A stretch of 64,000 nucleotides of DNA, taken from a virus. The notes below the pieces were generated by a model, which had not been told where the DNA came from, did not search any database, and saw only the letters and a list, made by a program, of their open reading frames with translations. The translations under genes and the position numbers were made by a program. Positions within the stretch are counted from its first letter, which is position 1. The number at the start of each line of letters is the position of its first letter. The stretch lies in IMG/VR virus record IMGVR_UViG_3300036773_000096, positions 56,180-120,179 of that record. The stretch is one strand, 5' to 3'. Below, piece after piece: positions 1 to 64,000 of the stretch.

Positions 1-5
1 AGGCC

Positions 6-227
6 GTGACCGAACACGTCAGCGACGGGCCGTCCACCGCGCTCGTGCTCCGGGACCGCGCCGCACTGGTCGCCGACACCTTCGATGACCTGTTTCCCAA
101 GCTGGGCAAGCCACATAAGCGCAACCTCACCGGCAGCGGTGGCGGAGCTGGCGCCATCGCCGGACGCAACGCCGACATCGGCACCGGCCGCCGCGTGGCC
201 CGCACCCGGCAGGCGGCGATCCGATGA
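6..227 (+). CDS. hypothetical protein
   Basis: 73-aa ORF; its TGA overlaps the ATG of the next ORF (ATGA), suggesting coupling. Confidence 0.45.
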   Translation: MTEHVSDGPSTALVLRDRAALVADTFDDLFPKLGKPHKRNLTGSGGGAGAIAGRNADIGTGRRVARTRQAAIR

Positions 228-523
228 AACCCAGCGAGGGATGCGTGTGGAACGCCGTTGACCGGGAATGGCTGCTCACGGTCGTTGATGAAGCGCCGCT
301 GGTCTTCGGCGCGGTGGCCGCGCCTCCGCATGGGGATTCGCAGCGGGCCCCGGAACGCTACGACGGTGCCTACGCGACGCACGGTCCCGATCGGTCCCGC
401 GCATCAGTGCAGCCCTACACCCGCGAGTGCATGGTCGACTTCGATTGCGGCGGTTGCGCGTGCGGGTTCGTGATGGCGCCGTGCAATCACTGCATGGAGC
501 ACTGGGCGGAGGATCAGTCGTGA
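224..523 (+). CDS. small Cys-rich (putative Zn-binding) hypothetical protein
   Basis: C-terminal DCGGCACG...PCNHC; ATGA/GTGA overlaps at both ends. Confidence 0.55.
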   Translation: MKPSEGCVWNAVDREWLLTVVDEAPLVFGAVAAPPHGDSQRAPERYDGAYATHGPDRSRASVQPYTRECMVDFDCGGCACGFVMAPCNHCMEHWAEDQS

Positions 524-711
524 ACGGACCCCGTGAGCCCTTCGAGGTGGAGACCGCGAAAATCCTGGGTGGCATCACAGCTGGCTGCCTGGGGGTCACG
601 CTGGTCGTCTACACGGTGGCCCCGTTGGTGGTGACGGCCGTCCCCGCGCTCGTCACGGCGATCTTCCTGATCTTTTTTCTCTGGTCGCTATTCCGATTCA
701 CGATCGGCTGA
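520..711 (+). CDS. small 2-TM membrane protein
   Basis: GTG at 520 overlaps the upstream TGA; two hydrophobic stretches. Confidence 0.55.
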   Translation: MNGPREPFEVETAKILGGITAGCLGVTLVVYTVAPLVVTAVPALVTAIFLIFFLWSLFRFTIG

Positions 712-717
712 CCCGCC

Positions 718-927
718 ATGATCAGTCACTCCCGCAACGTGGTCGAATCAGCCGGCGGACTAGTCCTGACCCTCGACGACACCTACGGCAAGACCTGGCA
801 GCAAATCATCACCGAACTCGACTCCCTCGCCGCCGACGGGGAACAGGTCTACGTCGAGCCCGCCGCGCTCGCCGGACTCATCCGGGCACTACTCGCCTAC
901 GGAGCGCTGCCGGCCAGCGTCGGCTGA
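718..927 (+). CDS. hypothetical protein
   Basis: 69-aa ORF continuing the + strand cluster; converges on the head operon. Confidence 0.5.
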   Translation: MISHSRNVVESAGGLVLTLDDTYGKTWQQIITELDSLAADGEQVYVEPAALAGLIRALLAYGALPASVG

Positions 928-1197
928 CCCCGCGTCGGAGGTCGAGTTGTTGTCCTCTGCCCGAGAACCCTGCCAGGCAGAGAAATGCCCCACGGCGTTG
1001 GCGTAGCACGAGATCAGGCCCACCCACAGCACGGAGTCGTGCCACCACAGCACCGTCGGGATGATCGCTAAGAACCACACCCCCGTAGCCGTGGAATGAA
1101 ACCTCCGCCACGTCTTCGGGTTAGCCCACGCATCCTTGACCCGCTCGAAGCGGGGCCGACATTCCGAGCCCGGCCCCGCTCCGAACGTTGCCATCAC
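889..1197 (-). CDS. small membrane protein at the end of the head operon
   Basis: Hydrophobic core VWFLAIIPTVLWWHDSVLWVGLISCYAN; start overlaps the stop of 1194..1670. Confidence 0.6.
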   Translation of the reverse strand: MMATFGAGPGSECRPRFERVKDAWANPKTWRRFHSTATGVWFLAIIPTVLWWHDSVLWVGLISCYANAVGHFSAWQGSRAEDNNSTSDAGSADAGRQRSVGE

Positions 1198-1670
1198 ACG
1201 TAGACGTAGCTGGCGGCCAGCGTCAAAGTCCCGCTGTCGTCGGTCACCGTGGTGGCCACGGTGGCGGCGGAATGCGCACCGGAGACACCCGTGATGGTGG
1301 TGTTGTTGACCACAGTGAAGCTGGTCAACGCCACGCCACCCAGGGCGGCACCCGACGCACCGTCGAAGTTGACGCCCTTGATGGTCACCGGGGTGCCACC
1401 AGCGGCAGCGCCCGTAGCCGGACTGATCGACAGAATCGACGCGGCCGGGTACAGCGCGACGATGTCGGCCTTGCGCACCTGCTGGCCGGCCTTGTACTTG
1501 ATCCGGCGCTCCCCGTCGAAGGTCTTGAAATTGTCCTTATACGGGGCGTAGTTGAACGATTCGTAGATGTCCTCGTTGACGATGCAATCGGTCGCGGGAA
1601 CATCGGTGGTCTTGGCCTGCAACGCCGTGAGGCTCAGCACAGTGGTGCCATCGGCGGCCAGAATAGCCAT
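1194..1670 (-). CDS. IPT/TIG (Ig-like) domain protein, probable capsid decoration/accessory virion protein
   Basis: C-terminal SISPATGAAAGGTPVTIKGVNF...FTVVNNTTITG is a classic IPT/TIG pattern; AGGAG RBS; directly downstream of the capsid gene. Confidence 0.75.
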   Translation of the reverse strand: MAILAADGTTVLSLTALQAKTTDVPATDCIVNEDIYESFNYAPYKDNFKTFDGERRIKYKAGQQVRKADIVALYPAASILSISPATGAAAGGTPVTIKGVNFDGASGAALGGVALTSFTVVNNTTITGVSGAHSAATVATTVTDDSGTLTLAASYVYV

Positions 1671-1702
1671 TCGATTACTCCTATTCTTGTGCTAGTCGCT
1701 GG

Positions 1703-3061
1703 TCAGGGAGTGATCGCGGCGGCCAGGTTGACCTTGACCATGGCAGCGGGGCGGTAGACGGCCAAACCCAGCCGCTCTTCGGCCAGGACCACGATGGCGT
1801 TACGAATGAAGAAGTCCGCGTGCTGGTCAGCGGTGCGGATGTTGGACTGCATGCGGTCAAACACCTGCGCGCCCAACCCGAAAGCGCCGATCAGAGCGGT
1901 GCCCTCAGGACACGCCGGAGTGGCGACAACAGGCATCTGCCACAACCGCTTCTCGGCACCGGAAGTGACCGACCCCGCGACCAAATAGCGGCCCTGGGTG
2001 TCCTTGGTCAATTCCATGCGCTCCCAGTCGTATGGGTGCACAACTACGCCGGTCGGGTCATACTGCGCCAACATGACGCGCGTGGCGCCCCGGCGAATAG
2101 CATCGACGTAGGTCTCGTTAGTCGGTGCGTGATAGCCGCCGGAAGGGAACAATTGGATACCCGGCGTGTTGAAAATGCCCAGCAGGTTCTGGCCCGTGCC
2201 GTCACCTAGAAGCAGCTGCTGGTCTTCGACCAACCGCAGGCCATAAAGCAGCCGGGTGTCGATGATTCCGCGCAACTGCGGCTCGTCATCAAGAACGTTG
2301 CGCGACGCGGGCACCCAGTGGGCGAGAGTCCGGATCGGCGTGGTCTTGATGTTGAAGTGGATCTGCGACTTCGGCTTCAGGCCGAAGTTGTCGTTGGGCG
2401 GAGAGACCCCGTCACGCTCGGGAATCATCGCCGCCGCGTTGTCGCCCGCGTCGACGAACCCCAGCTCCTCAATGAACTCGATCATCACCGAGTTGGTGTT
2501 CATCTGCGGGAACAGGTCACGCACCCGCCAGGTGAGCATCGGAGCTGACACCATCGGCGCCCGCTGCACCGTGCCGAAACCAGGGTGGACAACAGTGCCG
2601 ATGCTGCCGGAATGAACATCCTTGTACTGCACGCCGTTGGGGGAGGTAATCTCCTCGCCCTCGATGGCGAACGCCTTGTCCATGAAACCGGAGTCACGGT
2701 GGCCCTTGAAAGCCTCCGACTCGACGAAACGCTGCCCCAGTGACTTATACTCGGGCATCGCCGTCACGCCGATACCGGCCGGGGATCCACCCATCGCCAC
2801 GGGCGTGCCGGCGGGGGCGTCGAGCCACTCGTCCAGGAGGCCCTTGCGCTCCAGGGCGGTGACGATGCCGTGAGTCTCCTCAGCCTTGGCCAGCAGGGCC
2901 TTGAACTCGGTGAGGGCTTCGGGCTTGACGTGCATGTTGCCTTCGCCGTCGAGCCAACCTGACTTGGTGATCTCGTCCATTTGTGCGTTGATGGACTTCA
3001 CTTCGACCTTGCCACGATCAATGAGGTCTTTGTCGTGGCGGTCGAGAGTAGGTGCGGTCAC
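1703..3061 (-). CDS. major capsid protein, HK97 fold
   Basis: 452 aa; N-terminal delta-domain-like helical region; HK97-family motifs IRTLAHWVPASRNVLDD, LLGDGTGQNLLGI, FIRNAIVVLAEERLGLAVYRPAA; AAGGGAG RBS. Confidence 0.95.
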   Translation of the reverse strand: MTAPTLDRHDKDLIDRGKVEVKSINAQMDEITKSGWLDGEGNMHVKPEALTEFKALLAKAEETHGIVTALERKGLLDEWLDAPAGTPVAMGGSPAGIGVTAMPEYKSLGQRFVESEAFKGHRDSGFMDKAFAIEGEEITSPNGVQYKDVHSGSIGTVVHPGFGTVQRAPMVSAPMLTWRVRDLFPQMNTNSVMIEFIEELGFVDAGDNAAAMIPERDGVSPPNDNFGLKPKSQIHFNIKTTPIRTLAHWVPASRNVLDDEPQLRGIIDTRLLYGLRLVEDQQLLLGDGTGQNLLGIFNTPGIQLFPSGGYHAPTNETYVDAIRRGATRVMLAQYDPTGVVVHPYDWERMELTKDTQGRYLVAGSVTSGAEKRLWQMPVVATPACPEGTALIGAFGLGAQVFDRMQSNIRTADQHADFFIRNAIVVLAEERLGLAVYRPAAMVKVNLAAAITP

Positions 3062-3267
3062 TGCCGCGTCTCCCTTGCGCTCGGTGTGTGTTCGAGCACG
3101 GGAAGCGGGTAGGCCGAAGCGAACCCCCAGCGTGCTCGGGGACTCGCACCGGTCAGTACCAGGCGCGTTGCGCGCAGTAGATCACTGGTGACGCAAATGG
3201 CGGCAGCGACACGCCGCCGGGTCAGCTACAGTGGAAGTCCCCCCGCTGGGGTAAGTAGCCCCAGCCC

Positions 3268-3298
3268 GACGGCCCCGATCCCCCCCGACGGGGCCGTC
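3268..3298 (-). terminator. stem-loop just downstream of the giant ORF
   Basis: GACGGCCCCG (3268-3277) and CGGGGCCGTC (3289-3298) form a 10-bp stem 9 nt after the TAG; no clear U-tract. Confidence 0.5.
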
Positions 3299-3306
3299 TC
3301 TAATTC

Positions 3307-6300
3307 CTAGCCCACCGTGGCGGTCGCCCGGCCCTGCAATGCACCCGTGCCGCACGACGGGCACGGCGCCGTGCCGACCATCCCGTAGGCGGGGATCATG
3401 ATGTCGTTGCCGCACTCCGGGCACGGGGCAACCTTTACGAGCATCCCGGATGCGTCCATGACGTAGCGGTAGCCCTCGATGACGGTGTCCTCGTAGGACT
3501 CCACATCTTCCGGCCCGTCGGTGTCGGGGCCGTCAGCGTCGGTGTCCGACGGTTTGGGGCCCTGCTGCGCGCGCAGCTTGAACTCGACACCCAGCCGAGC
3601 GGCGCGCAGCATCGTCAATTCATCGACCAGCGACCCGGCCGTCTTCTCCTCGACCACGAGGTGACGCTTCCACACCGCGTCGATTTTCGCCCGCTCCGCG
3701 TCCGCCTCGGCCTGTCGCGCGGCCTCTTTCGCCTTGCGGATCCGCTCGCGCTCCTCATAGGGCTTGGAGTAGTCCGGGGCCTCGTAGCCGCCGCTGTAGC
3801 CGGGCTGAATGCGACGGTTGATCGCCCAGTGCCCCTCGGCCCACGGGAAGTCCAGCGCCGCGAGGTCGTCGAGCAGGGCGTGAACGTTGTCGATGGCCCC
3901 GCGCGCATCATCGGGTCGGGGGATCAGCTCCCCGTCCGACGTCATGAACACTTCCAACTTGTTCCCGCTGCCCAGGGCGGCCAGAGTGCCATCCGGGGAC
4001 GCGGCGGCATCCGGGGACGCGGCGGGGATGGAGAACCGCTTCAGGCGGTCCTTTTCCGGCCCGGCGCTGCCCCGGCCCATGAGGGCGACCTTCGCGCTTG
4101 CCTTCGTCCGTGCCGTGGCTAGACCCTTAGTCGCCTCATCCTGCTGCGGGCCGGCGTCGCCTTTCATGCCGGCGGCCTCCATGGCGGCCTGCAACCGTGC
4201 TGACTCGGCCGTGGCTTCCTTCAGCGCGGCGGCGTGAGCGAACGGCACCCCGATGCGGGCCTTCATCGTCGCGGCTTCGCTGCGCAGCGACGCGGCCCGG
4301 TCAACCTGAAGGTCGCGGCGGAACTCCAGGTTGTTCAGCGAGTTCGCCAGGGTGGTGTTGATGCCCGCGCCGAGCTTCTCGACGTCGCTGGGGCTGATGT
4401 GCACGATGTTGCCGGGCAGGCCCTCCCAGGACAGTGTCATCCCAAAGCGCTTCGTGCCGAGCTTGTCGTAGTGGACCTCCGGCTGACCCAGCAGCACGTG
4501 ACCGCCGATGGTGCCCAGCGGCTTGGGCTTCGACCCGGCGTAGCCGTAGCGGCGTTCCCGGATCTGATCCTGCATCGCCGACTTCAGCAGGGTCGCCCCG
4601 TCGGCGCGGGTCCGGGCGGTGATGCCGGCGACGTTGATGGAGTACTTGTCACCGCTGATGTCGGTGCGCTTGGCGATCGCCGCGTTGTAGGCGGCGGCGT
4701 CGGCGTCGGCCTGCTCCGCGTTGGCCCCGTAGGAGACCACGTCGCGCCGTAGGTTGGTTTGGGTACGGGCGTGCTGGCGCTCCAGGCGGGTGAGCTTGCC
4801 GACCGTGACGTCGACTTTCGCCTTGTCCATGAGTAGCGGGTTGCCGGTGGCCAGGGCCTTGACTTCGGCGTAGGACAGGGCGGTGTCGCCGACGTCTTCG
4901 ATCTCTCGGACGTCGCCCATCTTGCCGCGCATGATCTGGTCGATGAACTTCTTTTTGCGCTCCAGGGTCTGCCACATATAGGCGTCGAAGCTGCCCTCGG
5001 TGACGTAGCGGAAGATCGCGACCTCTTTGTTGGTGTTGCCCTGGCGCATGATTCGGCCGTCGCGCTGCTCCACATCGCTGGGGCGCCACGGGGCGTCGAG
5101 GTGGTGCAGCGCGACCGCGCGGCGCTGCACGTTGGTGCCGACACCCATTTTTTCCGTCGACCCCACCAGCACGGAGACCTGACCGTTGCGGGCGGCGGCG
5201 AACAGCTCCGCTTTCTCCCGGTCGTTTTTGGCCTCGTGCATGAACCGGATCGACTTCGGGTCCATGCCACGGGCGGCCAGCTCGTCACGCAGCTTCTGGT
5301 AGGCGTTCATGCCGGCACCGCCGGGTGTGCCCATGTCGCAGAACACGATCTGCATGCCGCCCGGCGGCGGGTCGTCGCCACCAGCGGGGTCGTTGATGTC
5401 TTTCGGGACGGGCCGGTCTTTGTTCGCATCCCAGATCTTGTAGATGTTGTCGGCCGCCTCTTCGATCTTGCCCGGCTGGTGCTTCTCTCCCACCAGCGCC
5501 ATGCTCAGGGCGGCCTTGCGACCATCACCGGAGATCTTGAGCATGTTGTCGTCTTCGGGCTTGACCTTGCCGTTGCGGACATCCTCGGCGCGCTGGCCCA
5601 ACTCCTGGACGTAAGCCGACAACTCCGGCGACGCCGGCACGATGACGTTCTGCACCCCACCTGTGGCCAGGTCCGGGGTCTTCAGGTTCAGGTCATCGGC
5701 CATCTTCACATCAGCGAACAGGTGGAACAATCGCAGCAACTCAGGAACGTTGCGGAACTTCGCGAAGCGCGTGGTCTGGCGGAACCCCGTACCCTCAGGC
5801 TTGAGTTCCATCTCATCAACGGTCTTGCCGAACGTCGCCGCCCACTGGTCGAATGAGTGAATACCGGCCTCGCGCAACGTCTCAGGGTCGAGGAACCGTT
5901 GCATGATGTATGCCTGGGTGACCGTGTTGCGGATCGGGGTGCCCGTGGCGAACGTTCCCACCCGGCCCGACTTATTGTTCGCCCGCAGGTGCTCCATTTT
6001 CATGTGCAGGTCCGACGCCATGTCCGATCCGGTCGCCCCCGCGCCCTGGATGTTGGAGATGGTGCGCAGGTTGGAGTACATATGCGCCTCGTCGACACAC
6101 AGGTAGTCGATGCCGGTCTCCTCCCAGCTCACCCCGGCATCCTTAACCTTGTCCAGCTTCGCCTTCAGGGCCTCCTCAGCCTTGATCAGCGAGTTCTCCA
6201 TTTTCTTAACGGTCTTCTCTTTAGCGGAGTCCCCCGCCGCCGACGCCTGCGCAGACGCGAGCTGCGCTTTCATCGTCGCCATTTCCCGGTCAATGTAAGC

Positions 6301-9300
6301 CTGCATCGCCGGGCGAGACATCGGGATGGCTTCCATGGCCTTTTGAGTGAGGATAATGGCATCCCACTCACCCGTGGCCGCACGCGCGACGAACTCCCGG
6401 CGCTTATCCCCAGCCAGATCATCGGTACCGGCGGCCAGGACCTTAGCGTTGGGGTAGATCTGGAGGTATTCGCGGGAGAACTGCTCCAGCATGTGATTGG
6501 GAATGACAATGGCGGGCTTGTTCGCCAGGCCCAGTCGCTTCAGCTCAGCGGTGCCCATCGCCATCTCAGCGGTCTTGCCGGCGCCGACGACGTGAGCGAG
6601 CAACGCGCACGGCTCGGACACCATGCGGTTGACCGCCCCCACCTGATGATCGAAGGGGTCGAAGCTGTCGGCCATGCCGGGGAACACCCGTGGCATGTCG
6701 TCATAGGAGCGCAACCGGATCGCGTTGAACTGGTTGTTGTAGGCGGCCAGCAGGCGCCGGGTGCGATCGGAGTCCTCCCACAGCCACTCGGAGAACCGAT
6801 CCGACAACTCCTCGGCCTTGGCCTGGGCGGCAGTGGTCGCCTCCAGGTTCGGGTAGGACTTCGACTTGCCGTCGGCGTCTTTGATGGTGTCGCGGACCTG
6901 GATGGACCGCTGCTCCAGCAGGGACTGAATGATCTCCCCGGCGGAGAGCCGGTCAGTGCCCCACTCCTCAGTGGCCTTAGTGCCCCACTGGCCGCCTTCC
7001 ACGGTCCAAATGCCGCCACCTGACGTAGAGACCTTGATGGAGTGGTACGGGTCATCGCCGTCGGAAAGCAGCTCCACCATGAACGCGCGGACGTCGTCAG
7101 CGGGGATCCACGCGGCCCCCAGGCGCCCGTCGACCTCGTCGACACCCAGGTCCGGGGGGATCACCGCTTCCAGCGCGGTGACGTTCTTAGCGAAGCGGTC
7201 ATCACGCTTGGCGGCCTCACGGGCGGCGGCGAGCTTGCGGCGCACGTTGCCGGACAGGTACGCGGCGGCCGGCTCCAGGGAACCTTCGGAGCGAACCGCC
7301 TCACCGACGGAGTCCAGCGCGGAAGTGTCCGGGGCGTCGTCGAGGTTCAGCCCCGCTGAGATCCCGCCGAAACGCCCGCCGTCGCTGGCGATCCCGGATG
7401 CCTCTTCGATGTGGGCGCGGAACGCGGCGTCGGCGTCGGCCGCTGACAGTGGTGGCTGCTCGAAAACCAGATCACCCAGGCGCTCGCGTGCGCCGGCCTC
7501 ATCGGTGTCCAGCATGGTGGCGATCGCGGGGAGGTTCACCCGGCCGTAGGTGTCCATGGACAGCGCGACGGCGTCCTCGGGACTGTCAGCGTGGGTGGGG
7601 ATCTCCCGTGGGGTGCTGGCCCGTTTGCGGAAGATGCTGGTCTTGGATTCGGTGCCGGTCTCGGCGTCGTAGGCGCCCAGGGCGCGCACGATCGCCGACA
7701 TGGGGTCTTTGCGGAACAGGTTGCGCGCCGGGTCGGGCTTGCGCGCCCCCGATTTGGTCAGCGTGTAGTGGTTGACCGGCCCGTACTTTTTGGTGAACGC
7801 GTCGTAGCGGTCATTGAGCTGCTTGCGTAGTGCTTTGATGTCCGGGGAGTCCGACACCGACGCCGCTTCAGCGGCCAGCAGAGACCGCAGGGTGTCACGG
7901 AGGCCGATCAGCCCACGCACCGCCTCAGCGTGCTTGGCGGGCACGTCCAGTGCCACGGCGGTGCCCTGTTCGGCCTGGGTGAACGTGCCGTCTTCGTGGG
8001 CGGCGATGTGGCCTTCGTGGCGGTCATCATCCGGGGTGGTGAACGCCGTGAGGCCTTCCATGCGGGGTGACGCGGTGATCCCGTCGGCTTTCGCCGCTGC
8101 CACGATCCGGTCCAGCGCGGCCGGCAGGTCGGCCATCGTCTTGTCACCCTTGACGATCAGTGACCCGGTGCCGTACTGGCCCTTCTCTGCGGTGACCTCA
8201 CCCAACATTTGCTCGGGATGGGCAGTGAAGTAGTCGTTGATGGTGATCGTGTGGCCGTTGATGTCCTGATCGTGAGAGTTCACCCAGTCCTGCGACGTCA
8301 AAGGCGCCGCGTCGGGCTCCCGGCGTCGGAAGATCAGGGCGTCTTCGATGACGTCGGTGCCGGAGATCCGGGAGTGCCCCCCGGTGGGTAGGCGCACGGC
8401 GCCGACCAGGTCACCCAGCTCGGCCAGCTTCTTACGCGCGGCGGAGTCTTTCGAGTCCAGGGTGTAGCGCGACGTGAGCAGCGTGACCAGCCCGCCGGGC
8501 TTGGTCTGAGCCAGGGCCTTGGCGATGAAGTGGTTGTGGATCGACATTTTGCGGCCGGGGTTGTGCACCCGGTCGGTCAGGGCGAAGTCACCGAAGGGGA
8601 CGTTGCCGATCGCAGCGTCGAACGAGCCGGCCGGTAGCCGGGTGGCCGCGTAGGACTCGTTTCTTATCGTCGCGTGCGGGTAGAGGGCACGAGAGATCGC
8701 AGCTGTCGTCGAGTCCAACTCGACTCCGACCATGTCGGCGTGCTCGGGTGCGAATCCGATGAACGTTCCGGATCCGGAGCCGGGTTCGAGGACGCGACCA
8801 CCGTCGAACCCCAGATCTCCCATTGCCTTCCACAGCGATTGCACCACGCGGGGGTCGGTGTAGTGGGCGTTGAGGGTATTGCGGCGAGCCTCTGCCCATT
8901 CAGAGTCCGACAGCAGTCCACGCAGCTCCTCTCGTTGTTTCGCGTACTCGGGTTTGTTGTCGTCGAAGACTTCCGGCAGGCCACCCCAGCCGGCCCAACG
9001 CGCGAGCGTGGCCTGCTCTTCGGGGGTGGCGGCGCGGCGTTCGTCTTGCAACTGGCGCAGGGTGCGCAGCGCCGCGAGGTTCGCTTCGAGCTTCGACTTC
9101 TTACCGGCCGGGGCGAAGTCGTCCAGGCCGGTGGGGTGAAAGGACTCCCCGGTGTCGGGGATCGCATCGACCTGCCCGACGTCGGCGCTGGGCTGATCAG
9201 TTTCGGTTACGTCAGGTGCGCTGGGCGCTCCGGCAGTGTCGGCATCGCCGCCTTCGCGCTGTCCCGGTGCTGCTGCCTCAGTTCCTCCTGGGCTGCCTGG

Positions 9301-12300
9301 AAGTCCGCCAGTGCTTGAGTCAGCGCCTGATCCGTCGGATCCTCCGTCGGCACCATCGACGGGTCCGGTGTCGCCGGCAGTGGCAGCGCGTTGTCCGGGG
9401 CGTTCGGGGGCGGCGGGCTCATCAGGAACTCCCGCATCACCTTCTCCGTCGCCGCTTGCTGCGCGGCGTTCAGGCGCCCCAGCTTCTCTGGGTAGCTCTC
9501 CCCCTCCGGATCCGGCCCCGCCAGTTGGTCGGCTGTCTGCTGTATCTGCTGGCGCGCTTGCTCGGCCAGGTCGTCGAAGAACGTCTGCTTGTCCTTGATC
9601 CCCGCGTACGCCTGCGGCTGGTACGTCCGGTACCACGCTTCGGCTTGCCTCGCCAGAACTCCCACGATCATCACCCTCTCTCTGGGGCGATTGTGCACCC
9701 TTGGCGCGGTCGCGTTGTCCCGTGACGATTCCCCGCGCTTTATCCCACAGGCGCTGGCGCTCCGGATTCAGCTCTTGAGCCTGATCGAGGTGAGCGAATG
9801 CGCCCTCGAAATCGCCACCATCGGCGGCGGCGCGAGCTTCCCGCATGTGCTCCTGAGCGCGGGTAACGCGGTTGCCGTCGGCGGCTAGTCGGGCGTCGCG
9901 CTCATCGCGGCGAACCTGCTGCGAGTGCGGCGCGGGTTCAGTGGACGGCGCGGCGGTGCTCGGAACCGGACCCTTGCGGGGTGCGTCCACCGCGCCGCGC
10001 TTGCCATCCTCCGGCGCGCCCTTGCGGCGGCGCAACTCCGCGTCCACTGACCCGATCAGCGACTTGATGCGGTCGCGGTCCAGGCGCTTCGCGAGCCGAC
10101 GGGCTTTCGCGCCCTCGTTGCGCTTCACTCGGCGCTGCTCACGCAACGCCCCGGCTGCGGTAAACAGCATGCCGGCCTTGAGCTTCCCGGACGCGATGGC
10201 GGTATGGATGTCCCCGTCGCCGATGGCGGTGCGGATGTCGTCGAAGGCCGTGGAGTCCCCGTGGCGGCGCAGCATCTTCGCGAAGCGTTCAGCGGCGGCA
10301 GCGACCGCAGCGTCATCACGCGGAGTCGCGTTCAGAGCATCGCCCAGATCCTCAGCGGCACCCGCGACACCGGGACGGACCTTCGGGCCGGTATCTTCCG
10401 GGCCGGCCGGGGCGTCCGTCGCCGACACGGAAGACGCCCCGGCTTCCGCCTTCCGGGTCGCTGCCTCCCGCTTGCGTTCGGTGTCGCGACGGTGCAGTTC
10501 GTCCTGAAGCGCGAGTTCGTCAGTGAGGTCTTTGCGGGTTTCGGTCAGCTGCGGGTCGGTCTGGTCAGCCAGACCAGCCTCACCGGTCTCCAGCAGTGCC
10601 GCCACCCGCTCCTGGCGGTCGGCGACCTCCTGAGTGACCTCCTCCTGCCCGTCGGGGCCGTCCGACAGACCCAGGGCCTCGCCCCGGATGCGGTGGGCGG
10701 AGTCGGCGACCTCCGGCGGCACGGGCACGGTGCCGTCCGGGGTGCCGGCGGGCACTTCCCCGCCAGTGGACTCCGGTGCCTTCGGGTGCTCACCCAGCGG
10801 CAGCGTGGCGAAATCGTGGCGACCGATGCCGGCGGCGTCGCGGCGCTCGTAGTCGTCGGCGCGGTCTCGCATCCGCTTGGCTTCACCGTCAGACGCGCCA
10901 CCGCCCGTCTTGTCGGCGCGCTTGCGCAGTTCGTCGGGAGTGATGCGGCGCCGGATCTCCTCCGTGCGGACACTGTCGGCCATGTTGGCGCCGTGCCCAC
11001 CACGTCGGGTGGCTTCCCGCTTGACCGACGCAAGCTCAGTGTCGTCGAGCTGGCGCAGCGCGGCGTCCCGGTAGGCGGGGTGACTGCGCTTCTGGATTGC
11101 CGAGTAGTCGATCTGGCCCGGCGCGGGGCGCAGTGGGTCCGGCTTGACCTTCGGCCCTCCGGTGTCCTCCGGTGCGGTCGCCGGAGGCTGGTCACCGGGG
11201 GTGTCGGGGTTCTCGTCGGCGTGCAGCGCGCCCCGGACGTGGCGGGTGTACTCGGCCAGGTTCTCGTGCAGCAACTGGCGCTGCGGGGAACCCGCGCGGG
11301 GCTTGCCACCCACCTGGACCTTCGAGTTGTCGGCCTTCAGCGCCGCGACGATGCGCTGAAGGCCGTCCAGGGTGGCGTGCAAGGTAGCCGAGTCAGGTGC
11401 CTCGGCCATCTGGTTCTTAACCCGGATCAGTTCAGCGGCCAGCTTCTCCGGCGTTTTCGCCGACGGGGAGTCCAAACTGCCACGGGCGATGGTCGCCGCG
11501 TGGGCGAGCGCCGGGTCGCTCTGGTCGCGGGCGAGCGTCGCCAGCGCGGCGGACAGATGCGGGGCACTGACATGCCCAGACAGTTGGGCGAGCAAAGCGG
11601 AATCATCGGGGGCGGCCGGAGTGACCAGTGGGTGCGCGTCGACTTCGGGGGCCGGTGTCGATTCGGCGACGGTCGCGGCGGCGCGGCGGCGCGACTCGTC
11701 ACCGAAGCGGGTAGCGGCGAGCTTCGAGTCGGAGTACTCCAGGGAGTTCTTAGGCAGGTTGTTGCGCCGCGCCGTCATGTGCCGCTCGTGCGCGGCGGCG
11801 GACTCCGCCGCGAGCTGCGCGTCGGTCAGCTTCTCGGGGGCGTTGTGGTTCCCGGTGGGCTTGTATTCGTGCTCGGGCGCGGCCTGGGGCTTGTTCGGGT
11901 CGACAGCCGGGGTACCGGCGGACACCAGTGGCAGGGCAGAGCGGTTCTTAACCCCGCGTGTTTGGGTGCCGCCACCCGTGCCGTCGTCGTAGGTGATCAG
12001 TGTTTGCCCGGTGCGGCCCGGCTTGGCCTGGGTGACTTTGCCGCCATCGTGGCGCGACAGCATGACGTGGTCACCCGCGCGGACCTCACTGGCTTTCACC
12101 GTGGGGTAGCTGCCGGGCTTGATGCCGTAGGTGTTGACCAGCACCGGGGTGCCGTACTTGCGGTCATCAGCAGGCGCGGCCGGCGCTTCCGGAGTGGCTG
12201 GCGGCGTCTTTGGCAGGTCGTAACCGCCGGGGATGGTGTTCGCACCGGCCGTCACGGTGGTGGTGCCGTCGGCGTGGGCGGTGCCTACCGGATTCGGCTT

Positions 12301-13998
12301 AACGGGCGCGGCGGGCGCGGGCGGGTTAGCGTGCGGTGCTGCCCCCGGTGGAACCGCCGGAGCCGGTCCTGCGACGCCCGGCTTTTGCTGCCCGCCATCG
12401 GGGGCAGCGCCGGCCTGTGGAGTCACTGCCTGCGCGGCGACCGCGTCGAGACGCTTGGCGGCGACCTCCGATGGCAGCACCAGCAGGCTGGCGGCCATCT
12501 CGTGCGGGTCCTGATCGGGCGGCAGACCCATCCGCGTGAGGGCTTCCGCGAGGGCGTCACGATCCTGGGTGGCGATCGCCGATTCGGCGTCATCGCGGGC
12601 GCCGGCCGCGTCGACTTCACCGACGGGCGCGGGGGCGGAGAACGGGGTGATCTGAGACAGGACGTCGCGGACGGCCTGCTGGTCGGCGCTGCGCTGCTTG
12701 GCGTTGGCCCACCGCTTCTTACGCGCTTCGATGTCATCCCAGGGGATGCCGATCTGGGTGAGGTGATCCAGCGCGGCGTCGATCTGGTCGGGGGGCGCGT
12801 CGGGGGGGATCTGGGCGGCGTTGGACAGGCCGCTGCCCGCATTGGCGGTGTCGACGATTGTCCAACCGGCGCCTCCGTGGACGGCGGCGAGCTGCCCATC
12901 GGTGGACGCGTGGACATCAGCGCCGGGGGCGGCGAACTGGGCGAGCATCGCCAGGGAGTTCTCGGCCAGGCTGGAGTCACCGAACGCCGGGGTCTTCTGG
13001 ACCTGCTCATTGAGTTCCTGGTACCGCTGATGCAGCGCGGCTAGTGCTTTGGAGACACCGGGGCCGGGCGGCGCGAGCGGGGCTAGGGCAGGGTCACCGG
13101 GCGCGCCGGCAGCACCGGGTGTGCCCGGCTTGGCGGGCATTCCGGGGCCACCGTGGAGCTGCTGGGGCTTGACCGGCCCACTGGCGCCTTCCGGTGCGGT
13201 GGTGGCCGCGATCTGTGCGGTGGTGGGTGTCTGGCCGCTGCGGGGACGCATGCCGGCTTTGATGGGGGTGCCTAGGGGCATGCCCCAGAACTCGGCGTCG
13301 CGCACGACACGGATGCCCTTGTACTCCACGCCATCAAGCACAGTGGTCCCCTCGTCGGTGACACCGGAACGAGACTCATCGTACCAGATGTCCCCGACAC
13401 CTTCGGAGAGAGATTTCACCCCCGTGAGGTGCGCGAGCTTATGTGCCCCGTGCAATACCTGGGACCACTCATACAAATCATAGTCATGCAGGTAACGCTT
13501 ACCGCTGCGCATCCGATAACCACCGGGGCGCACCTTATACCCAATGGAGAAACATTCCTCCGGCCCGTAGAACTTAGCGTCCGCGTAAGCGTCGCGGCCG
13601 ATCTCTTTATCCAGGTTGTACTTCGCCTTGATCAGCAGACCGCCCGCGTTGGCCGGCCACGGCTCACCCTGCGGAGTCGTCTTAGGCAACTGCGGGTCAC
13701 CCGGCATGAGTTCCTTCGACCACACCAGCCGCGACACCTTCGCTGACCAGTTGTGCGACATCACGCCCTTGGGCTTCAGCCGCTTGATCGCGGTGGCCAG
13801 CGAGCCCGGCACGATGACGTCGCCGACCTCATCGACCACCCCAGAGACCGCGACCAGCGCCGTGATCGTGCCGTCGGCGTCGTCGTGACCGATCACCCCG
13901 GTCAGCGGGGAGGTCATCTCCGCTGTGGGCAGCGCCTTCCACTCCAGCGCATCCATGTCCTCCGGAGTGTCGACGTCATCCGGGAACGTTGTGGTCAC
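3307..13998 (-). CDS. giant 3,563-aa fusion: HK97-type prohead protease + Pro/Ala-rich and helical cargo region + DarB-like N6-adenine methyltransferase + SF2 (SNF2-like) helicase + C-terminal Zn finger
   Basis: Protease-like N-terminus (VDEVGDVIVPG, SHNW, FSIGY, LYEWSQV). MTase motif I VLEPGSGSG (~8760-8795) and motif IV GNVPF (~8591-8608). Helicase Walker A AHVVGAGKT (~6571-6597), DEAH (~6081-6095), ATGTP, and motif VI QRDGRIMRQGN (~5040-5068). C-terminal CPECG...CPSCG. The GTG start overlaps the upstream TGA. Confidence 0.9.
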   Translation of the reverse strand: MTTTFPDDVDTPEDMDALEWKALPTAEMTSPLTGVIGHDDADGTITALVAVSGVVDEVGDVIVPGSLATAIKRLKPKGVMSHNWSAKVSRLVWSKELMPGDPQLPKTTPQGEPWPANAGGLLIKAKYNLDKEIGRDAYADAKFYGPEECFSIGYKVRPGGYRMRSGKRYLHDYDLYEWSQVLHGAHKLAHLTGVKSLSEGVGDIWYDESRSGVTDEGTTVLDGVEYKGIRVVRDAEFWGMPLGTPIKAGMRPRSGQTPTTAQIAATTAPEGASGPVKPQQLHGGPGMPAKPGTPGAAGAPGDPALAPLAPPGPGVSKALAALHQRYQELNEQVQKTPAFGDSSLAENSLAMLAQFAAPGADVHASTDGQLAAVHGGAGWTIVDTANAGSGLSNAAQIPPDAPPDQIDAALDHLTQIGIPWDDIEARKKRWANAKQRSADQQAVRDVLSQITPFSAPAPVGEVDAAGARDDAESAIATQDRDALAEALTRMGLPPDQDPHEMAASLLVLPSEVAAKRLDAVAAQAVTPQAGAAPDGGQQKPGVAGPAPAVPPGAAPHANPPAPAAPVKPNPVGTAHADGTTTVTAGANTIPGGYDLPKTPPATPEAPAAPADDRKYGTPVLVNTYGIKPGSYPTVKASEVRAGDHVMLSRHDGGKVTQAKPGRTGQTLITYDDGTGGGTQTRGVKNRSALPLVSAGTPAVDPNKPQAAPEHEYKPTGNHNAPEKLTDAQLAAESAAAHERHMTARRNNLPKNSLEYSDSKLAATRFGDESRRRAAATVAESTPAPEVDAHPLVTPAAPDDSALLAQLSGHVSAPHLSAALATLARDQSDPALAHAATIARGSLDSPSAKTPEKLAAELIRVKNQMAEAPDSATLHATLDGLQRIVAALKADNSKVQVGGKPRAGSPQRQLLHENLAEYTRHVRGALHADENPDTPGDQPPATAPEDTGGPKVKPDPLRPAPGQIDYSAIQKRSHPAYRDAALRQLDDTELASVKREATRRGGHGANMADSVRTEEIRRRITPDELRKRADKTGGGASDGEAKRMRDRADDYERRDAAGIGRHDFATLPLGEHPKAPESTGGEVPAGTPDGTVPVPPEVADSAHRIRGEALGLSDGPDGQEEVTQEVADRQERVAALLETGEAGLADQTDPQLTETRKDLTDELALQDELHRRDTERKREAATRKAEAGASSVSATDAPAGPEDTGPKVRPGVAGAAEDLGDALNATPRDDAAVAAAAERFAKMLRRHGDSTAFDDIRTAIGDGDIHTAIASGKLKAGMLFTAAGALREQRRVKRNEGAKARRLAKRLDRDRIKSLIGSVDAELRRRKGAPEDGKRGAVDAPRKGPVPSTAAPSTEPAPHSQQVRRDERDARLAADGNRVTRAQEHMREARAAADGGDFEGAFAHLDQAQELNPERQRLWDKARGIVTGQRDRAKGAQSPQREGDDRGSSGEASRSVVPDVPAAGVRGDQGQADVLRRPGRASAPADTADSRPTGGAGSGGGELPREAGAPERRAASGDGEGDAGVPDEPAAPERPGQRAATAGDTGPVDGADGGSDGSGADSSTGGLPGSPGGTEAAAPGQREGGDADTAGAPSAPDVTETDQPSADVGQVDAIPDTGESFHPTGLDDFAPAGKKSKLEANLAALRTLRQLQDERRAATPEEQATLARWAGWGGLPEVFDDNKPEYAKQREELRGLLSDSEWAEARRNTLNAHYTDPRVVQSLWKAMGDLGFDGGRVLEPGSGSGTFIGFAPEHADMVGVELDSTTAAISRALYPHATIRNESYAATRLPAGSFDAAIGNVPFGDFALTDRVHNPGRKMSIHNHFIAKALAQTKPGGLVTLLTSRYTLDSKDSAARKKLAELGDLVGAVRLPTGGHSRISGTDVIEDALIFRRREPDAAPLTSQDWVNSHDQDINGHTITINDYFTAHPEQMLGEVTAEKGQYGTGSLIVKGDKTMADLPAALDRIVAAAKADGITASPRMEGLTAFTTPDDDRHEGHIAAHEDGTFTQAEQGTAVALDVPAKHAEAVRGLIGLRDTLRSLLAAEAASVSDSPDIKALRKQLNDRYDAFTKKYGPVNHYTLTKSGARKPDPARNLFRKDPMSAIVRALGAYDAETGTESKTSIFRKRASTPREIPTHADSPEDAVALSMDTYGRVNLPAIATMLDTDEAGARERLGDLVFEQPPLSAADADAAFRAHIEEASGIASDGGRFGGISAGLNLDDAPDTSALDSVGEAVRSEGSLEPAAAYLSGNVRRKLAAAREAAKRDDRFAKNVTALEAVIPPDLGVDEVDGRLGAAWIPADDVRAFMVELLSDGDDPYHSIKVSTSGGGIWTVEGGQWGTKATEEWGTDRLSAGEIIQSLLEQRSIQVRDTIKDADGKSKSYPNLEATTAAQAKAEELSDRFSEWLWEDSDRTRRLLAAYNNQFNAIRLRSYDDMPRVFPGMADSFDPFDHQVGAVNRMVSEPCALLAHVVGAGKTAEMAMGTAELKRLGLANKPAIVIPNHMLEQFSREYLQIYPNAKVLAAGTDDLAGDKRREFVARAATGEWDAIILTQKAMEAIPMSRPAMQAYIDREMATMKAQLASAQASAAGDSAKEKTVKKMENSLIKAEEALKAKLDKVKDAGVSWEETGIDYLCVDEAHMYSNLRTISNIQGAGATGSDMASDLHMKMEHLRANNKSGRVGTFATGTPIRNTVTQAYIMQRFLDPETLREAGIHSFDQWAATFGKTVDEMELKPEGTGFRQTTRFAKFRNVPELLRLFHLFADVKMADDLNLKTPDLATGGVQNVIVPASPELSAYVQELGQRAEDVRNGKVKPEDDNMLKISGDGRKAALSMALVGEKHQPGKIEEAADNIYKIWDANKDRPVPKDINDPAGGDDPPPGGMQIVFCDMGTPGGAGMNAYQKLRDELAARGMDPKSIRFMHEAKNDREKAELFAAARNGQVSVLVGSTEKMGVGTNVQRRAVALHHLDAPWRPSDVEQRDGRIMRQGNTNKEVAIFRYVTEGSFDAYMWQTLERKKKFIDQIMRGKMGDVREIEDVGDTALSYAEVKALATGNPLLMDKAKVDVTVGKLTRLERQHARTQTNLRRDVVSYGANAEQADADAAAYNAAIAKRTDISGDKYSINVAGITARTRADGATLLKSAMQDQIRERRYGYAGSKPKPLGTIGGHVLLGQPEVHYDKLGTKRFGMTLSWEGLPGNIVHISPSDVEKLGAGINTTLANSLNNLEFRRDLQVDRAASLRSEAATMKARIGVPFAHAAALKEATAESARLQAAMEAAGMKGDAGPQQDEATKGLATARTKASAKVALMGRGSAGPEKDRLKRFSIPAASPDAAASPDGTLAALGSGNKLEVFMTSDGELIPRPDDARGAIDNVHALLDDLAALDFPWAEGHWAINRRIQPGYSGGYEAPDYSKPYEERERIRKAKEAARQAEADAERAKIDAVWKRHLVVEEKTAGSLVDELTMLRAARLGVEFKLRAQQGPKPSDTDADGPDTDGPEDVESYEDTVIEGYRYVMDASGMLVKVAPCPECGNDIMIPAYGMVGTAPCPSCGTGALQGRATATVG
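9207..9665 (-). CDS. overprinted gene in the +1 frame of the giant ORF; resembles TnpV-like small proteins that precede DarB-like genes in actinobacterial ICEs/plasmids
   Basis: GAGAGG RBS 9 nt before GTG 9665; G/C-ending codons in this frame and A/T-ending codons in the giant frame; sequence LARQAEAWYRTYQPQAYAGIKDKQTFFDDLAEQARQQI...YPEKLGRLNAAQQAATEKVMREFL. Confidence 0.7.
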   Translation of the reverse strand: MGVLARQAEAWYRTYQPQAYAGIKDKQTFFDDLAEQARQQIQQTADQLAGPDPEGESYPEKLGRLNAAQQAATEKVMREFLMSPPPPNAPDNALPLPATPDPSMVPTEDPTDQALTQALADFQAAQEELRQQHRDSAKAAMPTLPERPAHLT

Positions 13999-15863
13999 GT
14001 CACGGCCTCCGCCGATGCCGCCTCGAACAGCGCACCCCAGCCACCGTCGTCAGCACCGGGGTCCGGGTCGCCCGACGGCACCCCGTCGACCGGGTCCGCC
14101 TCGGGCTCGGCCTCCTCGACCACCACAGGGTCGGGGTCGGCGACGAGCTTGGAACCCAGTGCGGCCAGCGCGGCGGTGCGCTCCACCTCACTGGGTGGCT
14201 CGGCGTCCTCATCGGTGTCGCCCTGGGCTTCGGCCAGCTCCGCGAGATAACCCTCCACCCACGGCTCATCGAAAATCTGACCCCAGTCGTCGATGCCGGC
14301 GAACATCTCCGCTAAGTCCGGCTCGGCCACAGCGAGACTTTTGACCTCCGTGGCATCCCAGTCCCAGTCAACCAGCGACTTCACACCGTAAGTGATCGGC
14401 TTGCCGGGCTTGGCTTTCGCGGTGTGCGCGTTCTTGCCCGGCCACTCACCCGTGGCGATCTTGTGAATGTTCGCGGTCAAACCGTTCAGAATGCGCGGAT
14501 TGTGCACGTATTTCGCCAGATGCCGGCGCAGGCGCTTGAAATCACCGGGAATGCCCGGCTTCCACTTCGCCCGGCCTTTCGCGGTGCGAGCCCAGAAGTT
14601 ACGCAATCGCGACGCCCCCGGCGACGGTGAGGTGACCTTGACCTCGACCCCGTCCTCCAGGGACTTCCCGTGAAATGAGTGCGGCTCCAGGTAGCCGATC
14701 TTGGCGTGCACGTGGGGCTCGGCGCCCAACCGGATCGCCTCGGCCGCGAGGTGTTCTTTGTGCTTGGCCTTGTGGCTGTCGCGGACCTTCGAGTGTGCCC
14801 GGATCGCCGCGTGCAGCGCGGCCAGGTGCGGCAGCGGTGCGGGCGCGGCATTGCCCGGTGCCCACGACTTCGTCTCAACCTCATCCTCAGGTGCAGACTT
14901 CGTGCCGCTGCCGTCGGTGCTGGCACCTTCCAGCGTGTCGATGCGGGACAGGGTGTGCGCGCTGGCCCCCAGGCGCTTCGCGTGGCCCCGTAATACCCGC
15001 ACCCGCGCCGGGCGATCCTCAGTGGGACAGTTCCCGTGCTCCTCGATCGCCCGATGCAGATCATCAATGGACTCCAGGCGCGGCCCGTCATTGACCACCC
15101 GGCCCATGTTCATCTCCCGCACAGCGGCCTTGACCTCCGCACGGCCCATCATGTCCCCAGCCCACGACAGTCCCGCCGGCCCGCACGCCCCCGCGACCCA
15201 GATCAGCCCCGACATATCCAGGGCCTTGCCCTCAATCACCTCCTGCGCGTACGGACCGTCCAGGCCCTCCGCCGCGTCGCGCACCGCCTTCGGCGGTGTG
15301 AACGTGATCGACTTGACCTGTGGTCTGGGCATGCCCGCCTCCTGATCTCCCAACGGCACATCGAGCACGTCACCAGCGAGCGCGAGGCGCAGCGTGGTGA
15401 AGCGCACCGGGCCGGTGTAGCTCAACGCGTCGATGCTGATTCCGTAGCCGGCCGTCACATGCCACAGGACAGGGGTGTGCTGGTCGGGTAGATCCGGGTA
15501 ATCCTCACCCGTAGCCATGACCCAGGTGGCCCATTTGCGCAGTGGGTCAAGGTCGGGCGTGTCGCCCACCAGGTAGACCGCACACGGCTCTTTGTCGCTG
15601 CCGGCGTCCCCGTCGGGGTTCAACGTGGCGTGACCAATGATCCGAGCGGTGACCGCGTCCAGGCCCGGCCCGCTCGCCGTGATCAGCTCTTTCAAGTGCT
15701 GGGCTTGCCCCGCCGGCCACTGAGCGACGTCATCGCCCAGGTAGAGCAGGGTCAGGTGGATCTGATCGGCAGGATCACCGCCGTCGACAACCAGCTCACC
15801 GGGATTGTCGGGGATCAGTGCGAGCATGCCCCCGCTGTAGGTCTTCGGCTCCTCGTCAGTCAC
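13995..15863 (-). CDS. head-associated multidomain protein with an N-terminal 2H phosphoesterase (LigT/Acb1-like) domain
   Basis: Two HxT motifs (IHLTLLYLG, WHVTAGY); later domain RLRNFW...GDFKRLRRHLAKY...GLTANIHKIATGEWPG recalled from actinophage head proteins; GTG 15863 overlaps the upstream stop and its TGA overlaps the giant ORF start. Confidence 0.8.
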   Translation of the reverse strand: MTDEEPKTYSGGMLALIPDNPGELVVDGGDPADQIHLTLLYLGDDVAQWPAGQAQHLKELITASGPGLDAVTARIIGHATLNPDGDAGSDKEPCAVYLVGDTPDLDPLRKWATWVMATGEDYPDLPDQHTPVLWHVTAGYGISIDALSYTGPVRFTTLRLALAGDVLDVPLGDQEAGMPRPQVKSITFTPPKAVRDAAEGLDGPYAQEVIEGKALDMSGLIWVAGACGPAGLSWAGDMMGRAEVKAAVREMNMGRVVNDGPRLESIDDLHRAIEEHGNCPTEDRPARVRVLRGHAKRLGASAHTLSRIDTLEGASTDGSGTKSAPEDEVETKSWAPGNAAPAPLPHLAALHAAIRAHSKVRDSHKAKHKEHLAAEAIRLGAEPHVHAKIGYLEPHSFHGKSLEDGVEVKVTSPSPGASRLRNFWARTAKGRAKWKPGIPGDFKRLRRHLAKYVHNPRILNGLTANIHKIATGEWPGKNAHTAKAKPGKPITYGVKSLVDWDWDATEVKSLAVAEPDLAEMFAGIDDWGQIFDEPWVEGYLAELAEAQGDTDEDAEPPSEVERTAALAALGSKLVADPDPVVVEEAEPEADPVDGVPSGDPDPGADDGGWGALFEAASAEAVT

Positions 15864-16101
15864 AGGCGTCACCGGGGAAGTGCCAGGTTCCCCCGGCCAT
15901 CGCCTCGTCATAGGTGCACTCGTTGTGGTGCGTTCCCGTAGGCGTGATGACGTAGAAGTTCCACATGCTGGCGCCCAGCTGCTCAACGGCGATCGCTGGG
16001 CGGCAGCGCGGCCGGTAGACCTGCGTCCCGTCGATCAGGACGGGGCTACCGTGAGCGCGATAGTGCACATGGTCGCCGATAGTGAGCTGCACGTAGCGCA
16101 T
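15856..16101 (-). CDS. conserved small phage hypothetical protein
   Basis: IGDHVHYRAHGSP...CRPAIAVE...TPTG...GTWHFP pattern recalled from actinophage small proteins; start trimmed to ATG 16101. Confidence 0.6.
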   Translation of the reverse strand: MRYVQLTIGDHVHYRAHGSPVLIDGTQVYRPRCRPAIAVEQLGASMWNFYVITPTGTHHNECTYDEAMAGGTWHFPGDACD

Positions 16102-16282
16102 GGTGTCAGCCACGGCGCTGCCGGGAGCTGGGGCACGCCGCATGATCTGGAATCGCCCGCACTGCCCTGTTACACTCGGCCTTGCGGATCTCGGGACCCA
16201 CATTGAGGCTATGCCTCTGTGGGATAACCCTCGGGTGAGGCCGGAACCGGGACAGCCCGCCAGCAATGGCGGGCTGTTCGCG

Positions 16283-16675
16283 TTAACGGGCTTGCGACAT
16301 CCGACCCCGGCACAGTGAGCACACCGCGAAGACGTAAGTCAGGCCCTGAAGCTTCGCCATCGCCCCGGTGAGGTGATCAGTGACGGTGTTCTCGACGACG
16401 TGACCGCACCCGTCACAGGTGAGGTTCGCGACGGTCTGGGAACTGGGTGCGGTCACCAGATCGGTGCACAGACCGCAGACGACGAGCCCGCACTTCGCGG
16501 CGGACATCACCACGGGCATGCCGTTGCGGGGAGTGGGGTTGTGCATGCACGTCTTGGACTTGCCGTCGTGCCACAGCGCCCGATCGGCTTCGATCTTGTC
16601 ACGGAGCCACAGGGGTAGGTCTTCGATGCGCTGGAACTGGCTACTGCGCTTGAGCTTCGATCTACGAAGTCCCAT
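16283..16675 (-). CDS. Cys-rich hypothetical protein
   Basis: AGGGGA RBS before ATG 16675; CxxC pairs (CGLC, CDGC, CSLC). Confidence 0.6.
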   Translation of the reverse strand: MGLRRSKLKRSSQFQRIEDLPLWLRDKIEADRALWHDGKSKTCMHNPTPRNGMPVVMSAAKCGLVVCGLCTDLVTAPSSQTVANLTCDGCGHVVENTVTDHLTGAMAKLQGLTYVFAVCSLCRGRMSQAR

Positions 16676-16905
16676 TGGATCCCCTAGCGGGTGTTGGTAG
16701 CGGCCGGAACGGGCGGGTGGGGCGGCCACCCCGCCCAGTGCCACTAGGCAGGGGGACCGCCCCGGAACAGCTCCGCCCGTGTTCCGACGAGGGAGAACGG
16801 AGCTGTCCCTTCCTTACACCGGCTCCCACCCGGCGATTGGGCCTGCGCCAGTCGTGAGCGATCCTTCCCCGATGCTCACTTCCGGAGGTCCCTGGGAGTC
16901 TTGGG

Positions 16906-17898
16906 TTAGGCAGCGAGCCCGTACATCTCCCGGATCACGGTGTAGGCCTTGATCTGGGTGGCGGCCAGCGTCGAGGACGTCAGGGCCCGGCGGGCGCGGG
17001 CCCGGTCGAGGTTGTCGTCACCGCCGCTGCGGATGCCCTGCACCCACTGGCCGTACTCGTTGATGGCCTGGTAAGCGCCCCATGCGGTGCCGGTGATGTT
17101 GGCGTTGGTGGGGCCGGTGTAAAGCTCCTGGAGGGCTTCGACGCGCTTGTCGTAGCGGGTCTGCGCGGCCTTGGACTCCCCGCCGAGCGGGTACATGATG
17201 TCGATGATCGTGCCGAACTCGTCGTCGGTGACCGGCGTGGCGAGCATTTGGCGACCCTCGGTTTCCAGGTCGCGCATGCCGGCGACGGTGGCCATCAGGG
17301 TGTCACCGGCCAGCGCGGTGCGCTCCAGGGCGGAGGAGGTGTGCCGGATGGTGACCTTCAGGTCGCGGCCTTCGCGGACCATCTGGGACTGCTGGTTGGC
17401 ACACCACGCGCGCTTCGCGCCGGGAATGAAGTGGTTCGACGACAGCCCGTGGGACATGAACGCGGTGACGTAACCGATCATGCGGTCGTCGCCGACGACG
17501 ATGGGCTCGGGCAGCTCCAGGGAGACGAACGCACGCGCCCCGCCGATGCCGTAGTGCCGGACGTCGATCTTGCCGGCGTTGGCGATGGTGGCCCCGGTCT
17601 GGCGGGCGACGGCATCCAGGGCGTCAGCGTTGTCCTCGAACTGCACCACCTGAAAATCGTCGCCGACAGTGATGTTGTGCAAGGGCTCACCGAGCGCGTT
17701 TTCCAGGCAGTACTGGCCCTCGACGAGCTGGCCGGTGTTGGCGGACAGGACGGGAACCTTGCGGACGTCCATGCCGGCGATCCCGGCGTCAATGAGGGCC
17801 TGGTGGGCGGAGCCGGAGTGCCGGACGTCGGTGCCCAGGGTGGCCATGGCGTCGATACGGCCGTCAATGGCAGGGGCGGTCGCGAGTGCTGCGGTCAT
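16906..17898 (-). CDS. DUF932 / phage-plasmid TIGR03299-like protein
   Basis: ATLGTDV...DVRKVPV, FQVVQFED, IRHTSSA, GTAWGAYQAINEY; GGAG RBS before ATG 17898; has its own promoter. Confidence 0.8.
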   Translation of the reverse strand: MTAALATAPAIDGRIDAMATLGTDVRHSGSAHQALIDAGIAGMDVRKVPVLSANTGQLVEGQYCLENALGEPLHNITVGDDFQVVQFEDNADALDAVARQTGATIANAGKIDVRHYGIGGARAFVSLELPEPIVVGDDRMIGYVTAFMSHGLSSNHFIPGAKRAWCANQQSQMVREGRDLKVTIRHTSSALERTALAGDTLMATVAGMRDLETEGRQMLATPVTDDEFGTIIDIMYPLGGESKAAQTRYDKRVEALQELYTGPTNANITGTAWGAYQAINEYGQWVQGIRSGGDDNLDRARARRALTSSTLAATQIKAYTVIREMYGLAA

Positions 17899-17923
17899 TG
17901 AGATCTCCAGTTGTCGGTGCGGT

Positions 17924-17965
17924 CGGAACACTTTCGAGTGTAGCGGGGCTGCGCTATTGCCGCAA
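17924..17965 (-). promoter_or_regulatory. SigA/HrdB-type promoter TTGCGG-N17-TACACT followed by N7-GTTCCG
   Basis: Read directly upstream of the DUF932 gene; member of the repeated promoter class. Confidence 0.65.
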
Positions 17966-17967
17966 CT

Positions 17968-17993
17968 GTAACGCAGCTCCGCAACTCTGCGAT
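17968..17993 (+). promoter_or_regulatory. ECF (SigD/BldN-type) promoter GTAACG-N16-CGAT
   Basis: Exact motif 45 nt upstream of ATG 18038, in the matching orientation. Confidence 0.65.
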
Positions 17994-18037
17994 GTAGCGG
18001 GCGTAAGCGTTCCGACCCAACCGAAAGCGAGCACCAC

Positions 18038-18295
18038 ATGACCACAGCAGTCACCACCCCAGCCGCCGAACCCACCACCCCCAACCCGCACACCAACACC
18101 CTGGCGATCCTGTCACTGGTCTTCGCGTTCTTTTGCTGGCCGGCGGGGCTCGTCCTCGGCCACATCGCCCGCAGTCAGATCAAGCTCACCGGAGAGCAGG
18201 GCAAGGGCCTCGCCACCGCCGGACTCGTCATCGGCTACGCGTGCCTCGCCGTGATGGTCCTGTTCATCTGCGCCACCATCGCAGCTCTGGCGTAA
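18038..18295 (+). CDS. DUF4190-like membrane protein
   Basis: NTLAILSLVFAF...GLVLGHIARSQIK...EQGKGLATAGLVIG is the DUF4190 pattern. Confidence 0.8.
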   Translation: MTTAVTTPAAEPTTPNPHTNTLAILSLVFAFFCWPAGLVLGHIARSQIKLTGEQGKGLATAGLVIGYACLAVMVLFICATIAALA

Positions 18296-18332
18296 AGTCA
18301 GCCAAGCTCTGGTCCGGCGGTCTACGGCCAGG

Positions 18333-18369
18333 CGAAACCCGGCCCGTGTAGCAAGCGGGCCGGGTTTCG
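18333..18369. terminator. bidirectional terminator between convergent genes
   Basis: Perfect 14-bp stem CGAAACCCGGCCCG / CGGGCCGGGTTTCG with a 9-nt loop. Confidence 0.75.
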
Positions 18370-18374
18370 TGGCG

Positions 18375-18536
18375 TCAGGGCTGAGTTTTCTTACCGTGCG
18401 CGACCGCACCCCAGATCACCGTGACGACGAACAACACAATGGCCACATAGAGCAGCCAGCCCACGACGTGCACCGCCGCGCCGATGACGCCCACGATGAC
18501 CCACAGGATCAGCAAGCCGACAATTAGTCCGATCAT
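18375..18536 (-). CDS. 53-aa 2-TM membrane protein (not in the ORF track)
   Basis: Hand-translated MIGLIVGLLILWVIVGVIGAAVHVVGWLLYVAIVLFVVTVIWGAVAHGKKTQP; follows the MuF stop. Confidence 0.55.
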   Translation of the reverse strand: MIGLIVGLLILWVIVGVIGAAVHVVGWLLYVAIVLFVVTVIWGAVAHGKKTQP

Positions 18537-18545
18537 GGGCGAACC

Positions 18546-19886
18546 CTAAGCCGCAGCGGCCGGCGTGGCCACGATCTGACCCGCCGACACGGCCGCCACC
18601 GCCAGCACCACGCCCGCCGCGAGCACCAACGCCCCACTCGAAACACCCACCAGTGTCCCGGTCGGGACGGTCACCGCCAGCACCGCCGCGCCCGCGACCA
18701 CGGGTGGGGCCAGCGCGAGCGCCAGCGCGCCCGGCCAGGACAACTGCTGCCCCGGTGCCACCGCCACCTCGCCACCGAGCACCCGGTAACCCACCACGTC
18801 AGCCGGAACCGACACCTCGGGTATCGCCATCGGCTCACCCAGCTCCGGCGCACTGACCACTAGCGGGCCATCCGTTCGGGGAATCCCCGCCCGCAGCAAC
18901 CGGGTGGCCGCCTTCGGTGTGCCGCGCTGCGCCAAACCCACCGCGCGGGCCTTATCGGGGGCCGGTCTCGAGAAAAGCAGCGAACAGCGGCACCCGAACA
19001 CTTCCCGGCCACCGGCCGGCAGCACCATCGGGTCAGCGGGGAACCGCAGGCCGAACTCGCCCACCTGAAACTTCTCCCCCACGGGCCGGATCTGCCCGTC
19101 GGCCTCGACGTGGGTATGGCGGACCCGGTCATCGCGCCGCGACAGCCACTGAGTGTGGGTAACGCCCAGGGCTTTCGCCGCCCCCAGCGCGGCGTCGCCG
19201 GCCAGCGCCGTGGCCAGAGTGCGCCCGTTGATCAGCAGCCATCGGCCGCCGCGCTTGGTGGCCTCCATGACCCGGTCGATCGCCTCGGACAGGTTCCCCG
19301 CCGTGGAGTCGGCGGCCAGGATCTCCCGGCGGATGTCAACAGCGTGGCGTTCGTTGACTTCCAGCATCCGCCCCACTACCGAGTCGACCGCGCTGGAGAT
19401 CGCCGACCAGTCCAGTGCCGCGAGCCCCGTGTTCGGGCGCCCCAGGGACTTCGCGACAGCTGCGGAAGCGTCCGCCACGATCCGCAACCCCACCGGGCGT
19501 ACGGCGTCGGCGACCTCAGTGACCACCCGCTCGGGTAACACGTAGGACGCGTCGAGGGCTTTGACTTCGGTTCTATGTCCGTAAGAGGCCACTTCCCCTC
19601 GCCCTGATACCGATTTCACCCCATCGGACCAGAAGCGGGTGCCCTTGCGAGCCTTCGGGCCGCGCATCCGGGCCTCGACAACCGCCTCCAGCCGGTCGTT
19701 GTAGCCGCCGATCGCGGCATCCATCAACGCCACCGCCCGGTCGATGCGCGCCGCACCGTGATCGGCCAGCGCGGTGCGGATCGGGCCGGGCTCCGGATCG
19801 GGGAGAGCTTCGGAGATCATCGCGGCCTGGGCGGCCAACGCCGGAAGGGCGTCAGCGGCGAGCGGGTCGCCCCCCGCTCTGCTCAT
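18546..19886 (-). CDS. phage head morphogenesis protein (MuF/SPP1 gp7-like)
   Basis: WLSRRDDRVRHTH...ADGQ...F.VG...FPADP...GCRC motif; lies directly after the portal gene. Confidence 0.85.
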   Translation of the reverse strand: MSRAGGDPLAADALPALAAQAAMISEALPDPEPGPIRTALADHGAARIDRAVALMDAAIGGYNDRLEAVVEARMRGPKARKGTRFWSDGVKSVSGRGEVASYGHRTEVKALDASYVLPERVVTEVADAVRPVGLRIVADASAAVAKSLGRPNTGLAALDWSAISSAVDSVVGRMLEVNERHAVDIRREILAADSTAGNLSEAIDRVMEATKRGGRWLLINGRTLATALAGDAALGAAKALGVTHTQWLSRRDDRVRHTHVEADGQIRPVGEKFQVGEFGLRFPADPMVLPAGGREVFGCRCSLLFSRPAPDKARAVGLAQRGTPKAATRLLRAGIPRTDGPLVVSAPELGEPMAIPEVSVPADVVGYRVLGGEVAVAPGQQLSWPGALALALAPPVVAGAAVLAVTVPTGTLVGVSSGALVLAAGVVLAVAAVSAGQIVATPAAAA

Positions 19887-21525
19887 CCTCCAGGCTCTTG
19901 ACCTGAACTGGCGCGGCGTCGACCGCGCTACCCGGTGCGGTGCGATCAGCTTGGCCGATGGCCCGCTGGTTCGGTGGCCCCGCCGTCACCGCATCAGCCG
20001 GCGCGCCACTGTCCTGTCCAGGGCCTTCCAGGTCCGCGCTCGGGTCGACACCGAAGCCCGCCGGCAGCGTATTGGGCACCCCGGCACCGCCCGCGCCCCC
20101 AGCCGGTGCCATGCCGAGCTGCCCATTGCCGATGGGGGCGTTGCCGGCGGCGTGAGCGTCCCCGTCGTGGGCGGGCTGACCGTCGTCGATGGCCAGGCGC
20201 GCGGACGGGATCCACAGCACGCGGGTACCGGGGACGTTTATCGGATCGCGGTCGCACACCTCGCGGTACTCGTCGATGCTGATCGCGCCCCGGTCGAGGT
20301 CGGCCGCCGCCCGGTCCTCATCGGCGCGCTGATGCCGGCCCAGCACCCACACATCGGAAACGTCATGGGAGAGGTAGGTCTCATCGTCATAGCCGCCCGG
20401 TGACAGGACATCCAATTGCGCGTCCAATAGCCGGAACAATGGCAACATGCAATGCTCCCACGCTTTAGCGTAATCAGCATCAGCATTATCGAATGTTTGC
20501 CCCGACGCATCGGAGACAACGGACTCGGGCAGTCCGAACGCCACGCAGATCTCGCGTTTGGTCCGGTCCATGGTGTCGGCCCACTGAGTGTCCCGGGGTG
20601 TCCCGGACGTGTCCGTCCACGCCATGTCGTCGGCTTCGATGACGGTAGTGCGGGCATTGGAGACGTTCGGCCCCCCGTTGAACCGGGCGGCCAGCACGTC
20701 CTCATAGTTCGGGTCCAGGGGGCCCTTCACGGCCAGGATGCCGCCCGGCCGGCCGTCTTCGAGCATGAACCTGCGGTTGTACAGGCGCGCATATCGGTCG
20801 AGGTCTGCGGACAGGCCGGCGGCTTCCATGGGCGACATGCCGCGCTCGAACATCGTGGGGTGCGGGGAGCGCAGCCACACGATGCCGCTGGGCTGGTCCT
20901 CTGGAGAAGCGTTGGGATCGAACGGTGGCCGCCAATCCCACCGGGGGGAACCATTGGCTACCGCCGTGGTCACCCGGAACGACTCGATGGGAGTGACGAC
21001 ACCGATCTCATTCGGATCCTGCGGGTTCTTCTTCCGCCGCCCCGGCACGGGCAGAACCGCATCAGGATCCAGCAGGTAAACCGAGTGGATACCGCCGCCG
21101 CGTGTGCGGACCGCCTCGACGAACACCCCGCGTGAGGACAGCATGAACTGGGCGGTGAGACGGTGACGCCAAACCTGGGCGATCTCCCACTCATTGGCGC
21201 GGCGGTTCAGCCGGCGCAGGATCCGCTTCTGCTCCCGGTCCTGCTGGCCGGGGTCGATGATCTCCCCGTCGTTGGGGTTGTCGCGGCGCAGCACGATCTG
21301 TCTGGCGCGCTCATTGGCGGCGATGAACTCCACACACCGGAAGACATACGGGTTCCAGGAGTAGCCCTCACGCACCGCGCGGTCGGTGTCCCAGTCAACG
21401 GAGTAGGGCTGGCCGGGAACGATGTAGCCGCGTGGGCCGGTGACCACTCGGGAGTCCAGGCCGCCACCTTGACTGCCTGCTCCAGCGAAACGCGCGCGCA
21501 GGGCCGGCAGGAAGCGACGGGCCAC
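19852..21525 (-). CDS. portal protein (HK97 family)
   Basis: NPYVFRCVEFIA, GMSPMEAA, PGGILAV, ICVAFGLPESVV, ISIDEYRE; GGAGG RBS fits GTG 21525. Confidence 0.92.
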   Translation of the reverse strand: MARRFLPALRARFAGAGSQGGGLDSRVVTGPRGYIVPGQPYSVDWDTDRAVREGYSWNPYVFRCVEFIAANERARQIVLRRDNPNDGEIIDPGQQDREQKRILRRLNRRANEWEIAQVWRHRLTAQFMLSSRGVFVEAVRTRGGGIHSVYLLDPDAVLPVPGRRKKNPQDPNEIGVVTPIESFRVTTAVANGSPRWDWRPPFDPNASPEDQPSGIVWLRSPHPTMFERGMSPMEAAGLSADLDRYARLYNRRFMLEDGRPGGILAVKGPLDPNYEDVLAARFNGGPNVSNARTTVIEADDMAWTDTSGTPRDTQWADTMDRTKREICVAFGLPESVVSDASGQTFDNADADYAKAWEHCMLPLFRLLDAQLDVLSPGGYDDETYLSHDVSDVWVLGRHQRADEDRAAADLDRGAISIDEYREVCDRDPINVPGTRVLWIPSARLAIDDGQPAHDGDAHAAGNAPIGNGQLGMAPAGGAGGAGVPNTLPAGFGVDPSADLEGPGQDSGAPADAVTAGPPNQRAIGQADRTAPGSAVDAAPVQVKSLEDEQSGGRPARR

Positions 21526-21659
21526 AACCACCTCCGAAGATCGGACGGGTCAATGTAGCCACGCCGGGAGGCCCGGAACGCATCGACGCGCCGGGGATGG
21601 GAGGCCCGGCGCGTCGATAGGAGGGGTGATGCTGGCGGGTGGTGGTTCGCCAACGCCGA

Positions 21660-21863
21660 TTATACGGGTTTGTCCGCCGCGAATCCGATCAGTCCCGAAA
21701 GAGCGATCAGGACAGCACCGAACCACAGTCCGGCGATCGCCCATCCCCACAGTCCCCACAGGGACGCTCCGATCAAGACGGCCCCGATTACCCCCAGCCC
21801 CACGGCGGAGACATCCCGGATGATCTCCGGGTCGCGTGGGGTTGGGGGCGTCGGTTCGGTCAC
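21660..21863 (-). CDS. small 2-TM protein upstream of the portal gene
   Basis: Hydrophobic AVGLGVIGAVLIGASLWGLWGWAIAGLWFGAVLIAL; typical position before actinophage portals; start uncertain. Confidence 0.6.
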   Translation of the reverse strand: MTEPTPPTPRDPEIIRDVSAVGLGVIGAVLIGASLWGLWGWAIAGLWFGAVLIALSGLIGFAADKPV

Positions 21864-22100
21864 CGGGCCAGGACCACGATGTTGCGACGCGGGCGGCGCA
21901 GTAGCTCCCTGGAGGTTGGTGCTGTGTTTAGTGCCGTGATCATCCTCAGTAGCTCGGGCTTCAGGGGCAGATGGATGCTGACTCCACGGTGATTGGTCAA
22001 CCGCAGTACTCCGCAACCGAGCAGATTCCGGGCTCGGTGTCGTGCCATGGCCGTGCACCTCTCGTGATCTTTAGGTCGCTCACAGTTACAGCCCCCCTGA

Positions 22101-22137
22101 CATGCAAAAACCCCCGGAATTAACCGGGGGCCTTGCA
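22101..22137 (-). terminator. stem-loop ending the sigma-factor operon
   Basis: TGCAAAAACCCCCGG...CCGGGGGCCTTGCA imperfect inverted repeat; the minus strand has a T-run after the CCCCCGG stem. Confidence 0.55.
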
Positions 22138-22179
22138 TATGCAATTTACACGGAGCATTTGGTCAGTGAAACACGGACG

Positions 22180-22497
22180 TCACACCGAATCCGGCTCCTG
22201 CGCCCGCGCGTCGGCGCGCAAATCGTTGACCATCGAGTCCAGGGTCTCCTCCGCCCAGCGCAAGCTGCGCTGGGACGCCCGTAAGGCGTCAGTCACACCG
22301 TTCAGCGCAAGGGTCCGTCCAGGCAGGTCGGCGACGCACTGCGCCAGACGTTCGACGTGATCGTGTGCCACCTGCTCGGCAACCGCGTAGGCCACCTCGG
22401 TCTGCACCTCATGCAGAACTCGGATGCTCCCCTCGGCCCGCTGCCGGACGACGAAGTCGTCCTGCGCCTGGATCATGTCGTTCAACGATGACGTCAC
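22180..22497 (-). CDS. hypothetical helical protein
   Basis: 105 aa; GTGA overlap with the upstream gene. Confidence 0.55.
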   Translation of the reverse strand: MTSSLNDMIQAQDDFVVRQRAEGSIRVLHEVQTEVAYAVAEQVAHDHVERLAQCVADLPGRTLALNGVTDALRASQRSLRWAEETLDSMVNDLRADARAQEPDSV

Positions 22498-22787
22498 GCC
22501 GGCACCTCCATCTCTGCGGCTTCCCGCGCCGCGACAACCGCGTCGGTCCGCCGGGCCATGTGCTCGTACTCGACCACCTCGCCCAGCTTGTCGGCGACCT
22601 CAGTCATCAGCGTGTTGGCCAAGCGCAGCCGCTCGGCAACCCACTGCAACGTCTCAATGTGCTCCGGCAGGGCCAGAGCGGCCTCCTCTATTTCGTCGAT
22701 GTTGTCAATACGGTTGGCGTTGCCCCGCACCGCCATGCTGCGAGCCGTCCGAACGTGCCCCACGTGGATATCCCTCATAGTCGACAT
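22494..22787 (-). CDS. hypothetical helical protein
   Basis: 97 aa, directly downstream of the sigma gene. Confidence 0.55.
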   Translation of the reverse strand: MSTMRDIHVGHVRTARSMAVRGNANRIDNIDEIEEAALALPEHIETLQWVAERLRLANTLMTEVADKLGEVVEYEHMARRTDAVVAAREAAEMEVPA

Positions 22788-22822
22788 GCGACCACCACCA
22801 TTTCACTTATCGGGTCCGGTGA

Positions 22823-23539
22823 TCACCGGATCGTTTCGGGGAGCAGCTCGCCCAGCCGGCGCACCGCCCGGTGCTGCAAAGCCTTCACCGCCCCCGCGTT
22901 ATAGCCCTCACCCATCGCGGCGGCCGTCTGCGCGACCGTCAGCTCCAGGTCGAACCGCAAGTGCAGCACTTCCTGCTGGCCGGCGGTGAGCTGGCGCCGA
23001 GCCCGGTCCAGCGCGGTGCGCGCGTGGTCGAGGTAGACCACCCTGGTGGCCTCCTCGCTGGGATCAGCGTCCTCTGCGAGGCCGATCGCGAAGACCTGAC
23101 GGCGCATCTGCTTGCTGAATCCCACCGAGCGCATGTTCGCCGGGGCCGGCCAGGCGCTCTCACCCGTGTCGATCGCGTCACCTGAGGGCATCTCCAAGCG
23201 CTGGCGACTGGACTTCACGTGATCGAGGACGAGGTTGCGGGCGATGGTGACGAACCACGCGCCGACGTCACGGCCCTGGTAGTGCGCTGAGTCGATGCGC
23301 TTCAGCGCGCGGCAGAACGTCTCACTGGTGAGGTCTTCAGCGGTAGGCCGGTCCACGGTGCGGTAGAGGACGAAGCGGAACACCACGTCGACGTAGCGCT
23401 CGTAGAGCATGCCGAACGCGGCGGAGTCCCCACCCTGGGCGGAGGCGACGAGATCCCAGCAGTCCCCGCGCTCAACCTCGTCAGCGGAGCGCCGCTTGCG
23501 CATGCTGGAGCGGAAGTGCGGGACGACGGCGGTGCTCAT
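22823..23539 (-). CDS. ECF RNA polymerase sigma factor, BldN/SigD-like
   Basis: WDLVASAQGGDSAAFGMLYERY...AEDLTSETFCRAL...YQGRDVGAWFVTIARNLVLDHVKSSR and region 4 QQEVLHLRF...GAVKALQHRAVRRL closely recall Streptomyces BldN; ATG 23539 overlaps the upstream TGA. Confidence 0.88.
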   Translation of the reverse strand: MSTAVVPHFRSSMRKRRSADEVERGDCWDLVASAQGGDSAAFGMLYERYVDVVFRFVLYRTVDRPTAEDLTSETFCRALKRIDSAHYQGRDVGAWFVTIARNLVLDHVKSSRQRLEMPSGDAIDTGESAWPAPANMRSVGFSKQMRRQVFAIGLAEDADPSEEATRVVYLDHARTALDRARRQLTAGQQEVLHLRFDLELTVAQTAAAMGEGYNAGAVKALQHRAVRRLGELLPETIR

Positions 23540-23829
23540 GCGGTCGCCCCGAGCACCGCGTAGGCGGCTTCGACGCTGCACGGTGGGGTCATGTCGACCT
23601 CGTCGACGCCGTAGTGGGCGCAGCGGTCGAACGCGGCGGCGTTGGTGTGGTAGCCGCCGCACGCGGGGCAGTAGTGGTCGCGGCAGACGTAGTCGTCACC
23701 GTCGTCGGTGAGACCGGTGTAGCCGTCGGCGGTGACGGGGATTCCACCATCGCGGCGAATCTCGACGACGACGGTGGCGTTGCATACCTTGCACGGGCCC
23801 TGTTCGAGCAGGGTCTCTGAAGTCGACAC
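23536..23829 (-). CDS. Cys-rich (Zn-finger-like) hypothetical protein heading the sigma operon
   Basis: CKVC, CRDHYCPACG; GAGGGAGG RBS before GTG 23829. Confidence 0.6.
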   Translation of the reverse strand: MSTSETLLEQGPCKVCNATVVVEIRRDGGIPVTADGYTGLTDDGDDYVCRDHYCPACGGYHTNAAAFDRCAHYGVDEVDMTPPCSVEAAYAVLGATA

Positions 23830-23852
23830 AGCTATCCCTCCCTCTGGTGATA

Positions 23853-23904
23853 CCGGAACGAGGGCCAGTCTACTGGGTGAGTTCCGTAGCTGTCCAGCTG
23901 TCCG
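23853..23904 (-). promoter_or_regulatory. promoter TGGACA-N18-TAGACT-N7-GTTCCGG overlapped by a GCTGTCCAGCTGTCCG operator-like 16-mer
   Basis: Motifs read directly; the same 16-mer occurs at 25284-25299. Confidence 0.6.
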
Positions 23905-23925
23905 GACAGGTGCTACTGTGAGCGC

Positions 23926-24165
23926 ATGGCCCAACCATGCACTCGCACCTATGCGGATGACGTGACCGACGCGCTGACGTTGCTCGACGACGCGCAGCGG
24001 GAGATCAAAAACTGGCGCGCCCACCTGAATGCCCTAAGGGAAGACCCCAACCCTGGGCGCGCCCGGCAGGCCCAACGCTGCGGCGAGATCGTTGCGGCAG
24101 CAATCAACGCTGCGGTCTGTAACACGCGGGACGCGGTCGGCGATATAACCCGTATCAGCCACTGA
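23926..24165 (+). CDS. hypothetical protein divergent from the sigma operon
   Basis: 79-aa ORF; the real start may be GTG ~23962. Confidence 0.45.
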   Translation: MAQPCTRTYADDVTDALTLLDDAQREIKNWRAHLNALREDPNPGRARQAQRCGEIVAAAINAAVCNTRDAVGDITRISH

Positions 24166-24181
24166 CCGGAAGGACCCCGCC

Positions 24182-24352
24182 ATGAAGATCCGTTCCGCCC
24201 TCGCCGTGACCGCTGCCCTCGGTGGCGGTGCCGTGCTCACCGCCGCGCCCGCACTCGCCTGCGGTGACACTCCCGGCTTTTGCCCCAACCCGCCCACCAG
24301 CTCCAACCCGGACAACGGCGACTACGGCGTCGGAGTCGGCGGAGACTGGTAG
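24182..24352 (+). CDS. 56-aa secreted peptide (not in the ORF track)
   Basis: AAGGA RBS; MKIRSALAVTAALGGGAVLTAAPALA signal peptide with AxA site, then CGDTPGFCPNPPTSSNPDNGDYGVGVGGDW. Confidence 0.6.
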   Translation: MKIRSALAVTAALGGGAVLTAAPALACGDTPGFCPNPPTSSNPDNGDYGVGVGGDW

Positions 24353-24360
24353 ACAAGGAT

Positions 24361-24437
24361 TGGCCGCTAGCTCAACGGTAGAGCGGCTCGCACGGCGCCG
24401 TGCGGGGCGGCCCTGGGTTCGACTCCCAGGCGGCCAA
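24361..24437 (+). ncRNA. tRNA-like RNA / pseudo-tRNA lacking an anticodon loop
   Basis: 7-bp acceptor stem TGGCCGC/GCGGCCA, T8A9, D arm GCTC-AACGGTA-GAGC, T arm CTGGG-TTCGACT-CCCAG; the anticodon arm is a ~9-bp stem with a 4-nt loop; no encoded CCA. Confidence 0.7.
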
Positions 24438-24438
24438 C

Positions 24439-25269
24439 TCAGTGGATCGTGGTCTCGAAACTGAGCACGTAGCTCGATGCCTCGATCACCGCGATCGAAC
24501 ACTCCACCGGCCGGTCCCCCGCGTAGAACACGCGCATGATCTCCCCCACGGGCCCCACCACATCCATACCCAGAACCTGACGCTCACGCGGCGTCGGGGG
24601 GCGAACCCTGACCTCCTCTAAGACGCGGGACACCACGAGCCCCACGGAGTACAGCTCCGCCAGGGTTCCCCCCGGCCAGGGCTGCCGATCCGGGTCAGCG
24701 ACCGGGGTACCGGCCACTAGGTCTAAGGGAATCACTGACGTTTGCAGCTGCACCGTCACCCCGCGCACCTGCTTAATCAGCTCCCGCGCGAGCACCATCG
24801 CACCGGGCACCAGCTCCAGGCGCGCCGCGAAATCCTCACCGGCCGGCTCTTCGACGTAGTGGGCGAGCACGTTGTGCTCCGGCCACGCCACACCGTGATC
24901 CGTCGTGAACGCCGACGACAGCGGATGGCAGCCATCGTGGGCGCGGATCGCGTCCAGGGCCTCCTGGTATCGCTGCGTCGACATCCGGCGGACTTGCGGT
25001 GGGGTAGCCACTCGGGTGGGGCACCCCGAGCGCTTCACGATCCGGCCCTCAGCTACCAGGTCATCCATGGCGGTGCGCACCGTGGCGCGGGCAACGCCGG
25101 CCATTTCGGCGATCGCATGCTCACCGGGCAGGGTCTCACCTGCGGCAAGGGTGCCGTCGATGATCGCTCGACGTATCGCGTCGGCGACCTGACGGTGCAG
25201 CGGCGTGCCCACCTCGAAGCGGTTGACGCTCCGAAAGTGGACCCCAGTTAGTGGCACGCCACGAATCAT
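24439..25269 (-). CDS. GntR/HutC-family repressor (KorSA/TraR-like) with UTRA domain
   Basis: PLHRQVADAIRRAIIDGTLAAGETLPGE...VARATVRTAMDDLVAEGRI wHTH; UTRA-like C-terminus; divergent from the transfer genes as in Streptomyces plasmids/AICEs. Confidence 0.88.
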   Translation of the reverse strand: MIRGVPLTGVHFRSVNRFEVGTPLHRQVADAIRRAIIDGTLAAGETLPGEHAIAEMAGVARATVRTAMDDLVAEGRIVKRSGCPTRVATPPQVRRMSTQRYQEALDAIRAHDGCHPLSSAFTTDHGVAWPEHNVLAHYVEEPAGEDFAARLELVPGAMVLARELIKQVRGVTVQLQTSVIPLDLVAGTPVADPDRQPWPGGTLAELYSVGLVVSRVLEEVRVRPPTPRERQVLGMDVVGPVGEIMRVFYAGDRPVECSIAVIEASSYVLSFETTIH

Positions 25270-25275
25270 AGCCGA

Positions 25276-25316
25276 CCTGTCAGGCTGTCCAGCTGTCCGT
25301 ACACCCGGTGTACTGT
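25276..25316. promoter_or_regulatory. divergent kor/tra promoter region with 8-bp-period (G/C)CTGTC repeats (operator candidate) and a TACTGT -10
   Basis: CCTGTCAG-GCTGTCCA-GCTGTCCG direct repeats between the GntR gene and the first transfer gene. Confidence 0.55.
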
Positions 25317-25393
25317 GGTGAGACCACAAGACGTCGCCGGCCGGACGGGTGGAACGAACCCCGCCGGCCGGCGAAACCAACGAAGGGGGCGAC

Positions 25394-26230
25394 ATGGACG
25401 CAGACGCCAGGGCCCCCCTGTTCAACCGCTGGACGTGGGGCGCGGTCGGGCTCACCATCGCCCCGCTGATCCTCTGGGGCGCCGCCAGCGTGTTCCTGCT
25501 CGCCGTAGCGTGCGGCATTCCCGCCTACCTCGCGTGGATCCCGTCAGCGTCGACCACGGGCGTCATGCTCGTGTCGTCGATCTTCGCGATGACCGAAAGC
25601 CTCTCCGATGAGGTCCGCACCTACGCCCGCCGGATGGCCTACTCCGCGATCGGCCTGGACACCGTCGTGTCCGGCCTGCACCTCGCGCTGCCAGTGCACC
25701 TCAATCCCGCCGTGGGGTGGCTGGTGTTGATCGGCATGCTGCCCCCCCTGACTGGCGGCATCACCGGGCACATGATCGCCGCCGCTGTCCGTGAGCACCG
25801 CGCCACCGGCAAGGCGGCCGTCGCCGCCCAGCTCGCCGCCGAGCAAGCCCACCGCGACAGTGAGGCCGCCATCGCACGGGCGGAACGTCTCGCGACCATC
25901 GCCCGCGCCGAAGCCGACGCCAAACGCATCGCCGATGAGGCCGATGCCCGCAAGCGCGCCGCTGCGGCGGCCGTCGTCAACACGGCGCTGACCGGGCCGA
26001 CGCTAGTCCGCGCCCCCGCGCCGAAGCCCCCGGCCAGGCGCACCGCGAAGCCGACCTTGCGTGATGCGGCGGTCGCCGAGCTGGTCCGTCGTCACCGCGC
26101 CGGCCAGAACATCGCGGCCACGGTGGCCGCCGAGCTGGACATCGCGATCGGCGCCGGCAAGGGCTACTGCAAGAAGTTCCTGCCCGAAATCGTCGACCAC
26201 GTGCTCACCGCTGAAAGGAGGACCGCCTGA
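25394..26230 (+). CDS. Spd-like / DUF2637-like membrane spreading protein
   Basis: N-terminal multi-TM region, coiled coil and C-terminal helical domain; position between kor and traB; GAAGGGGG RBS. Confidence 0.65.
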   Translation: MDADARAPLFNRWTWGAVGLTIAPLILWGAASVFLLAVACGIPAYLAWIPSASTTGVMLVSSIFAMTESLSDEVRTYARRMAYSAIGLDTVVSGLHLALPVHLNPAVGWLVLIGMLPPLTGGITGHMIAAAVREHRATGKAAVAAQLAAEQAHRDSEAAIARAERLATIARAEADAKRIADEADARKRAAAAAVVNTALTGPTLVRAPAPKPPARRTAKPTLRDAAVAELVRRHRAGQNIAATVAAELDIAIGAGKGYCKKFLPEIVDHVLTAERRTA

Positions 26231-27345
26231 TGGCCACGAAGACGACGGCCCGGCCGAAGCCGAAGGTCACGCCGCTGCCGGGGCAGAAGCGCATCACACC
26301 TAAGCCCACCAACGCCCGCGAGCACACCGCTGAACGGATCAGCAAGTGGATGGGCAAGCGCGGGTGGACTAAGGCCGTGCGGGGTGTCTACCGCTACAGC
26401 GTGAAGAAGTCTGAGGCCCGCCGGGAGAACCGGCTCGCGCTGAAAGAGATGCGCGAGAGCGCGGTGCCGACGTGGCGCCAGCGCGTGGAGCACCGCCGCT
26501 CCCAGCGCACCGGGGGCGCGGGGCGGGGGCGGGCTAAGAACTACTGCGCTGGGTGCGGCAAGGCCATGTCGGCCGAAGAGTTGCGCACGCACGACTGCGG
26601 GCCGAAGCCCAAAGCGGCCAAGGCTACAGCGGCAACGGCGGCGACCCAGCCGGCGCCCGCAGCCCCGCCGGCACCAGTTGCGGCACCGCAAGCGCCGCAA
26701 GCTCCACCCGCTGCGCCCTCAGACACTCCGGCTACACCGGCACCGACTCGACGCCAACGGCTGAAGGACCGCCTGTCCGGCAAGGCGGAGATGCCCACGC
26801 AGCCAATCGTGGCGCCGGCCGGCGCGACGGTCACCCCGATCGCAGGATCCAAGCCCGCACCACCCCCGGCGACCGCAGGGGCGAACAACAACGAAGGGAG
26901 CCCCCAAATGGCATGGGGCAGCAAGTCAGGCAACGGCAACGGTGCAAGCGCAGCTGGCGGCGGAAGCTCTGGGGCGGCCAGTTCCGCCACGGTCGGGGCG
27001 ATGCTCACGCCGTGGACGGCGTGGGCACAGAACGTACCCAAGACCCACATTGAGATGGTCGCCGAGCTGGAGGCGATGAACCAGCTGATGGTGGCCATCG
27101 GGCAGACCATCCGGGAGCGCCAGGCCCGCATGATCAACATGGGCTCTGGCCCCAACGGGGAACAGATCGGCTTTCACCCCACCTGCGTCCAGCAGCTCAA
27201 CGGGGCCGCCGACCAGATCTCCGCTGCCGGCGCCTACTTCACGGCCACCCACGTGGCGATCACCGCGCACTACCAGGCGCTGATCCAGCACTACCAGGGC
27301 GGCACTCCCGATCCCGGCCGCCAGTACCTGTCCAACGCCAGCTAA
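26230..27345 (+). CDS. TraA-like Pro/Ala-rich protein upstream of TraB (possible internal start at 26908)
   Basis: Basic N-terminus, PA-rich linker, helical C-terminal domain; second RBS GAAGGGAG before ATG 26908. Confidence 0.6.
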   Translation: MATKTTARPKPKVTPLPGQKRITPKPTNAREHTAERISKWMGKRGWTKAVRGVYRYSVKKSEARRENRLALKEMRESAVPTWRQRVEHRRSQRTGGAGRGRAKNYCAGCGKAMSAEELRTHDCGPKPKAAKATAATAATQPAPAAPPAPVAAPQAPQAPPAAPSDTPATPAPTRRQRLKDRLSGKAEMPTQPIVAPAGATVTPIAGSKPAPPPATAGANNNEGSPQMAWGSKSGNGNGASAAGGGSSGAASSATVGAMLTPWTAWAQNVPKTHIEMVAELEAMNQLMVAIGQTIRERQARMINMGSGPNGEQIGFHPTCVQQLNGAADQISAAGAYFTATHVAITAHYQALIQHYQGGTPDPGRQYLSNAS

Positions 27346-27368
27346 TCAGACGAGAGGAGCACACCATC

Positions 27369-29546
27369 ATGGGTCGACGCGTCGGGCACGCTCCGGCGAT
27401 CGCTCACGACCAGACCTGGGGCGAGTGGTACAACACGCATTCCCGCCTGTTGAACCCTTTCGCCGCCGGGGCGGCCGTGGGTCTCGCCGGGGTGCTCGAT
27501 GCGTTGCTCGTGCCCTTCTGGTGGCAGACCGTCGCGGGGGTCAGTGTCGCCGGGCTCGGGGTTTTCTTGTGGACTATTGGCCTGCTCGATGCGATGCAGC
27601 GCCGCGTCTACCGTTTCATCCTCGTGCTGGGCATGTTGTGGATGTTCGCCTGTCACACGCCGTGGGCGACGGAGTACAAGCTGGATTTCGGTATCGCCTG
27701 GTTTTGTGCGGTGATGCTGTCCGGGTGTGCCTACTGGACTGACCAGCGTGAGACGAAGCGTCGTGAGGTTGACGCTGAGGTCAAGGCGTGGGCCCAGTTC
27801 AAGGCTAAGAAGCTCGGAATCGAACTGTCCCGCATTACCCCTAAGAAGAAGACCAAGAACGGCTCTACGCGTCGCCTGTGGTGGGATGGGGACGATTACA
27901 CGGTGTCTCAGATCAAGGGACTCGCTCCCCGCATCGAGGCATCGTTGGGTATTCCCCTGGGGCAGCTGCGGGTCATGGAAGTCAAGAACGACAGCGACAT
28001 GACCCGGTCGGACTGTGTCGACCTCGTCGAGAACACCGACAACGCTGCCCGGCGCATTCCCGTGGCGTTCACCTCGCCCACCATGACGTCGATTTGTGAC
28101 GCCATGGACGTCGGGCCTTACGACGATGGCGAAATGTGCCAGATCTTCTGGTACAAGCAGGGATTCGGTGGCACGCACACTCTCGCCGCTGGGGCGACCC
28201 GGTCAGGTAAGAGCGGTTTGTACCACCTGATGTTGGCGGAGACGGCGAACTGTGACGATGTGGTGCGGTTCGGTATCGACGCCAAGGGCGGAATGGCGCT
28301 GCGGCCCTGGGCGCCGATGTTCCACTGGTTGGTGTGTGGTCGCGACGAGGCTGCCATGGAGGAGGCCGCCGCACTACTGGAGCGCATCAACGCGATCATG
28401 ATTTACCGGGAGAACTACGCGGCCAGCAAGGGCTGGGACGTCTGGCGGGTCAGTAAGAAGCACCCGTTGATCATTCTGTATGTCGATGAGGCAGCAGAAG
28501 TGTTCAACATGCAGATGGAGAACTTCCACGCCCTCCAGCTAGTGGAAAAGCTCGGCCGGATGGGTGCCGGTGTCGGTGTTCTGTTGTGCGCCGCAACCCA
28601 GTACCCGACTCTGGACGCGATCGGCTCCAGCCAGCTCCAGGCGAACATTCTGCGGAGGTTCTGTTTCCGGGTGCAGCAGACCGCACACCAGGCGATCGCA
28701 TTGGGTCGCCACAACGGGGCCGTGGATGCCACGTTCCCCGACAAGCCCGGCGGCGACAAGGGCGCCGGGTGGTGCTTCCTGTCCGAGATGGGCTACATGC
28801 GCGACATGGCGTTGCGGGTTCGCAACGTCGACCGTGACGGCATCTACGACATCGTGTGCAAGTACTGGACGCGGTGCTGCCCCCTGGATGCCGGCAGCGC
28901 GAACGTCGACTGCCGCAACGACGAGTACCGGGCCCGGAAGATCTGGCGCCCGGAGGACGTCAAGCCGAGCAGCGGCGTGTGGGCCGACGAGGACGACGAG
29001 GACACCCCGGATCCGGCGCTGGGACCTGACGCTATCGACGACGAGTTGGCGGAGATGCTCAGGGATTCCGGCGGGGACTCGAAGGGGAGCCCGGCGGGGA
29101 CTCCGGCCGGGGAATCAGCGGGGAACGAGCCGGGGACTCCGGCCGGGGAATCAGCGGGGAACGACACTAAGGAGCAGGTCATGGACACAGCGACGACGGA
29201 GGCCAGCATCCCGATCATGGAGATGCTGATGCCACAGGGCAAGGCCGAAGCGGAAGATCTGGCGGCGGCGCAGAAGCGGTACGCAGAGGAGAATGAGGAC
29301 TGGTCAACGGAGAAGGCCACTGCCGAGTTCTGGCGGATCTTCCAGGTGGCCGGCCGCGACGGGGTCCGGGTGAAGACCCTGCGGGAGAAGTGCCACCGGT
29401 CGGTGTCGTGGACTCAGAACAAGCGACGGGAGGCGCAGGAGGCCCAGGCGATCGTGCCGATCGCGGCGGGCTCGGAGTACTACCGGCTGGTGTCCCCGTC
29501 GATGGTGCCCCAGGCATACCGCCTGGACTCCGGTAACGCAGAGTGA
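27369..29546 (+). CDS. traB: TraB-like FtsK/SpoIIIE conjugative dsDNA translocase
   Basis: N-terminal TMs, Walker A AGATRSGKS, Walker B IILYVDEAA, ATQYP, low-complexity linker and C-terminal wHTH-like domain; AGGAG RBS. Confidence 0.88.
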   Translation: MGRRVGHAPAIAHDQTWGEWYNTHSRLLNPFAAGAAVGLAGVLDALLVPFWWQTVAGVSVAGLGVFLWTIGLLDAMQRRVYRFILVLGMLWMFACHTPWATEYKLDFGIAWFCAVMLSGCAYWTDQRETKRREVDAEVKAWAQFKAKKLGIELSRITPKKKTKNGSTRRLWWDGDDYTVSQIKGLAPRIEASLGIPLGQLRVMEVKNDSDMTRSDCVDLVENTDNAARRIPVAFTSPTMTSICDAMDVGPYDDGEMCQIFWYKQGFGGTHTLAAGATRSGKSGLYHLMLAETANCDDVVRFGIDAKGGMALRPWAPMFHWLVCGRDEAAMEEAAALLERINAIMIYRENYAASKGWDVWRVSKKHPLIILYVDEAAEVFNMQMENFHALQLVEKLGRMGAGVGVLLCAATQYPTLDAIGSSQLQANILRRFCFRVQQTAHQAIALGRHNGAVDATFPDKPGGDKGAGWCFLSEMGYMRDMALRVRNVDRDGIYDIVCKYWTRCCPLDAGSANVDCRNDEYRARKIWRPEDVKPSSGVWADEDDEDTPDPALGPDAIDDELAEMLRDSGGDSKGSPAGTPAGESAGNEPGTPAGESAGNDTKEQVMDTATTEASIPIMEMLMPQGKAEAEDLAAAQKRYAEENEDWSTEKATAEFWRIFQVAGRDGVRVKTLREKCHRSVSWTQNKRREAQEAQAIVPIAAGSEYYRLVSPSMVPQAYRLDSGNAE
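29095..29164 (+). repeat. 36-bp-period tandem repeat in the TraB linker
   Basis: CGGGGACTCCGGCCGGGGAATCAGCGGGGAACGA occurs at 29095 and 29131 (GTPAGESAGN x2). Confidence 0.9.
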
Positions 29547-29550
29547 CCAA

Positions 29551-29701
29551 TGGGCTGGACGGTGCTGGACTCCAGAACCATCCAACACCGTCCAGCCGGG
29601 CCGCCAGCGAGCCCTCGACCTTAGGGGTACCTCGCGGCGAGGCCAGCACCGTCCAGAACTAGCCAGCACTGTCCAACGCAGTCCAACACCATCCAACGAC
29701 C
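29551..29701 (+). repeat. clt-like array (candidate TraB recognition sequences), 10-bp period
   Basis: TCCAGAACCA, TCCAACACCG, TCCAGCCGGG, then GCCAGCACCG, TCCAGAACTA, GCCAGCACTG, TCCAACGCAG, TCCAACACCA, TCCAACGACC, plus two inverted copies at 29551-29570; immediately after the traB stop. Confidence 0.7.
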
Positions 29702-29717
29702 AAGGCGGCGACTACAC

Positions 29718-30062
29718 ATGGTGACCATCGCTTACGCGGCGGCACTGGCCCAGCCCCCCGGCCCGGAACCAGCCCCCAGCGGCATGTCCCCCGCCGCGCT
29801 GGGCACCCTGCTCGTCGTCGGGGCCCTGCTGTGGTGGTTCATCAAGATTCAGCGTGACCCACTGCGCAAGTGCGGCCGATGCCCCGCACCCAAACCGGAC
29901 GGCAGCTATCACCGTTGCCGGCACTGCGGTGGCAGCCCGGAGCGGCTGAAGACAGCGGCGTGGTGGTTCCTGGCACTGGGCATCCCGGTGCCCCGTGCGC
30001 GGCGCTACACCGATCGCCGGGCCCGCATGGCGGTGCCGAAGGACTACACGCGCGACGATTGA
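29718..30062 (+). CDS. small membrane protein with a Zn-finger-like CxxC...CxxC, as found after traB in AICEs
   Basis: TM segment followed by KCGRC...RCRHCGG. Confidence 0.65.
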   Translation: MVTIAYAAALAQPPGPEPAPSGMSPAALGTLLVVGALLWWFIKIQRDPLRKCGRCPAPKPDGSYHRCRHCGGSPERLKTAAWWFLALGIPVPRARRYTDRRARMAVPKDYTRDD

Positions 30063-30095
30063 TTCCCCTTCGATGTCCCGGTGTTCCGGCACGCA

Positions 30096-30130
30096 GAGAG
30101 ACCCCCAGCCGCGTCTGCTGGGGGTCTCTC
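30096..30130. terminator. terminator ending the transfer module
   Basis: Perfect 14-bp stem GAGAGACCCCCAGC / GCTGGGGGTCTCTC with a 7-nt loop, at a convergent junction. Confidence 0.75.
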
Positions 30131-30280
30131 GTGTGAGGGGGTTTAGTCCCCTCGGTTCATGTCGGCCTCCCCTAGTTGTCCCCTTCTCGGTTCCCCGTCA
30201 GTGTCGACCCTGGATCGCGCCCTACTCGACGGTCTCGGTTCCGCAGTGCTCGTGCTCGTAGGTGTCTGGATGCCGCATGG

Positions 30281-30808
30281 TCACCTCCCCTCTGACTGGA
30301 TCTTGCGGCCGGCCATGCGGCCGTCGTGGACGAGGGTCGCGGCGTAACGGGAGACCAGCGCCCAGCGAGGCATCAGGAGGGCCTGTGCCATCAGGCGGGC
30401 CTGGGGCAGGCTGATGGGTGGGTTGCGGCCGCCGTTCTTGGCGAACATGGCCCGGTCGGTGGCGGCACCCGCATCAGCGTTGAGCATGCCCTGCTCGAAA
30501 GAACAGTGCTTGTAGTGCTGCCACCACATCGCTTCGCCCACCTGCCCGGCGGCGCATCCGATCAGCCAGGAGGGCAGGTGTTTTTCGGAGATGCGTTTCC
30601 CGTCCTCGTCGCCTTCGATAACGACCAGACCGGAGACGTCTTCGGTTTCGCGGTGCAGGGTGATGCTGATTTCACCCAACGTGAGACCGAAGTGCGCGCC
30701 GATGATGGCGTGAGATGCCTCGTGGGCGGCGGCGCACGCTTTGAGGTGCTGGGGGAGGATTTGGTCGAAGTAGTCGAAGCTGGGCAGGCCGGACCAGTGC
30801 TGCGTCAT
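30281..30808 (-). CDS. stand-alone M41-like (HExxH) zinc metallopeptidase domain
   Basis: AAAHEASHAIIG followed by AAGQVGE, resembling FtsH-type peptidase motifs; no AAA domain. Confidence 0.65.
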   Translation of the reverse strand: MTQHWSGLPSFDYFDQILPQHLKACAAAHEASHAIIGAHFGLTLGEISITLHRETEDVSGLVVIEGDEDGKRISEKHLPSWLIGCAAGQVGEAMWWQHYKHCSFEQGMLNADAGAATDRAMFAKNGGRNPPISLPQARLMAQALLMPRWALVSRYAATLVHDGRMAGRKIQSEGR

Positions 30809-30977
30809 TTGCGGTTCGCCTCCTCTAGGGCGTCGGCGATGCGGGTGAGTTGAGCGAGGATGCCGAGCTGCGCGGTTGCCGCCGCGAAGTCGTATCGGGC
30901 GCGGAGACCGTAGTTCAGGTTCCCTAGCCAGTCCTCTGCCTTAGCGGCGTAGTCCACGGTGGCCGGCGGGGGGCACA

Positions 30978-31286
30978 TCATGAAGACACCACCTTGGGGG
31001 TGTGGAGGCGAGCGAGGACGGTGATCCATTCCGGGGTGTCGTCGGCCCAACTCAGGTGGTATTCGGAACTGATCAGCGACTTGCCGTCAGTGTTGTCTTT
31101 CTTCAGCTGCGGTCCGGTGATCAGGGCCAGGTAGGGCACCCATTGATCGTCTCTGACCATGTAGGTGATGTCTGCGGTCATGGGTCGGAAGGTCACCGTC
31201 CCGTACCGCTTGACTGTGGGTGGCGCTTCGATGAGGTCACCCTTCCACTCGATGCGGTAGAAGTGAGGATTCTTAACGGTGACCAT
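30978..31286 (-). CDS. hypothetical protein
   Basis: 102-aa ORF in the leftward operon. Confidence 0.55.
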   Translation of the reverse strand: MVTVKNPHFYRIEWKGDLIEAPPTVKRYGTVTFRPMTADITYMVRDDQWVPYLALITGPQLKKDNTDGKSLISSEYHLSWADDTPEWITVLARLHTPKVVSS

Positions 31287-31293
31287 GGCAGTC

Positions 31294-31662
31294 CTATCCG
31301 GCTAGTTGGGTCATGGAGTCGGGTGACCAGTAGGAGTCACCGATCTGGTAGCGGTCGTAGGTGTCTTGGGTGTTGCAGTCGGTGAAAGTGGACTCGTCAG
31401 GGTCATCGGCACGGGGGTGCGCGAGGGCCATAACGAGGCGCCAGCAATCGTGATCGAGGCCCTGTTTGTCGGTGATGCGCCACTCGACCATTGTGCGGAG
31501 TTCACCGTGGGAGGCGCACGGTTGGTTGATTCCGTCATGGAGCTGCCAGCATTGCGGAGTGTCGGCACTGGCCGGGGTGATGGTGGGGGTGTTGCGGGCA
31601 CCGTAAATGCCCATGGCGATCAGCACGGCGAGTAGGAACAGAACAACGCGGCCGGGTTTCAT
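31294..31662 (-). CDS. secreted/membrane-anchored hypothetical protein
   Basis: N-terminal signal/TM MKPGRVVLFLLAVLIAMG; four Cys. Confidence 0.6.
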   Translation of the reverse strand: MKPGRVVLFLLAVLIAMGIYGARNTPTITPASADTPQCWQLHDGINQPCASHGELRTMVEWRITDKQGLDHDCWRLVMALAHPRADDPDESTFTDCNTQDTYDRYQIGDSYWSPDSMTQLAG

Positions 31663-32363
31663 GATTCGGTGCGGCGATGGCTCGGAATGGCGTGGCGATC
31701 ACACCGGCAGTCGGCCGGATTATCGTGCCCATCGACGTGCGCGGCCAGTATGCACGGCTTGTCGCAGTGACCGCAGAGGGGAACGGGGATCACGTTGGCG
31801 GCGTTCGCCAGGCAGGCGGCGACGAACGCGGCCAGGGCGGGGCGGATCTCATCATCGCTGACGTTCTCCAGGCCCCACTCGTCATAGCCGTAGCGGCTGA
31901 GCATTTTGGAGATGTCAGCAGCGAGCATGTCGAGATCGAGGTCTTCGGGCACTTCGGGTTCGGAGGCGGGCTCGAAGTCGACGGTGACCACGTGGGTGGA
32001 CAGGTCGCTGCAAAACTCGCGCGCGGCTGTCTCGATCGCGAAGGCGTGGATGGGGGTTTTGCAGTCGCAGTCCTCATCGTTGCGCACGACGATGTAGCAC
32101 TTCGGCGCTGCGGGGTCGGGTGGTACTTCGGTGACGACGTAGCCCAGGGCGTTGAGGCATTCACCGAGACAGCGGTCGGGGTATTCGGTGAGCAGGGCGA
32201 TGAGGGCCTTGGCGTGGTCGACGCCGATGACGTCGTCGAGGTGGCTCCACAGTGCCTTAGTGGCGTTGTTGGCGGCCGTGGCGGAACGCTTGGCGAGCGC
32301 GCGTCGGGCGTTGTCGGCGATCTCGATGGCGTCGTATTCGGGGCGCGGTAGGGCGATCATCAC
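31659..32363 (-). CDS. hypothetical protein, paralog of 32360..32947
   Basis: Shares YP(D/E)R.L.ECLN..GY, CY, and LD.LAA....I....RPAL.AF..ACLA with its neighbour. Confidence 0.65.
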   Translation of the reverse strand: MMIALPRPEYDAIEIADNARRALAKRSATAANNATKALWSHLDDVIGVDHAKALIALLTEYPDRCLGECLNALGYVVTEVPPDPAAPKCYIVVRNDEDCDCKTPIHAFAIETAAREFCSDLSTHVVTVDFEPASEPEVPEDLDLDMLAADISKMLSRYGYDEWGLENVSDDEIRPALAAFVAACLANAANVIPVPLCGHCDKPCILAAHVDGHDNPADCRCDRHAIPSHRRTES

Positions 32364-32947
32364 GAGTCCAGTTCGGCTTGGCGGGCGAGGCAGGCGGTAA
32401 TGAACGCAGGCAGGGCGGGGCGGACGGCTTCGGTGTTGACGCTGAAGCCGAACCCATCTTCGTGCTGGTGGTCGGAGATGGTGTCGGCGAGCTGCGCGGC
32501 GAGCCGGTCGAGGTCCATGCCGTCGGGGATGTCGATGTGGGGCTCGAAGGGAACGTCGCGGATGTGAGTGCCGATGCCGGCTTCGGTGTTGCCGGCGAAC
32601 TCGGCAGCGGCGTCGGAGTTGGCGAAGACGCGGATGACGTCGTCACCGTCCATGGCGACGTAGCACGTCGGTTCGAGGCCGGTGTCGAGGGAGTCGATGA
32701 CGGCGTACCCGATGTCGTTGAGGCATTCCTCCAGTGGGCGTTCGGGGTAGGCGATGAGGAGGCCCAGGAGCCGGTCGGGAGATGACTGGGACCGCAGGGA
32801 CGTACCGGTGCACAGGGTGTCTTCGGCGAAGTACCAGAAGGCTCTGTTGGCTGGATCGGAGACGCGGGGGGCGAGGAGGGCGGCGGCCCGGCGGGCGTCG
32901 TCGAGAGTTCTCAGGGCGGTGAAGTCTTCGTGGCTGATGGGAATCAT
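32360..32947 (-). CDS. hypothetical protein, paralog of 31659..32363
   Basis: Same shared blocks; start/stop overlap with the neighbour. Confidence 0.65.
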   Translation of the reverse strand: MIPISHEDFTALRTLDDARRAAALLAPRVSDPANRAFWYFAEDTLCTGTSLRSQSSPDRLLGLLIAYPERPLEECLNDIGYAVIDSLDTGLEPTCYVAMDGDDVIRVFANSDAAAEFAGNTEAGIGTHIRDVPFEPHIDIPDGMDLDRLAAQLADTISDHQHEDGFGFSVNTEAVRPALPAFITACLARQAELDS

Positions 32948-32990
32948 GGCGTGGGGTCTCTCTTCTGGTTCGGGGTGCCGGAACGGGCGG

Positions 32991-33491
32991 TCAGTTGTCG
33001 ATATCGGCGAAACGGGGCAAACCGGTGAAGGGGTTCAGTTCGGGGTTGCGGTCGTACCACTGTTCGGGGGTCATGCCGGCGCCGGGAAGCTCGGGGGCGT
33101 AGACGGCGCGGGGGGTGGTGGGGTCGGTAAAGGTCAGGCCGTGGCGGGCGTAGTGGGCGGCGATCCAAACGTGCAGGTACGCGCGGGACTGGACGCCGAT
33201 GGTGGGGCGTTGTCCGCAGGCACAACCGACCTGGGAGGCAATGCCGCTGCCGTCGGGGGAGGTGATCATCACGGGGGCGTGTTTGGCGTTTTCGGCGGCG
33301 CGCTTGCGGTCGGCGATGGACTGCCAGTAGGCGGCGATGGCCCAGTCGCGGGGGACGCCGATGGCGTCGGCAGCGATTTCGCGCCATAGGCGGGCGTTCT
33401 CGGCTGCGTCTTGGGCGCTGTAGGCGTTGAGTTCGGCCCGCAGTGTGGGGGAGTAGTGGCGGGAGCGGGTGGTGATGTGCGGCGCGGTCAT
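32991..33491 (-). CDS. hypothetical protein (CxC...H motif)
   Basis: GGAGG RBS; downstream of the promoter at 33511-33533. Confidence 0.55.
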   Translation of the reverse strand: MTAPHITTRSRHYSPTLRAELNAYSAQDAAENARLWREIAADAIGVPRDWAIAAYWQSIADRKRAAENAKHAPVMITSPDGSGIASQVGCACGQRPTIGVQSRAYLHVWIAAHYARHGLTFTDPTTPRAVYAPELPGAGMTPEQWYDRNPELNPFTGLPRFADIDN

Positions 33492-33552
33492 GGTGACCTC
33501 CAAGTCGGGGCCGGAACAACACCGAGCCTACCAGAGTTGCGGGGATGCGCAA

Positions 33553-34521
33553 CTAGGCGGCGATTCCCAGCACCGCTTCAGCGGTCACCCAGTCCCGCGC
33601 GATCGCGACCTGCGCATCGCGCAGCGGCACGGGGCGCATGCCGGGAATGCGGCCACACACCGCAGAGTGCAGGCGAGTCTCAACGTTGTCCTTAGAGTTG
33701 CGGAACCCCTGACCAGCCAAGTCCGACCGCTCCGCCCACAGGTTGCTCACGTCGTTGCTGCCGCCCAGCCACAGCGGCACGTCGTGATCCAGCTCCGTAG
33801 TTGACCGCGCCGACGCGGGCACCCCGTAAGCGGCCATGGCGATCGTTTTCAGCCGGTCCGTCTCGGCCTTCGGGGCCCGGATCGTGCTCGTCGACCAGTG
33901 CGGATTGCAGATCGTGGCGGCTTTCGTGGCGTCGGTGATGTCGCTGCGCACCGAGCCCGGCGTGCACGACATCACCGGCAGGCGTGGGTCATCGGCCACC
34001 CCGCGCACGCAACGGGCCGGGTAGGTGCCGGTGACGTGCGCGGTCGGCGCGATGATGACCTTCGGGCCGCCGTCGCCGATGGGTGCCATCAGGGCCCGCA
34101 TCTCCTCCGGTGGCACCGACGGAAGCTCACCGAGGTCAGTGGCGGGCGACGCGGTTGTCGGGGCGGGGACGGCCAGGGAGTCGATAGCGCCCACGCCGCA
34201 TCCGGTGAGTACCAGGAGCAGGATGCCGGCCACGGCGCAGCTGATGACGAACGCCCACGGGAACCAGCGGCGGCGCCTCCGCGACCGCCGGCCGCGCCGG
34301 ATGGCGTGCTGGGCGGTGTTAACGGTGACCAGCTCAGGTTCGTCGAGGCGTGCGGAGTCGCGCAGCTTGGCCAGTTCCTCCCGGAGCGGGTCGCTCGTGT
34401 CCGTGGGTGGCTGGGCGGCGTGGAGGCTGTCGAGTAGGGCGTCGTCGGCCCGGATCGCGGCCATGTCCAGGCCCGCGTGATCGGGGTCGAACAGCGGGCC
34501 GAGCTTGCGGTGGCGTCTCAT
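33553..34521 (-). CDS. RsdA-like anti-sigma N-terminal motif + TM/lipobox + extracellular HNH-like domain
   Basis: DMAAIRADDALLDSL; basic stretch + TM ending LTGC; TPGS...IC...ELDHDVPLWLGGSNDVSNLWAE...KDNVETRLHSAVC; GGAG RBS and ATGA overlap. Confidence 0.65.
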   Translation of the reverse strand: MRRHRKLGPLFDPDHAGLDMAAIRADDALLDSLHAAQPPTDTSDPLREELAKLRDSARLDEPELVTVNTAQHAIRRGRRSRRRRRWFPWAFVISCAVAGILLLVLTGCGVGAIDSLAVPAPTTASPATDLGELPSVPPEEMRALMAPIGDGGPKVIIAPTAHVTGTYPARCVRGVADDPRLPVMSCTPGSVRSDITDATKAATICNPHWSTSTIRAPKAETDRLKTIAMAAYGVPASARSTTELDHDVPLWLGGSNDVSNLWAERSDLAGQGFRNSKDNVETRLHSAVCGRIPGMRPVPLRDAQVAIARDWVTAEAVLGIAA

Positions 34522-34682
34522 CGGGTGCTCCGTTTCAGGATCCATCGACCAGTCGAGTAGTAGACGATGCCAGCGACGGGCAGGGCGAGCAGGTAGGCGA
34601 AGGCGACGACGCTGAAGACGCACACGGTGGCGACGACGCCGGCTAGGGCGACGAACAGTCGCAGCATCGCGTAGATGATCAT
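34518..34682 (-). CDS. small membrane protein
   Basis: AGGAG RBS; hydrophobic 54 aa. Confidence 0.55.
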   Translation of the reverse strand: MIIYAMLRLFVALAGVVATVCVFSVVAFAYLLALPVAGIVYYSTGRWILKRSTR

Positions 34683-34750
34683 TTCGGGTACTCCTGGGGC
34701 CGGAACGGTGAAGCGGGACACCCGATATGTCGCCGACCGGGTGTCCGGTG

Positions 34751-35173
34751 TTACTGGTCGGGCCGCATGCAGATCAGGGGACACGGGCCGCCGGTCTGTT
34801 GCTCTTGCTGGGCGATGTGGGCCTGCACCTGCTGCGTGCAGTAGGCGTCGGCAGCGTCGGCGTTGTGCGCCTGCGGCTCCAGGCCGTAGACGTGGCGCAT
34901 GAACACGTCGTTGATCCCGCAGTGGTACGTCGTGACCGGTGCCTGTCCGGGACGGGTCAGGACGCAGACCGTGTGCTCGCCAGTGATGTTGAGCTTGCAG
35001 TCCTCGACGGTGCGCGGGTCAGGCTCGCCCTCGACGGCGGTGCACACGGTGCGGGTGCGGTCGCCTTCGAGGGTCGCTGTGCAGTGCGGCCCGGCCGTGC
35101 TCGCCGGAACCTCGCAAGCGGCACCGGCCAGGGCCAGCGCCAGGCAGGCGCCCAGGAGCAGACGCCTACTCAT
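34751..35173 (-). CDS. Cys-rich putative lipoprotein
   Basis: MSRRLLLGACLALALAGAAC lipobox-like signal; about 8 Cys in the mature part. Confidence 0.6.
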   Translation of the reverse strand: MSRRLLLGACLALALAGAACEVPASTAGPHCTATLEGDRTRTVCTAVEGEPDPRTVEDCKLNITGEHTVCVLTRPGQAPVTTYHCGINDVFMRHVYGLEPQAHNADAADAYCTQQVQAHIAQQEQQTGGPCPLICMRPDQ

Positions 35174-35586
35174 CCGGTGTTCTCCCGCCGCGCGGTCTCC
35201 TGCCGGATCAGTGCCCACTTCGCGGGCAGTCGACTGTCCAGGGGACCGACGTCGATACCGACCGCTTCAGCCCGCGCGATCTCCTCAGCGGACAGTTGCG
35301 CGGCGGACCACGTGGCAGCGAGCAGGTCTTGCTCCAGTGGCTTGCCGGTGTGGGTGTCGATGCCGTGGGCACGCAGGGTCCGTTTGGCCTGCTGGAGTTC
35401 CACGCGAAGCTCGACCCCCTTGCGATGAAGGAAGCGGTTCGTCTGCCCCAACGCGACAACCATGTCCAGAGGGGCTGTGCCGGGAGGGATCGCGTCGGGT
35501 CCACCGAGTGCGGCGACCAGCGCGTCGCGGATCTCGTTGATCTCGCGGGCGGCGGCGACCCAGGACTCCCACGGGTGGTCGCTCAT
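35170..35586 (-). CDS. hypothetical coiled-coil protein
   Basis: 138 aa; ATGA overlaps at both ends. Confidence 0.55.
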   Translation of the reverse strand: MSDHPWESWVAAAREINEIRDALVAALGGPDAIPPGTAPLDMVVALGQTNRFLHRKGVELRVELQQAKRTLRAHGIDTHTGKPLEQDLLAATWSAAQLSAEEIARAEAVGIDVGPLDSRLPAKWALIRQETARRENTG

Positions 35587-35767
35587 TCGATCCAGTCCCC
35601 CTCGAAGATGAAGATCCCGCCGTAGACGATGGCGACGGCGATCAGGGCGGCGGCCCAGTAGGCGATGTGGTGGTGGAACAGTGCCACCCCGCCGATGATG
35701 GCCAGGGCCAGCAGGATCGCCCCTACCGCCTGGGCGAGCATGTAGGCGATGAGTCCGTCGATGCCGT

Positions 35768-36106
35768 TCATTCCCACCTCACCCAACGGGGCTGCACGAA
35801 ATTACAGTCCGTTGCATCGTCAATGTCGACCCAGTTGAGTTCGCTGGTCACGTAGTCGCGGGTGGCCATCCCCGGCCACGTGCCGCCATCGCCGTAGTCG
35901 CAGTAGATGACGACCGGCTCGCCACTGTCCGGCGCAATGTCGCCCGGTAACTGCCAGTGGTCGGCGCGCGTATCGCCGTCATCGGCGTCCCACGCTTGCC
36001 GAGCGGTGGGGAAGAGTCGGGGCATCAGCCGATCGCAGCTCCCTTGGTAGAGGGCGTATCTGATCTCCCCGTCGGGGAAGAGAACTGCAACACCAGCGCG
36101 GCTCAC
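35768..36106 (-). CDS. hypothetical protein
   Basis: 112 aa, coupled to its neighbours. Confidence 0.55.
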   Translation of the reverse strand: MSRAGVAVLFPDGEIRYALYQGSCDRLMPRLFPTARQAWDADDGDTRADHWQLPGDIAPDSGEPVVIYCDYGDGGTWPGMATRDYVTSELNWVDIDDATDCNFVQPRWVRWE

Positions 36107-36450
36107 AGCTTCACTTCCGGCATTTCACACACGGTGAACCCTTCGGCGACAACACCCTCGCAGTGCTGGGCGCACACGCCGTCGACGTGTCGACTGCCGA
36201 GCCGCATGTAGAAGTAGCCGACGGACGGTTTGGTGCATCCCCGGACGGCGGTGCAGGGGTTGTGCGCGGCGCTGTACTCGCGGTCGACGCGTTCGCAAAG
36301 GTCGGCGAGTGCCTGTGCTTGGCGGGCCAGCGCCCGGCGCTCCCCGGGCAGCATGGCGGTCACGACGAGCTGCCGGGCGGTGTCGGTGTCGCCTTCGATG
36401 AGAGCGAGCAGGGCGTTGGATTCGGTGTAGTGCGTCGGATCCTCGGTCAT
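36103..36450 (-). CDS. hypothetical protein with C-terminal Cys cluster
   Basis: ATG 36450 overlaps the upstream TGA. Confidence 0.55.
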   Translation of the reverse strand: MTEDPTHYTESNALLALIEGDTDTARQLVVTAMLPGERRALARQAQALADLCERVDREYSAAHNPCTAVRGCTKPSVGYFYMRLGSRHVDGVCAQHCEGVVAEGFTVCEMPEVKL

Positions 36451-36974
36451 CGCATACCCCGCAGGATTTCCAGGGCGAGCAGGGCAACCCCGGCCAGCTC
36501 CAGACCACAAACTGCGGCCAGGGATGCGGGCACGGCGGGGACCGGGGTCACGATCAGATAGGCGAGGATGGCGGCACTGGCGGTCCCGCAGTAGGCCAGG
36601 AGGTCAACCCCAGCCTGAACGATCTTGCGGTAACGGCGGCGGGGACCGTTGCGGTGACTGGTTTCCCAATCGAGTAGTGGTGTGCTGGAGCCGGGCAAAC
36701 CCAGTGCGGGCGCGAGGTGTTCGCGGAAGTAGTGACCGATCTCGTCGACTTTGCGATCATTGGCGAGATGCGTCCAGCCGAGAATGAAGCACGCGACCGG
36801 AAGCAGTAATAGTGCCGGGTAGTGGGTAGTGGCTTGACCAAGAGCAAAGTACGCGACGGCCGCGAACACCGTGAGAGTGACGTACGGGAGGTTGTCGCGG
36901 GCTCGAATACGATCGCGTTGCTCATCTTTCAGAGCTTTGTATTCGGCGAGGTGAATATCGATGGTGCCGGTCAT
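36447..36974 (-). CDS. integral membrane protein
   Basis: EYKALKDEQRDRIRARDNL followed by 4 TMs; visibly more AT-rich than its flanks. Confidence 0.65.
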   Translation of the reverse strand: MTGTIDIHLAEYKALKDEQRDRIRARDNLPYVTLTVFAAVAYFALGQATTHYPALLLLPVACFILGWTHLANDRKVDEIGHYFREHLAPALGLPGSSTPLLDWETSHRNGPRRRYRKIVQAGVDLLAYCGTASAAILAYLIVTPVPAVPASLAAVCGLELAGVALLALEILRGMR

Positions 36975-37203
36975 CGGCGTGCCCTCTTTCGGCGAGTGGT
37001 GACGGTGAAGATGCGCTTGGACACCCTCCGGTAGCGCAGGAACGCCCACAGGCAGGCGATCAGGAACACCACGGAGGTGGTGGCGGCGGCCGACCCGAAC
37101 GCCCAGTCGGCGGCGACGACGAGCAGGGCGGGCCAGATCAGGACGTAAATGGTGAGCCAGACGCGCAGGATGCCGGTCAGGGGCACGCTGCCGGGCCGAC
37201 GGC

Positions 37204-37713
37204 TCACAGCGACTGTCCCCAAATGCCGCGCCACACGCGGTGGCAGATCTCATCGACGGCCCACCACAGGGAGGGGAACAGCACGAGGACCCAGAAGATG
37301 AACACTCCGAACGCGTAGAAGGCGCCCGGTGCGATGGCGTCGTCGAGGGTGTGGCCGTAGTTCTGGTGCAGCACGAGGATGAAGCCGAGCAGCAGGACGA
37401 AGTACACGCCGCACTGGAAGGCCAGCCAGGTCAGGGCGACCAGGGCCATGCCGTAGTCGTAGGCGCGCCACGAGGGGTTATCGGGGCCGTTGCACCACTC
37501 GTCGTCGCAGAGAGGGCAGTGGTAGTAGGCGTTGGCGGGCAGGTCGAGGTCGGCCAGCGCGGGCGAGCGGTGCTCGGGGCAACACAGGATGGGGGTGTCG
37601 GGGTTGCAGCTGGGGCAGGACTGGTAGGTGCCGACGGGGTCGGTGGTGGGGGGTAGGCCGTTGATGAGGCGGCAGTCGGGGCAGTAGTCGGTGGGGATGG
37701 CGGTAACGGCCAT
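37204..37713 (-). CDS. Zn-finger + membrane protein
   Basis: CPDC, CPSC, CPLC followed by two TMs; downstream of the promoter at 37740-37762. Confidence 0.6.
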   Translation of the reverse strand: MAVTAIPTDYCPDCRLINGLPPTTDPVGTYQSCPSCNPDTPILCCPEHRSPALADLDLPANAYYHCPLCDDEWCNGPDNPSWRAYDYGMALVALTWLAFQCGVYFVLLLGFILVLHQNYGHTLDDAIAPGAFYAFGVFIFWVLVLFPSLWWAVDEICHRVWRGIWGQSL

Positions 37714-37990
37714 GACGGGACTTCTCTCACTCAGGGGGACCGGAACGGGTCCAACCATACCAGGTAGCTAAGTGGTGGGCGCTACGGCCGTACGGGTGCC
37801 AGTTTGGACATGCTCCACCGCAACGGCAGATAGCTGACGAACAGGAATGTTGCTCCACCGCAGACGATGGTGATCCCGTAGAGGTAGTGCGTACCGAGGA
37901 TGACGAGCACGCCCCCGGCGATGACCAGTATCGAGAAGAGCGCGGCGCACAGCGCGGCGAAGCTCACGAGTAAGGCGAGCGGTCGCAGGA

Positions 37991-38533
37991 TCATGACGCC
38001 TTCCTTCCTGGGATCAGTTCGGCCAGGCGTTGCGCCATGGCGTCCTCCGTGGTGCAGGTGGGGTCGGCGAACGTCGGCGTCCACAGGGTGCGGGCCTCGT
38101 CACCGGGGTGCACTCCGGCGACCCACAGGTTGCGGCCCCGCTTGTTCCAGTGGTTCCACGCGGTGCCATAGGCGGCAAGGGGCCCGTGGGCGGCCCAGAC
38201 GTCGGAGTAGCACTGCCCGTTGTCCTCGAAAATGCCGCACACCGTCCAGGTGCCCAGTTCCCACACGTCTTCCTGCCCGTCATAGACCTCCATGTCGGCG
38301 TGAGTGATCAGGAGACTGCGTTCGATGTGGCCGGGGTGGATGGTGGAGACCAGCACATCGGTGTCGGTCTCCCCGTACTCCAGGCCCTCAAGGTCGACTT
38401 CCCGCTCTAGGAACTCTTTGGCCACCTTCGGGTCCGGGTCGACCAGTTCCGTCTGGGAGAACCGGGTCTGCCAACCGGAGGGCTCCACGCGGGGGCAGGC
38501 CAGCAGAGCGCAGATGCTGATTTCGAGGGCCAC
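37991..38533 (-). CDS. hypothetical protein
   Basis: 180-aa acidic ORF. Confidence 0.55.
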   Translation of the reverse strand: MALEISICALLACPRVEPSGWQTRFSQTELVDPDPKVAKEFLEREVDLEGLEYGETDTDVLVSTIHPGHIERSLLITHADMEVYDGQEDVWELGTWTVCGIFEDNGQCYSDVWAAHGPLAAYGTAWNHWNKRGRNLWVAGVHPGDEARTLWTPTFADPTCTTEDAMAQRLAELIPGRKAS

Positions 38534-38537
38534 GGCG

Positions 38538-39365
38538 TCACTTCCCGCTGCGGCTACTGCTGGAGCTGCTACCGCTACTGGAGCGGCTTGAGCTGCTAGA
38601 GCTGGACGAGCTGGAGCTACTGCGACTGCTGGAGCTACTGGAATTGCTGCCCTTGCTGTAGCTACTGCCGGGACTGGTGTTGCTGCCCCTGCTCGGGGAG
38701 GTGACTTTGGTGCTTCCCGTGCTCGGCGTGTTCGAGTTGCGGGCGTTGCCAGCGGGACCGGTCACGGGCACGTTGGAGCCCTTGAAGGCGGTCTTCGGGA
38801 CGGTCTTGCCGTTGTATGCCTTGCCGGAAGCGGAATGGTAGCCGCTGGTCTTCGGATCGGCGGCGGCTTTCTTTTCATCGGCCGCGTAGGTCTTGTTCAC
38901 GTGCACGATGGTCGTGTTATAGGTGCGGGCATCGACGCGGGTGATCGGCTGATGTCCCCATCCGTAGCCGGAGTAGCCGGGGTGACGGTTCCACGCCGGA
39001 CCGATGTACGTCGAGTAGTAGCTGGGGCCGTAGTAGAAGTCGGAGTGGCCCATGGCAGTGCTCCACAGGGCGCCCATGAGGAACCAGTCGGCGTCGGACA
39101 TGCCCTGTGAGCGGACGGGACGATTCTGAGGGATGGGCTCGTCGCACGCGCGGTAACCAGAGCCGTCGGCTTCGCCGGGCTGGTTGATCCACGGGGTGCA
39201 CAGGTCCCCGCTGGCGGTGCGGATGGGGTCGGGTCGGATGGTGGACTCGTCGGCGGCGGTGTTCACGGCGTTGTCGCTGCCGCACGCGGATAGAACGGGG
39301 ATGGCGAGCAGGCAGGCGATTAGCGCCAGCAGGAGCACTCGCACCCATCTAGGGACAGTTTTCAT
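38538..39365 (-). CDS. lipoprotein with a Ser-rich C-terminal tail
   Basis: MKTVPRWVRVLLLALIACLLAIPVLSAC lipobox; Tyr/Gly-rich middle; poly-Ser tail SSSSSSRSSSSSSSSSSSSRSSSGSSSSSSRSGK. Confidence 0.75.
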   Translation of the reverse strand: MKTVPRWVRVLLLALIACLLAIPVLSACGSDNAVNTAADESTIRPDPIRTASGDLCTPWINQPGEADGSGYRACDEPIPQNRPVRSQGMSDADWFLMGALWSTAMGHSDFYYGPSYYSTYIGPAWNRHPGYSGYGWGHQPITRVDARTYNTTIVHVNKTYAADEKKAAADPKTSGYHSASGKAYNGKTVPKTAFKGSNVPVTGPAGNARNSNTPSTGSTKVTSPSRGSNTSPGSSYSKGSNSSSSSSRSSSSSSSSSSSSRSSSGSSSSSSRSGK

Positions 39366-39399
39366 GATCGCTTCTCTCGAGAGTGGACGGAACGCGGGG

Positions 39400-39750
39400 T
39401 CACCAGTCGAAGCAGACGCACACACCGGTCCAGTGTCCGGCCGGGGTGCGGGTCATGTAGTGGCAGTTCTCGTTCGTGTGCGCCTCGATCGCGGCACTGC
39501 GCTGCCGGTCCCACTCAGCCTGCCGGTCGGCCTGGGACAGCCGCTTGGGGGCGCCGTTGGCCAACTCGACGCACCGGGGGCAGCCCTCGACGCGGCGAGC
39601 CCACGGGGTGGGCGCGTGGTTGTGCGGGGTCTCACCCAGGGCCAGCTTCTCGATGCGGAGCTGATCGCAGCGCGGACATTGGCCTTCGTCGACGTAAGCG
39701 CCGAAGGGGAGCAGTTCGTGGTTGTGCTTGAGTTTCGTGACTTTGACCAT
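39400..39750 (-). CDS. Cys-rich hypothetical protein
   Basis: CPRC twice and C-terminal CVC; has its own promoter at 39773-39795. Confidence 0.6.
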   Translation of the reverse strand: MVKVTKLKHNHELLPFGAYVDEGQCPRCDQLRIEKLALGETPHNHAPTPWARRVEGCPRCVELANGAPKRLSQADRQAEWDRQRSAAIEAHTNENCHYMTRTPAGHWTGVCVCFDW

Positions 39751-39797
39751 CGGGGTCTTCTCTCACTCGGGACCGGAACAATGCCGACCGTACCATG

Positions 39798-40196
39798 CTA
39801 CGAGTGGACGTGGAAGCGTCCGCGTTGCAGCTCCGTCGTACACACCACGTCAATCCCCGTGATGCGGCCAGTCAACGCGATGGCCATGACGTCGAGCACG
39901 TTGTCGTAAGCCACCTCGTCAGTGATCCACAAAAGCAGGCGCGGCGCCCGACGCGACGCGACCCACTCAGCGACGCCGGCATCCCGCAGGTGCTTCTCCC
40001 GCCACCGGATAGCGTCGATGGTGTGCTTCAGCATGGTGGGCGCTTCAGCGGTGGCGGCGTGCCAGTTGACGCGTTCGATGCCGACCGGGCACGCGACGGG
40101 GTCACCCAGGAACCACAGCAGGACTAGCCCGTCGTCGATCTGGGCGGCCAGTTCAGGTGTGATCTCCCGCAGGACGGGGACGAGGTCGGCGGTCAC
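39798..40196 (-). CDS. partial FtsK/TraB-like ATPase fragment (no Walker A)
   Basis: ML...IRWREKHL..AG...W...RRAPRLLLWITDE...LTGRITGIDVVCTT parallels the Walker B half of TraB. Confidence 0.45.
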   Translation of the reverse strand: MTADLVPVLREITPELAAQIDDGLVLLWFLGDPVACPVGIERVNWHAATAEAPTMLKHTIDAIRWREKHLRDAGVAEWVASRRAPRLLLWITDEVAYDNVLDVMAIALTGRITGIDVVCTTELQRGRFHVHS

Positions 40197-40510
40197 GACT
40201 GGTCACCCTCAGGGGGGCCGGTGACCACGGTGACACTGTGCGCGCCGGGCGGGATGTGCCACTGTCCCGCGTCGGGCGCGGTCTCGGTGACGCTGGCGAA
40301 GATCTCGTAGTAGCCGCCCCGGGTGCCGATGACGAAGCTGCCGGCCTCGAAGGTGTTGTAAGCGGTGTGGTTGTCGATGAAGCGCGCGCCGTCGCGGTTC
40401 AGTAGGCGCACGAGCAGGCTCAGGTCGGTGATGGGCCAGTCGCAGAAGTAGCTGGACGTGCCCAGGCGACGGTTGATGTGGACGGGGATGGTGCCGGGTT
40501 TGGTTATCAT
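40193..40510 (-). CDS. hypothetical protein
   Basis: AAGGA RBS before MITKPG. Confidence 0.5.
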   Translation of the reverse strand: MITKPGTIPVHINRRLGTSSYFCDWPITDLSLLVRLLNRDGARFIDNHTAYNTFEAGSFVIGTRGGYYEIFASVTETAPDAGQWHIPPGAHSVTVVTGPPEGDQS

Positions 40511-40574
40511 TGCGGGGTCCTTTCCGCAGGGAGGGGTCTGCCCGGCCCGCACGGGAGTCGGGCCGGGCAGGGGG

Positions 40575-40787
40575 TCAGCCGACGGGTGCGCGGTCTTCGA
40601 TGGCGATCAGTGTTTGGGTCATGCCACCGATGAACCGCAGGGCCAGCTCGTCGTCGAGGCGACCTTGGGCCAGTGCGGTGGCGTAGAGGCCATTCCAGCT
40701 GTCGCCCTCGTGGGTGTCTAAGACGTAGAGGTCGTTCAGTCGGCGGCCGATGACGGCGATGTTGTGGGGGATGGCGGTATTCGCCAT
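40575..40787 (-). CDS. hypothetical protein
   Basis: GAGGAG RBS; promoter at 40811-40833. Confidence 0.6.
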   Translation of the reverse strand: MANTAIPHNIAVIGRRLNDLYVLDTHEGDSWNGLYATALAQGRLDDELALRFIGGMTQTLIAIEDRAPVG

Positions 40788-40837
40788 GGTGTCTCCTCAG
40801 TAGAGCGGTACCGGAACAATACCGACCCTACCAGTTT

Positions 40838-42196
40838 TCACCAGCTACGCAACTCGCGACACACCCTGAGAAACTCCACCTGCCCCAGCGGCGTCAACCC
40901 CACCCGCACCGGCACATTCCGGACGAACGCCCGCCACGACGGCTGATCCTCCCGAACCAGACCCCGGCGGATCGCCTCGCGCATCAACGGCATCCGCAGC
41001 GCCAACTCCATGGGCGGGTTACGCGATGCCATCTCCAGGGTGTTGCGCAGCTCGTAACGTTCCCTTTGCTCGGTTGCCGGGTCCGTCGGGCGCGGACCCC
41101 ACGGCTGGTCGTAGAACTCTCGGAACGCCGCACGGGCCTGCTCAGCGGTGATCGCGCCCGCGTCGATCGCCTGCTGCTCAGCGACCGACACGCTCGGCCC
41201 AGGCTCCGGCGGGTCAGACGCCCACACGAACCCCTGGGACTCCCACCGTTCCGAGAATGTCCCCCGCGACGCCGCCCACGCAGTCCGGTCAGGGCTTACC
41301 CCAATGAACGTCGGATCAGTGTCGGGGCGCGAATCCTGCACGGCAGCCCAGTCCAAAGCTTCCTGGGTGAGCGTGGGGGCAGTGATGAACTCCACGGGCA
41401 CCTCGAAGGCTCCGGCGAGCAGTTCGGCCGTCTGTTGACGACGACGCGCCAGCTCGGCCGCCGTGTTCTCTGGATCAGTGACGGCCTGCTCACTGGCAAT
41501 CGCCTGCCGGCAGTCCGGGCACGGGTTCTCGTCAGAACAGGTGCCGCCGGCCGCGCGAGCGTAGGTGACCCCGCCCGAGAGATACCCGCTCACCGCGTCG
41601 GCGACGGGTGACCGTCCCCGATTCATCATCGCCATGGCCCGCAGGTACACCCCGAATTGCCCCTGCGTGACGCGGAACGCGTCATTGACCTGGCCACGAG
41701 ACTGCGGCGGCTGGTACTCCCACGAGTGGCCACAAGCGGTGCACCGGTACACCTGCCCCGGCATGCCCGACTCCTCCGGCTCGCCGGCCGCATCGCAGCA
41801 CGGGGGGCAGCGCAGGTCGGGGCGGACTGTCTCACCGGGGCGGGCCTGGCGGACCATGCTGGGGGCCATGTCGCTGTTGCCGAGCCCGATGTTGGGGTCC
41901 CGGTAGTAGCCGACTGATGATGCCCGCCTCAGGCCCGCTTCCTCCGGTGCGGACAGTCGCGTTGAAGGGGCGAGGATTTCCCGCGCGCCCGCCGCGTCGT
42001 GCGACGAGAACGCCGGGGGCAAGGTTTGGGCCAGTGTCCAGGCCGCTGCCCACCCGTCTTCCCCCGTGGTAGCGGCCATGCGTTGCGCGGCGGCCATCGC
42101 GGTGGGGTCGGTGAGGTAGGTGGCGTGGAAGTCGCGGCGCGACGGCGCAGTGGCGACCTCGTCGATCCACGCCTTGTCGATCAGTGGCCCGGTCAC
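40838..42196 (-). CDS. hypothetical mosaic protein with two Cys clusters
   Basis: 452 aa; CPPCC...CTACG and CSDENPCPDC; GTGA overlap. Confidence 0.6.
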   Translation of the reverse strand: MTGPLIDKAWIDEVATAPSRRDFHATYLTDPTAMAAAQRMAATTGEDGWAAAWTLAQTLPPAFSSHDAAGAREILAPSTRLSAPEEAGLRRASSVGYYRDPNIGLGNSDMAPSMVRQARPGETVRPDLRCPPCCDAAGEPEESGMPGQVYRCTACGHSWEYQPPQSRGQVNDAFRVTQGQFGVYLRAMAMMNRGRSPVADAVSGYLSGGVTYARAAGGTCSDENPCPDCRQAIASEQAVTDPENTAAELARRRQQTAELLAGAFEVPVEFITAPTLTQEALDWAAVQDSRPDTDPTFIGVSPDRTAWAASRGTFSERWESQGFVWASDPPEPGPSVSVAEQQAIDAGAITAEQARAAFREFYDQPWGPRPTDPATEQRERYELRNTLEMASRNPPMELALRMPLMREAIRRGLVREDQPSWRAFVRNVPVRVGLTPLGQVEFLRVCRELRSW

Positions 42197-42666
42197 CCGT
42201 CACTCCCTTGACATTCCCCGCCGCACCCCGGACGGGGACAGCCCGGTGCGTGCTCCTCGGCGGCGCGCATGCAGCTCCAGCAGGTTCCTCCGCAGTCCGT
42301 GGAATCCCGATCATCGGGGGTGTTCAGGGCCCGGCGGCAAATGTCGCACGCCGGGCACACGTCGGCGGCGACCGCGAAAGCCCACGATCCGTCCGGTGGT
42401 TCGGCCAGCGCCACCGTGGCGATCAGTTCATCAACGGTCGCGTCGCTGGCGAGCGTGCCTTCCAGAGTGTGCCGAACGTGCGGAGGGCCGGAGACGACGA
42501 ACAGCCCGTAGCGGAGCGGTCCGATGCACCATTCTCCGAGCGCGGCACCGGGGAAGCGTCCGGCGATGTCCTCCAGTCGAGCGTGCAGGGTCACGCGCAT
42601 CGCCCGGTCAGCGACCACGGTCAGGGGGGCGACGCAGGACACCACAGGACGCGGTTGTTCGGTCAT
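42193..42666 (-). CDS. hypothetical protein with a Cys-rich C-terminus
   Basis: CPACDIC...CGGTCWSC...CPRPGCGGEC. Confidence 0.55.
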   Translation of the reverse strand: MTEQPRPVVSCVAPLTVVADRAMRVTLHARLEDIAGRFPGAALGEWCIGPLRYGLFVVSGPPHVRHTLEGTLASDATVDELIATVALAEPPDGSWAFAVAADVCPACDICRRALNTPDDRDSTDCGGTCWSCMRAAEEHAPGCPRPGCGGECQGSDG

Positions 42667-43025
42667 TGCGCCTTGACCCGTCCTTTCAGTTCGGTCTTGC
42701 ACAGCCGGTCGAGGCGCCGCGCGGCAGCGGCCAGTCCTTCGATCTGGGTGCCACTGAGTCGGTGGAGGTAATCCTTCGCGTCGTCGAGGTCATCAGCGCG
42801 CATCACCTCGGGGAGCAGGTGCAGCGCGTTTTCCGCGTCGGGGACGTCGACTTCGATGTCATCGTTGATGCGGTCGATCGCCTCGGTCAGTTCAGAGTCG
42901 GGTACGAGTGTGTTGCACACCCAATCCAGGGCGGTGAACGCGGTGCGGTCGCACTCACCGCCGTCGCGCAGGATCATGCGCTCCAGTTCGTCGTGCATGG
43001 CCCGGATCTGCGGTTCAGACCTCAT
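42663..43025 (-). CDS. hypothetical protein
   Basis: Start trimmed to ATG 43025, which overlaps the upstream gene end. Confidence 0.55.
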   Translation of the reverse strand: MRSEPQIRAMHDELERMILRDGGECDRTAFTALDWVCNTLVPDSELTEAIDRINDDIEVDVPDAENALHLLPEVMRADDLDDAKDYLHRLSGTQIEGLAAAARRLDRLCKTELKGRVKAQ

Positions 43026-44181
43026 CGCGGTACCCGCGCAGCTCGCGCCATCCAGTGAAATCTTCATGTGAGAGCGGCCCATCGTCGGCGGTGTACCAGC
43101 CGTACCCGGTCGTAGTGCCGGCGTGAACCCAGTGCGCGCGCTCCGGCTCGTCGAGGGGACCAGCGTTAGCCCACCGCACCATGATCTCGGTGCCATCAGT
43201 GGGTGCCTCGTTCATCGGCCGCCACGTCGCGTGCTCCCCGTCCGGATCGAACGGTTCGACGGGCGTGGGTAGTTCGTCGTCGCGCAGCTCGCGCCACCCG
43301 TCGAAACCGACCTCGGCGCTCTCGTCGTCGAGCGGCCCATCACGGTCCATGAGATACCAACCTCCGGAGCGCGCCCAATAGATGCGCTCCGGCTCGTCGA
43401 GGGGTCTGGCGTTTTCCCAGCGAGCGGCGATCACAGTGCCGTCGTGCGGGGCCTCTTCCATCGGCCGCCACGTCAGCGGGGACTCCGCTACCGGTGTCGT
43501 CCAGTACGCCAGTGCCTGTACGAGCGGCTGATCTTCGATCCATTCAGCGGCTGAGGTTTCCCACTGCTGGTCACACGCGGCCTCGAACGCATCGCAGGCA
43601 GCGTCCCCGGACGGCTGGGGCCCAGAAGTCATGGCCCAGTCGGCGCGCATCTTGTAGCGGGGCGCGTTGCGGCGCAGGAAGGCGAGCAGGGCCAGTCGGT
43701 GATCGTGGGTCATGTCCTCTAGGCGGATCGCCTCGGTGGAGGTGAACTTGTCCACGGGGTCGCGTTCGGTGCGCATGCGCCACCAGATGCCCTGATTGAG
43801 CAACTGAGTAGCGCCGACGCGCTCCGGCGGGGGCGGGCACTCGCCGTCGTCGTAGCCGAGATCCTGCGGGTCGTAGGAGAACTGGTGAGCCCGCCACGCC
43901 CAGGACCGCGCGGCTTCCCAGGCTGTCCGTTCGGCGGTCTCCTCGTCGGATTCGGGTACGAACGGACCGGTGAGAACGAGCCGGTGGCCGTAGCTGTCGT
44001 CCTCCAGTGGGTGCTGGTCGGTGTTGGGGTAGTCCTTGCGGGTCACCGACCAATCGGCGGTGGCAGCGTCAAGAGCAGCGCGTAAGTCCGCATCGCGCGG
44101 GGCGCATTCGGCATCGACGAGTTGTACCGCCAGTGCGGCGGTCAGGGTGTCGAGTAGTTCGTCGCGGGACTCGTTTTTCAT
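43015..44181 (-). CDS. hypothetical protein with a duplicated C-terminal WRPMxEAPxDGT domain
   Basis: Two copies of TWRPM.EAP.DGT.I..RW.NA.PLDEPER..W...GW......DGPL......F.GWREL. Confidence 0.65.
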   Translation of the reverse strand: MKNESRDELLDTLTAALAVQLVDAECAPRDADLRAALDAATADWSVTRKDYPNTDQHPLEDDSYGHRLVLTGPFVPESDEETAERTAWEAARSWAWRAHQFSYDPQDLGYDDGECPPPPERVGATQLLNQGIWWRMRTERDPVDKFTSTEAIRLEDMTHDHRLALLAFLRRNAPRYKMRADWAMTSGPQPSGDAACDAFEAACDQQWETSAAEWIEDQPLVQALAYWTTPVAESPLTWRPMEEAPHDGTVIAARWENARPLDEPERIYWARSGGWYLMDRDGPLDDESAEVGFDGWRELRDDELPTPVEPFDPDGEHATWRPMNEAPTDGTEIMVRWANAGPLDEPERAHWVHAGTTTGYGWYTADDGPLSHEDFTGWRELRGYRDEV

Positions 44182-44371
44182 GACGTGGCCTTCCTGGCAT
44201 GCAGTGCGGCGGTGATGGCGGCGTGCATCCGGCTGTAGCTGCCCCCGCCTGCGGCCTTTTTTTCGGCGCTGGCTTTGGTTGCGGCCACGACCATGGCTTC
44301 GGTGACTTCAGGGTCTGCGGCAGAGGGCCACGACTGACCGCACGTGGGGCAGGATCCGTAAACGGTGCGAT

Positions 44372-44923
44372 TCATGATTCGGCCCTCTGGGCGCGCAGCG
44401 CGGCGGCGAGAGCGGCGCGCATCAGGTGCCCAGGGGATTGCCGCTGGATTTCGAGTTCATTGACAATCCAGGGGGGCAACTCCGCGTTGGCGGCGTCAAT
44501 CATGGCCTTAGTGACCTCAGGCTCCAGCTCGCCCGACGGAAAAAAGTGCCCGTCGTAGGTGTAGCGCCCGACGCGACGCAGCGCCCGGCGGGCGAGGGTA
44601 AGGACGTCGTCGGTGGATGGGTCGGCGATCTCGACGACGGGACTGCGACCGGCCAGGCGCATGGCGAGCACGGTGCCGGCGGGCCAGTCACGGTCGGCTG
44701 CGAGACCGTCAACGGTGGGGCCGACGGCGAGGTGCAGTGCCCGCGCGGTGCAGTGGCTGAGGTTCAGGATGGTCAGTCGTTCCGCCGCTGCCGTCGCGCT
44801 GGTCGCCCAGACGAACAGACGGCCCTGGCGGATGTGACTGTGTTCGTCCAGGGCGGCGATGACGTCGGCCGGCAGGAACGTGTCACTGGAGTTGCGGTAG
44901 GTGTAGACCTTCAGGCGGCTCAT
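44372..44923 (-). CDS. hypothetical protein
   Basis: ATG 44923 overlaps the TGA of a small upstream membrane ORF (44920..45060); C-terminal EPEVTKAMIDAA motif also occurs in 44178..44375. Confidence 0.55.
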   Translation of the reverse strand: MSRLKVYTYRNSSDTFLPADVIAALDEHSHIRQGRLFVWATSATAAAERLTILNLSHCTARALHLAVGPTVDGLAADRDWPAGTVLAMRLAGRSPVVEIADPSTDDVLTLARRALRRVGRYTYDGHFFPSGELEPEVTKAMIDAANAELPPWIVNELEIQRQSPGHLMRAALAAALRAQRAES

Positions 44924-45056
44924 TTGATCGGTTCCATTCTCGCGAATAGTCGGCATGCGATAACAGCGATCAGCACCGTCACCACCCACGCCCCCCAGAG
45001 GAGGGCGAGGAGGGCGACGGGCATGGCCAGGGCGAGCAGGGCCACGGCGAACCAGT

Positions 45057-45341
45057 TCACCGAATGACCTCAACGCCGGCCTGGCGGGCGAGTCCGGCGA
45101 GCATCGTTTCGGCAACCGAGACGATGACGTCGAACGCCCCGGCGAGCAGGGTGTAGCCGACTTGGCCGTCGCCGTCTTCGGTTCGGATCAGCCACCCGAA
45201 ACCGTCTCGGGAGACCAGCACACGGCCCCGGTAGCCGTCGACGTAGAGGCGCAGGATGCCGTCGGCGGCGTGGCTGTCGAAGTACATCTGGCCGGGTTGC
45301 ACCAGCCACAGGGCGTCGTCGGTGCGCAGGGTGGTGCTCAT
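45057..45341 (-). CDS. hypothetical protein
   Basis: 94 aa, coupled overlaps. Confidence 0.5.
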   Translation of the reverse strand: MSTTLRTDDALWLVQPGQMYFDSHAADGILRLYVDGYRGRVLVSRDGFGWLIRTEDGDGQVGYTLLAGAFDVIVSVAETMLAGLARQAGVEVIR

Positions 45342-46162
45342 GCCCGCTTCGCCCGGCCGATCTTCCACTGGAGGTAGTGGACCCGGTCGAGGGTCGCTTG
45401 TGCGCGCTCGTCGTTGCCCGCGTTGACCTGGACTTTCCAGAGGGTGCTCAGTGCGCGCACCTCAGTCTCGGGGGACATCTCGGGCTGATTGCTCATGACC
45501 GGTACTCCCCGGCTTCGTAGGCGGCCTGGTCGGCGGTTTGGTTCACGATGCGCCTGAGGTCTTCGGACATGCGCGGGTCTTTGGCGACCTCGGCCGCGTG
45601 AGCGCGCAGAGTGTCGGCGGATGCGGCGTCGGGGGACTGGCGGCCGAGCATCACGACCTCCCCCGTCCACTGCGGTAGCGGCGGACGGCCCGGCGAAGAC
45701 CTTGCAGTGAGATGAGGAACGCGATCGACACCACCATCGCGATGAAGATGTGATGGGTGGCGACGGAGAGCACCACGAGGATCGCCGCCTCCGCAACAAC
45801 GATTGCGGTGAGCGCGATGCTGCCGAGCGAAGGAGGGGGCGCGTTCCGCCATTCCCGCAGTAACCTGCCCATGGCTCAGAACCCCCACTCGGCCAGTGAG
45901 GCGGCAATGTTGGCGGCCTTGACGGTGCCGCGACCGCGCCGGGTGATGCCGTGGGCACCAGCGGCGTTGCTGCGACGGCGCATCTGGACTTCGACGACGT
46001 GGGAGTGGGTCGCGGACTGGCGGAATGAGGCGTTGCGAACTGGGGCGGACATGACGGATGTACTCCTAGAATCGGATCGGGTTACCGGAACAAGACCGAC
46101 CCTACCAGATGTACCGCGCGGTGCACAAGCCGGCGCCCCAAACCGCCCGCTAGGGTGACCCG

Positions 46163-46378
46163 ATGGCCGATGAGTGGAACTTCGAGGTGATCGTGGACCC
46201 GCAGTGCCCCCCTGACGTGGCCTACATCGTGCCCAGGGGAACGGCGGTGCCCACGCAGACCTACGGATGCGGGTGCCCGATCGCTCCACCGGGCTACCAG
46301 CCGCGCGCCACGATCACGATCAGCGTGCCCACTGACGAAACCGGACCCACCCGAAACGATCTCGGATGGGTCCGGTGA
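46163..46378 (+). CDS. isolated rightward hypothetical protein
   Basis: 71-aa ORF divergent from the promoter at 46085-46107. Confidence 0.45.
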   Translation: MADEWNFEVIVDPQCPPDVAYIVPRGTAVPTQTYGCGCPIAPPGYQPRATITISVPTDETGPTRNDLGWVR

Positions 46379-46397
46379 GGCACCGCAGGTCGATGGC

Positions 46398-46559
46398 CTA
46401 CCAGTTGTGCCAGTACCAGTGGTGCCGGCGCCAGTCGTAATCCCAGCGTCCACCGCGACGGCGCCGCTCTTCCTGCCCGCGTCGCTCGCGCTCACGGTCA
46501 CCATCGTTGTCCTTGCCACCACCTGGGGCGGCTAGCGTGAAAATGCTCGAAACCTGCAT
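46398..46559 (-). CDS. 53-aa Arg/Trp/His-rich peptide (not in the ORF track)
   Basis: GAGGAG RBS; MQVSSIFTLAAPGGGKDNDGDRERERRGQEERRRRGGRWDYDWRRHHWYWHNW; ECF-type promoter at 46601-46626. Confidence 0.6.
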   Translation of the reverse strand: MQVSSIFTLAAPGGGKDNDGDRERERRGQEERRRRGGRWDYDWRRHHWYWHNW

Positions 46560-46653
46560 CGCAACTCCTCGCGTTGATCAGTCGACTGGTACATCGGTAC
46601 ATCGGCATCCGGGGGGGATTTGTTACCGCTGGGTGTTAACTCCCAGGCAACGT

Positions 46654-47319
46654 TCAGGCTGCGGCGGTGAGCAGTTTGGCGTTGCGACTGCCGAGCACGT
46701 AGGCCATGGCGGTGAGCAAGGCCGAGATCAGCAGGGACGCGACGCCGTCCCACAGTGCCGTCCCGGTGACCAGCAAGCCCACGGCGACACCGGTCCCGGC
46801 CAGGAAGCAGCCGATGATGTCGGCGGTGTCCTCAAAGAACAGGGTCAGGACCGCGACGTTGGGGCAGGTCCGCAGGTAGACCCGCCACGGGGTGTCGCCC
46901 CGTTGGGCGTCCAGCGTGCGGTAGGCGGTGCGCCACGACACGGACTCCATGGCGGCCGACCCGGCGAGCACGATCAGGCTGACCCAGCCCAGTGAGTCGG
47001 CGACTTCGGTACCGACCAGGGACCGGATGCCCTCATAGGCGGCCCAGACGGCGCCGGACAGGAACAGGTTCACACAAGCCAGCAGGCCCCAGAAGTAGGA
47101 ACCCTTGCTCCAGGTGCGGGAGTGCCGTGCCCCGGTGAGTAGGAAGACCTCCGAGAGCATGTCTACGGCGGAGTGGGCGGCTTCGGCGAGCATCGACGCG
47201 GACCCGGTGAGGACACCGAGGGTGAGTTTCGCGCCCGCGATGACGGCGTTGATGGCGAACCCCACGAGCAGGGTGGTAACGGATTCGGTGTCGTCCGGGG
47301 TGGCGAGCGCGACGGTCAT
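46654..47319 (-). CDS. cation diffusion facilitator (CDF) transporter, TM domain only
   Basis: GSASMLAEAAHSAVD (TM2 HxxxD), YFWG, EDTAD, WDGVASLLI; ends without the cytoplasmic C-terminal domain. Confidence 0.8.
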   Translation of the reverse strand: MTVALATPDDTESVTTLLVGFAINAVIAGAKLTLGVLTGSASMLAEAAHSAVDMLSEVFLLTGARHSRTWSKGSYFWGLLACVNLFLSGAVWAAYEGIRSLVGTEVADSLGWVSLIVLAGSAAMESVSWRTAYRTLDAQRGDTPWRVYLRTCPNVAVLTLFFEDTADIIGCFLAGTGVAVGLLVTGTALWDGVASLLISALLTAMAYVLGSRNAKLLTAAA

Positions 47320-47679
47320 CGGGGGATTCCTTCGGAGAGTGGTGCGGGGGTTAATGCCGGAACACTTCTTATGTCGCTGCGCAGGATTGATTTGTTACAG
47401 CGAAACGCCCCAGGGTTGGCCGGGATTGGTCAGCCCTGGGGCGTGTGGTGGATCAGATGCGATTTTGTGCGTCGGCCACGGCCCGCCAGTAGGCGGCGAG
47501 GCAGATGTTTTGAGCGCGGAGCTTGCAGCTGGGTGCGGTTGCCATTTCCGAGCCGTACATCGAGATCAGGAACTGAACGGTGGGGGCGGAGAACGCGGTG
47601 ACGCGGTGGCCGAAGGTGCCGTGCTCACCGTTGGGCCGGCGGGGGCCGAAGACCAGCGAGCGGGCCCGGATCGGGGCGT

Positions 47680-47964
47680 TCATCGGGCGACCGTGACGAA
47701 TGGTGTCATGGCCAGCTCAGTGCCGTCGTCGTACTTCATGGCGTCCCAGCGGGGTGCGGCGTTGGCGAGCTTGCGGCGCACAGCCATCAGGGAGCGGTAG
47801 GTGGAATCGATACCGCGTGAACACATTGCCCGCTCAACGGCGGCGAGCGCTTGGACGGGGGAGCCCTCGAAGACGGCGTAGGTGCTGCCGAGGTTCTTGC
47901 AGATCATGGTGGTGTCGAGGGCGGAGATGTTCATGTCGGTGAGCTTGCGGACGCGGGTGATCAT
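47680..47964 (-). CDS. hypothetical protein
   Basis: GAAGGG RBS; promoter at 48014-48036. Confidence 0.55.
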   Translation of the reverse strand: MITRVRKLTDMNISALDTTMICKNLGSTYAVFEGSPVQALAAVERAMCSRGIDSTYRSLMAVRRKLANAAPRWDAMKYDDGTELAMTPFVTVAR

Positions 47965-48084
47965 TTCGGGCGGTTTCCCTTCGGGGCGGTGAGTGTGACA
48001 CTCGGTCTATCGACCGGAACACTCCAGACGTTACCACATTCCCGGGAGAGTCGGTTCACCTTTGGCCGATCCTCTACCCGACGC

Positions 48085-48471
48085 TCACTCGGCGACCTTC
48101 ACGATCTTGCGTAGATGCTCGGGGATCAACTCGCCGGGCGAGCCGAAGTAGGCGCGGGCATCGGCCTCGACATCGGCCAGAGTGTTGTCAACGCCGTACT
48201 CAGCAGCCCACGCGGCGACGTCGACCTCCACTGTGAGCGGGATGCGGATCTTGACGTAGTCGACCTGCACCCAACATTTTTGATCCGCCGTGGCGGGCAC
48301 TCGTACGGTGCCGCCGCTGTCGTGGGCGACGACAACCATGTCGGAGTGAGCGATACCAGTAGCGACGTGCCAGGTTTGGCCATCGTCGAGACTGAAGGGG
48401 TCACCGTCATGAAGTTCTTCGACGGTGCGTTCGACGTAGCGGCGATTGGCTTTGGGCTGAATGCTGGGCAT
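48085..48471 (-). CDS. hypothetical protein
   Basis: 128 aa; preceded by GTTCCGG and a GAAAGAG RBS. Confidence 0.55.
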   Translation of the reverse strand: MPSIQPKANRRYVERTVEELHDGDPFSLDDGQTWHVATGIAHSDMVVVAHDSGGTVRVPATADQKCWVQVDYVKIRIPLTVEVDVAAWAAEYGVDNTLADVEADARAYFGSPGELIPEHLRKIVKVAE

Positions 48472-49087
48472 TGGTCTTGTCTCTTTCAATCGGGCCGGAA
48501 CAGTGGTTTGGGGTGCCCCTGCCGGGCGTAACCGGCAGAGGCATCAATCTGGGAGGTACTGCTACGGGCGCCCGGCGGCGTCGGCGTTGTCGTTCTGGTC
48601 GGCGAGGTAATCGCCGTAGTCGGCGCCCTCGTCGTTTCCCTGGGCGCGCTCATTGTCGGCGGAGGCGCGCCACGCGGCGCCCCACTGGGCGTGTGTAGGT
48701 GATGGCATATCGGTCTCTCTTTCGGTCGGGTCCGGAACGTCGGCGGGGTGCTACAGGATTTTGTTCAGTAGCTCAGTGGAGATGCTGCCGGTGTTGATGA
48801 CGTCGTTGAGTTCGGCTTGGGTCATGCCGGGAATGTCGCTGGGGTCTTTCGCCAGAGCACTGGCGCGCCGGTCGGCGGCGCATGCGGTGAGGTGCCGTTC
48901 GGTCAGCTCAGGCTGGGAATTGCGTCCAAACATTGGTCCTCCTGATTGGCGGGTAGAGTGCCCCCGCCGGCTCTCACCCCGGCGGGGGACTTCTGACGGC
49001 GTGTGTCTTGGCTGCCTCCCTTCTGCCCGCTTCTTAGGCGGGCTACGCGGCGTCCCTTCCGGGCACCGGGTCGCATCGGACAGGGTC

Positions 49088-49597
49088 TTAGAGCCGGCCC
49101 GCGCAGATCGGTCCGATGCCGTTCGCGATCGACTCCGGGTTGGTCAGGGTGCGGTTGCACACCCCACACACCCCGATCTCGCGGCCGTAGGTCTTGCTGG
49201 CCTCCAGGACACCCACTGCGGTGATCTTGGCGAGGATGGCTGCGGCGGCCGAACGGTTCAGGCGTTGCTCGTCGTCGGAGACCTGAAGGAACACCAAGGT
49301 GGCGCGGTTGCCTTTCCACACGCGGTAGAAGGCGTAGTGCCCGGCGTCAGTGGCGACCGCGTAGCGGCCGGTGGGGACTTCGGGCTTGCGTGCGTCGATA
49401 GCTTCGAGCAGGCGCAGCAGGTCGCGGAGCGTGGTCGAAGCAAACCGCTCACTGAACTGCCCATCAGTCCACAGCTGGTTGTATCCGGTGCGAAAGTCGG
49501 CAGTGTTCACGCCCCGCGTGTCGAGCTGGCTCAGGAGACGCTGAATGTCGGCGGCCTGGCGGGCTCCGGTGTTGCGGGTGGCGGTTGCGGTGGTCAC
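49088..49597 (-). CDS. DUF6011-like Zn-finger protein
   Basis: C-terminal YGREIGVCGVCNRTLTNPESIANGIGPIC; GGGAG RBS; overlapping SigA- and ECF-type promoters upstream. Confidence 0.7.
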   Translation of the reverse strand: MTTATATRNTGARQAADIQRLLSQLDTRGVNTADFRTGYNQLWTDGQFSERFASTTLRDLLRLLEAIDARKPEVPTGRYAVATDAGHYAFYRVWKGNRATLVFLQVSDDEQRLNRSAAAAILAKITAVGVLEASKTYGREIGVCGVCNRTLTNPESIANGIGPICAGRL

Positions 49598-49659
49598 GGG
49601 GTGCTCCCTGGCGTTGTGCGGACGTTGTAACCGGAACATCGCCCAGCCTACCAGGTTTG

Positions 49660-50178
49660 TTACAAGTCGCAATGCTCGCATCGAACTCGACGCGGCGCCG
49701 GCAACACATCAGCCCCCGAACGGAACTGCGTACCACCCCGCGACCGCTTAAAGCCATCGGAGTGCGGCCCGTAGCGCACCGTGCGGTTCACCTCATGCCC
49801 GCACTCCAGCACCAGAGTCCAACGCCGCGACCGCCGCGCGGTGTCCGACCCCAACATGCCACCCCGGCCCGAATAGGGGCCAGACGACAGCGTCACCGCC
49901 CGCCACGGCCTACCCGCAGGGCGCGGCACCGCACCCAGTCGATCCACCAACTCTTGGACCTCCTCCGTCATCCACCAGGAGGGCAACAACCGCCACACCC
50001 CCGACGTGTCCCCCTCGGCGAGCACCGCAGCCGATCGGAACGCGCCAGCCTCAGCGAGCAGGGTGTCGCGTTGCTCGCGCAGGGAACGGTTGTCCGTGTC
50101 CTCCGGAATCGACGACGCGTACTCCATCCGGCCATCAGCGATGAGGCGCAACAACCGGGGCAGTCCTGGACTGGTCAT
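49660..50178 (-). CDS. hypothetical protein with LECGH...CEHC
   Basis: Zn-ribbon-like pair; ATGA overlap. Confidence 0.55.
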   Translation of the reverse strand: MTSPGLPRLLRLIADGRMEYASSIPEDTDNRSLREQRDTLLAEAGAFRSAAVLAEGDTSGVWRLLPSWWMTEEVQELVDRLGAVPRPAGRPWRAVTLSSGPYSGRGGMLGSDTARRSRRWTLVLECGHEVNRTVRYGPHSDGFKRSRGGTQFRSGADVLPAPRRVRCEHCDL

Positions 50179-50663
50179 GCGCCCGGCTCCACCCATCGTG
50201 TGCCGCACCCTGGGCACGTCCGCACCCACCGCAGCCCCCCCGGTGCCAGCTCAGCGAACAGGGCCCCGAAATAGCCGCACGCTGAGCACATCTTGATCGG
50301 ATCCAGGATCGGCATGTCCAAGGTGCGGTGCTCGTACTGCGCCTCCAGCACCATCTTCAGATCCTTTGTCCGCAGCCACAGCTCACGGTTCTCCGGCCAC
50401 TGCCGTTGATGCTCGGGCACCCGCAGGTAGTCCTGCTGCACCCGGTCCAGGGCGTCAATCGTCGACTGGATGTCGCGCTTCCATCGCTGATAATCCCGAT
50501 CCGGCACCCAGGAGGTGTCCCAGCGCCACGAGATCACCGTCGCGGCGGTCACGGCCAACGCGGTCGCGGCAGCCTGGATCTCCAGGCCCGCGCAGGACGC
50601 AATCACAGACACCACGCCCACCGCTGCCGCCAAGACGAGCCGTGATCGCGTCAGCGTCGTCAC
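50175..50663 (-). CDS. membrane-anchored protein with a C-terminal Zn ribbon
   Basis: N-terminal TMs; CSAC...CPGC. Confidence 0.55.
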   Translation of the reverse strand: MTTLTRSRLVLAAAVGVVSVIASCAGLEIQAAATALAVTAATVISWRWDTSWVPDRDYQRWKRDIQSTIDALDRVQQDYLRVPEHQRQWPENRELWLRTKDLKMVLEAQYEHRTLDMPILDPIKMCSACGYFGALFAELAPGGLRWVRTCPGCGTRWVEPGA

Positions 50664-50885
50664 AGCGGAGTCCGCATGCGGATCGCCAACTCGTGCAACG
50701 GAACCGGGAACTCCGCGCCGTACTTCACGATGGTCTCGGCGCCGGTCATCTCGAACTCGGCCTCACCGTCGTCGCAGCGTTGCAACACCAGTTCCCGCAA
50801 CTGGTCGCGGGTCGCGTCCGGCGGCGCGTCCAAGGTCACTGTGACCTCATTGAGCTGGCTCACCGTCACCACGTAGCGCATGGCC

Positions 50886-51308
50886 TTAGCCGACCGGTGC
50901 CAGCAGTGCCCCGGCCAGCAGCATCACGGCCGCCGGCTCGGCCAGGTACGGCGCCAGGCTGCTGCCACCGACCTTGCCGACGCCGGCCAGCACCCACCGC
51001 AACTGGGGACTGGGGGCGAGCTTGCGGGCCAGCTGGGGCGTCATCCCGCCGCACGGGCGCGGGCCGGTGTCGGGCTGGCGGGCCAGGCGACGCAGCTCCA
51101 CGGTGCGATCAACCTGCTGGCCGGTCAGCACCGTGTCGCGCTTGATCTGAACAATGTTGCGTCCCCTATCGAGCAGGATCCACACGGCGGCGCGGATCTC
51201 GGCTTCGCTCGGTTCGCAATGGGGGTCCTGCCCCCACATGATCCGGGCGCACACCACCCAGTCGGGATGGGTCTCCCGGTCATTGTCGGTCTTACGTGCA
51301 GCGGTCAT
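50886..51308 (-). CDS. hypothetical protein
   Basis: GAGGGAG RBS. Confidence 0.55.
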   Translation of the reverse strand: MTAARKTDNDRETHPDWVVCARIMWGQDPHCEPSEAEIRAAVWILLDRGRNIVQIKRDTVLTGQQVDRTVELRRLARQPDTGPRPCGGMTPQLARKLAPSPQLRWVLAGVGKVGGSSLAPYLAEPAAVMLLAGALLAPVG

Positions 51309-51765
51309 AGCGTTCTCCCTCAGTTGAGCGGACCGGAACGGGTCAGCGGCGAAACAGTCCAGCGATGGCGAAAAACAGGGCGATCACAGCCCAGGGGGCG
51401 CAGATCGCACCCAGCAGGATCCAGAAGTCCGGGTCGGCGGGGGTCACGGTCGGGCCTGCGCCGCGACGAGTGCCAGGTGCCAGTGGGTGGCTTCCCACTG
51501 GGTTTGTGGGTCACCGTCGCGGGCGGTGGCGACGAACTGGGCGCCCGTGCGGGGCTTGATCGGTCGGGTGCCGTTGTGGGCGTTGCCGTGGGTGCCGCTC
51601 GTGACGCTGATCTGCCGCGTGTCAGCGTCGTCGCGGGCAGCGTCGAGACTGAGCGCACCACCAACCCGCCACCACGCGCCTTCGATGTAGGACCACACGA
51701 GGAACGGATCCGTGCGCGGCCACCCGGTGGGCAGTTTGCGGGGTGCGGCGCTGCCCGGCCCACCT

Positions 51766-52311
51766 CTAGGCATCAGGATCGTCGATCCGGTGGTCGGTAT
51801 CGCCGTGGAAGGGGCAGGCCCGATCGAAGGTGTTGTCGGGACACGTACAGGCGGGACGTCTGGCAGGCACCCCTTCCCGGTCGGCGCTAGTAGTGACCAG
51901 GTGTACGACGGCGGTCACGTCGTAGTGCTCGTCGACGGTGACGTGGTGCGGGTCGTCGTGGGCGGTGCGGGAGCATTGGACGGAGCCGTGCTCGGGGTGG
52001 GGTAGTTCGCTGGGGCAGCGTTCGTCGTTTCCGACGGGCTGGCGGATGCCGATGCACCAGTCGCCGACCTTGAGCTGGCCGTAGAGCTTTTCGCAAGACT
52101 GCCCATGGAGGGCGAGGGCTTCCTGTAGGCGCGCGATGAGGGCGTTGACCTGGGTGCGCCCCTGGGGGGTGCTCGGATCGAAGCTGATCATGGCAGCGTC
52201 GCCCTTGATCTCGATCTCGTCGTGCTCTTCGTCGGCGTACTGGTGGACGTAGACGTGCAGTTCGTCGCCGTTGGACTCTTGGAGGACGTCGCCTACCTGG
52301 ATGCGGGTCAT
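51766..52311 (-). CDS. hypothetical protein with His/Cys clusters
   Basis: CPSELPHPEHGSVQCSRTAHDDPHH and CTC...CPFH; promoter at 52340-52363. Confidence 0.55.
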   Translation of the reverse strand: MTRIQVGDVLQESNGDELHVYVHQYADEEHDEIEIKGDAAMISFDPSTPQGRTQVNALIARLQEALALHGQSCEKLYGQLKVGDWCIGIRQPVGNDERCPSELPHPEHGSVQCSRTAHDDPHHVTVDEHYDVTAVVHLVTTSADREGVPARRPACTCPDNTFDRACPFHGDTDHRIDDPDA

Positions 52312-53249
52312 GGGGTGCTCGTTTCACTCGGGAACAGGACCGGAACAGAGCCCTACCCTACCACCCAAACCGGCTACCGCGTCAATCAGACGCGCCGCGA
52401 AGCCACCGTCACCATGCTGGAGCGGTCCGACAGCCGGTAGAAGTCACACGGCGGCTCGGTGCACACCAAAGCGTCCACCGCTCGCGCCAACACCAGCGAC
52501 CCGTCCACCACCAGGGGTGGATCGGTCGGCGGGGCCAGCATTTTCGTGCACAAATCGAGCGTGCCGACCTTGCCGCACTCGGGACAGGGCAGCACCCGTA
52601 GTTGCGCGTGACCGTTCATAGGGTGCCGACGGTAGCCCTACACCCCAGCATGCGCGCGCCGAATGAGTCACCCCACGCACGCCGATACCAGCCAGATCAA
52701 CCCCAGCAAGGTGGCCACGGCCAGGACGTTGATGTGCATGACAGCCAACAGCTGCGCCACAGTGCCGTCGATCCAGTCAATGAGATCCAACAGAGATCGA
52801 CCAGCGTTGGGGTTCACTGCGGGGTCCACTGGTAGACCCGCGCCCGGCCGTAGCCCAGGCGGGTGTCCTCGAAGGTCTCCGTGCGCGCGTAAATGCCGGT
52901 GCCCGGCGGGTAGCCGGTGCGTTTCGTGCTCTCCTGCGGCAGCGCTTCGTACTGGTCCTGCCACAGCGTGTTGGCATCCCAGTAGCCGCCGCGCAGGACA
53001 ACCAGGCCGCCGTGACGCGCGTTCAGGGCCAGGCGCTCCGCGCGTTCCTTATCGCTCGCGGGCGGCTTCGACGAGTCCGCCATCAGAAGCCCGCTTTGCT
53101 GAGCATGATCCAGGCCGCCACCGCCAGGGCGAGCCCCACGAGGTAGACGAACTCGGGCGTCTCGTTCGTGCTGACCTGACTGATAATGGCCAGCGCCGCC
53201 AGCAGTACGAGGGTGAGTAGCGCGCCGATTCCGGCCAGCAAGGTGATAG

Positions 53250-53996
53250 TCACGAGCCCCCCAGGCCCAGTTCGAGGCGCAACGGTTGCGCATAACGCCA
53301 CAGGGCCCGCTGGACGACAATGGAGCGGGCCACGTCGGGGGCAGCGCGGTGACGGAAGGTGGCCCAGTCGGTGACGTCACCGGGGTACATGCACGCCGGG
53401 GGGCGGCCGGTCTCGATGGTGTCGATGCCGTCGCCGTAGGTCGCGATCGCCCACTTGATCATTTTGTCTTCGCTGTTGTTGCCCAACAGCGCCGTCTGTG
53501 TGATCGAAGTGTCCACGGGACGGTAGTGCGTTGGCTGGCGCGTGCCCTTCACCGGCAGCACCCCAGGGCAGTGCGCCTCCAGGACGCGGTAGTCGAAGCG
53601 CGCCGCGCCGGCCCCCGTGATGTGCACGTACTCATCGGGCAGGCTGTGGGAGATCACGTCGTCGAGGAGGAGTCGTTGAAGCTCCGCGCCGTTGGTGAGA
53701 ACCAGCTCACGCGGGCAGGCGAGCCAGTCATCGAACAGACCCGACTCAACGGCCATGTCCAGGGCTACCTGATCGGTGTCGTTGACCGCGCTGGCCGTCC
53801 ACACGGCCTCTGTGGTGGCTGACCGCGCCTGGGGCAGCATCAGCGTGACACCGGGGGCGGCGAAGGCGCAGTACCGCGACCGCAGTGGGGTGCGTTGGGC
53901 ACCGCTGATGTCGCACATCGCCCAGGCGACCTCAAGGTAGGTGGCGTAGGAGTCGAGACTGGTGCACTCGAAATCGATAGCTAACAGTGCGGTCAT
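53250..53996 (-). CDS. DEDDh 3'-5' exonuclease, oligoribonuclease-like
   Basis: ExoI LAIDFECTSL, ExoII GAARFD, ExoIII HRAAPDV. Confidence 0.75.
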   Translation of the reverse strand: MTALLAIDFECTSLDSYATYLEVAWAMCDISGAQRTPLRSRYCAFAAPGVTLMLPQARSATTEAVWTASAVNDTDQVALDMAVESGLFDDWLACPRELVLTNGAELQRLLLDDVISHSLPDEYVHITGAGAARFDYRVLEAHCPGVLPVKGTRQPTHYRPVDTSITQTALLGNNSEDKMIKWAIATYGDGIDTIETGRPPACMYPGDVTDWATFRHRAAPDVARSIVVQRALWRYAQPLRLELGLGGS

Positions 53997-55715
53997 TCAG
54001 ACTCCCCGTCGCAGTGCGTAGGCCAGCGCGGTGGCGTGCTCGGCGGGGAGCACGATGGCCGGCATGCCCGGATGGCACAGGGTGATCAGCCAGTTGGCGC
54101 CAGCCCGCACGAAGATCATCTGGCAGCGGTCGCCGTTGTCATACGTGGTCTCCACCACGATCCGATCACCGTTCTCGCTGATCGTGACCGGATCGGTCCA
54201 CCGCTGCGGACTACTCACAGTTTCTCCTGCCTATCGAGGTAACGATTGATGTAAGCGAGATCGAAACTGAACGAGGCAATGATCACGCTGGCCGCCGCCC
54301 CTGTGATCCAGTCACCGCCAACGAAGTAAGAGGCGGCCATCGCGGAACCAACCGCCAGGAGAATCGCGTAGACCGGCCGACCCCTACGAGCACAGTTGGC
54401 GCAGTGCAGCCCATTGCGCCACAGCTTGTAGGAGCCCCCGATGTTGAGCCCGGCACACGCCACCATGATCGCCACCTTGATTACCAGGTCGGCGGTCACA
54501 GCGGCACCGCCCGGTGCAGGTAGTAGGTGCGCAGTGCCGCGCACGTGACCATCAGCAGGCACACGAACGCGAACACCACGCCCAGCCACCACCGGTAGTA
54601 GAAGCCGGCCACGAAACCGAGCACGAGCACGCCGCCGGCAGCGAACAGGTCATCGCCGCGATCCCGGCGCATCACCTCCGGCGTGACCGCACCGAAGCGG
54701 GCCAGCCTGTAGAACTGGTGCGCCCAATAGACGAACAGGCCACCGAGCACGATCAGCATCAGGAAAGCGATCACGCCGCATCATCCTTACGGGGGGCGGG
54801 CCGGGTGAACGGAATAGGCGGCGCCACGGGCACGTCAATGCGCGGCATGGGTCGGGTGGCCTCCCAGTAGGCGTTGCCGGCCGTGACGTCTTCCTTCGTG
54901 GGCTCGTCAGGGTTAGGTGCCCACATGATCCGATTCGGCGGGTTCTGGATGTGCCCGATCACGGCCACGACCGCCCAAGCGGCGTAGACGACAGCGACAG
55001 TCCCGCCGGCCCAGTAGAGCAGCCACGGGGGCGCGTCGCCGAGCATGAAGCTGCCCACCCCGCCGGTCTTGGCGTAGATCGAACCGAGCACACCGAGCAC
55101 GACCACGACAGCGAAGATGCCCCAGGCACCACCGCGAGTGTCCTTCACGAGCAACCCACTTCCTGCGCCACCAAGACATCGGGGTGTGGCGCGTATCCCA
55201 GGACCGGCGCCCGGCGGGCGTCGAGGTAGTCGACGAGGCACGCGCACGCGTCAACCTGAGTGCGCACCCGGCCCCTGCCGGTCAGTGCGTCAGGGACACG
55301 GTCGACGGCAGCGCCGTCACGCTCACGACCGGGGCGCCCATCGCCCCGGAACGCATTGGAGGTGGTCTCCCAGTTCCACTGGGATTTCACTTTCACGACC
55401 ACACCCAGGGTGCGGCGGTTGTCGGCGCGACGCACCCAGTAGCCGCCCCCGTCCCTAGCGCACAGGACGAGGTCGCGGCCGCCGGCATCCATGCAGCGGC
55501 TCACTTGAAGACCTCCCCGATGATGATGCCGGCATCGAAGGCGCAGAACAGCACGGCCACCGTGATGAACCCATCGGCGATCGCCGCCCACACTGGGGAC
55601 AGCGCAATGGAGGTGATGACGGTCAGAGCGCCCAGTAGTGACGCGGCCACCACGTAGCGGTGCGCCCGGCGCAGCTCGTGTTCGCGGTTGCGGCGCTGCG
55701 ACTCTGATGGGCCGA

Positions 55716-56045
55716 TCACTGGTCGGCGTCCAGGGTCGCCGTGAGCTGCGCTGCGGCTTGCAGCCAGGCATGGTCAGTGTTGGTGCGACCGCATCCCTCA
55801 TCGGCGGTGGCACGTGACCAGCGCGACGCGAGCTGGCGCAGCTCCAGGCGCAGGCTGCGTTCGCGGACCAGCGCCTCAGACAGCCGGCCTTCGACGTAGG
55901 CGACCTCGCGGCGGTAGTCCTTGAGTAGGCCGCGCTGCGACTCCACCATGTTGATCACTTCGGTCATGTCGTCGACATGATCGGTGAGCATCTTCTGCCA
56001 CTGCGCCGTGGTGGGCAGGCCGGTCAGGTCGGGTGTCTCAGCCAT
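55716..56045 (-). CDS. coiled-coil hypothetical protein
   Basis: Heptad-rich; start trimmed to ATG 56045. Confidence 0.5.
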   Translation of the reverse strand: MAETPDLTGLPTTAQWQKMLTDHVDDMTEVINMVESQRGLLKDYRREVAYVEGRLSEALVRERSLRLELRQLASRWSRATADEGCGRTNTDHAWLQAAAQLTATLDADQ

Positions 56046-56355
56046 GGGCCACCGCCCCGGAGTAGCGCAGCTCTTCGCGGGGGATGAGCAGGGCGCCCAG
56101 GGTGCCGTCTCCGGCGATGCGCTCAGTGGGGACGACGCGAGCGAGGATGTCGTCATCGTCGACGATGGCGTCGAGGTACATGCCGGTGCGCGTGTGACCC
56201 TGACTGGGGTCGATCCAGGAGACTTCGACACCGCAGGTGAAGCGGTCGGCGATGATGGCTCGTAGTCGGGGGGCGCCGTCGTCGTCGGTGCGGTCGAGGT
56301 ATTGGGCGAGGTCTTCGAGCTGGCCCAGGATGGCGGCCATGCGTGGTTCGAGCAT
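56038..56355 (-). CDS. hypothetical protein
   Basis: AGGGAG RBS; promoter at 56378-56399. Confidence 0.55.
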   Translation of the reverse strand: MLEPRMAAILGQLEDLAQYLDRTDDDGAPRLRAIIADRFTCGVEVSWIDPSQGHTRTGMYLDAIVDDDDILARVVPTERIAGDGTLGALLIPREELRYSGAVAHG

Positions 56356-56411
56356 TGGTGTCTCCCTAGCGGTCGGTCGGAACGTGACCGAGCCTACCAC
56401 ACCACTGCCAG

Positions 56412-56870
56412 CTACGAACCCTCCCGCGCGCTCGGGAACCGCACCGTCGGATCCACCAGATGCGGGTTCACCGCCATCGGATCGAAGTACGCAGCCGGCG
56501 GAGCCATGTTGCCGAAATTCACCGTCGGGGCCTGCGGCGTCCCAGCCGAGCCCGGCGACGTCGCAACCGAGCCCGGCGACGTCGGACCCACCGTCGGCTC
56601 GGGAACGTCATCGGCGCCCGCCGCGAACGGTGGCATGCCCAGCCAGTCCACCACCGACGGTCGCGATGCCGCGTAGGACTCCGCCAGCGTGGCGAGCACC
56701 ATCGGCAGCACGGTGACCGCCAGACCCAGGATCAGGCTGGACAACTCCCAACGCCACCCCGCGCCCCAAATCCACTCCAGCACCATCGCTGTGGCCGTAG
56801 TGACCGCCATGAACGCGGTCCACAGCGCGGCCCGGTCCGCCATGCCATTCGTAGCCAAAGGTCCAGTCAT
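56412..56870 (-). CDS. 2-TM membrane protein with a Pro-rich tail
   Basis: Two hydrophobic helices; ATGA overlap. Confidence 0.5.
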   Translation of the reverse strand: MTGPLATNGMADRAALWTAFMAVTTATAMVLEWIWGAGWRWELSSLILGLAVTVLPMVLATLAESYAASRPSVVDWLGMPPFAAGADDVPEPTVGPTSPGSVATSPGSAGTPQAPTVNFGNMAPPAAYFDPMAVNPHLVDPTVRFPSAREGS

Positions 56871-57865
56871 CAAATAACCCCCGTCATCAACAAGCCCAGG
56901 AACACGGGCGCGCCGATCAGCAACACCCAGTAGATCGTGTTCGTGATGCGATACCACATCACCGGCTCACCCCGTTCTCGCGTCGCAGCACCAGCTCGCG
57001 CCCCGGTGAGTGATACGAGCACCCGTAGGCGAACCGCAAGGCCCGCCACTGCGCCAGGATCACCCAGTCCACCACCAGGTCGCGCCGGCACCACTGGTAG
57101 GAATCGCACGCCGCATACCAGCGGGCAGTGTCCAGGGCCTCCTCCGCGCGCTGGTAGTCGCGCATCGCCGAATACCAGCGGGCACCGAGCGCGAAAGCGT
57201 CCAGGAACGCCACAATGGTCGCGTCGTGACGTGACCGCAGCTCCGACGGGCCGCTGAAATCAGCCATCACGACGCACCGCCACGACGGTGACGCCGACGA
57301 ACGTGGCAAACACCCACAGGGCCACGTACCGCTCCCAGGTGGCCCGCCTGGGAGCGACCGTGACTGCCTGCCCACAGTGGCAGCACTGGCGCGAGCACGC
57401 GCACGAGCTGATCACGACCACCACCACCGGGGTAGCCGGCCAGCGTGGAGATACCAGCGGGCCGCGCGCTTGGAAAACTCGTAACCGCCGTAGATCAGCA
57501 CCAGGCGCACGACCAGCCACGGCCACGGCCACACCGGTAGGACAACCGCCAAACCAATGACCGTCGCGTACACCGCAGCGATCGCGGCGAGCAACACCCA
57601 GGACGATCGATCCCGGCTCACGAGCCCGGCTCCCGTCGACCCGCCACCGGCTTGGGGTGCCGGCGGTGCCACACACCGAGAACCCAGTCGGCGACGTCCA
57701 CCGGCCAGGCGAGCACCGTGAAGGCAAAGAACATGACCGCGAACAGGATCACGCGGGCGCGGGGCCACGCGTAGAAGCTCACTTCACGCGGGGCCCACTG
57801 TGACCAGTCCTTACAGGCGGTCGCCAAGCCGACGCCGAGGTAGAACGCGGCGAGCGCCCACCAGC

Positions 57866-58426
57866 TCACGACTGGTCCTCCGCCCAGCGGGCGCGGGACT
57901 CCTCAAGGCGCCGGTAGGGCTTCGACGTTGGTGCGACGCGCACACTGGAGTCACCGAGGCACAGGTCGAGGTCGCGGACTTCAGCGATAACCACGGGGAT
58001 CCGGCGGTTGGGTCGCAGACTGCGGTAGGTCAGTTCCCCGAACGGTTCGTGATTGGCCCCGTAGCAGGTTTTCATACCGTCGCGCACGGCGCTGGCCACC
58101 GCGCGCTGTGCGATACCGGCGGCGTCGCCGTAGTCGACCGCCCGCACCCTGGCGAACACCACCACCGCGACGTCGTGCTCGGGCAGCTCCGCGTGGTCAG
58201 CCGGAGGTGGTGGGATGGGTGCCTCGTAGACGGGGATGCCCCGCAGCTCGGCAGTACCTTCCGCGCTGGTCAGCACGTCGGCTTTGCGCGGTGACGAGCA
58301 CAGCCACACGCCCGACGGGTCAACGCCGGGGGTCATGAGGTGCGCGCGCCATTCCAGGCTGCGCGGTGCCCAGGACACCTGGACGTGCGGTCCGTCGGGT
58401 GCGTTGGGGGCAGTCACGGCCACCAC
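57866..58426 (-). CDS. hypothetical protein
   Basis: 186 aa; GAGGG RBS. Confidence 0.55.
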   Translation of the reverse strand: MVAVTAPNAPDGPHVQVSWAPRSLEWRAHLMTPGVDPSGVWLCSSPRKADVLTSAEGTAELRGIPVYEAPIPPPPADHAELPEHDVAVVVFARVRAVDYGDAAGIAQRAVASAVRDGMKTCYGANHEPFGELTYRSLRPNRRIPVVIAEVRDLDLCLGDSSVRVAPTSKPYRRLEESRARWAEDQS

Positions 58427-58800
58427 CGATCCACCCTCGACAAAGGCAAGCCCAAGGCTGCCGCGTAGAGCCCGGCGAAGTCCTCAACGAAACCGCGCTC
58501 CGTCCAGGAGCACACCCGATTCACGGGATGCTCACCGACGCACACATCAGCGCGGGCGATGTCGTGGTCGAAGGTGATCCGCACCGTGCGCCGGCCACGA
58601 GCGATCTCTTTGATCGCGGTGAAGCTCGCGGGGGCGCCCATCAGGGTGGGCACACCGCCCATGATCTGGGCGATAAGGCGTTCTTTGCGGCGGGCAGCGT
58701 CATCGTCTTCGAGCCGCTTGTTCACGCTCAGAACGTAGGTGGGCACGCCAGGGCGCCCCGCGCGGTGGATACGTGCGGGGCGCTGGTTGTCGAAGGGCAT
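58414..58800 (-). CDS. hypothetical protein
   Basis: 128 aa; TGATG overlap with 58800..59015; both share a (R/K)(T/A)VRITF motif. Confidence 0.55.
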   Translation of the reverse strand: MPFDNQRPARIHRAGRPGVPTYVLSVNKRLEDDDAARRKERLIAQIMGGVPTLMGAPASFTAIKEIARGRRTVRITFDHDIARADVCVGEHPVNRVCSWTERGFVEDFAGLYAAALGLPLSRVDRWWP

Positions 58801-59069
58801 CAGGGCACGTCCAATCTGGTCACGTCGAGACCGAGGATGCGGGCGCCACCTTGCGCGTAGCCCTCAGCGAGGTCTTCGTTGGCGGTGATGACGATGGTGT
58901 TGGTGACCTCATCGCCGACCACGATGTCCACACGGTGCAGGAGGGTCTTGCGGGCGAAGGTGATCCGTACGGCCTTGCGGGTGCTCAGTGCCGAGGTGAC
59001 TTCGAGTGCGGTCATGGGGGTCCAATCTCACTCAGGGATACCGGAACGATGGTCAGCGTACCATGCTGG

Positions 59070-59177
59070 TCAGACGAGCGCAGCGGCGGCGATCAAAACC
59101 ACTGCCAGGATGATCAGGGAGTAGGCGAGGACGGTCTGTGCTGCGGTGATCTCTGCGATCAGTGCGGTGCGCTTCAT
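59070..59177 (-). CDS. 35-aa membrane peptide (not in the ORF track)
   Basis: MKRTALIAEITAAQTVLAYSLIILAVVLIAAAALV; ECF-type promoter at 59187-59212 just upstream. Confidence 0.5.
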   Translation of the reverse strand: MKRTALIAEITAAQTVLAYSLIILAVVLIAAAALV

Positions 59178-59602
59178 GCTCGGTATATCGCCCACCCTAC
59201 CGGGTTCGTTACAGATCATCCGGGACGATCTCCAGCACGGCGACGGCCAGCGCCATCATCGACCGATCCGCGCCGAGCGACCCGCCGATCCTGGATAGCC
59301 GACGTTGCTCGGCAGCGGTAGCCAGCACTGCGGCCACGGCAACCCCGAGCGGTCCCGGCAACCGCTGCTCGGCAACGGCGCTGGCATCGAGGTAGAGCTG
59401 CATCACGCTGGTGCGGTGGGAGATGTGCCTGGTCGCGTCGTGGGTCAGGCCGACCAGCCGGACCAGCGCGTCACGCTCGGCGCTCATAGTTTCCCTCCGT
59501 GCCTGCGGGTCACGCTGGCCCCTACAGCCGGTGTACCCAACACAATCGCGGCCCCCCGACGGTGAGCCGGAAAGCCGCGATTGTGGATCAACACAAGATT
59601 CC

Positions 59603-59797
59603 CTACCTGCCCCAGCTGTACTGCGCCAACTGCACCGCGAAGACCATCAGGGCAACCGCACCGGCCGCGATCAAAACGTAGCCAGCGGCGAGGGCACCGG
59701 TCAGAACAGAACTGAGGCCAGCTGCTGCCAGGACTAGACCAATGACTAGAAGTGTCACGAGGAGGAGGGCGTTTACGATCCGAGTGCGTAGGTTCAT
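59603..59797 (-). CDS. 2-TM membrane protein
   Basis: 64 aa hydrophobic; ECF-type promoter at 59806-59831 gives a near-leaderless mRNA. Confidence 0.6.
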   Translation of the reverse strand: MNLRTRIVNALLLVTLLVIGLVLAAAGLSSVLTGALAAGYVLIAAGAVALMVFAVQLAQYSWGR

Positions 59798-60021
59798 ACC
59801 CGTATATCGCAGACCCTACTAGGTTCGTTACAGCGCCGACGCGACCGAGTTGACGCCGTCCTGGAATCCTTTCTCGTAGAACCACCTGCCCAGGCCGATG
59901 TAATTTTCCTGGGTTCGCCCGGCCAGTTCCTCCCACTGGGGCAGATCGGTGTTGAGCGCTAGCCGATCTCGAACCCAACGGCCAAACTGCTCGCGTGCCG
60001 CATCGTCCATGGTCACTCCCT

Positions 60022-60711
60022 TCAGTTGCGGATCACCGAATGACGCCGAACGTCCACTGACCCGAACCCCGTTGCCGCCGCCGTGCCGGCAACGCCCCCG
60101 GTGTCGGGCTCACCGGGCTCGGACTGCCCGGCCATCAGCGCCATGGCTTCGGCCAGGTTGTTGATCTGCGAAGTGTGGTCGCGGCCGTCGAGGATCAGCG
60201 TGAACGGGTGACGCGGGTCGGGGTGCCAGCGGTGCGCGTGGTTGGCGTAGTTGATCCGCAGTGACGCCGTGGCCCCGTTGGGTTTGGTCAACTCCAGGGC
60301 GACCACCCAACGCTTGCCGTCGCGCCCCACGGTCACCGCGTCGGTGCCGAGCTTGCGGGCGATCGCCCAGAAATCGCGCTGTACGGCCGCAGGAGCACTT
60401 CCGGGCGGCTCACTAGCGGGAAGCGGCGCTGGGGCCGCAGCGCGGCCGTCAGGGTCAGCAATCAGGCTCGCAAGCTCTTCCATGGACCGCGTCGTCGGTC
60501 GGGGTTCGCCGTCGACGAGCAACGTCCCGTCATGCCAGAACCACCGTCCCCCGCGACCGCTGGATCGCTTGAACCGGGCGGTGGCCACCACACGCGGAGT
60601 CGTGAGCATGATCAACCAGTAGCCGGCGACCAGCTCCACGGTGGGCGCCAGGCCCACCCCTTCGACCACGTGATCAGCGAACCTCTGGACACGATCCGGG
60701 ATTTCGGTCAC
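60022..60711 (-). CDS. hypothetical protein
   Basis: GGAGG RBS; promoter at 60735-60753. Confidence 0.6.
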   Translation of the reverse strand: MTEIPDRVQRFADHVVEGVGLAPTVELVAGYWLIMLTTPRVVATARFKRSSGRGGRWFWHDGTLLVDGEPRPTTRSMEELASLIADPDGRAAAPAPLPASEPPGSAPAAVQRDFWAIARKLGTDAVTVGRDGKRWVVALELTKPNGATASLRINYANHAHRWHPDPRHPFTLILDGRDHTSQINNLAEAMALMAGQSEPGEPDTGGVAGTAAATGFGSVDVRRHSVIRN

Positions 60712-60753
60712 AGAACCTCCACGGGCAGCGAGTACGGAACACCACCCAGTCTA

Positions 60754-61314
60754 CTACGCGGGACGGGTCATGGCCGCCTCGGCCCGAATCACCGCCCGCT
60801 GCGCCAACCGCCGCGCCGCATCGGTGTTCCAATCCAGGCCCGCCTCCTCGCACAAGGCCTGCGCGAGGGCCGCCATTCGCTGCCCCTGGGCCGCGATCGC
60901 CTCAGCCGACCGAGTCTCCAGGCGCAGCCGCACAGCGGCCGTTAAAAGCTCACGCAGCTCCTTGCGCTCACGGGCCTCCAGCTCCGCCAGCGCCGACACC
61001 TGCTCCCCGATGACCTCCAGCTCCTCAGTGCCGGGGTTGTACGCCAGGCGGTCCTTCACCAACGCGTCCACACCGTGCTCGGCGAACGCCTTGGACAACT
61101 GGTCGGACACCACCCGCAGGCGCTGGATCGACAGCGACACCAGCCGGGCGTAGACGTTGCCCAACTCGTCGCCATCCATTTGCGGGGAGGCGTCGAAGGT
61201 GCCCAACTCGTCGATGGTCTGACTGGTCCACGCCTGCGCCTGTTCGATCAACGCCGTGGCCCGCTCACGGCGGTCAGCGAAGGTGGCGGCGATGGCCACG
61301 AGGTCGGCTGGCAC
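60754..61314 (-). CDS. helical protein, possible terminase small subunit
   Basis: C-terminal EARERKELRELLTAAVRLRLETRSAEAIAAQGQRMAALAQAL recalls actinophage TerS tails; TACGCT-N6-GTG suggests a leaderless start. Confidence 0.4.
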   Translation of the reverse strand: MPADLVAIAATFADRRERATALIEQAQAWTSQTIDELGTFDASPQMDGDELGNVYARLVSLSIQRLRVVSDQLSKAFAEHGVDALVKDRLAYNPGTEELEVIGEQVSALAELEARERKELRELLTAAVRLRLETRSAEAIAAQGQRMAALAQALCEEAGLDWNTDAARRLAQRAVIRAEAAMTRPA

Positions 61315-61424
61315 GGGGGCAGCGTAGCGGCGGTTTCGCAGCTAGTTGCCAGATCCGGGATTCGGCCCTCTATAGGGGGCACCCTTTTTCTGCGACACGG
61401 TCCTCGCGCACGCGCGCGCGACTT

Positions 61425-61643
61425 TTTTCGTGATCTTGGATCGTCGCAGGTCAGGTGGGGTCCGAGATAAGGCTATGCAGCTAGTTGCCCAAAGAAGGTA
61501 TTCGTCACCGGAGGTGGTAGACCCTAAATCTAGCTGTAGATCTAACCTCTCCTCCGCCACAGACGTATAGCTTCTTTGGGCAACTAGCTGCATAGCCTTA
61601 TGCCGATATAGCCCTGACCTGCGACGATCCAAGATCACGAAAA
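61425..61643. repeat. symmetric double inverted repeat (31 bp - 11 - 31 bp - 73-nt core - 31 bp - 11 - 31 bp)
   Basis: 61425-61455 is the perfect reverse complement of 61613-61643; 61467-61497 is the perfect reverse complement of 61571-61601. Confidence 0.95.
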
Positions 61644-61794
61644 GTGCGACCCGGTGCCGTCCGGACGAGTGTCACTATGGCTTCTTGTTTCACGGGGGGT
61701 TAGTTGCAGCTACGAGCCGAAGGGGGGTCAGCTAGCGCGGCACCCTTCACCCGGTGCTCGTGATCTTGGAGGTAAGGGTGGGCCGTGCGTGATG

Positions 61795-61817
61795 TGGTAT
61801 GGTCGTCTGAGTTCCGG
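61795..61817 (+). promoter_or_regulatory. TGG-TATGGT-N7-GTTCCGG promoter
   Basis: Same class as the leftward promoters but on the + strand, upstream of 61907. Confidence 0.7.
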
Positions 61818-61906
61818 ATACACCCGCCAGCTACCTACCCACTTGAGCCGTTCTGGCTGCTGTTTGTACATATACGGACAGTTGTTAAGTTACTGAGGAG
61901 TATCGA

Positions 61907-63157
61907 GTGAAGATCAAACTTACCCTGAGTCACCTTGATGAACATTTAGGGGCCCTGCTCGCCTCCAGTCCAGTGACGGCAGCACGACACGGCCTGCTGG
62001 GCCTCGTGCATGACGCCCTGATGGCAGACGCACCGTTCATGGCCGACGTGCTCACCGAAGGGGCGGCCGATGTGCTCACTGAGCTGGGTGTCGCCACCGT
62101 GTACGAGGTGCCCGCCGCACTGCGTGCGCGGCAGGGTCGCCCCCCTACCCGGATCGTGTCGGCGCTGCGTAGTCCCGACATGGTCGACGCGCTGCATCGC
62201 TGCCTGTATCAGGTCAGTGGCGGCAATCCCGACGTGTCCGCTCTGGCGCTGGAGTGGGGACCGCTCAGTGATGACCCTGGTGCGGTAGCGCCCTTACGTC
62301 GTGACGATCTGGGGGCGCGTACGGAATTGGTGGATCAGCTGCGAGTGCGTACTGCGGAGATCATCGCGGGGTGGCGGCAGGCGCAGATGGGCTTAGCTCG
62401 CGGTGGGCGCGCGATGGATGGTCGGACGCTGGCCACGGCGGCGCGGGTGTGGCAGATTCCGCTGGTCACTGGTGAGCTGCCGGAGGTGGCACCGACGGCC
62501 GCCGCTGCGCTGTATCCGAACAGGCTGGGGCGCAGTGCGGCGGCTGTGATCTTCTCCAAGGTCAACGCCGCGATCAGTGCGAACGTGGGTGGCTTCGACG
62601 TTTCGGCGATCTTTGAGCCGTTGGCGCTGTTGGTCGCGATCGGTGAGTCGATCAGCATTGCCGACTTCACCGACACGCACCGCAAGCTCGCACTGAAGGG
62701 TGCACTGCCGGTGCGGGTGCGCTGTGGTGAGCCGCTGACGGACATGGCTTTAGACGTCCACTCATGGTGGCCGGTGTTCTCGTCGTGGGGCAGCTCAGCG
62801 AGGCGTGACGCGGTGGCGATCCCGACGGCTTGGCGGCTGTCCGGTGCCGAGGCTGACGTGCTGGTGTGGGCGTTGTGCAGCGTGGCGGTGCGGCTGGCGG
62901 TGGCGAGCACAGCTCCGCGCTCGGGCACCGCGTCGATTACTCGGTTTGACTGGTCGGCGCACGTGGCGGAGAAGTCGCCACAGTGGGAGGCCGGCGCCGC
63001 GTCGTTGTGGTCGTTGATGCAGCGTGGCCGGCAGGTGGAGAAGCGCACCGCATGGCCGGAAACGATCTTCCCGGCGTTGAAGGATGCGGCCACCTGGCCG
63101 TGGCGTTCTGATACCCTGGTACCTGTTCCGGTGACTACCGAAGGGGTGCCCGCATGA
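61907..63157 (+). CDS. 416-aa protein of unknown function next to the palindrome
   Basis: GAGGAG RBS; no motif recognised. Confidence 0.7.
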   Translation: MKIKLTLSHLDEHLGALLASSPVTAARHGLLGLVHDALMADAPFMADVLTEGAADVLTELGVATVYEVPAALRARQGRPPTRIVSALRSPDMVDALHRCLYQVSGGNPDVSALALEWGPLSDDPGAVAPLRRDDLGARTELVDQLRVRTAEIIAGWRQAQMGLARGGRAMDGRTLATAARVWQIPLVTGELPEVAPTAAAALYPNRLGRSAAAVIFSKVNAAISANVGGFDVSAIFEPLALLVAIGESISIADFTDTHRKLALKGALPVRVRCGEPLTDMALDVHSWWPVFSSWGSSARRDAVAIPTAWRLSGAEADVLVWALCSVAVRLAVASTAPRSGTASITRFDWSAHVAEKSPQWEAGAASLWSLMQRGRQVEKRTAWPETIFPALKDAATWPWRSDTLVPVPVTTEGVPA

Positions 63158-63462
63158 CCCGTGCTGCGCGGCGGTACCCAGCGAACGCGACGCAGCTCCG
63201 CACTGCCGTAGTTCGGTGGGCGCGCAACACACGCACCTGTCCGCGCTGTTGTCAACCGATTTTTGTCGATACGGCGTACCTGGATCGGGAAGTGACCTCA
63301 CCAGTGCGTCACGTTCGCACCCACGTCACCTGCCCTGATCAGCCCCTGTGGAATCGCCCATTGCTGGGCTCGGACGATCACTGGGGAGTATTGGTGGAAG
63401 CGACCATGTACGAAGCGGGGTTGCCGAACTGGCTTCCCCAACCAACGGAAGGTGGTCTGTAG
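63154..63462 (+). CDS. small Zn-binding hypothetical protein
   Basis: CPRC...H..C; ATGA overlap. Confidence 0.6.
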   Translation: MTRAARRYPANATQLRTAVVRWARNTRTCPRCCQPIFVDTAYLDREVTSPVRHVRTHVTCPDQPLWNRPLLGSDDHWGVLVEATMYEAGLPNWLPQPTEGGL

Positions 63463-64000
63463 TGGATTCTGACCCGTTTGACCGGAAGGTGTCTGAGCCT
63501 CCGGAGATTGTGGTCATCCCCGATTATCCGGCCGATTTGGGTGCGGATTTCGCGGCGGATGTGGCTGCGGCGGCACCGCCGTTTGTCGCCCCTGTCCCGG
63601 TGGTGGAGCCGGCCCCGACGGCGGTACCGGGGCCGGCGTCTGAACCTACCCCGGTGGCCGAGCCGGTCGAGGTCGACAAGCCGTCGCATGTGGAGCTGGG
63701 CGGCTGGCGCACGGGCAGTGACTACGCGGGGATGGCGATCACGGGCGCGGCGATCGTGCTAGGTCTGGGCGTGGTCGGGTTGGTCGGCTACGTGGGCTAC
63801 TCGATTTTCGCTGCGATCTTCGGTGCGTTGTCGGGGGCGGCGGTGGGCGCGGCAGGTGTGCTGCCCCTGTTGCTGATCGCGGGTGTGGCTTTTTTCGTCT
63901 TCGGGGGGCGCGGGCGCGGAGGTGCTGTTACTGCGGGAGCCTCTAGTGGCGTTGCCACGGTGGTGCGCACCTCGGCATTGATCGGTGTGGGGTTGGTGCG
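63462..64000 (+). CDS. membrane protein with a Pro-rich N-terminus, truncated by the window end
   Basis: GTG 63462 overlaps the upstream TAG; frame stays open to the end; multiple TM segments. Confidence 0.6.
   Translation, partial: MDSDPFDRKVSEPPEIVVIPDYPADLGADFAADVAAAAPPFVAPVPVVEPAPTAVPGPASEPTPVAEPVEVDKPSHVELGGWRTGSDYAGMAITGAAIVLGLGVVGLVGYVGYSIFAAIFGALSGAAVGAAGVLPLLLIAGVAFFVFGGRGRGGAVTAGASSGVATVVRTSALIGVGLV

Follow-up and report, generated by a model that had tools for sequence, protein, structure and literature searches.

In our study, a giant gene of an uncultured soil phage of actinobacteria was found to encode a prohead protease and a DarB-like methylase-helicase in one continuous reading frame. 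We estimate a probability of about 0.6 that this capsid-maturation protease is built as a carrier polyprotein, which loads the DarB-like enzyme into the head and injects it. The genome of the phage is complete (120 kb), and the coordinates below are those of the window, the 64,000-nucleotide stretch of it that was analysed. Our literature search found no paper describing a fusion of a prohead protease with a DarB-like methylase-helicase.

The giant gene and its neighbours

The giant gene and the genes on its two sides were as follows:

13995..15986, minus strand: gene on the 5' side for a 663-aa protein, which has a 2H phosphoesterase domain (HLT, HVT); its translation is coupled to that of the giant gene
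3307..13998, minus strand: giant gene (P0001), 3,563 codons with no internal stop; GTG start at 13996-13998 and stop at 3307-3309
1703..3061, minus strand: major capsid protein, 452 aa (PF05065, E 4e-40), with an N-terminal delta-like domain

A strong Shine-Dalgarno sequence, GGAGG, was present at 14005-14009, 7 nt 5' of the GTG codon, and the start codon of the giant gene shared nucleotides with the stop codon of the gene before it, in the sequence GTGA. The encoded protein of 375 kDa belongs to the late head operon, where the protease, the methylase, the helicase and modules of unknown function are encoded between the portal/MuF genes and the capsid gene. The latter follows on the 3' side after a gap of 245 nt, and the giant gene adjoined it on the 5' side in the source phage and in three relatives. 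The initial annotation had described an uninterrupted 3,563-aa frame in the prohead-protease slot before the capsid gene, and the reading of the frame and of the neighbouring gene agreed with it. A phmmer search of the whole giant protein against PDB sequences gave no match.

The capsid protein contained a predicted maturation site, PEYK106↓SLG, at 2735-2755. The E-x-K↓SLG motif was aligned in the capsid proteins of Cantare and Gilgamesh and was conserved in two of the three cultured relatives. The 663-aa protein was considered as a second protease and rejected, because its "protease" PHROG label stems from fused relatives and because it shows no similarity to the N-terminus of the giant protein. 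In the relative P0131, a 2H protein of this type was fused behind the protease domain; the 663-aa protein is probably a second cargo. No cargo domain was detectable in the MuF-like protein (18546-19886).

Protease, chassis and cargo of the giant protein

From the N- to the C-terminus, the giant gene contained the following features:

13933..13998, minus strand: N-terminal leader (aa 1-22), whose last residues, LEWK22, form a candidate cleavage motif; disordered in the model, pLDDT ~50
13402..13893, minus strand: S78/HK97-type prohead protease domain (aa 36-199), with His82 at 13753-13755 and Ser151, in FSIGY, at 13546-13548
13240..13329, minus strand: VEYK227, a candidate release site, followed by the linear motif VRDAEFWGMPLGTPIKAGM (aa 224-253)
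12703..12945, minus strand: modA, a small domain of ~70 aa (aa 352-432), with a second copy near the C-terminus
10759..11661, minus strand: lineage-specific insert (aa ~780-1080)
10009..10722, minus strand: conserved helical mid-module (aa 1093-1330)
9208..9699, minus strand: dual-coding linker of the giant frame, rich in G/R/P/A/D (aa 1434-1597)
9207..9671, minus strand: nested small gene of 154 aa with ATG at 9669-9671, in the +1 frame relative to the giant gene
7309..9141, minus strand: N6-adenine DNA methyltransferase part (aa ~1620-2230; phrog_11801, E 3e-190)
4669..6681, minus strand: SF2/SNF2-type helicase part (aa ~2440-3110; phrog_10089, DarB-like, E 0; Helicase_C)
3823..4035, minus strand: modC, the second copy of the ~70-aa domain (aa 3322-3392)
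3574..3585, minus strand: VEFK3475, a candidate cleavage motif ~25 aa ahead of the tail
3310..3501, minus strand: C-terminal tail (aa 3500-3563), ESYED..Y.MDA.G.L..CPxCG..CPxCG Zn ribbon

The protease domain matched phrog_80 (E 1e-13) and was 43-52% identical to annotated capsid maturation proteases and PF04586 proteins, with 45-52% identity to standalone PF04586-bearing proteins. A library search with the domain returned 1,530 matches at E<=1e-3. H82 and S151 (FSIGY) were invariant across 28 homologous sequences, standalone proteases included, and are presumably the counterparts of His65 and Ser114 of HK97 gp4. The model of the domain reached a pLDDT of >90 over aa 40-190 and matched the fold of T4 gp21 (Z 10.7, rmsd 2.8, 126 aligned residues), followed by the herpes assemblins (Z 6-9), whereas the next unrelated fold had a Z of 4.6. 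In BFVD, 206 structures matched the domain, and the named ones were almost all prohead proteases (E down to 1e-22). The Pfam model of S78 (PF04586) gave no match on the N-terminal 250 aa, nor anywhere in the whole genome, and the S78 membership of the domain rests instead on PHROG, homologues and fold. Thus the protease-like N-terminal part described in the initial annotation was recovered by several routes, and its structural model gave the assemblin/prohead-protease fold. A search of the complete 120-kb genome for another S78, S49, ClpP or S77 protease detected none; as judged from sequence and modelling, the N-terminus of the giant gene is the only detectable prohead protease of the phage. 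It would be the phage's own capsid-maturation protease, with the cleavage of the capsid predicted; the probability given at the outset is that of the carrier model as a whole.

The methyltransferase part contained the motifs LEPGSG (aa 1737-1742) and NVPF (aa 1799-1802), followed in the helicase part by GAGKT (aa 2472-2476), DEAH (aa 2636-2639) and QRDGR (aa 2978-2982). BLASTP against P1 DarB gave three collinear segments that together span residues ~1620-3110: one in the methylase (27% identity over 226 aa, E 1e-21, covering motifs I and IV) and two in the helicase part (E 7e-22 and 7e-15). The complete sets of N6-MTase and SF2 helicase motifs reported earlier were all readable and aligned with P1 DarB. 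The methylase-helicase also lacked a start codon of its own, as had been claimed, with zero in-frame ATG or GTG codons within aa 1540-1650.

The stretch of ~1,200 aa between the protease and the enzyme had been described as Pro/Ala-rich. Such a middle part was present but not uniform, as it is divided into conserved modules (aa 224-253, 352-432 and 1093-1330), the insert at ~780-1080 and the G/R/P/A/D-rich stretch at 1434-1597. The region of VEYK227 and VRDAEFWGMPLGTPIKAGM was found in all cargo-carrying relatives, and homologue matches that extended to query aa ~254 were mostly long proteins. The kinship of modA and modC was seen in reciprocal HMM matches between aa 352-432 and aa 3322-3392; self-BLAST of the giant protein gave no internal repeat, and the pair emerged only from the reciprocal HMMs. 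The insert was missing in most relatives (alignment occupancy 0-0.25). The mid-module accompanied the N-terminal protease in most long relatives, whichever cargo they carried, and was often C-terminal there. Searches of the mid-module, aa 260-520 and the tail against Pfam, PHROG and Atlas gave nothing usable, and the mid-module belongs to no known family.

An HMM built from 16 giant tails matched the C-termini of the standalone S78 proteases P0105, P0104 and P0092 at E 6e-15 to 7e-12, while the best E among 1,450 shuffled decoys was 1.2. The terminal Zn finger noted earlier was found as a CPxCG...CPxCG Zn ribbon in the last ~60 residues. Since these residues are homologous to the tails of standalone proteases of ~300 aa, the cargo lies inside a protease gene.

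The phi-E-x-K motifs at K22, K227 and K3475 resembled the predicted capsid site PEYK↓SLG; they flank the protease domain and precede the tail. The E-x-K of LEWK22 was kept in 14/14 relatives, and L-E-x-K was also present in standalone homologues. In VEFK3475, the E and K were invariant in four phage loci and were kept in 8-11 of the 14 relatives, in a poorly conserved stretch. The motif is a weak one, and E-x-K was not enriched across the giant protein (13 copies, 10.8 expected). On the basis of their sequence, K22, K227 and K3475 are candidate self-cleavage sites.

The fusion of the protease with the methylase-helicase was found in at least 19 metagenomic relatives, with protease identities of 44-97% and permuted orders included, and in 5/5 relatives found without any length filter. 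The search for related phages proposed in the initial annotation therefore succeeded, in independent assemblies from other samples. The protease was N-terminal in nearly all long relatives. The relative P0114 kept the protease, chassis and tail without the methylase-helicase, and the other cargos found on the same protease in relatives were 2H esterase, NUDIX, ferritin, GNAT, zeta toxin, ArdC-N and UvrD.

The nested small gene

The codon-position GC of the giant frame was found to follow another frame at aa 1434-1597, with GC3 down to 0.38-0.5 and GC1 of 0.85. This break is caused by the conserved small gene that is nested there. The nested gene has its own GAGAGG and ATG, and its end coincided exactly with the start of the methylase homology. 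The giant frame stayed open across aa 1434-1597 in 5/5 phage loci, among which the amino acid identity was 45-64% in the nested frame versus 33-53% in the giant frame. In bacteria, a homologue of the nested gene was present directly 5' of 48/80 methylase-helicase genes, and 44/45 bacterial methylase-helicase cassettes had the same nesting architecture, with no protease upstream. Because of this shared nesting, the cassette appears to have been captured whole.

When the homologous part was shuffled among its own synonymous codons, the giant frame of the phage loci remained open in 18-89% of the trials, which is a weak test alone; the strong test of dual coding is the bacterial survey. The Atlas language-model features of the nested gene placed it nearest to the "TnpV protein family" clusters (0.92/0.90), and by these features it is TnpV-family-like; no match to Pfam TnpV was found. 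Its fold model was weak (pLDDT 63). A search of genomes for related loci with one alignment (A5) gave no match.

Proposed carrier model, competing readings and known systems

In the proposed mechanism, the giant protein would consist of the N-terminal S78 protease, the chassis (linear motif, small domain and mid-module), the DarB-like cassette and the Zn-ribbon tail, in that order. The chassis and tail would bring the whole protein into the assembling prohead, in the manner of herpesvirus pUL26 and of the tail of HK97 gp4; by this analogy, they may form a capsid-binding address. The protease would then cut the delta domain of the capsid protein as well as its own phi-E-x-K sites at K22, K227 and K3475, so that self-cleavage frees the cargo inside the head. 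Like P1 DarB, the cargo would exit with the DNA and shield it from restriction. The cassette, nested small gene included, may originate from an actinobacterial mobile element, and its own long 5' extension would link the giant frame to the methylase. Comparison of the sequences favours the capsid-loading role, on the grounds of the sole protease, the retained tail, the varied cargos and the cleavage-like motifs at domain borders. As to the earlier interpretation, the domain anatomy was right and is conserved in relatives, while packaging, self-cleavage, injection and anti-restriction activity are what we infer. Loading into each capsid may be hindered by crowding of the head: at the usual copy number of the protease, a 375-kDa protein would occupy much of the space in the head, and it would have to be present in low copy number or be mostly degraded.

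In a rather unlikely reading, the fusion is real but the methylase-helicase is not delivered. It would work at a late stage inside the cell that produces the phage, where it might, for instance, methylate progeny DNA at the site of packaging, and the protease and chassis would only tether it to proheads or time its expression. The gene does lie in the late head operon, and DNA could be marked before head entry by a methylase close to that site. However, P1 DarB, its homologue, does its work once injected (PMC9024508, PMC5512222), the toxins, 2H esterases and NUDIX that relatives carry on this protease are easier to understand as acting in the next host, and the tail and cleavage-like motifs point to encapsidation.

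The crowding problem would be solved if two products were made, mostly a short protease-chassis protein, arising from a shift into the nested +1 frame with its stop at 9207 or from early processing, and a minority of the full protease-DarB, giving a low cargo copy number. A conserved +1-frame ORF that ends exactly at the start of the methylase homology is in line with this reading, which we nevertheless judge improbable, since the nested ORF has its own GAGAGG and ATG, +1 or -2 shifts are rare, and bacteria show the same nesting without any upstream protease.

A dead protease that serves only as a capsid-targeting handle, with maturation by another enzyme or absent, is very unlikely. The silence of the Pfam S78 model would fit it, but His82 and Ser151 are invariant in the 28 homologues, the search of the complete genome yielded no further protease family, and both a delta-like domain and a K↓SLG site are retained in the capsid protein. 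Finally, a joining of two or three genes by indel errors or in a chimeric contig, as the break of GC3 periodicity at aa 1434-1597 might suggest, is hardly credible, because independent assemblies of other samples contain this frame, likewise unbroken, and the nested gene, also seen in the 44/45 bacterial loci, explains the break.

In herpesvirus pUL26, lambda C/Nu3 and HK97 gp4, a C-terminal element binds the capsid protein, and self-cleavage takes place at release and maturation sites. These proteins share with the giant protein an N-terminal assemblin-fold protease, a long internal region and a C-terminal element; however, they carry only scaffold and no enzymes, and in the giant protein the binding by the tail and the cleavage sites are putative. 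In line with the carrier model, GFP joined to a gp4 segment enters HK97 particles (PMC11626933).

According to previous work, the DarB protein of P1 (250 kDa) resides in the head and carries a signal that targets it to the capsid; it is believed to pass into the cell, and it guards DNA against type I restriction (PMC9024508). Like the cargo found here, it has an MTase and an SF2 helicase in the same order, with collinear significant similarity, and darB adjoins portal and protease genes. However, P1 DarB is a separate protein of 2,255 aa, loaded last through a 30-residue N-terminal signal and the helpers Hdf, DarA, DdrA/B and Ulx, whereas the enzyme in our phage forms an internal, covalently linked part of the protease protein and lacks an N-terminus of its own in the primary product.

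Polyvalent proteins are likewise large multidomain phage proteins with a head-gene context and a methylase-helicase dyad, and they contain assemblin-like peptidases at the C-terminus, for which a role in their processing in the course of assembly was predicted (Iyer, Burroughs, Anand, de Souza, Aravind 2017, PMC5512222). In the giant protein, by contrast, the peptidase is N-terminal (aa 36-199 of 3,563) and is the only detectable prohead protease of the phage, and the C-terminal end is formed by the tail of the protease itself. In MuF-fused effectors and the internal proteins of T4 with a capsid-targeting sequence, a head-assembly element also addresses proteins that travel in the capsid (PMC5512222, PMC9024508), but in those cases MuF or a short cleavable peptide serves as the carrier, and not the protease itself. 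Among cultured phages, gp52 of Streptomyces phage Gilgamesh (S78 and NUDIX) and gp27 of Gordonia phage DalanDe (1,633 aa) contain a protease domain homologous to that of the giant protein (43-46% identity) and are encoded immediately 5' of the capsid gene; both lack a methylase-helicase. They differ in that the protease of DalanDe gp27 is near the C-terminus and that Gilgamesh has a 4,624-aa giant gene (gp48) separate from its protease gene. The protease-cargo fusion is thus a variant of the polyvalent or packaged anti-restriction proteins and is not new in kind (PMC5512222); the tail homology, the phi-E-x-K border motifs, the dual-coding region and the other enzymes on the same protease are new here.

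We tentatively extend these findings to a twofold proposal, possible though doubtful as a whole. In actinophages of this clade, the S78 protease with the conserved chassis (post-protease motif, mid-module and Zn-ribbon tail) would be a general, pUL26-like loader of exchangeable enzymes, whose cargo is freed at phi-E-x-K and injected. In Actinomycetota, every DarB-like gene would have a small gene nested in the +1 frame of its 5' region, an undescribed conserved overlapping pair inherited by the phage. The nested gene, conserved from bacterial cassettes to phage, represents a clean case of long-lived dual coding and explains the flagging of the giant frame by composition-based checks. The most likely purpose of the fusion is to build an anti-restriction enzyme into the head for injection with the DNA. 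If this is true, it would be a second, covalent route for loading large counter-defence enzymes into phage heads, which needs no targeting peptide or helper proteins and which relatives reuse for many enzymes. It would also give testable predictions on what actinophages inject and provide a natural template by which HK97-type capsids could be loaded with foreign proteins.

The giant gene and its place in the head module

The virus record in IMG/VR is 120,179 bp long, carries direct terminal repeats and was found to be 100% complete (CheckV); the window is its right half, with a G+C content of 64-71%. The head module and the features discussed below are as follows.

Features of the head module and of the giant gene, listed from the portal onwards
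19852-21531, minus strand: portal, first in order in the head module
18546-19886, minus strand: MuF-like protein, after the portal
16906-18165, minus strand: DUF932 protein, after the MuF-like protein
16283-16744, minus strand: small Zn-ribbon ORF, after the DUF932 protein
13995-15986, minus strand: 663-aa protein with 2H phosphoesterase domain, directly before the giant gene
3307-13998, minus strand: giant gene, between the 2H protein and the capsid gene
12703-12945 and 3823-4035, minus strand: repeated domain of ~70 aa, unknown family, pattern S.DG.L ... IPW
9207-9671, minus strand: nested small gene of 154 codons in the +1 frame, with its own GAGAGG and ATG
1703-3061, minus strand: major capsid protein, after the giant gene

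The giant frame contained 3,563 codons without a stop and encodes a product of 375 kDa. Its GTG start, with GGAGG 7 nt upstream, overlaps the stop of the preceding gene as GTGA. The initial annotation had described one uninterrupted 3,563-aa frame before the capsid gene, with methylase and helicase motifs, a Zn finger and no separate start for the methylase-helicase part. The frame was confirmed, every motif was found in the sequence, and aa 1540-1650 contained no in-frame ATG or GTG. A length-restricted protein search for relatives, as had been proposed, gave 19 proteins that join protease, methylase and helicase; their protease part was 44-97% identical and the domain order was permuted in two. 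Five close phage loci were found by a search with the protease domain only and no length filter, and the frame was open in all five as far as the locus sequence reached. The capsid gene directly followed the giant homologue in three relatives. The relatives were of Actinomycetota origin, e.g., Pseudonocardiaceae. Because 19 relatives carry the fusion and the frame is open in the five close loci, sequence comparison indicates that the fusion did not arise by misassembly.

At 3225-3300 on the minus strand, immediately past the giant stop and ahead of the capsid gene, lie two G+C-rich hairpins that lack a T run (MFE -43 kcal/mol, z -1.9); through them, expression of the capsid gene may be uncoupled from that of the giant gene. 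The DUF932 protein belongs to a family often seen in conjugative elements, and the MuF-like protein contained no detectable cargo domain; both are encoded after the portal and ahead of the cargo genes.

The 663-aa protein contained the 2H motifs HLT and HVT, and its translation is coupled to that of the giant gene. In the relative P0131, a homologue of the 663-aa protein stands behind the protease domain in one fused protein; the 663-aa neighbour is therefore probably a second head-delivered cargo, made as a separate protein, and may break down cyclic or 2'-5' nucleotide signals.

The prohead protease, its tail and candidate cleavage sites

Residues 36-199 of the giant protein matched PHROG 80 (head maturation protease). 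They shared 43-49% identity with proteins annotated as capsid maturation proteases in phages of Gordonia, Brevibacterium and Streptomyces, and 45-52% with standalone proteins of 260-420 aa with Pfam S78. The Pfam S78 model gave no match on the giant's N-terminal domain. His82 and Ser151 (in FSIGY) were invariant in 28 of 28 sequences. The structure model (pLDDT >90 over aa 40-190) was closest to T4 gp21, at Z 10.7, and to the assemblins of herpesviruses, at Z 6-9, with the first unrelated fold at Z 4.6, and the named ones among 206 matches in a viral structure library (E<=0.001) were almost all prohead proteases. S78-like (PHROG 80), S49, ClpP and S77 proteases gave no match elsewhere in the complete genome. 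The HK97-like protease proposed earlier is borne out by the PHROG 80 match, the assemblin-type fold and the invariant His82 and Ser151, and sequence and model together identify the N-terminus as the phage's prohead protease.

The last ~60 residues (ESYED..Y.MDA.G.L..CPxCG..CPxCG) were conserved in 16 of 20 fusion proteins including the giant. The tail profile matched the C-termini of standalone S78 proteases (E 6e-15 to 7e-12; best E 1.2 in 1,450 shuffled decoys), and the comparison places the cargo inside a protease gene.

The capsid protein contained PEYK106/SLGQRF at the close of its variable, delta-like N-terminal region, aligned with MEAK/SLG of Cantare and IEEK/SLG of Gilgamesh. HK97 gp5 is cleaved at K103/SLG. 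In the giant protein, the phi-E-x-K motif was present as LEWK22 in the disordered leader (14/14 relatives), VEYK227 just past the protease domain (12/14 relatives, nearly all homologues) and VEFK3475 ~25 residues ahead of the tail (both E and K kept in all four loci compared). Since phi-E-x-K was not enriched across the whole protein, K22, K227 and K3475 are cleavage sites by prediction only. K227 is followed by a conserved linear motif, VRDAEFWGMPLGTPI, found mostly in long, cargo-carrying forms among the best length-unbiased matches.

The methylase-helicase cassette and its nested gene

Residues ~1620-3110 matched a PHROG family named DarB-like antirestriction (E=0), and P1 DarB aligned in three collinear pieces (E 1e-21, 7e-22 and 7e-15) that span the methylase motifs and the two helicase lobes. 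The DarB-like proteins of cultured phages were only 32-37% identical to the cargo, and those compared contained no protease fusion. Bacterial standalone methylase-helicases, 41-49% identical, were found in >568 loci, mostly Actinomycetota chromosomes and plasmids.

The giant frame lost its GC3 signal at aa 1434-1597 (GC3 0.38-0.5 vs GC1 0.85), the region of the nested gene. Among five phage loci (the window phage and four relatives), the nested protein was 45-64% identical, whereas the giant-frame text of the same stretch was lower, at 33-53%. A small-gene homologue was present directly upstream of the methylase-helicase in 48 of the 80 bacterial loci kept. In 44 of 45 adjacent pairs it was in the +1 frame with the large frame open throughout, against ~31% expected from synonymous shuffles; a stop-start overlap does not account for the constant frame. 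As 44 of the 45 pairs are nested alike, both the nesting and the extended 5' part are old features of the cassette, and the comparison indicates that the phage acquired it whole, nested gene included. The protease-chassis frame runs into this extended 5' part, and the inherited nesting explains the compositional anomaly. The age of the nesting and of the open extension argues that the giant frame is held open by selection. The small gene and the 5' part of the DarB-like methylase-helicase gene that it overlaps may be an undescribed, long-lived pair of overlapping genes. Pfam gave no TnpV call for the nested gene; in the protein Atlas it adjoins clusters named TnpV family (scores 0.92 and 0.90), and the label "TnpV-like" is based on language-model features only.

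Varied cargoes and the proposed carrier reading

P0114, a relative of 1,634 aa, matched giant aa 1-586, 712-791, 934-1326 and 3457-3553 and contained unrelated sequence in place of the methylase-helicase. Regardless of their cargo, most long relatives combined the helical mid-module (aa 1093-1330) with the N-terminal protease, and the module was frequently C-terminal. The ~70-aa domain flanks the centre in two copies (aa 352-432 and 3322-3392); some relatives have three, and P0019 has one at its extreme C-terminus. Among the best 150 length-unbiased protease representatives, 28 were >=1,500 aa, with the protease almost always N-terminal. Its partners in relatives included zeta toxin, ArdC-N, MPTase, UvrD helicases, GNAT, ferritin, PG-binding and 2H phosphoesterase domains. 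Of two metagenomic relatives, P0135 joins an S78 protease to GNAT plus a 2H esterase, and P0145 joins it to a ferritin-like domain, which recalls encapsulin cargo.

The best reading, by analogy, is that the giant protein would be a covalent carrier of its cargo. Its carrier logic resembles that of herpesvirus pUL26 and the HK97 gp4 tail, and its payload resembles P1 DarB. P1 loads DarB via a 30-residue signal and helper proteins (PMC9024508), and a gp4 segment takes GFP into HK97 particles (PMC11626933). Assemblin-like peptidases were reported to be rare and always C-terminal in polyvalent proteins (Iyer et al., 2017, PMC5512222), whereas the giant's protease is N-terminal and the sole prohead protease detected; our literature search found no paper on this form of the fusion. 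The initial interpretation as a whole, in which the fusion loads the DarB-like enzyme into each capsid and the protease releases it for co-injection, is partly supported.

In Streptomyces phage Gilgamesh (regions 1-10635 and 11947-13872 of the locus compared), gp52 was found to be an S78 protease with a NUDIX domain, annotated only as "hydrolase" and located directly before the capsid gene; a separate gene of 4,624 aa, of no known family, lies three genes upstream. Because Gilgamesh is cultured and contains both the S78-NUDIX fusion and this separate large gene, it offers a tractable model for protease-borne cargo.

Follow-up and report, generated by a model that had tools for sequence, protein, structure and literature searches.

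The small TnpV-like gene and the giant open reading frame (ORF) that encloses it on the minus strand of the window, i.e. of the whole 64,000-nucleotide stretch of DNA from an uncultured phage analysed here, are very probably nested on the same strand as an overprinted gene pair, inherited by the phage as one unit. In bacteria and phages, long conserved genes nested out of frame within others are rare and difficult to demonstrate. Comparative support for the present pair is unusually strong, as divergent loci number in the dozens, both frames show selection and the front module can be exchanged. The features concerned are the following:

3307..13998, minus strand: giant ORF of 3563 amino acids (ORF call and translation)
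13402..13893, minus strand: head-maturation-protease-like domain, residues 36-199 of the giant ORF (profile phrog_80 'head maturation protease', E = 4.7e-13)
9672..9707, minus strand: seam zone with the last phage-specific codons before the cassette (alignment of the window with the related phage contig L008; no similarity to the plasmid leader upstream)
9674..9680, minus strand: SD-like GAGAGGG of the nested gene, within giant-frame codons (read from the sequence)
9207..9671, minus strand: nested TnpV-like gene, +1 relative to the giant frame, 154 amino acids from ATG 9671 or 152 from GTG 9665, stop TAA 9207-9209 (ORF call, composition, dN/dS, homologues)
9151..9700, minus strand: giant-frame linker overlapping the nested gene, rich in Gly, Ala, Arg, Pro and Asp (translation, GC3, dN/dS)
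3307..9150, minus strand: DarB-like methylase-helicase part (matches to profiles phrog_10089 and phrog_11801)

With respect to its setting, the giant ORF is flanked by the portal/MuF genes on one side and by the major capsid gene (1703-3061) on the other, and its product runs from the head-protease-like N-terminus through about 1200 helical and Pro/Ala-rich residues and a disordered linker into a DarB-like N6-methylase and SF2/SNF2 helicase and a Cys-rich C-terminal end. The methylase-helicase part matches phrog_10089 'DarB-like antirestriction' over the full-length profile (E = 0) and phrog_11801 'DNA methyltransferase' with E = 2.9e-191; a Helicase_C match (E = 1.9e-5) and the motifs LEPGSG and NVPF can also be recognised in the translation. 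Intact ORFs of the giant type are found in the related phage contigs L008 (3644 amino acids) and L091 (3689 codons), and in a third, L090, the frame is unbroken up to the contig end. Its place in the head operon, together with its protease-like N-terminus, suggests that the giant protein may be packaged in the virion.

The small frame is open on the minus strand from 9767 to its stop and offers three candidate starts, namely GTG 9698 (163 amino acids), ATG 9671, which gives the same length as in the homologue P0003, and GTG 9665. The 152-residue ORF with its own GAGAGG ribosome-binding site that the initial annotation had described is indeed present, the GAGAGGG lying 8 nt from GTG 9665 and 2 nt from ATG 9671. 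The GC3 frame plot also bears out the codon bias reported there, with G/C-ending codons in the small and A/T-ending codons in the giant frame (GC3 0.86 vs 0.40-0.52): the small frame is favoured and has normal coding composition (GC1/2/3 = 0.74/0.47/0.86), the giant frame at 9200-9720 has values of about 0.86/0.75/0.40-0.52 (150-nt windows), and the giant ORF overall has 0.70/0.51/0.82. Over these bases the giant frame translates, as had been noted, into a low-complexity linker, the pooled composition of which in relatives is 25% G, 15% A, 13% R and 10% P. The conserved methylase N-motif GESFHP..DDFAPAG starts at 9150, 57 nt or 19 codons past the nested stop, which makes the distance of '~100 nt' given in the initial annotation roughly right, and no start codon lies between that stop and the motif in the window. 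An AF2 model of the small protein is all-helical (pLDDT 80.5), Foldseek found no match for the protein in the PDB, and homologues with 89%, 78% and 51% identity have been annotated as small genes in their own right.

In the four phage contigs, i.e. the window and its three relatives, the SD, start and TAA stop of the small gene are intact at a synonymous divergence of up to ~0.65, the SD being identical in L008 and replaced at the same place by GGATGGAGG in L091 and by GGAAGG in L090; the small protein of the window is 57% identical to that of L091. Over the overlap, dN/dS is 0.39-0.60 in the small frame vs 1.07-2.0 in the giant frame, so that the comparison of both frames proposed in the initial annotation favours the small one. 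The giant frame here resembles the third, untranslated frame (0.93-1.45), and by dN/dS no amino-acid constraint on it is detectable in the overlap among the phage contigs. Outside the overlap, dN/dS of the giant frame is 0.07-0.15 in the head-protease-like domain, 0.10-0.25 in the stop-free ORF 5' of the overlap up to 9709, and 0.14-0.17 in the methylase-helicase part. Since the small protein evolves faster than these flanking domains (0.07-0.25), its own constraint is only moderate, and this, together with a phage N-terminus unlike the MN(K/R)YG start of the plasmid proteins, might be expected if the nested gene had merely come along with the cassette and, unused by the phage, had had too little time to decay, only the giant protein being of importance. 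Such a relic is nevertheless improbable, as ORF, SD, start and stop are intact in every covering phage contig despite the divergence, as the small frame has lower dN/dS than the other two frames on the same bases (0.93-2.0), and as the substitutions between the window and L008 are distributed 6/10/20 over small-frame codon positions 1/2/3. The phage comparison shows both frames to be intact and, judged from these substitution patterns, the small one to be under purifying selection.

The initial annotation had cautioned that such a frame stays open easily in high-GC DNA, and for the window alone this is right: when the codons of the small ORF are shuffled, the giant frame stays free of stops in 28% of cases (1.1 stops expected), and within the phage lineage the probability of an open giant frame is 0.15-0.42 per contig. 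The openness in the window is therefore not significant by itself and becomes so only in the family as a whole, which was assessed in 87 mostly actinobacterial sequences with a relative (the window, the three related phage contigs, five plasmid records and 78 genome contigs). A DarB-like methylase-helicase gene lies directly 3' of the small gene in 83 of the 87 loci, and PGAP names the small product 'TnpV protein' in actinobacterial plasmids, in agreement with the association of TnpV-like with DarB-like genes mentioned in the initial annotation. The small frame is offset by +1 from that of the methylase-helicase in 82 of these 83 loci, its stop lying 0-20 codons before the methylase N-motif, a layout into which the window fits; in Sinomonas the motif begins at the stop codon itself. 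Across the small ORF, the large frame contains no stop in any of 81 loci, with 0.3-3.9 per locus expected from codon shuffles. Among 23 representatives below 70% identity 32.2 stops were expected and none was seen (joint P ~1e-17), among nine below 50% identity 12.7 were expected (P ~1e-7), and a 56%-GC Arthrobacter plasmid has none where 4.25 are expected (P = 0.004), while the remaining frame has stops above shuffle level (117 vs 82). In the window the large frame, with no stop, is moreover open for 4384 nt upstream. The layout is broken in two of the 83 loci (L014 and L017), both in metagenome-assembled genomes with canonical sister loci, and indel errors are suspected. As far as can be read from these genes, the large frame is shown to be held free of stops across the family.

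These results bear on whether the overlap might be an artefact of composition, only the small gene being coded and the enzyme starting alone at a non-canonical codon past it. The first codon position of the giant frame coincides with the G/C-rich third position of the small gene, which would keep it open; the shuffles of the window and the lack of detectable amino-acid constraint point the same way, and in several plasmids the PGAP annotation lists two distinct genes. However, the absence of stops across the family is far beyond chance, the PGAP starts intrude on the conserved methylase motif (e.g. a TTG inside DLAPSG in L006), and the giant ORF upstream of the overlap is constrained as well as stop-free, so that ribosomes from 13998 must continue to 3307 regardless. 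This makes an artefact very unlikely.

In turn, the plasmid loci indicate how the large gene begins. Its start codon lies ~76-125 nt (typically ~80) 5' of the small gene, has an SD-like site of its own and opens a conserved leader peptide, short and basic with a QLSF..LW motif, the variation of which sits on large-frame third codon positions (entropy 13.9 vs 5.2/3.4 and 14.9 vs 4.8/3.6), and GGAGGA precedes the ATG of the small gene by 6-9 nt. No leader of this type is found in the window, L008, L090 or L091, which have phage head-module sequence instead, amounting to a head-protease/scaffold-like front module of 1433 residues in the phage. In the same frame, Micromonospora has a DnaG_N primase (PF08275) and Streptomyces chartreusis ~900 extra codons in a giant gene (32.7-kb CDS); as these forms also lack the leader, it is one of several front modules. 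The seam, which the initial annotation had drawn across 9207-9665, lies instead upstream of the small gene at about 9672-9707, and at 9706/9707 there is a 252-nt in-frame indel among the phage relatives, the extra 84 codons being present in L008 and L091 and not in the window or L090.

The offset of small against large frame would also fit a programmed -1 frameshift, by which translation would begin in the small gene and shift back by one base near its end to yield a TnpV-methylase-helicase fusion, the more so as an ATG, GTG or TTG between the small gene's stop and the methylase motif is absent in most loci. However, a canonical X XXY YYZ heptamer in the small frame was found in none of the 83 loci and the RNA fold around the stop in the window is ordinary (z = -0.11). 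Slippage requires no large frame that is open over the whole small ORF and past its start, and leaves unexplained the conserved translated leader and the in-frame primase and protease modules upstream. In addition, a profile of the small-protein family matched 1304 cluster representatives, the best 150 of which are 90-303 amino acids long, and among these no long protein with the small domain in frame was found. Frameshifting is thus highly improbable.

Returning to the nested pair, the same gene-within-gene layout at ~80 actinobacterial plasmid loci suggests that the overlap was inherited by the phage and not invented by it. As the plasmid gene starts upstream, never contains a stop in the 81 loci and usually has no start before the methylase motif, the overlap appears to be ancestral, the genes having been nested, and not arranged one after the other, before their capture. 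Of the fusion event proposed in the initial annotation, the joining of a head protein to a captured cassette holds, given the phrog_80 N-terminus, whereas a read-through of a once-separate small gene by the phage is not supported, the plasmid genes being nested already.

The inherited unit would thus comprise the TnpV-like small gene, the overlapping linker and the DarB-like N6-methylase/SNF2 helicase, a combination that is widespread on actinobacterial plasmids, where the large gene would traverse the small one, one base behind, and so yield a flexible Gly/Ala/Arg/Pro-rich tether, while the small gene would be translated independently, from an SD and an ATG that are embedded in the codons of the large one. 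In the phage lineage, the head-protease/scaffold-like region was probably swapped in frame for the plasmid leader. As this front module is in frame with linker and enzyme, ribosomes starting at 13998 would make a single protein of 3563 residues, which may enter the procapsid and would then, like P1 DarB, probably be delivered together with the DNA, while on this late transcript ribosomes at the internal SD (9674-9680) might also produce the helical protein of 152-154 residues. Both products are presumably made, the near-constant linkage would be consistent with the small protein working with the enzyme, and the N-terminal modules may be delivery tags. More tentatively, it is possible, if rather doubtful, that DarB-like methylase-helicases depend on the small protein as an obligatory partner or regulator, that the overlap couples their synthesis on one mRNA with large-frame ribosomes gating the internal SD, and that the front segment is an exchangeable tag for capsid targeting in phages and for conjugative transfer or replisome contact in plasmids.

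The layout has consequences for annotation, as pipelines either merge the small gene into a giant CDS or cut the start of the enzyme into a conserved motif; a widespread anti-restriction enzyme is therefore described with a wrong N-terminus, and a protein family of 1300 clusters is misdescribed as well. The phage shows, moreover, a route by which a plasmid anti-restriction cassette enters a head operon, i.e. by an in-frame swap of the front module that carries the hidden gene along.

The closest known counterpart is the cassette of actinobacterial plasmids such as Paenarthrobacter aurescens TC1 pTC2 (AAur_pTC20002), Kocuria rosea NZ_CP127860, Sinomonas atrocyanea pSA01 and Micromonospora NZ_CP108881, the enzyme of which is labelled 'helicase-related protein'. 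It shares with the window a small protein of 31-50% identity with the core AGPD..GE.Y.EK.GRLNAA, an enzyme of 48-57% identity over the first 350 amino acids, the +1 offset with open large frame and internal SD, and a small-gene stop few codons before the F/H-P..DLAP.G motif. The plasmid forms differ in having the QLSF..LW leader in place of the 1433-residue phage region, a small protein of ~115-135 instead of 152-154 amino acids, and an acidic tail where the phage protein has a Pro-rich spacer and an extra C-terminal helix, and in residing on plasmids and not in a phage head operon.

With TnpV of Tn4451/Tn4453-type elements (PF14198) the small protein is linked through its plasmid homologues that PGAP names 'TnpV protein'. 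PF14198 matches 26 of 36 family members weakly (best E = 4e-6), and gives no hit at E <= 1 with the window's protein (gathering score 27 bits) and none in the whole phage record, so that the connection is no more than transitive. Some plasmids carrying the TnpV-like gene have a gene for a serine recombinase immediately upstream. No established function for TnpV was found in the literature searched, and the nested pair offers a concrete, testable case for the role of TnpV-like proteins.

As in P1 DarB and the polyvalent proteins of phages and conjugative elements, a class described as delivered with DNA (Iyer et al. 2017, PMC5512222), a DarB-like methylase-helicase is here fused to other modules (phage peptidase, plasmid Toprim primase) among late/head genes. 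Neither 'TnpV' nor 'overlapping' occurs in that paper (PMC5512222), and the nested gene therefore lies outside the published description of polyvalent proteins. A literature search found no paper on the nested layout of TnpV-like and methylase-helicase genes.

Embedded same-strand pairs are known, examples being the phage lambda gene Rz1, located within Rz in the +1 frame, and comS, located within srfAB of Bacillus subtilis. As in these pairs, the small gene here is complete, has start signals of its own and is enclosed out of frame by a larger gene of the same strand, and relatives retain both; of the features of such pairs, intact frames in relatives and purifying selection on the nested frame are found in the window's pair. 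In contrast to these pairs, the host frame of the overlap is here an unconstrained, flexible linker that forms part of a mobile-element protein with several domains, the native codon usage belongs to the nested frame, and the pair has been kept across several actinobacterial orders while its front module was exchanged.

The window, with a G + C content of 67%, forms the final 64 kb of a complete, 120,179-bp IMG/VR virus record with terminal repeats, and it contains a head operon with the following genes:

19852-21531, portal gene
18546-19886, MuF-like gene
13995-15986, minus strand, 663-aa gene with a protease-like domain, preceding the giant ORF
13998 to 3307, minus strand, giant ORF of 3563 aa, a single ORF
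1703-3061, major capsid gene, after the giant ORF

Residues 36-199 of the giant ORF match the head-maturation protease family phrog_80 (E = 4.7e-13), and between 9207 and 3307 it encodes a DarB-like methylase-helicase (phrog_10089, E = 0). The preceding 663-aa gene shares a 4-nt overlap (GTGA) with it, and its N-terminal domain matches two PHROGs, 'head maturation protease' phrog_18402 (E = 1e-30) and 'RNA ligase' phrog_2659 (E = 3e-26); its product may be a second cargo-type protein of the operon.

Within the linker ahead of the enzyme, the initial annotation had described a 152-aa ORF in the +1 frame with its own ribosome binding site, and such an ORF is indeed present. From 9767 on, the small frame (+1, minus strand) runs without interruption, also directly upstream of a GTG at 9698, until it reaches a TAA at 9207-9209; it has two candidate starts, ATG 9671 (154 aa) and GTG 9665 (152 aa, the ORF first described), both preceded by GAGAGGG at 9674-9680. 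The G + C content by codon position in sliding windows likewise favours this frame, as had been proposed: the giant frame loses its coding signature exactly over 9200-9720 (GC3 0.40-0.52, GC1 0.86), whereas the small frame shows a normal coding pattern (GC1/2/3 = 0.74/0.47/0.86). A scan of 8900-10100 for promoters and terminators found none, and the RNA fold around the stop of the small ORF is unremarkable. Two compensating sequencing frameshifts are rejected as an explanation, as the layout recurs in four assemblies made independently and in some 80 genomes. For the window alone, the initial caution that a frame easily stays open in high-GC DNA is justified, the giant frame being open in 28% of codon shuffles of the small ORF.

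The giant gene is present in three further IMG/VR contigs, namely L008 (121.5 kb; L089 and L092 are the same contig), L091 (79 kb; L093 is the same contig) and L090 (20.6 kb), whose end falls inside the small ORF. In all three the giant frame is open, the small ORF lies at +1, and its SD-like site and start are kept, as is the TAA stop where covered. Over the overlap, dN/dS among the phage contigs (Nei-Gojobori) was 0.39-0.60 in the small frame versus 1.07-2.0 in the giant frame and 0.93-1.45 in the third, in agreement with a protein-coding role of the +1 frame as first suggested, and on either side of the overlap the giant ORF yielded 0.07-0.25 in the giant frame. Taken together, these values indicate that amino-acid selection in the overlap acts on the small frame; judged by its substitution pattern, the giant frame is here merely kept open in the phage relatives. 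It is accordingly quite improbable that the small gene is a relic in the phage, since its start signals are intact at dS of up to 0.65 and its dN/dS lies below that of the other frames. Separately called genes in metagenomes encode proteins 89%, 78% and 51% identical to the small product. Among deposited phages, tblastn with the window's small protein and the family member P0012 gave no match, and no member of the actinobacterial clade of the family was found there.

With respect to its wider distribution, tblastn of the small product matched 23 actinobacterial plasmids, mostly under genes annotated by PGAP as 'TnpV protein', and a scan at one genome per species added 80 loci with a relative, in Micromonospora, Arthrobacter, Paenarthrobacter, Kocuria, Sinomonas, Solirubrobacterales, Nakamurella, Pseudonocardia, Leifsonia, Cellulomonas, Prauserella and one Dehalococcoidia MAG. 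In all, 87 sequences have such a relative (among them the window, its phage relatives and five plasmid records), and 83 of these carry a methylase-helicase homologue (48-57% identity to that of the window over 350 aa) directly after the small gene. The +1 product thus has homologues in conserved synteny, and the initial statement that TnpV-like genes precede DarB-like genes in actinobacteria holds. A family profile found 1304 cluster representatives, the best 150 of which are all 90-303 aa long. Of 36 family members, 26 give weak matches to Pfam TnpV (PF14198), but the window's own small protein gives none; when the phage record and 14 control genomes were searched with PF14198, no match appeared in any of them, and PHROGs and NCBIfam returned nothing for the small protein.

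For a few family members the enzyme does not directly follow: a solo copy on the Arthrobacter sp. U41 plasmid (L003, 5315-5668 of the record), L040 with a 1.3-kb gap, and L042 and L085 with no enzyme within reach; therefore the small gene can exist outside the nest. Two contigs assigned to 'Vibrio cholerae strain 35D' (L064 and L082; WNZI01000021 and WNZI01000040) hold a high-GC Arthrobacter-type cassette, and the small protein of L064 is identical to that of Arthrobacter sp. NPDC092385 (L065); this assembly probably contains actinobacterial contamination.

Across these loci, the small frame lies at +1 relative to the enzyme frame in 82 of 83, and no stop interrupts the enzyme frame across the small ORF in any of 81, with 0.3-3.9 stops per locus expected from codon shuffles. 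The 23 representatives that share less than 70% identity were expected to contain 32.2 stops and contain none (joint P about 1e-17), the nine that share less than 50% were expected to contain 12.7 and contain none (P about 1e-7), and a 56%-GC Antarctic Arthrobacter plasmid, with 4.25 expected, also has none. The remaining frame has more stops than its shuffles (117 versus 82). That the open giant frame is purely an artefact of composition, conceivable from the window alone, is very improbable given this family-wide avoidance of stops and the upstream ORF that likewise runs without one. The only two exceptions to the +1/open-frame rule are the Solirubrobacterales MAGs L014, where the small frame continues into the enzyme, and L017, where both genes share one frame with a stop between them; since the sister loci L015, L016, L018, L022 and L027 are canonical, indel errors are likely.

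In most loci the enzyme frame has no ATG, GTG or TTG from the stop of the small gene to the F/H-P..DLAP.G motif, and many also lack one within the small gene; the conserved methylase motif begins at the stop codon of the small gene in Sinomonas. Most loci have an enzyme-frame start codon 76-125 nt before the ATG of the small gene; in Leifsonia the distance is 193 nt. This start has an SD-like site of its own and opens a conserved plasmid leader, in which a basic stretch precedes G-Q-L-S-F-E/D-x-L-W and then P-E-E, the codons of the latter reading GGAGGA, the SD of the small gene. Outside the overlap the leader varies at enzyme-frame third codon positions (entropy 13.9 versus 5.2 and 3.4; 14.9 versus 4.8 and 3.6), and is therefore translated, with no stop for that ribosome before the methylase. 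An alternative hypothesis assumes a -1 frameshift yielding a fusion of small protein and enzyme. This is very unlikely, as no slippery heptamer was found in any small ORF nor a supporting structure, and as it leaves the open frame upstream and the translated leader unexplained; longer proteins with the small domain in frame were also not found, which is weak evidence. The constant offset, the lack of stops and internal starts, the translated leader and the missing slippery site together imply that the cassette is one large gene with the small gene nested in its linker, and from this comparison the overlap is judged to be ancestral to its capture by the phage.

What differs between lineages is the coding segment ahead of the linker.

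Front module of the large frame by lineage
Most plasmids: short leader
Micromonospora: 424-residue DnaG-type primase (PF08275)
Streptomyces chartreusis plasmid: about 900 additional codons, part of a 32.7-kb CDS
Phage lineage of the window: 1433 residues of head-protease/scaffold-like sequence

In the Micromonospora plasmids and contigs (L001, L010-L013, L019, L026, L031) the primase of about 424 residues is in frame (E = 8e-8), so that the ORFs, ordered primase-[nested gene]-methylase-helicase, reach about 2500 aa. About 919 codons into the S. chartreusis CDS (L096, NZ_CP108821.1, 149205-181922; about 10,900 codons, 'UvrD-helicase domain-containing protein'), an 89-aa family member is nested at +1, with the methylase N-motif directly next. 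In L002-L007, L015, L033, L041, L061-L063, L083 and L084 a basic stretch and Q-L-S-F-(E/D)-x-L-W or Q-L-x-(F/L)-D-L-W-G open the enzyme, a motif which we take to resemble beta-clamp-binding motifs (QL[SD]LF, QLxLWG) and which could equally be a transfer signal.

Similarity between phage and plasmids starts at the small gene and its SD, no counterpart of the plasmid leader is present in the phage sequence upstream of about 9700, and the phage relatives differ by a 252-nt (84-codon) in-frame indel at 9706/9707; the seam is therefore placed at about 9672-9707. The 252-nt segment is present in L008 (9707-9958) and L091 (about 9540-9790) and absent in the window and L090, a distribution which disagrees with small-gene similarity (L090 is closest to L091) and suggests that deletion or recombination has recurred at the seam. 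Hence the fusion proposed initially, by read-through of a once-separate small gene, gives way to an in-frame exchange of the front module at this position.

As shown by substitution patterns and stop counts, both frames are maintained, the small one under protein-level selection and the large one selected solely against stops. Ribosomes starting at 13998 would make one polyprotein, whose protease/scaffold part would bring the DarB-like enzyme into the procapsid, much as P1 DarB is packaged and in line with the polyvalent proteins (PMC5512222), while those loading at the internal SD would make a small helical protein. Its AF2 model (pLDDT 80.5) contains a disordered Pro-rich spacer in addition to helices 3-15, 17-22, 26-49, 58-81 and 110-140, and Foldseek against the PDB gave no match at E <= 0.001. 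The near-constant linkage of the small gene to the enzyme suggests that its product acts together with the latter.

Polyvalent proteins were described by Iyer et al. (PMC5512222), with TnpV or any overlap unmentioned there, and a literature search turned up no publication that describes TnpV nested within a methylase-helicase gene. Annotation of the cassette is inconsistent among the RefSeq plasmids L005, L006, L007, L094 and L095 as well as L002 and L001: PGAP splits it into two genes and places the enzyme start inside the conserved N-motif, and older or other annotations show a single long 'helicase' without the small gene. Nested out-of-frame genes are of a known kind, as exemplified by Rz1 in Rz and comS in srfAB, and the nested TnpV-like/methylase-helicase pair, for which comparative support is good, would join this class.

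Follow-up and report, generated by a model that had tools for sequence, protein, structure and literature searches.

In the conjugative plasmids of Streptomyces, TraB alone transfers double-stranded DNA via the clt locus and, together with Spd proteins, also mediates intramycelial spreading; all such plasmids encode a GntR-type regulator, TraR, and their clt loci consist of direct 7-9-bp repeats adjoining tra (PMC4447253, PMC3583192). The traB/traR pairs are Kil-Kor systems, and TraB is toxic in Streptomyces when unregulated (PMC4447253). FtsK-like genes are also routinely annotated in actinophages, where a role in transfer is not among the proposals and published comments stop at "replication" or "development" (PMC11536984, PMC13587820).

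A phage with a conjugal locus is not new in kind, pZL12 (2010) being the precedent. This Streptomyces plasmid-phage, pZL12 / phiZL12, is the subject of Zhong et al. 2010 (J Bacteriol 192:3747). Its record (GQ919031) contains an FtsK-like gene, pZL12.71c (725 aa), and two genes adjoining it; a GntR gene is also present, with the head genes a few kb away; as in the phage described here, a virion-forming actinophage genome carries an FtsK/SpoIIIE-like tra gene, helper genes, and a GntR gene near the head genes. According to the passage of PMC3583192 that cites this work, conjugal transfer of pZL12 requires the major tra gene and the two adjacent genes, and by that account pZL12 sets an experimental precedent for conjugal transfer loci in phage genomes. 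However, pZL12.71c is barely related to the TraB-like protein of our window, the whole 64,000-nucleotide stretch that was analysed (BLASTP E = 0.002, around Walker A only), and the 280 bp that follow the pZL12.71c stop showed no comparable array. The pZL12 record has no annotated sheath or baseplate genes, whereas the tail of the window phage is contractile, and pZL12 has ParAB and an integrase, both missing here. An "FtsK-like DNA translocase" is likewise annotated in cultured actinophages, for example the Streptomyces phages Gilgamesh, Geonosis, Mandalore, and Naboo, which share an FtsK-family ATPase with the window phage; Gilgamesh gp10 is 27% identical to the window TraB over 32% of the query. 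Yet in Gilgamesh the next gene overlaps the gp10 stop and leaves no intergenic array, and neither a GntR nor a DUF2637 neighbour is annotated.

The window comes from a 120-kb phage genome of the myovirus type that is complete and assembles as a circle, its contig ends overlapping by 127 bp. An earlier note on this DNA had placed a conjugation module inside a capsid-encoding element, and this complete genome indeed encodes virions (TerL, portal, MuF, HK97 capsid, sheath, tape measure, baseplate, endolysin). The cassette, with its GntR repressor and hairpin, lies within 23.9-30.1 kb of the window as a compact block on the strand opposite to the flanking phage genes. Its GC and GC3 match those of the remaining genome, and the GntR stop lies 2.9 kb from the portal start, a neighbourhood that the whole phage clade shares. 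ORF, family, motif, and repeat analyses found the genes and sites of the TraB cassette where the earlier note had put them:

19852..21531, minus strand: portal gene (Pfam Phage_portal, 3e-35; PHROG portal, 6e-37)
23867..23925, no strand: bidirectional promoter/operator, copy 1, with GCTGTCCAGCTGTCCG at 23889-23904, then the palindrome CTGTCCGGACAG
23926..24165, plus strand: 79-aa gene from the ORF list, starting about 10 nt past a TACTGT -10-like box
24182..24352, plus strand: 56-aa protein with a hydrophobic N-terminus and Cys (signal or lipoprotein-like), with homologues in relatives L005 and L006
24361..24438, plus strand: tRNA-shaped element with an aberrant anticodon arm (ARAGORN: tRNA-???, anticodon 'cggc')
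24439..25269, minus strand (long ORF 24439-25518): HutC-subfamily GntR repressor, winged helix-turn-helix plus UTRA effector domain (Pfam, NCBIfam)
25270..25393, no strand: divergent promoter/operator, copy 2, 16-mer at 25284-25299, perfect palindrome GTACACCCGGTGTAC at 25299-25313
25349..26230, plus strand: g78, membrane protein with a divergent DUF2637 (hhalign; hydrophobic segment 31-67)
26230..27345, plus strand: g79, 371-aa clade-specific protein with no family match
27369..29546, plus strand: TraB-like FtsK/SpoIIIE-family dsDNA translocase, 725 aa (NCBIfam, PDB profile, motifs)
29555..29701, plus strand: clt-like array, unit approximately TCCA(A/G)CAC, 10-bp phasing
29718..30062, plus strand: g81, small membrane protein with one TM segment and a four-Cys zinc ribbon (CxxC...CxxC)
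30090..30135, plus strand: terminator-type hairpin closing the operon, with a 14-bp perfect core stem and no U tract

As judged from sequence and structure prediction, the translocase has the defining parts of TraB: an N-terminal membrane anchor, a Walker A/B motor, and, beyond an acidic linker, a predicted C-terminal winged helix. Walker A (G275-S282) and Walker B (D373-E374) are invariant in 21 homologues, and the C-terminal domain is modelled with a pLDDT of 83-90, its top Foldseek matches all being winged-helix domains. The family profile matches the FtsK motor in the PDB at 1e-18, and the top NCBIfam match is plasmid_TraB (3.8e-17, 13 orders of magnitude better than EccC), scored at 62 bits against an equivalog cut-off of 800. 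Like the Streptomyces plasmids pSVH1, pSN22, pJV1, pWTY27, and pIJ101, the phage has a divergently placed GntR gene, an FtsK-like pump that is anchored in the membrane and carries a C-terminal winged helix, one or more membrane helper genes within the operon, and a cis locus where direct 7-9-bp repeats are joined by inverted ones at the 3' end of tra or shortly beyond it. In contrast, TraB identity to the plasmid proteins is 22-25% over about half of the protein, homologues of SpdB2, Spd79, and TraA are not detectable in the phage, an extra 371-aa gene stands between the DUF2637 gene and TraB, and the replicon is a 120-kb virion-encoding phage lacking plasmid Rep or Par. The kinship to TraR-Spd-TraB-clt transfer modules is real, but the "complete Streptomyces-type module" of the earlier note goes too far for a TraB at 62 rather than 800 bits and a g79 lacking TraA homology.

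The two genes upstream of TraB fared differently. In the protein encoded by g78, an Ala-rich helical linker joins the N-terminal DUF2637 domain to a conserved C-terminal domain. The protein aligns with the DUF2637-type homologues of L012/L013/L016 at an hhalign probability of 97.9% (E = 6e-13), the L016 homologue itself matching Pfam PF10935 at 2e-19. It is the counterpart of the partner gene that immediately precedes TraB in actinomycete integrative and conjugative elements (AICEs). Calling it Spd-like is an overstatement, because only the kinship to DUF2637 speaks for that name. For g79, previously called TraA-like, no match was found in Pfam, PHROG, or NCBIfam or among plasmids, and that label is unsupported. 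The N-terminus of the protein is basic and is accompanied by a CxxC...HxC knuckle, a long disordered linker rich in Pro and Ala, and a helical bundle, conserved, at the C-terminal end; its structure model is confident only at residues 249-356 and gave no fold match. It is present in every phage relative examined and absent from cellular loci.

The array begins 9 bp past the traB stop codon and comprises nine direct units at exact 10-bp spacing in two blocks, plus two inverted units at the left edge. A left block (29555-29600) and a right block (29642-29701) flank a conserved central element (29601-29641) that contains a -10-like box. The pattern KCCARMRC has eight matches within 128 bp, against about 0.2 expected from its window-wide density. 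An array with this two-block layout recurs in the same position in all 11 distinct phage relatives examined, each with a different 7-9-bp word. The word tracks the predicted TraB recognition helix across relatives (SSWFY with CGTCCA(C/G), TW(T/L)Y with GTCCGG, STVHR with GACAG), a covariation that is confounded by shared descent.

On the other side of the operon, the repressor matches Pfam GntR (E = 3e-15) and UTRA (E = 3e-14) as well as HutC/PhnF-type families in NCBIfam, sits at the TraR/KorA position, and is kept in L005-L013. Because the helix-turn-helix begins only at residue 108 of the long ORF, the start is likely 25269 rather than 25518. The shared 16-mer noted earlier was confirmed: the 120-kb genome has exactly two copies of GCTGTCCAGCTGTCCG (23889 and 25284), each within a divergent promoter region and each conserved in relatives. 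Copy 1, whose 16-mer is conserved in L005-L007, separates a leftward Zn-ribbon/sigma operon, with a sigma-70-like site (TGGACA-18-TAGACT, 23896-23867), from a rightward small operon starting with the 79-aa gene, the ATG and coding sequence of which are conserved in the same three relatives. At copy 2, the palindrome GTACACCCGGTGTAC overlaps a TACTGT -10-like box, and palindromes of the GTACA...TGTAC type lie in the corresponding position in L006, L007, and L009.

We searched one genome per species from 185,579 species for cellular relatives. No cellular copy of this phage clade was found among them; the closest TraB relatives are 80 loci of mycelial actinomycetes, the best match being 34% identical. 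Judging only from the taxa of these homologues, the host is probably a soil actinomycete. In at least 44 of the 80 loci, TraB is immediately preceded by a DUF2637 gene, a repeat array stands at the TraB stop in most, with the word CGTCCGC in the majority, and an integrase follows in all four loci examined downstream, with xis in two. Because of this order, DUF2637-TraB-array then xis/integrase, we take the cellular loci to be bona fide AICE transfer cores. The AICEs (Micromonosporaceae, Streptomycetaceae, Thermomonosporaceae, and others) and the phage share the order DUF2637, TraB, array, the two blocks with a central element, and akin repeat words (CGTCCGC versus CGTCCA/CGTCCGG in the phages). 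They differ in that AICEs have xis and int after the array, where the phage has the small Zn-ribbon membrane gene and terminator, and in that only the phage has g79 between the DUF2637 gene and TraB.

Such kinship to AICE cores, together with the compact block on the opposite strand, might suggest an independent AICE or plasmid fragment newly inserted in the phage. This is very improbable. The portal has TraB and the DUF2637 gene at its side in 17/17 contigs that offer enough flank and a portal identity of at least 46% (counting a divergent copy in L157), and in 0/11 whose portals are at most 40% identical. TraB identity drops together with portal identity (TraB/portal pairs, in %: 95/97, 62/74, 50/74, 46/67, 28/56, and about 27/48), as vertical descent predicts. 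Conserved portal synteny, matching composition, and the lack of att-like direct repeats flanking the cassette contradict a recent passenger, int, xis, and rep are likewise missing, and a promoter/operator copy lies outside the core cassette, so the earlier note was right to argue against one. In a quick tree, the 14 phage TraB proteins stand opposite all 25 cellular ones across a single, weakly supported branch (SH-aLRT 75). The cellular L067 and the Kitasatospora plasmid protein share a clade with the phage proteins (support 96) in which the tree does not resolve their order. A single clade (support 87) unites 12 of the 14 phage proteins, the other two being long branches. Since the cassette stands beside the portal in all 17 relatives, each with its own repeat word, and has AICEs as cellular kin, it is by this comparative evidence an old, inherited phage module rather than a fresh AICE insertion.

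We tentatively favour, at somewhat short of even confidence, a model in which this AICE/plasmid-type cassette lets phage DNA spread without virions. The common ancestor of these contractile-tailed actinophages of ~100-130 kb, which form a clade, would have captured a working TraB-clt dsDNA-translocation cassette, which would since have been inherited vertically next to the portal. The GntR repressor would silence the rightward g78-g79-traB-g81 operon and the second small operon via both copies of the promoter/operator, and binding of an effector to its UTRA domain would lift this silencing. The N-terminal anchor would place TraB in the membrane along with the DUF2637 protein, the winged helices of the TraB hexamer would dock on the phased array 3' of traB on replicated phage DNA, and the FtsK-type motor would drive unprocessed double-stranded DNA across septal cross-walls or hyphal contact sites. 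Infection could then reach neighbouring compartments or hyphae, with no need for a stable plasmid or prophage state; if so, phage DNA may travel between hyphae without virus particles, beside the virion route. Several points weigh against virion-free spread: this TraB is far removed from any characterised protein, a long stem leads to the window's sub-branch in the tree, g79 has no counterpart in conjugative elements, and common ancestry confounds the word/helix covariation. Moreover, a lytic cycle may be too brief to transfer 120 kb, the toxicity of unregulated TraB makes a Kil-type role conceivable, and FtsK-like genes are frequent in actinophages, with no known transfer role.

The same cassette evidence would also suit a plasmid prophage in a living donor that combines TraB-type hyphal conjugation with virions, as in pZL12/phiZL12, and the contig assembles as a circle, although terminally redundant virion DNA would do so too. 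We consider this unlikely. Six-frame searches of the whole 120-kb genome found no integrase, resolvase, tyrosine/serine recombinase, ParA, or ParB, which leaves a plasmid-prophage state unsupported; plasmid Rep and xis were not found either, and none of the 132 ORFs belongs to a lysogeny-indicating family. The earlier note likewise saw no AICE integrase or Rep gene next to the module. The closest cultured phages are Gordonia myoviruses (portal identity 34-35%), and the species genomes held no close cellular copy. "Conjugative phage" is therefore overstated, as the term implies a donor surviving with the element as plasmid or prophage; the observation behind it is confirmed and its interpretation partly supported.

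Relationship to FtsK/SpoIIIE and sequence-directed loading are also compatible with a private segregation pump, in which TraB and the array clear or pump phage genomes across closing septa, vegetative or sporulation, and compartments or spores come to inherit a phage in the carrier state. The genome does encode a BldN/SigD-like sigma with an anti-sigma, and a sortase, all development-linked, and FtsK-like genes of Streptomyces phages have been discussed with host development (PMC13587820). Such spore-loading nevertheless seems distinctly unlikely: the array word forms a single local cluster and is neither enriched nor strand-skewed genome-wide, unlike KOPS/SRS-type guides, the nearest cellular kin are AICE transfer cores rather than chromosomal segregation genes, and the carrier state that it presupposes is hypothetical here.

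It is more doubtful still that the DNA stays in the cell, with TraB serving kil-type host takeover by arresting growth or septation, replication, concatemer resolution, or packaging support, or acting as a DNA-bound regulator. The Kil-Kor behaviour of traB/traR (PMC4447253) and the replication role proposed for phage FtsK-like proteins (PMC11536984) would fit, and TraB bound to the array around the -10-like box could control transcription. Yet the phage encodes its own TerL; membrane anchor, DUF2637 membrane partner, and loading array are kept jointly over deep divergence, which is the transfer configuration; and the word/helix covariation points to selection for specific DNA docking.

At the right end of the operon, g81 is conserved in L005-L010 and missing in the L012-L017 branch, where the terminator directly follows the array. 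The window's own hairpin folds at -41.4 kcal/mol (z = -5.4), and none of 200 shuffles was equally stable. At the left end, the tRNA-shaped element adjoins the GntR stop codon.

The cassette lies in a phage genome that appears to be whole. The record, whose bases 56,180-120,179 make up the window, totals 120,179 bp, is rated complete (100%) by CheckV in the class of viruses with direct terminal repeats, and was assembled as a circle because its ends overlap by 127 bp; GC content is 67% across the genome. TerL, portal, HK97 capsid, sheath, tape measure, baseplate and lysin are all encoded in this one replicon, which is the gene complement of a contractile-tailed Caudoviricetes phage. The nearest cultured phages are Gordonia myoviruses, with a portal identity of merely 34-35%. 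The main phage genes are the following.

Large terminase: T4-type
Portal, MuF-like protein and DUF932 protein: from Pfam and PHROG searches
3307-13998 (-): ORF of 3,563 aa, with Helicase_C as its sole Pfam match
13995-15986 (-): ORF of 663 aa, N-terminus matching the PHROGs 'head maturation protease' (1e-30) and 'RNA ligase' (3e-26)
Capsid protein: HK97-type
Tail and lysis set: tail sheath, tape measure, baseplate J, lysozyme/NlpC-P60 tail protein, endolysin
Replication-type set: helicases, exonucleases, primase-polymerase-like protein

The two long ORFs are placed between the MuF/DUF932 genes and the capsid gene, and homologues of both are portal-linked in related phages. Several accessory families among the small ORFs of the genome are out of the ordinary for a phage: a CDF cation-efflux transporter, a YdjM membrane protein, a sortase, and proteins with TIG and LysM domains. 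A BldN/SigD-like sigma factor and an RsdA-like anti-sigma factor are also present.

On plasmids of mycelial actinomycetes, TraB hexamers use their C-terminal winged helix to bind the clt locus and move dsDNA in unprocessed form, TraB and Spd membrane proteins drive spread through the cross-walls of the recipient mycelium, and the toxic pump is restrained by the GntR protein TraR (PMC4447253; PMC3583192). The phage cassette is laid out as follows.

23.9 kb: bidirectional promoter region with the 16-mer GCTGTCCAGCTGTCCG, at the left end of the cassette
(+): two small genes, between the first promoter region and the GntR gene
24361-24438 (+): tRNA-shaped element with an abnormal four-base 'anticodon', cggc, according to ARAGORN; abuts the GntR stop codon
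HutC-type GntR repressor gene with UTRA domain: convergent to the small upstream genes, divergent to the tra-type operon
Second divergent promoter region: the same 16-mer GCTGTCCAGCTGTCCG, then a perfect palindrome GTACACCCGGTGTAC overlapping a TACTGT box
Rightward: operon g78-g79-traB-array-g81, ending at a hairpin of -41 kcal/mol

The 16-mer is confined to these two sites in 120 kb, and both copies are kept in three relatives (contigs L005-L007), so that the shared operator proposed in the earlier note is real as a duplicated promoter with a predicted operator role. In the promoter region shared by the GntR gene and the operon, palindromes overlap the -10-like box. Together with its UTRA domain, the GntR protein has the makeup of a TraR/KorA-type repressor and is predicted to control the operon. 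The tRNA-shaped element is positioned downstream of the second copy of the shared promoter.

The pump itself, a 725-aa protein, combines a conserved motor with predicted membrane and DNA-binding domains. The Walker A and B motifs had been called intact, and their key residues (G275 and G280-K281-S282; D373-E374) are indeed invariant in 21 homologues. The family profile matches the FtsK motor structures 2IUS/2IUU (1e-18), and the protein has an FtsK/SpoIIIE-like PHROG match (1e-20), while its score against Pfam PF01580 is 20.6 bits, below the cut-off of 24. Hydrophobic segments at residues 30-51 and 54-76, with further stretches to about residue 125, predict an N-terminal membrane association domain. 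The C-terminal ~70 residues align family-wide as helix-helix-helix-wing. As modeled by AlphaFold, the last 134 residues have the order H-H-H-strand-strand (pLDDT 83-90), and every top Foldseek match to the model is a winged-helix DNA-binding domain, albeit weakly (best E = 0.04, probability 0.99); the C-terminus is thus predicted to adopt the winged-helix fold. The top NCBIfam family is NF041214 plasmid_TraB (62 bits, E = 3.8e-17, residues 26-493), followed by EccC (2e-4). Because NF041214 is an equivalog family with a cut-off of 800 bits, the phage protein falls well short of membership. In PLSDB, Streptomyces plasmid FtsK/SpoIIIE proteins and one annotated traB match at 22-25% identity over about half the length. 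The description 'Streptomyces-type TraB' therefore holds for the motor, the predicted anchor and the predicted winged helix, but not for the equivalog score (62 versus 800 bits), and the protein is a distant relative of the TraB kind rather than an equivalog of the plasmid protein.

Two observations concern the length of the homologues. P0019, a homologue of 1,158 aa (48% identity across 63% of the query), contains the Pfam homing-endonuclease/LAGLIDADG domains PF05204 and PF14528, pointing to an intein within a TraB-like pump of a phage. In contigs L015 and L016 the traB frames remain open well upstream of the gene, spanning 1,074 and 881 codons from stop to stop compared with ~670-730 elsewhere; these long frames may be due to chance in high-GC DNA, or may encode N-terminal extensions.

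The strongest evidence for a TraB/clt-type cassette is the repeat array, which had been described as clt-like and is a direct-repeat locus at the 3' end of traB. It begins nine bases past the traB stop and comprises eleven units with 10-bp phasing (29555-29701), in the order two inverted units, three direct units, a 41-bp central element and six direct units, the spacing of direct units being exactly 10 bp. The degenerate unit has eight matches within 128 bp, where ~0.2 would be expected. All phage relatives with a full-length TraB have an array at the equal position and with the same two-block layout, but with a differing word.

Repeat words of the array in the window and in related phage contigs
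Window and L005: GTCCA(A/G)
L006: GACCAGAAC
L007: TCGCCAG
L009: CTCCGGA
L012 and L013: GTCCGG
L014: GACAGGAC
L015-L017: CGTCCA(C/G)
L018: GAGACAG

Comparison among the phage TraB-like proteins revealed that where the predicted recognition helices are alike, the words are alike. This pairing of helix and word is as predicted for a cognate pump and docking site, although shared descent contributes to the pattern. Two other roles for the repeats were considered and rejected. First, the word could be a KOPS-like directional guide acting genome-wide, but it has no enrichment or skew outside the array. Second, the array could consist of GntR operators, but in L006 and L007 the promoter motif stays CTGTCC/TATCC-like while the array word becomes GACCAGAAC or TCGCCAG; the GTCCA common to the promoter region and array of the window may be coincidental. 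The non-repeat element between the blocks (29601-29641) is conserved at the equal place in L006, L007, L009 and L012-L017. Its sequence is CCTTAGGG(G/A)TAC in the branch of the window, whereas the L012-L017 branch has CCTGTAA...CCCCCAGCCCCC; it may be a -10-like box, a place where DNA bends or loading occurs, or a site for some other protein.

The genes around traB bear out the first reading of this region in part. The product of g78 had been called Spd-like, and it is a divergent DUF2637 membrane protein: hhalign links it with 97.9% probability to its L012, L013 and L016 homologues, the last of which matches Pfam PF10935 (2e-19). It is thus a relative of the upstream partner of TraB in actinomycete integrative and conjugative elements (AICEs). 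Neither g78 nor g79 has a tblastn match among 72,556 plasmids. For g79 the label 'TraA-like' is unsupported, as the protein has no Pfam, PHROG, NCBIfam, plasmid or fold match; the sole lead is an Atlas match of 0.77 to a cluster that is 34% 'TraA-like', below the level that counts. The small Zn-ribbon membrane gene g81 occurs in the window's branch of the clade.

Where is this arrangement found in cells? A TraB scan of one genome per species across 185,579 species confirmed 180 matches, of which the best 80 were retained as loci. These best 80 have at most 34% identity to the window's TraB, and their hosts are mycelial actinomycetes, including Streptomyces, Streptantibioticus, Actinoplanes, Dactylosporangium, Actinoallomurus, Asanoa and Catenulispora. 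A DUF2637 gene lies directly upstream of TraB in at least 44 of the best 80 loci, and in most of the 80, four to seven copies of a 7-mer, in the majority CGTCCGC, follow from the TraB stop. At the loci inspected, the repeats form two opposed blocks flanking a GC-rich element, CGCGYCTGCGC, in place of the phage central element. In four examined loci the array is followed by a tyrosine or serine integrase gene in every case and by an HTH_17 excisionase-type gene in two. By their gene content, the cellular loci are AICE transfer cores. Since g78 is a divergent DUF2637 gene, the phage cassette amounts to the AICE core DUF2637-TraB-array joined to a GntR gene. Three things set it apart: xis, int and rep are missing, the clade-specific gene g79 is inserted, and in the window's branch g81 is added. 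No phage structural genes were found near TraB in the best 80 of the 180 loci, and no cellular copies of the phage clade in the 185,579 species genomes.

Is the cassette then an AICE that inserted into a phage? The earlier note had seen no AICE integrase or Rep gene beside the module, and had taken the module not to be a freshly inserted passenger. A six-frame search of the whole genome likewise gave no match to tyrosine or serine recombinases (PF00589, PF00239) at E <= 0.1, and no att-like direct repeats were found flanking the cassette. What marks an AICE, an integrase with or without xis, a replication module and att repeats beside the transfer core, was thus not found here. A portal profile search returned 52 related viral contigs. 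The cassette lies 2-6 kb from the portal gene in all 17 contigs with portal identity of at least 46% and enough upstream flank, and in none of the 11 whose flank spans 8.6-10 kb and whose portal is at most 40% identical; contigs L152 and L161, which end within the cassette, are outside the 17. TraB is clear in 16 of the 17. The exception, L157 (portal 52% identical), has a strong DUF2637 gene and an 848-aa FtsK-like ORF with a TraB profile match of 6e-6 (pump and DUF2637 gene at L157:1469-4015 and L157:5832-6677, both on the minus strand), so its pump would be either much diverged or replaced. TraB identity drops in parallel with portal identity, and base composition is uniform between the cassette and the rest of the genome. 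Clade-wide synteny, this parallel divergence, uniform composition and the lack of int, xis, rep and att lead us to reject a fresh AICE insertion. In a quick version of the tree (14 phage proteins, 25 cellular proteins and a Kitasatospora plasmid protein), a single, weakly supported branch (SH-aLRT 75) parts the 14 phage proteins from all 25 cellular ones, with the cellular protein L067 and the plasmid protein unresolved beside the phage proteins in a clade supported at 96. Of the phage proteins, twelve group together (support 87), while L014 and L018 sit on long branches. We infer a single acquisition near the base of the phage clade, followed by retention under selection.

The corresponding parts of a TraB/clt-type system are present and appear to have co-evolved, and the cassette thus probably has a DNA-translocation function. 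How this would serve the phage is less certain. Pfam scans of the 92 small and remaining ORFs recognized nothing indicating lysogeny, partition or maintenance. Because neither genes for maintenance or integration nor cellular copies of the clade were found, virion-independent passage is favored: during infection, replicating phage DNA would pass without virions into neighboring compartments or touching hyphae. We consider this plausible, if short of an even chance. A stronger form, to be held only tentatively, is that an apparently virulent myovirus clade uses the captured TraB-clt cassette as a 'movement' system, sending naked replicating genomes through cross-walls and possibly into touching hyphae.

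Three other roles compete with virion-independent passage. The precedent for a conjugative plasmid-prophage is pZL12/phiZL12, reportedly a Streptomyces plasmid that forms virions. Its record (GQ919031) shows, close to head genes, an FtsK-like gene, the genes adjoining it and a GntR gene, but it also has ParAB and an integrase, whereas the six-frame search of the phage genome found no ParA/CbiA (PF01656) or ParB (PF02195) match, the partition genes of phage-plasmids of the pZL12/P1 type; a pZL12-like element is accordingly unlikely. A part in segregation at septa or in the loading of spores, with the phage in a carrier state, seems somewhat less probable still. Finally, the cassette might have a purely intracellular role, which we regard as improbable.

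The kind of element is already known, given the pZL12 precedent and the FtsK-like genes of Streptomyces phages, which several genome papers note without proposing a transfer role (including PMC11536984 and PMC13587820). What is new here is a portal-linked AICE-type core that is clade-wide, the occurrence of a TraB-type cassette in apparently non-temperate myoviruses, its extra gene g79, and a readable series of word/helix pairs. If virion-free passage is correct, phages of filamentous bacteria would have a second, capsid-free route of spread that bypasses receptor-based resistance, adsorption barriers and extracellular decay, and the boundary between phage and conjugative element would be blurred in a lineage showing no lysogeny genes. 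The movement reading, if true, would mean virion-free cell-to-cell infection in a multicellular bacterium, a counterpart of plant-virus movement proteins. The cassette also offers a concrete candidate function for the unexplained 'FtsK-like' genes routinely annotated in actinophages, and the lineage-specific words, each with its own TraB recognition helix, would be a natural specificity series for TraB-type DNA choice.

Two other phage genomes were considered as carriers of an equivalent module and set aside. The pump of pZL12 is related to the window's TraB at the superfamily level only, and gp10, the FtsK-like protein of the cultured Streptomyces phage Gilgamesh, has no array 3' of its gene and no GntR or DUF2637 neighbors. 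The cassette DNA had no match among 50,697 phage records. An FtsK-like gene on CP108533.1, filed as a 'plasmid' of Streptomyces sp. NBC_01220, aligns with the stretch of the query that Gilgamesh gp10 also matches, and at 129,653 bp this replicon is close in size to Gilgamesh (129,136 bp); it may be a Gilgamesh-like phage.
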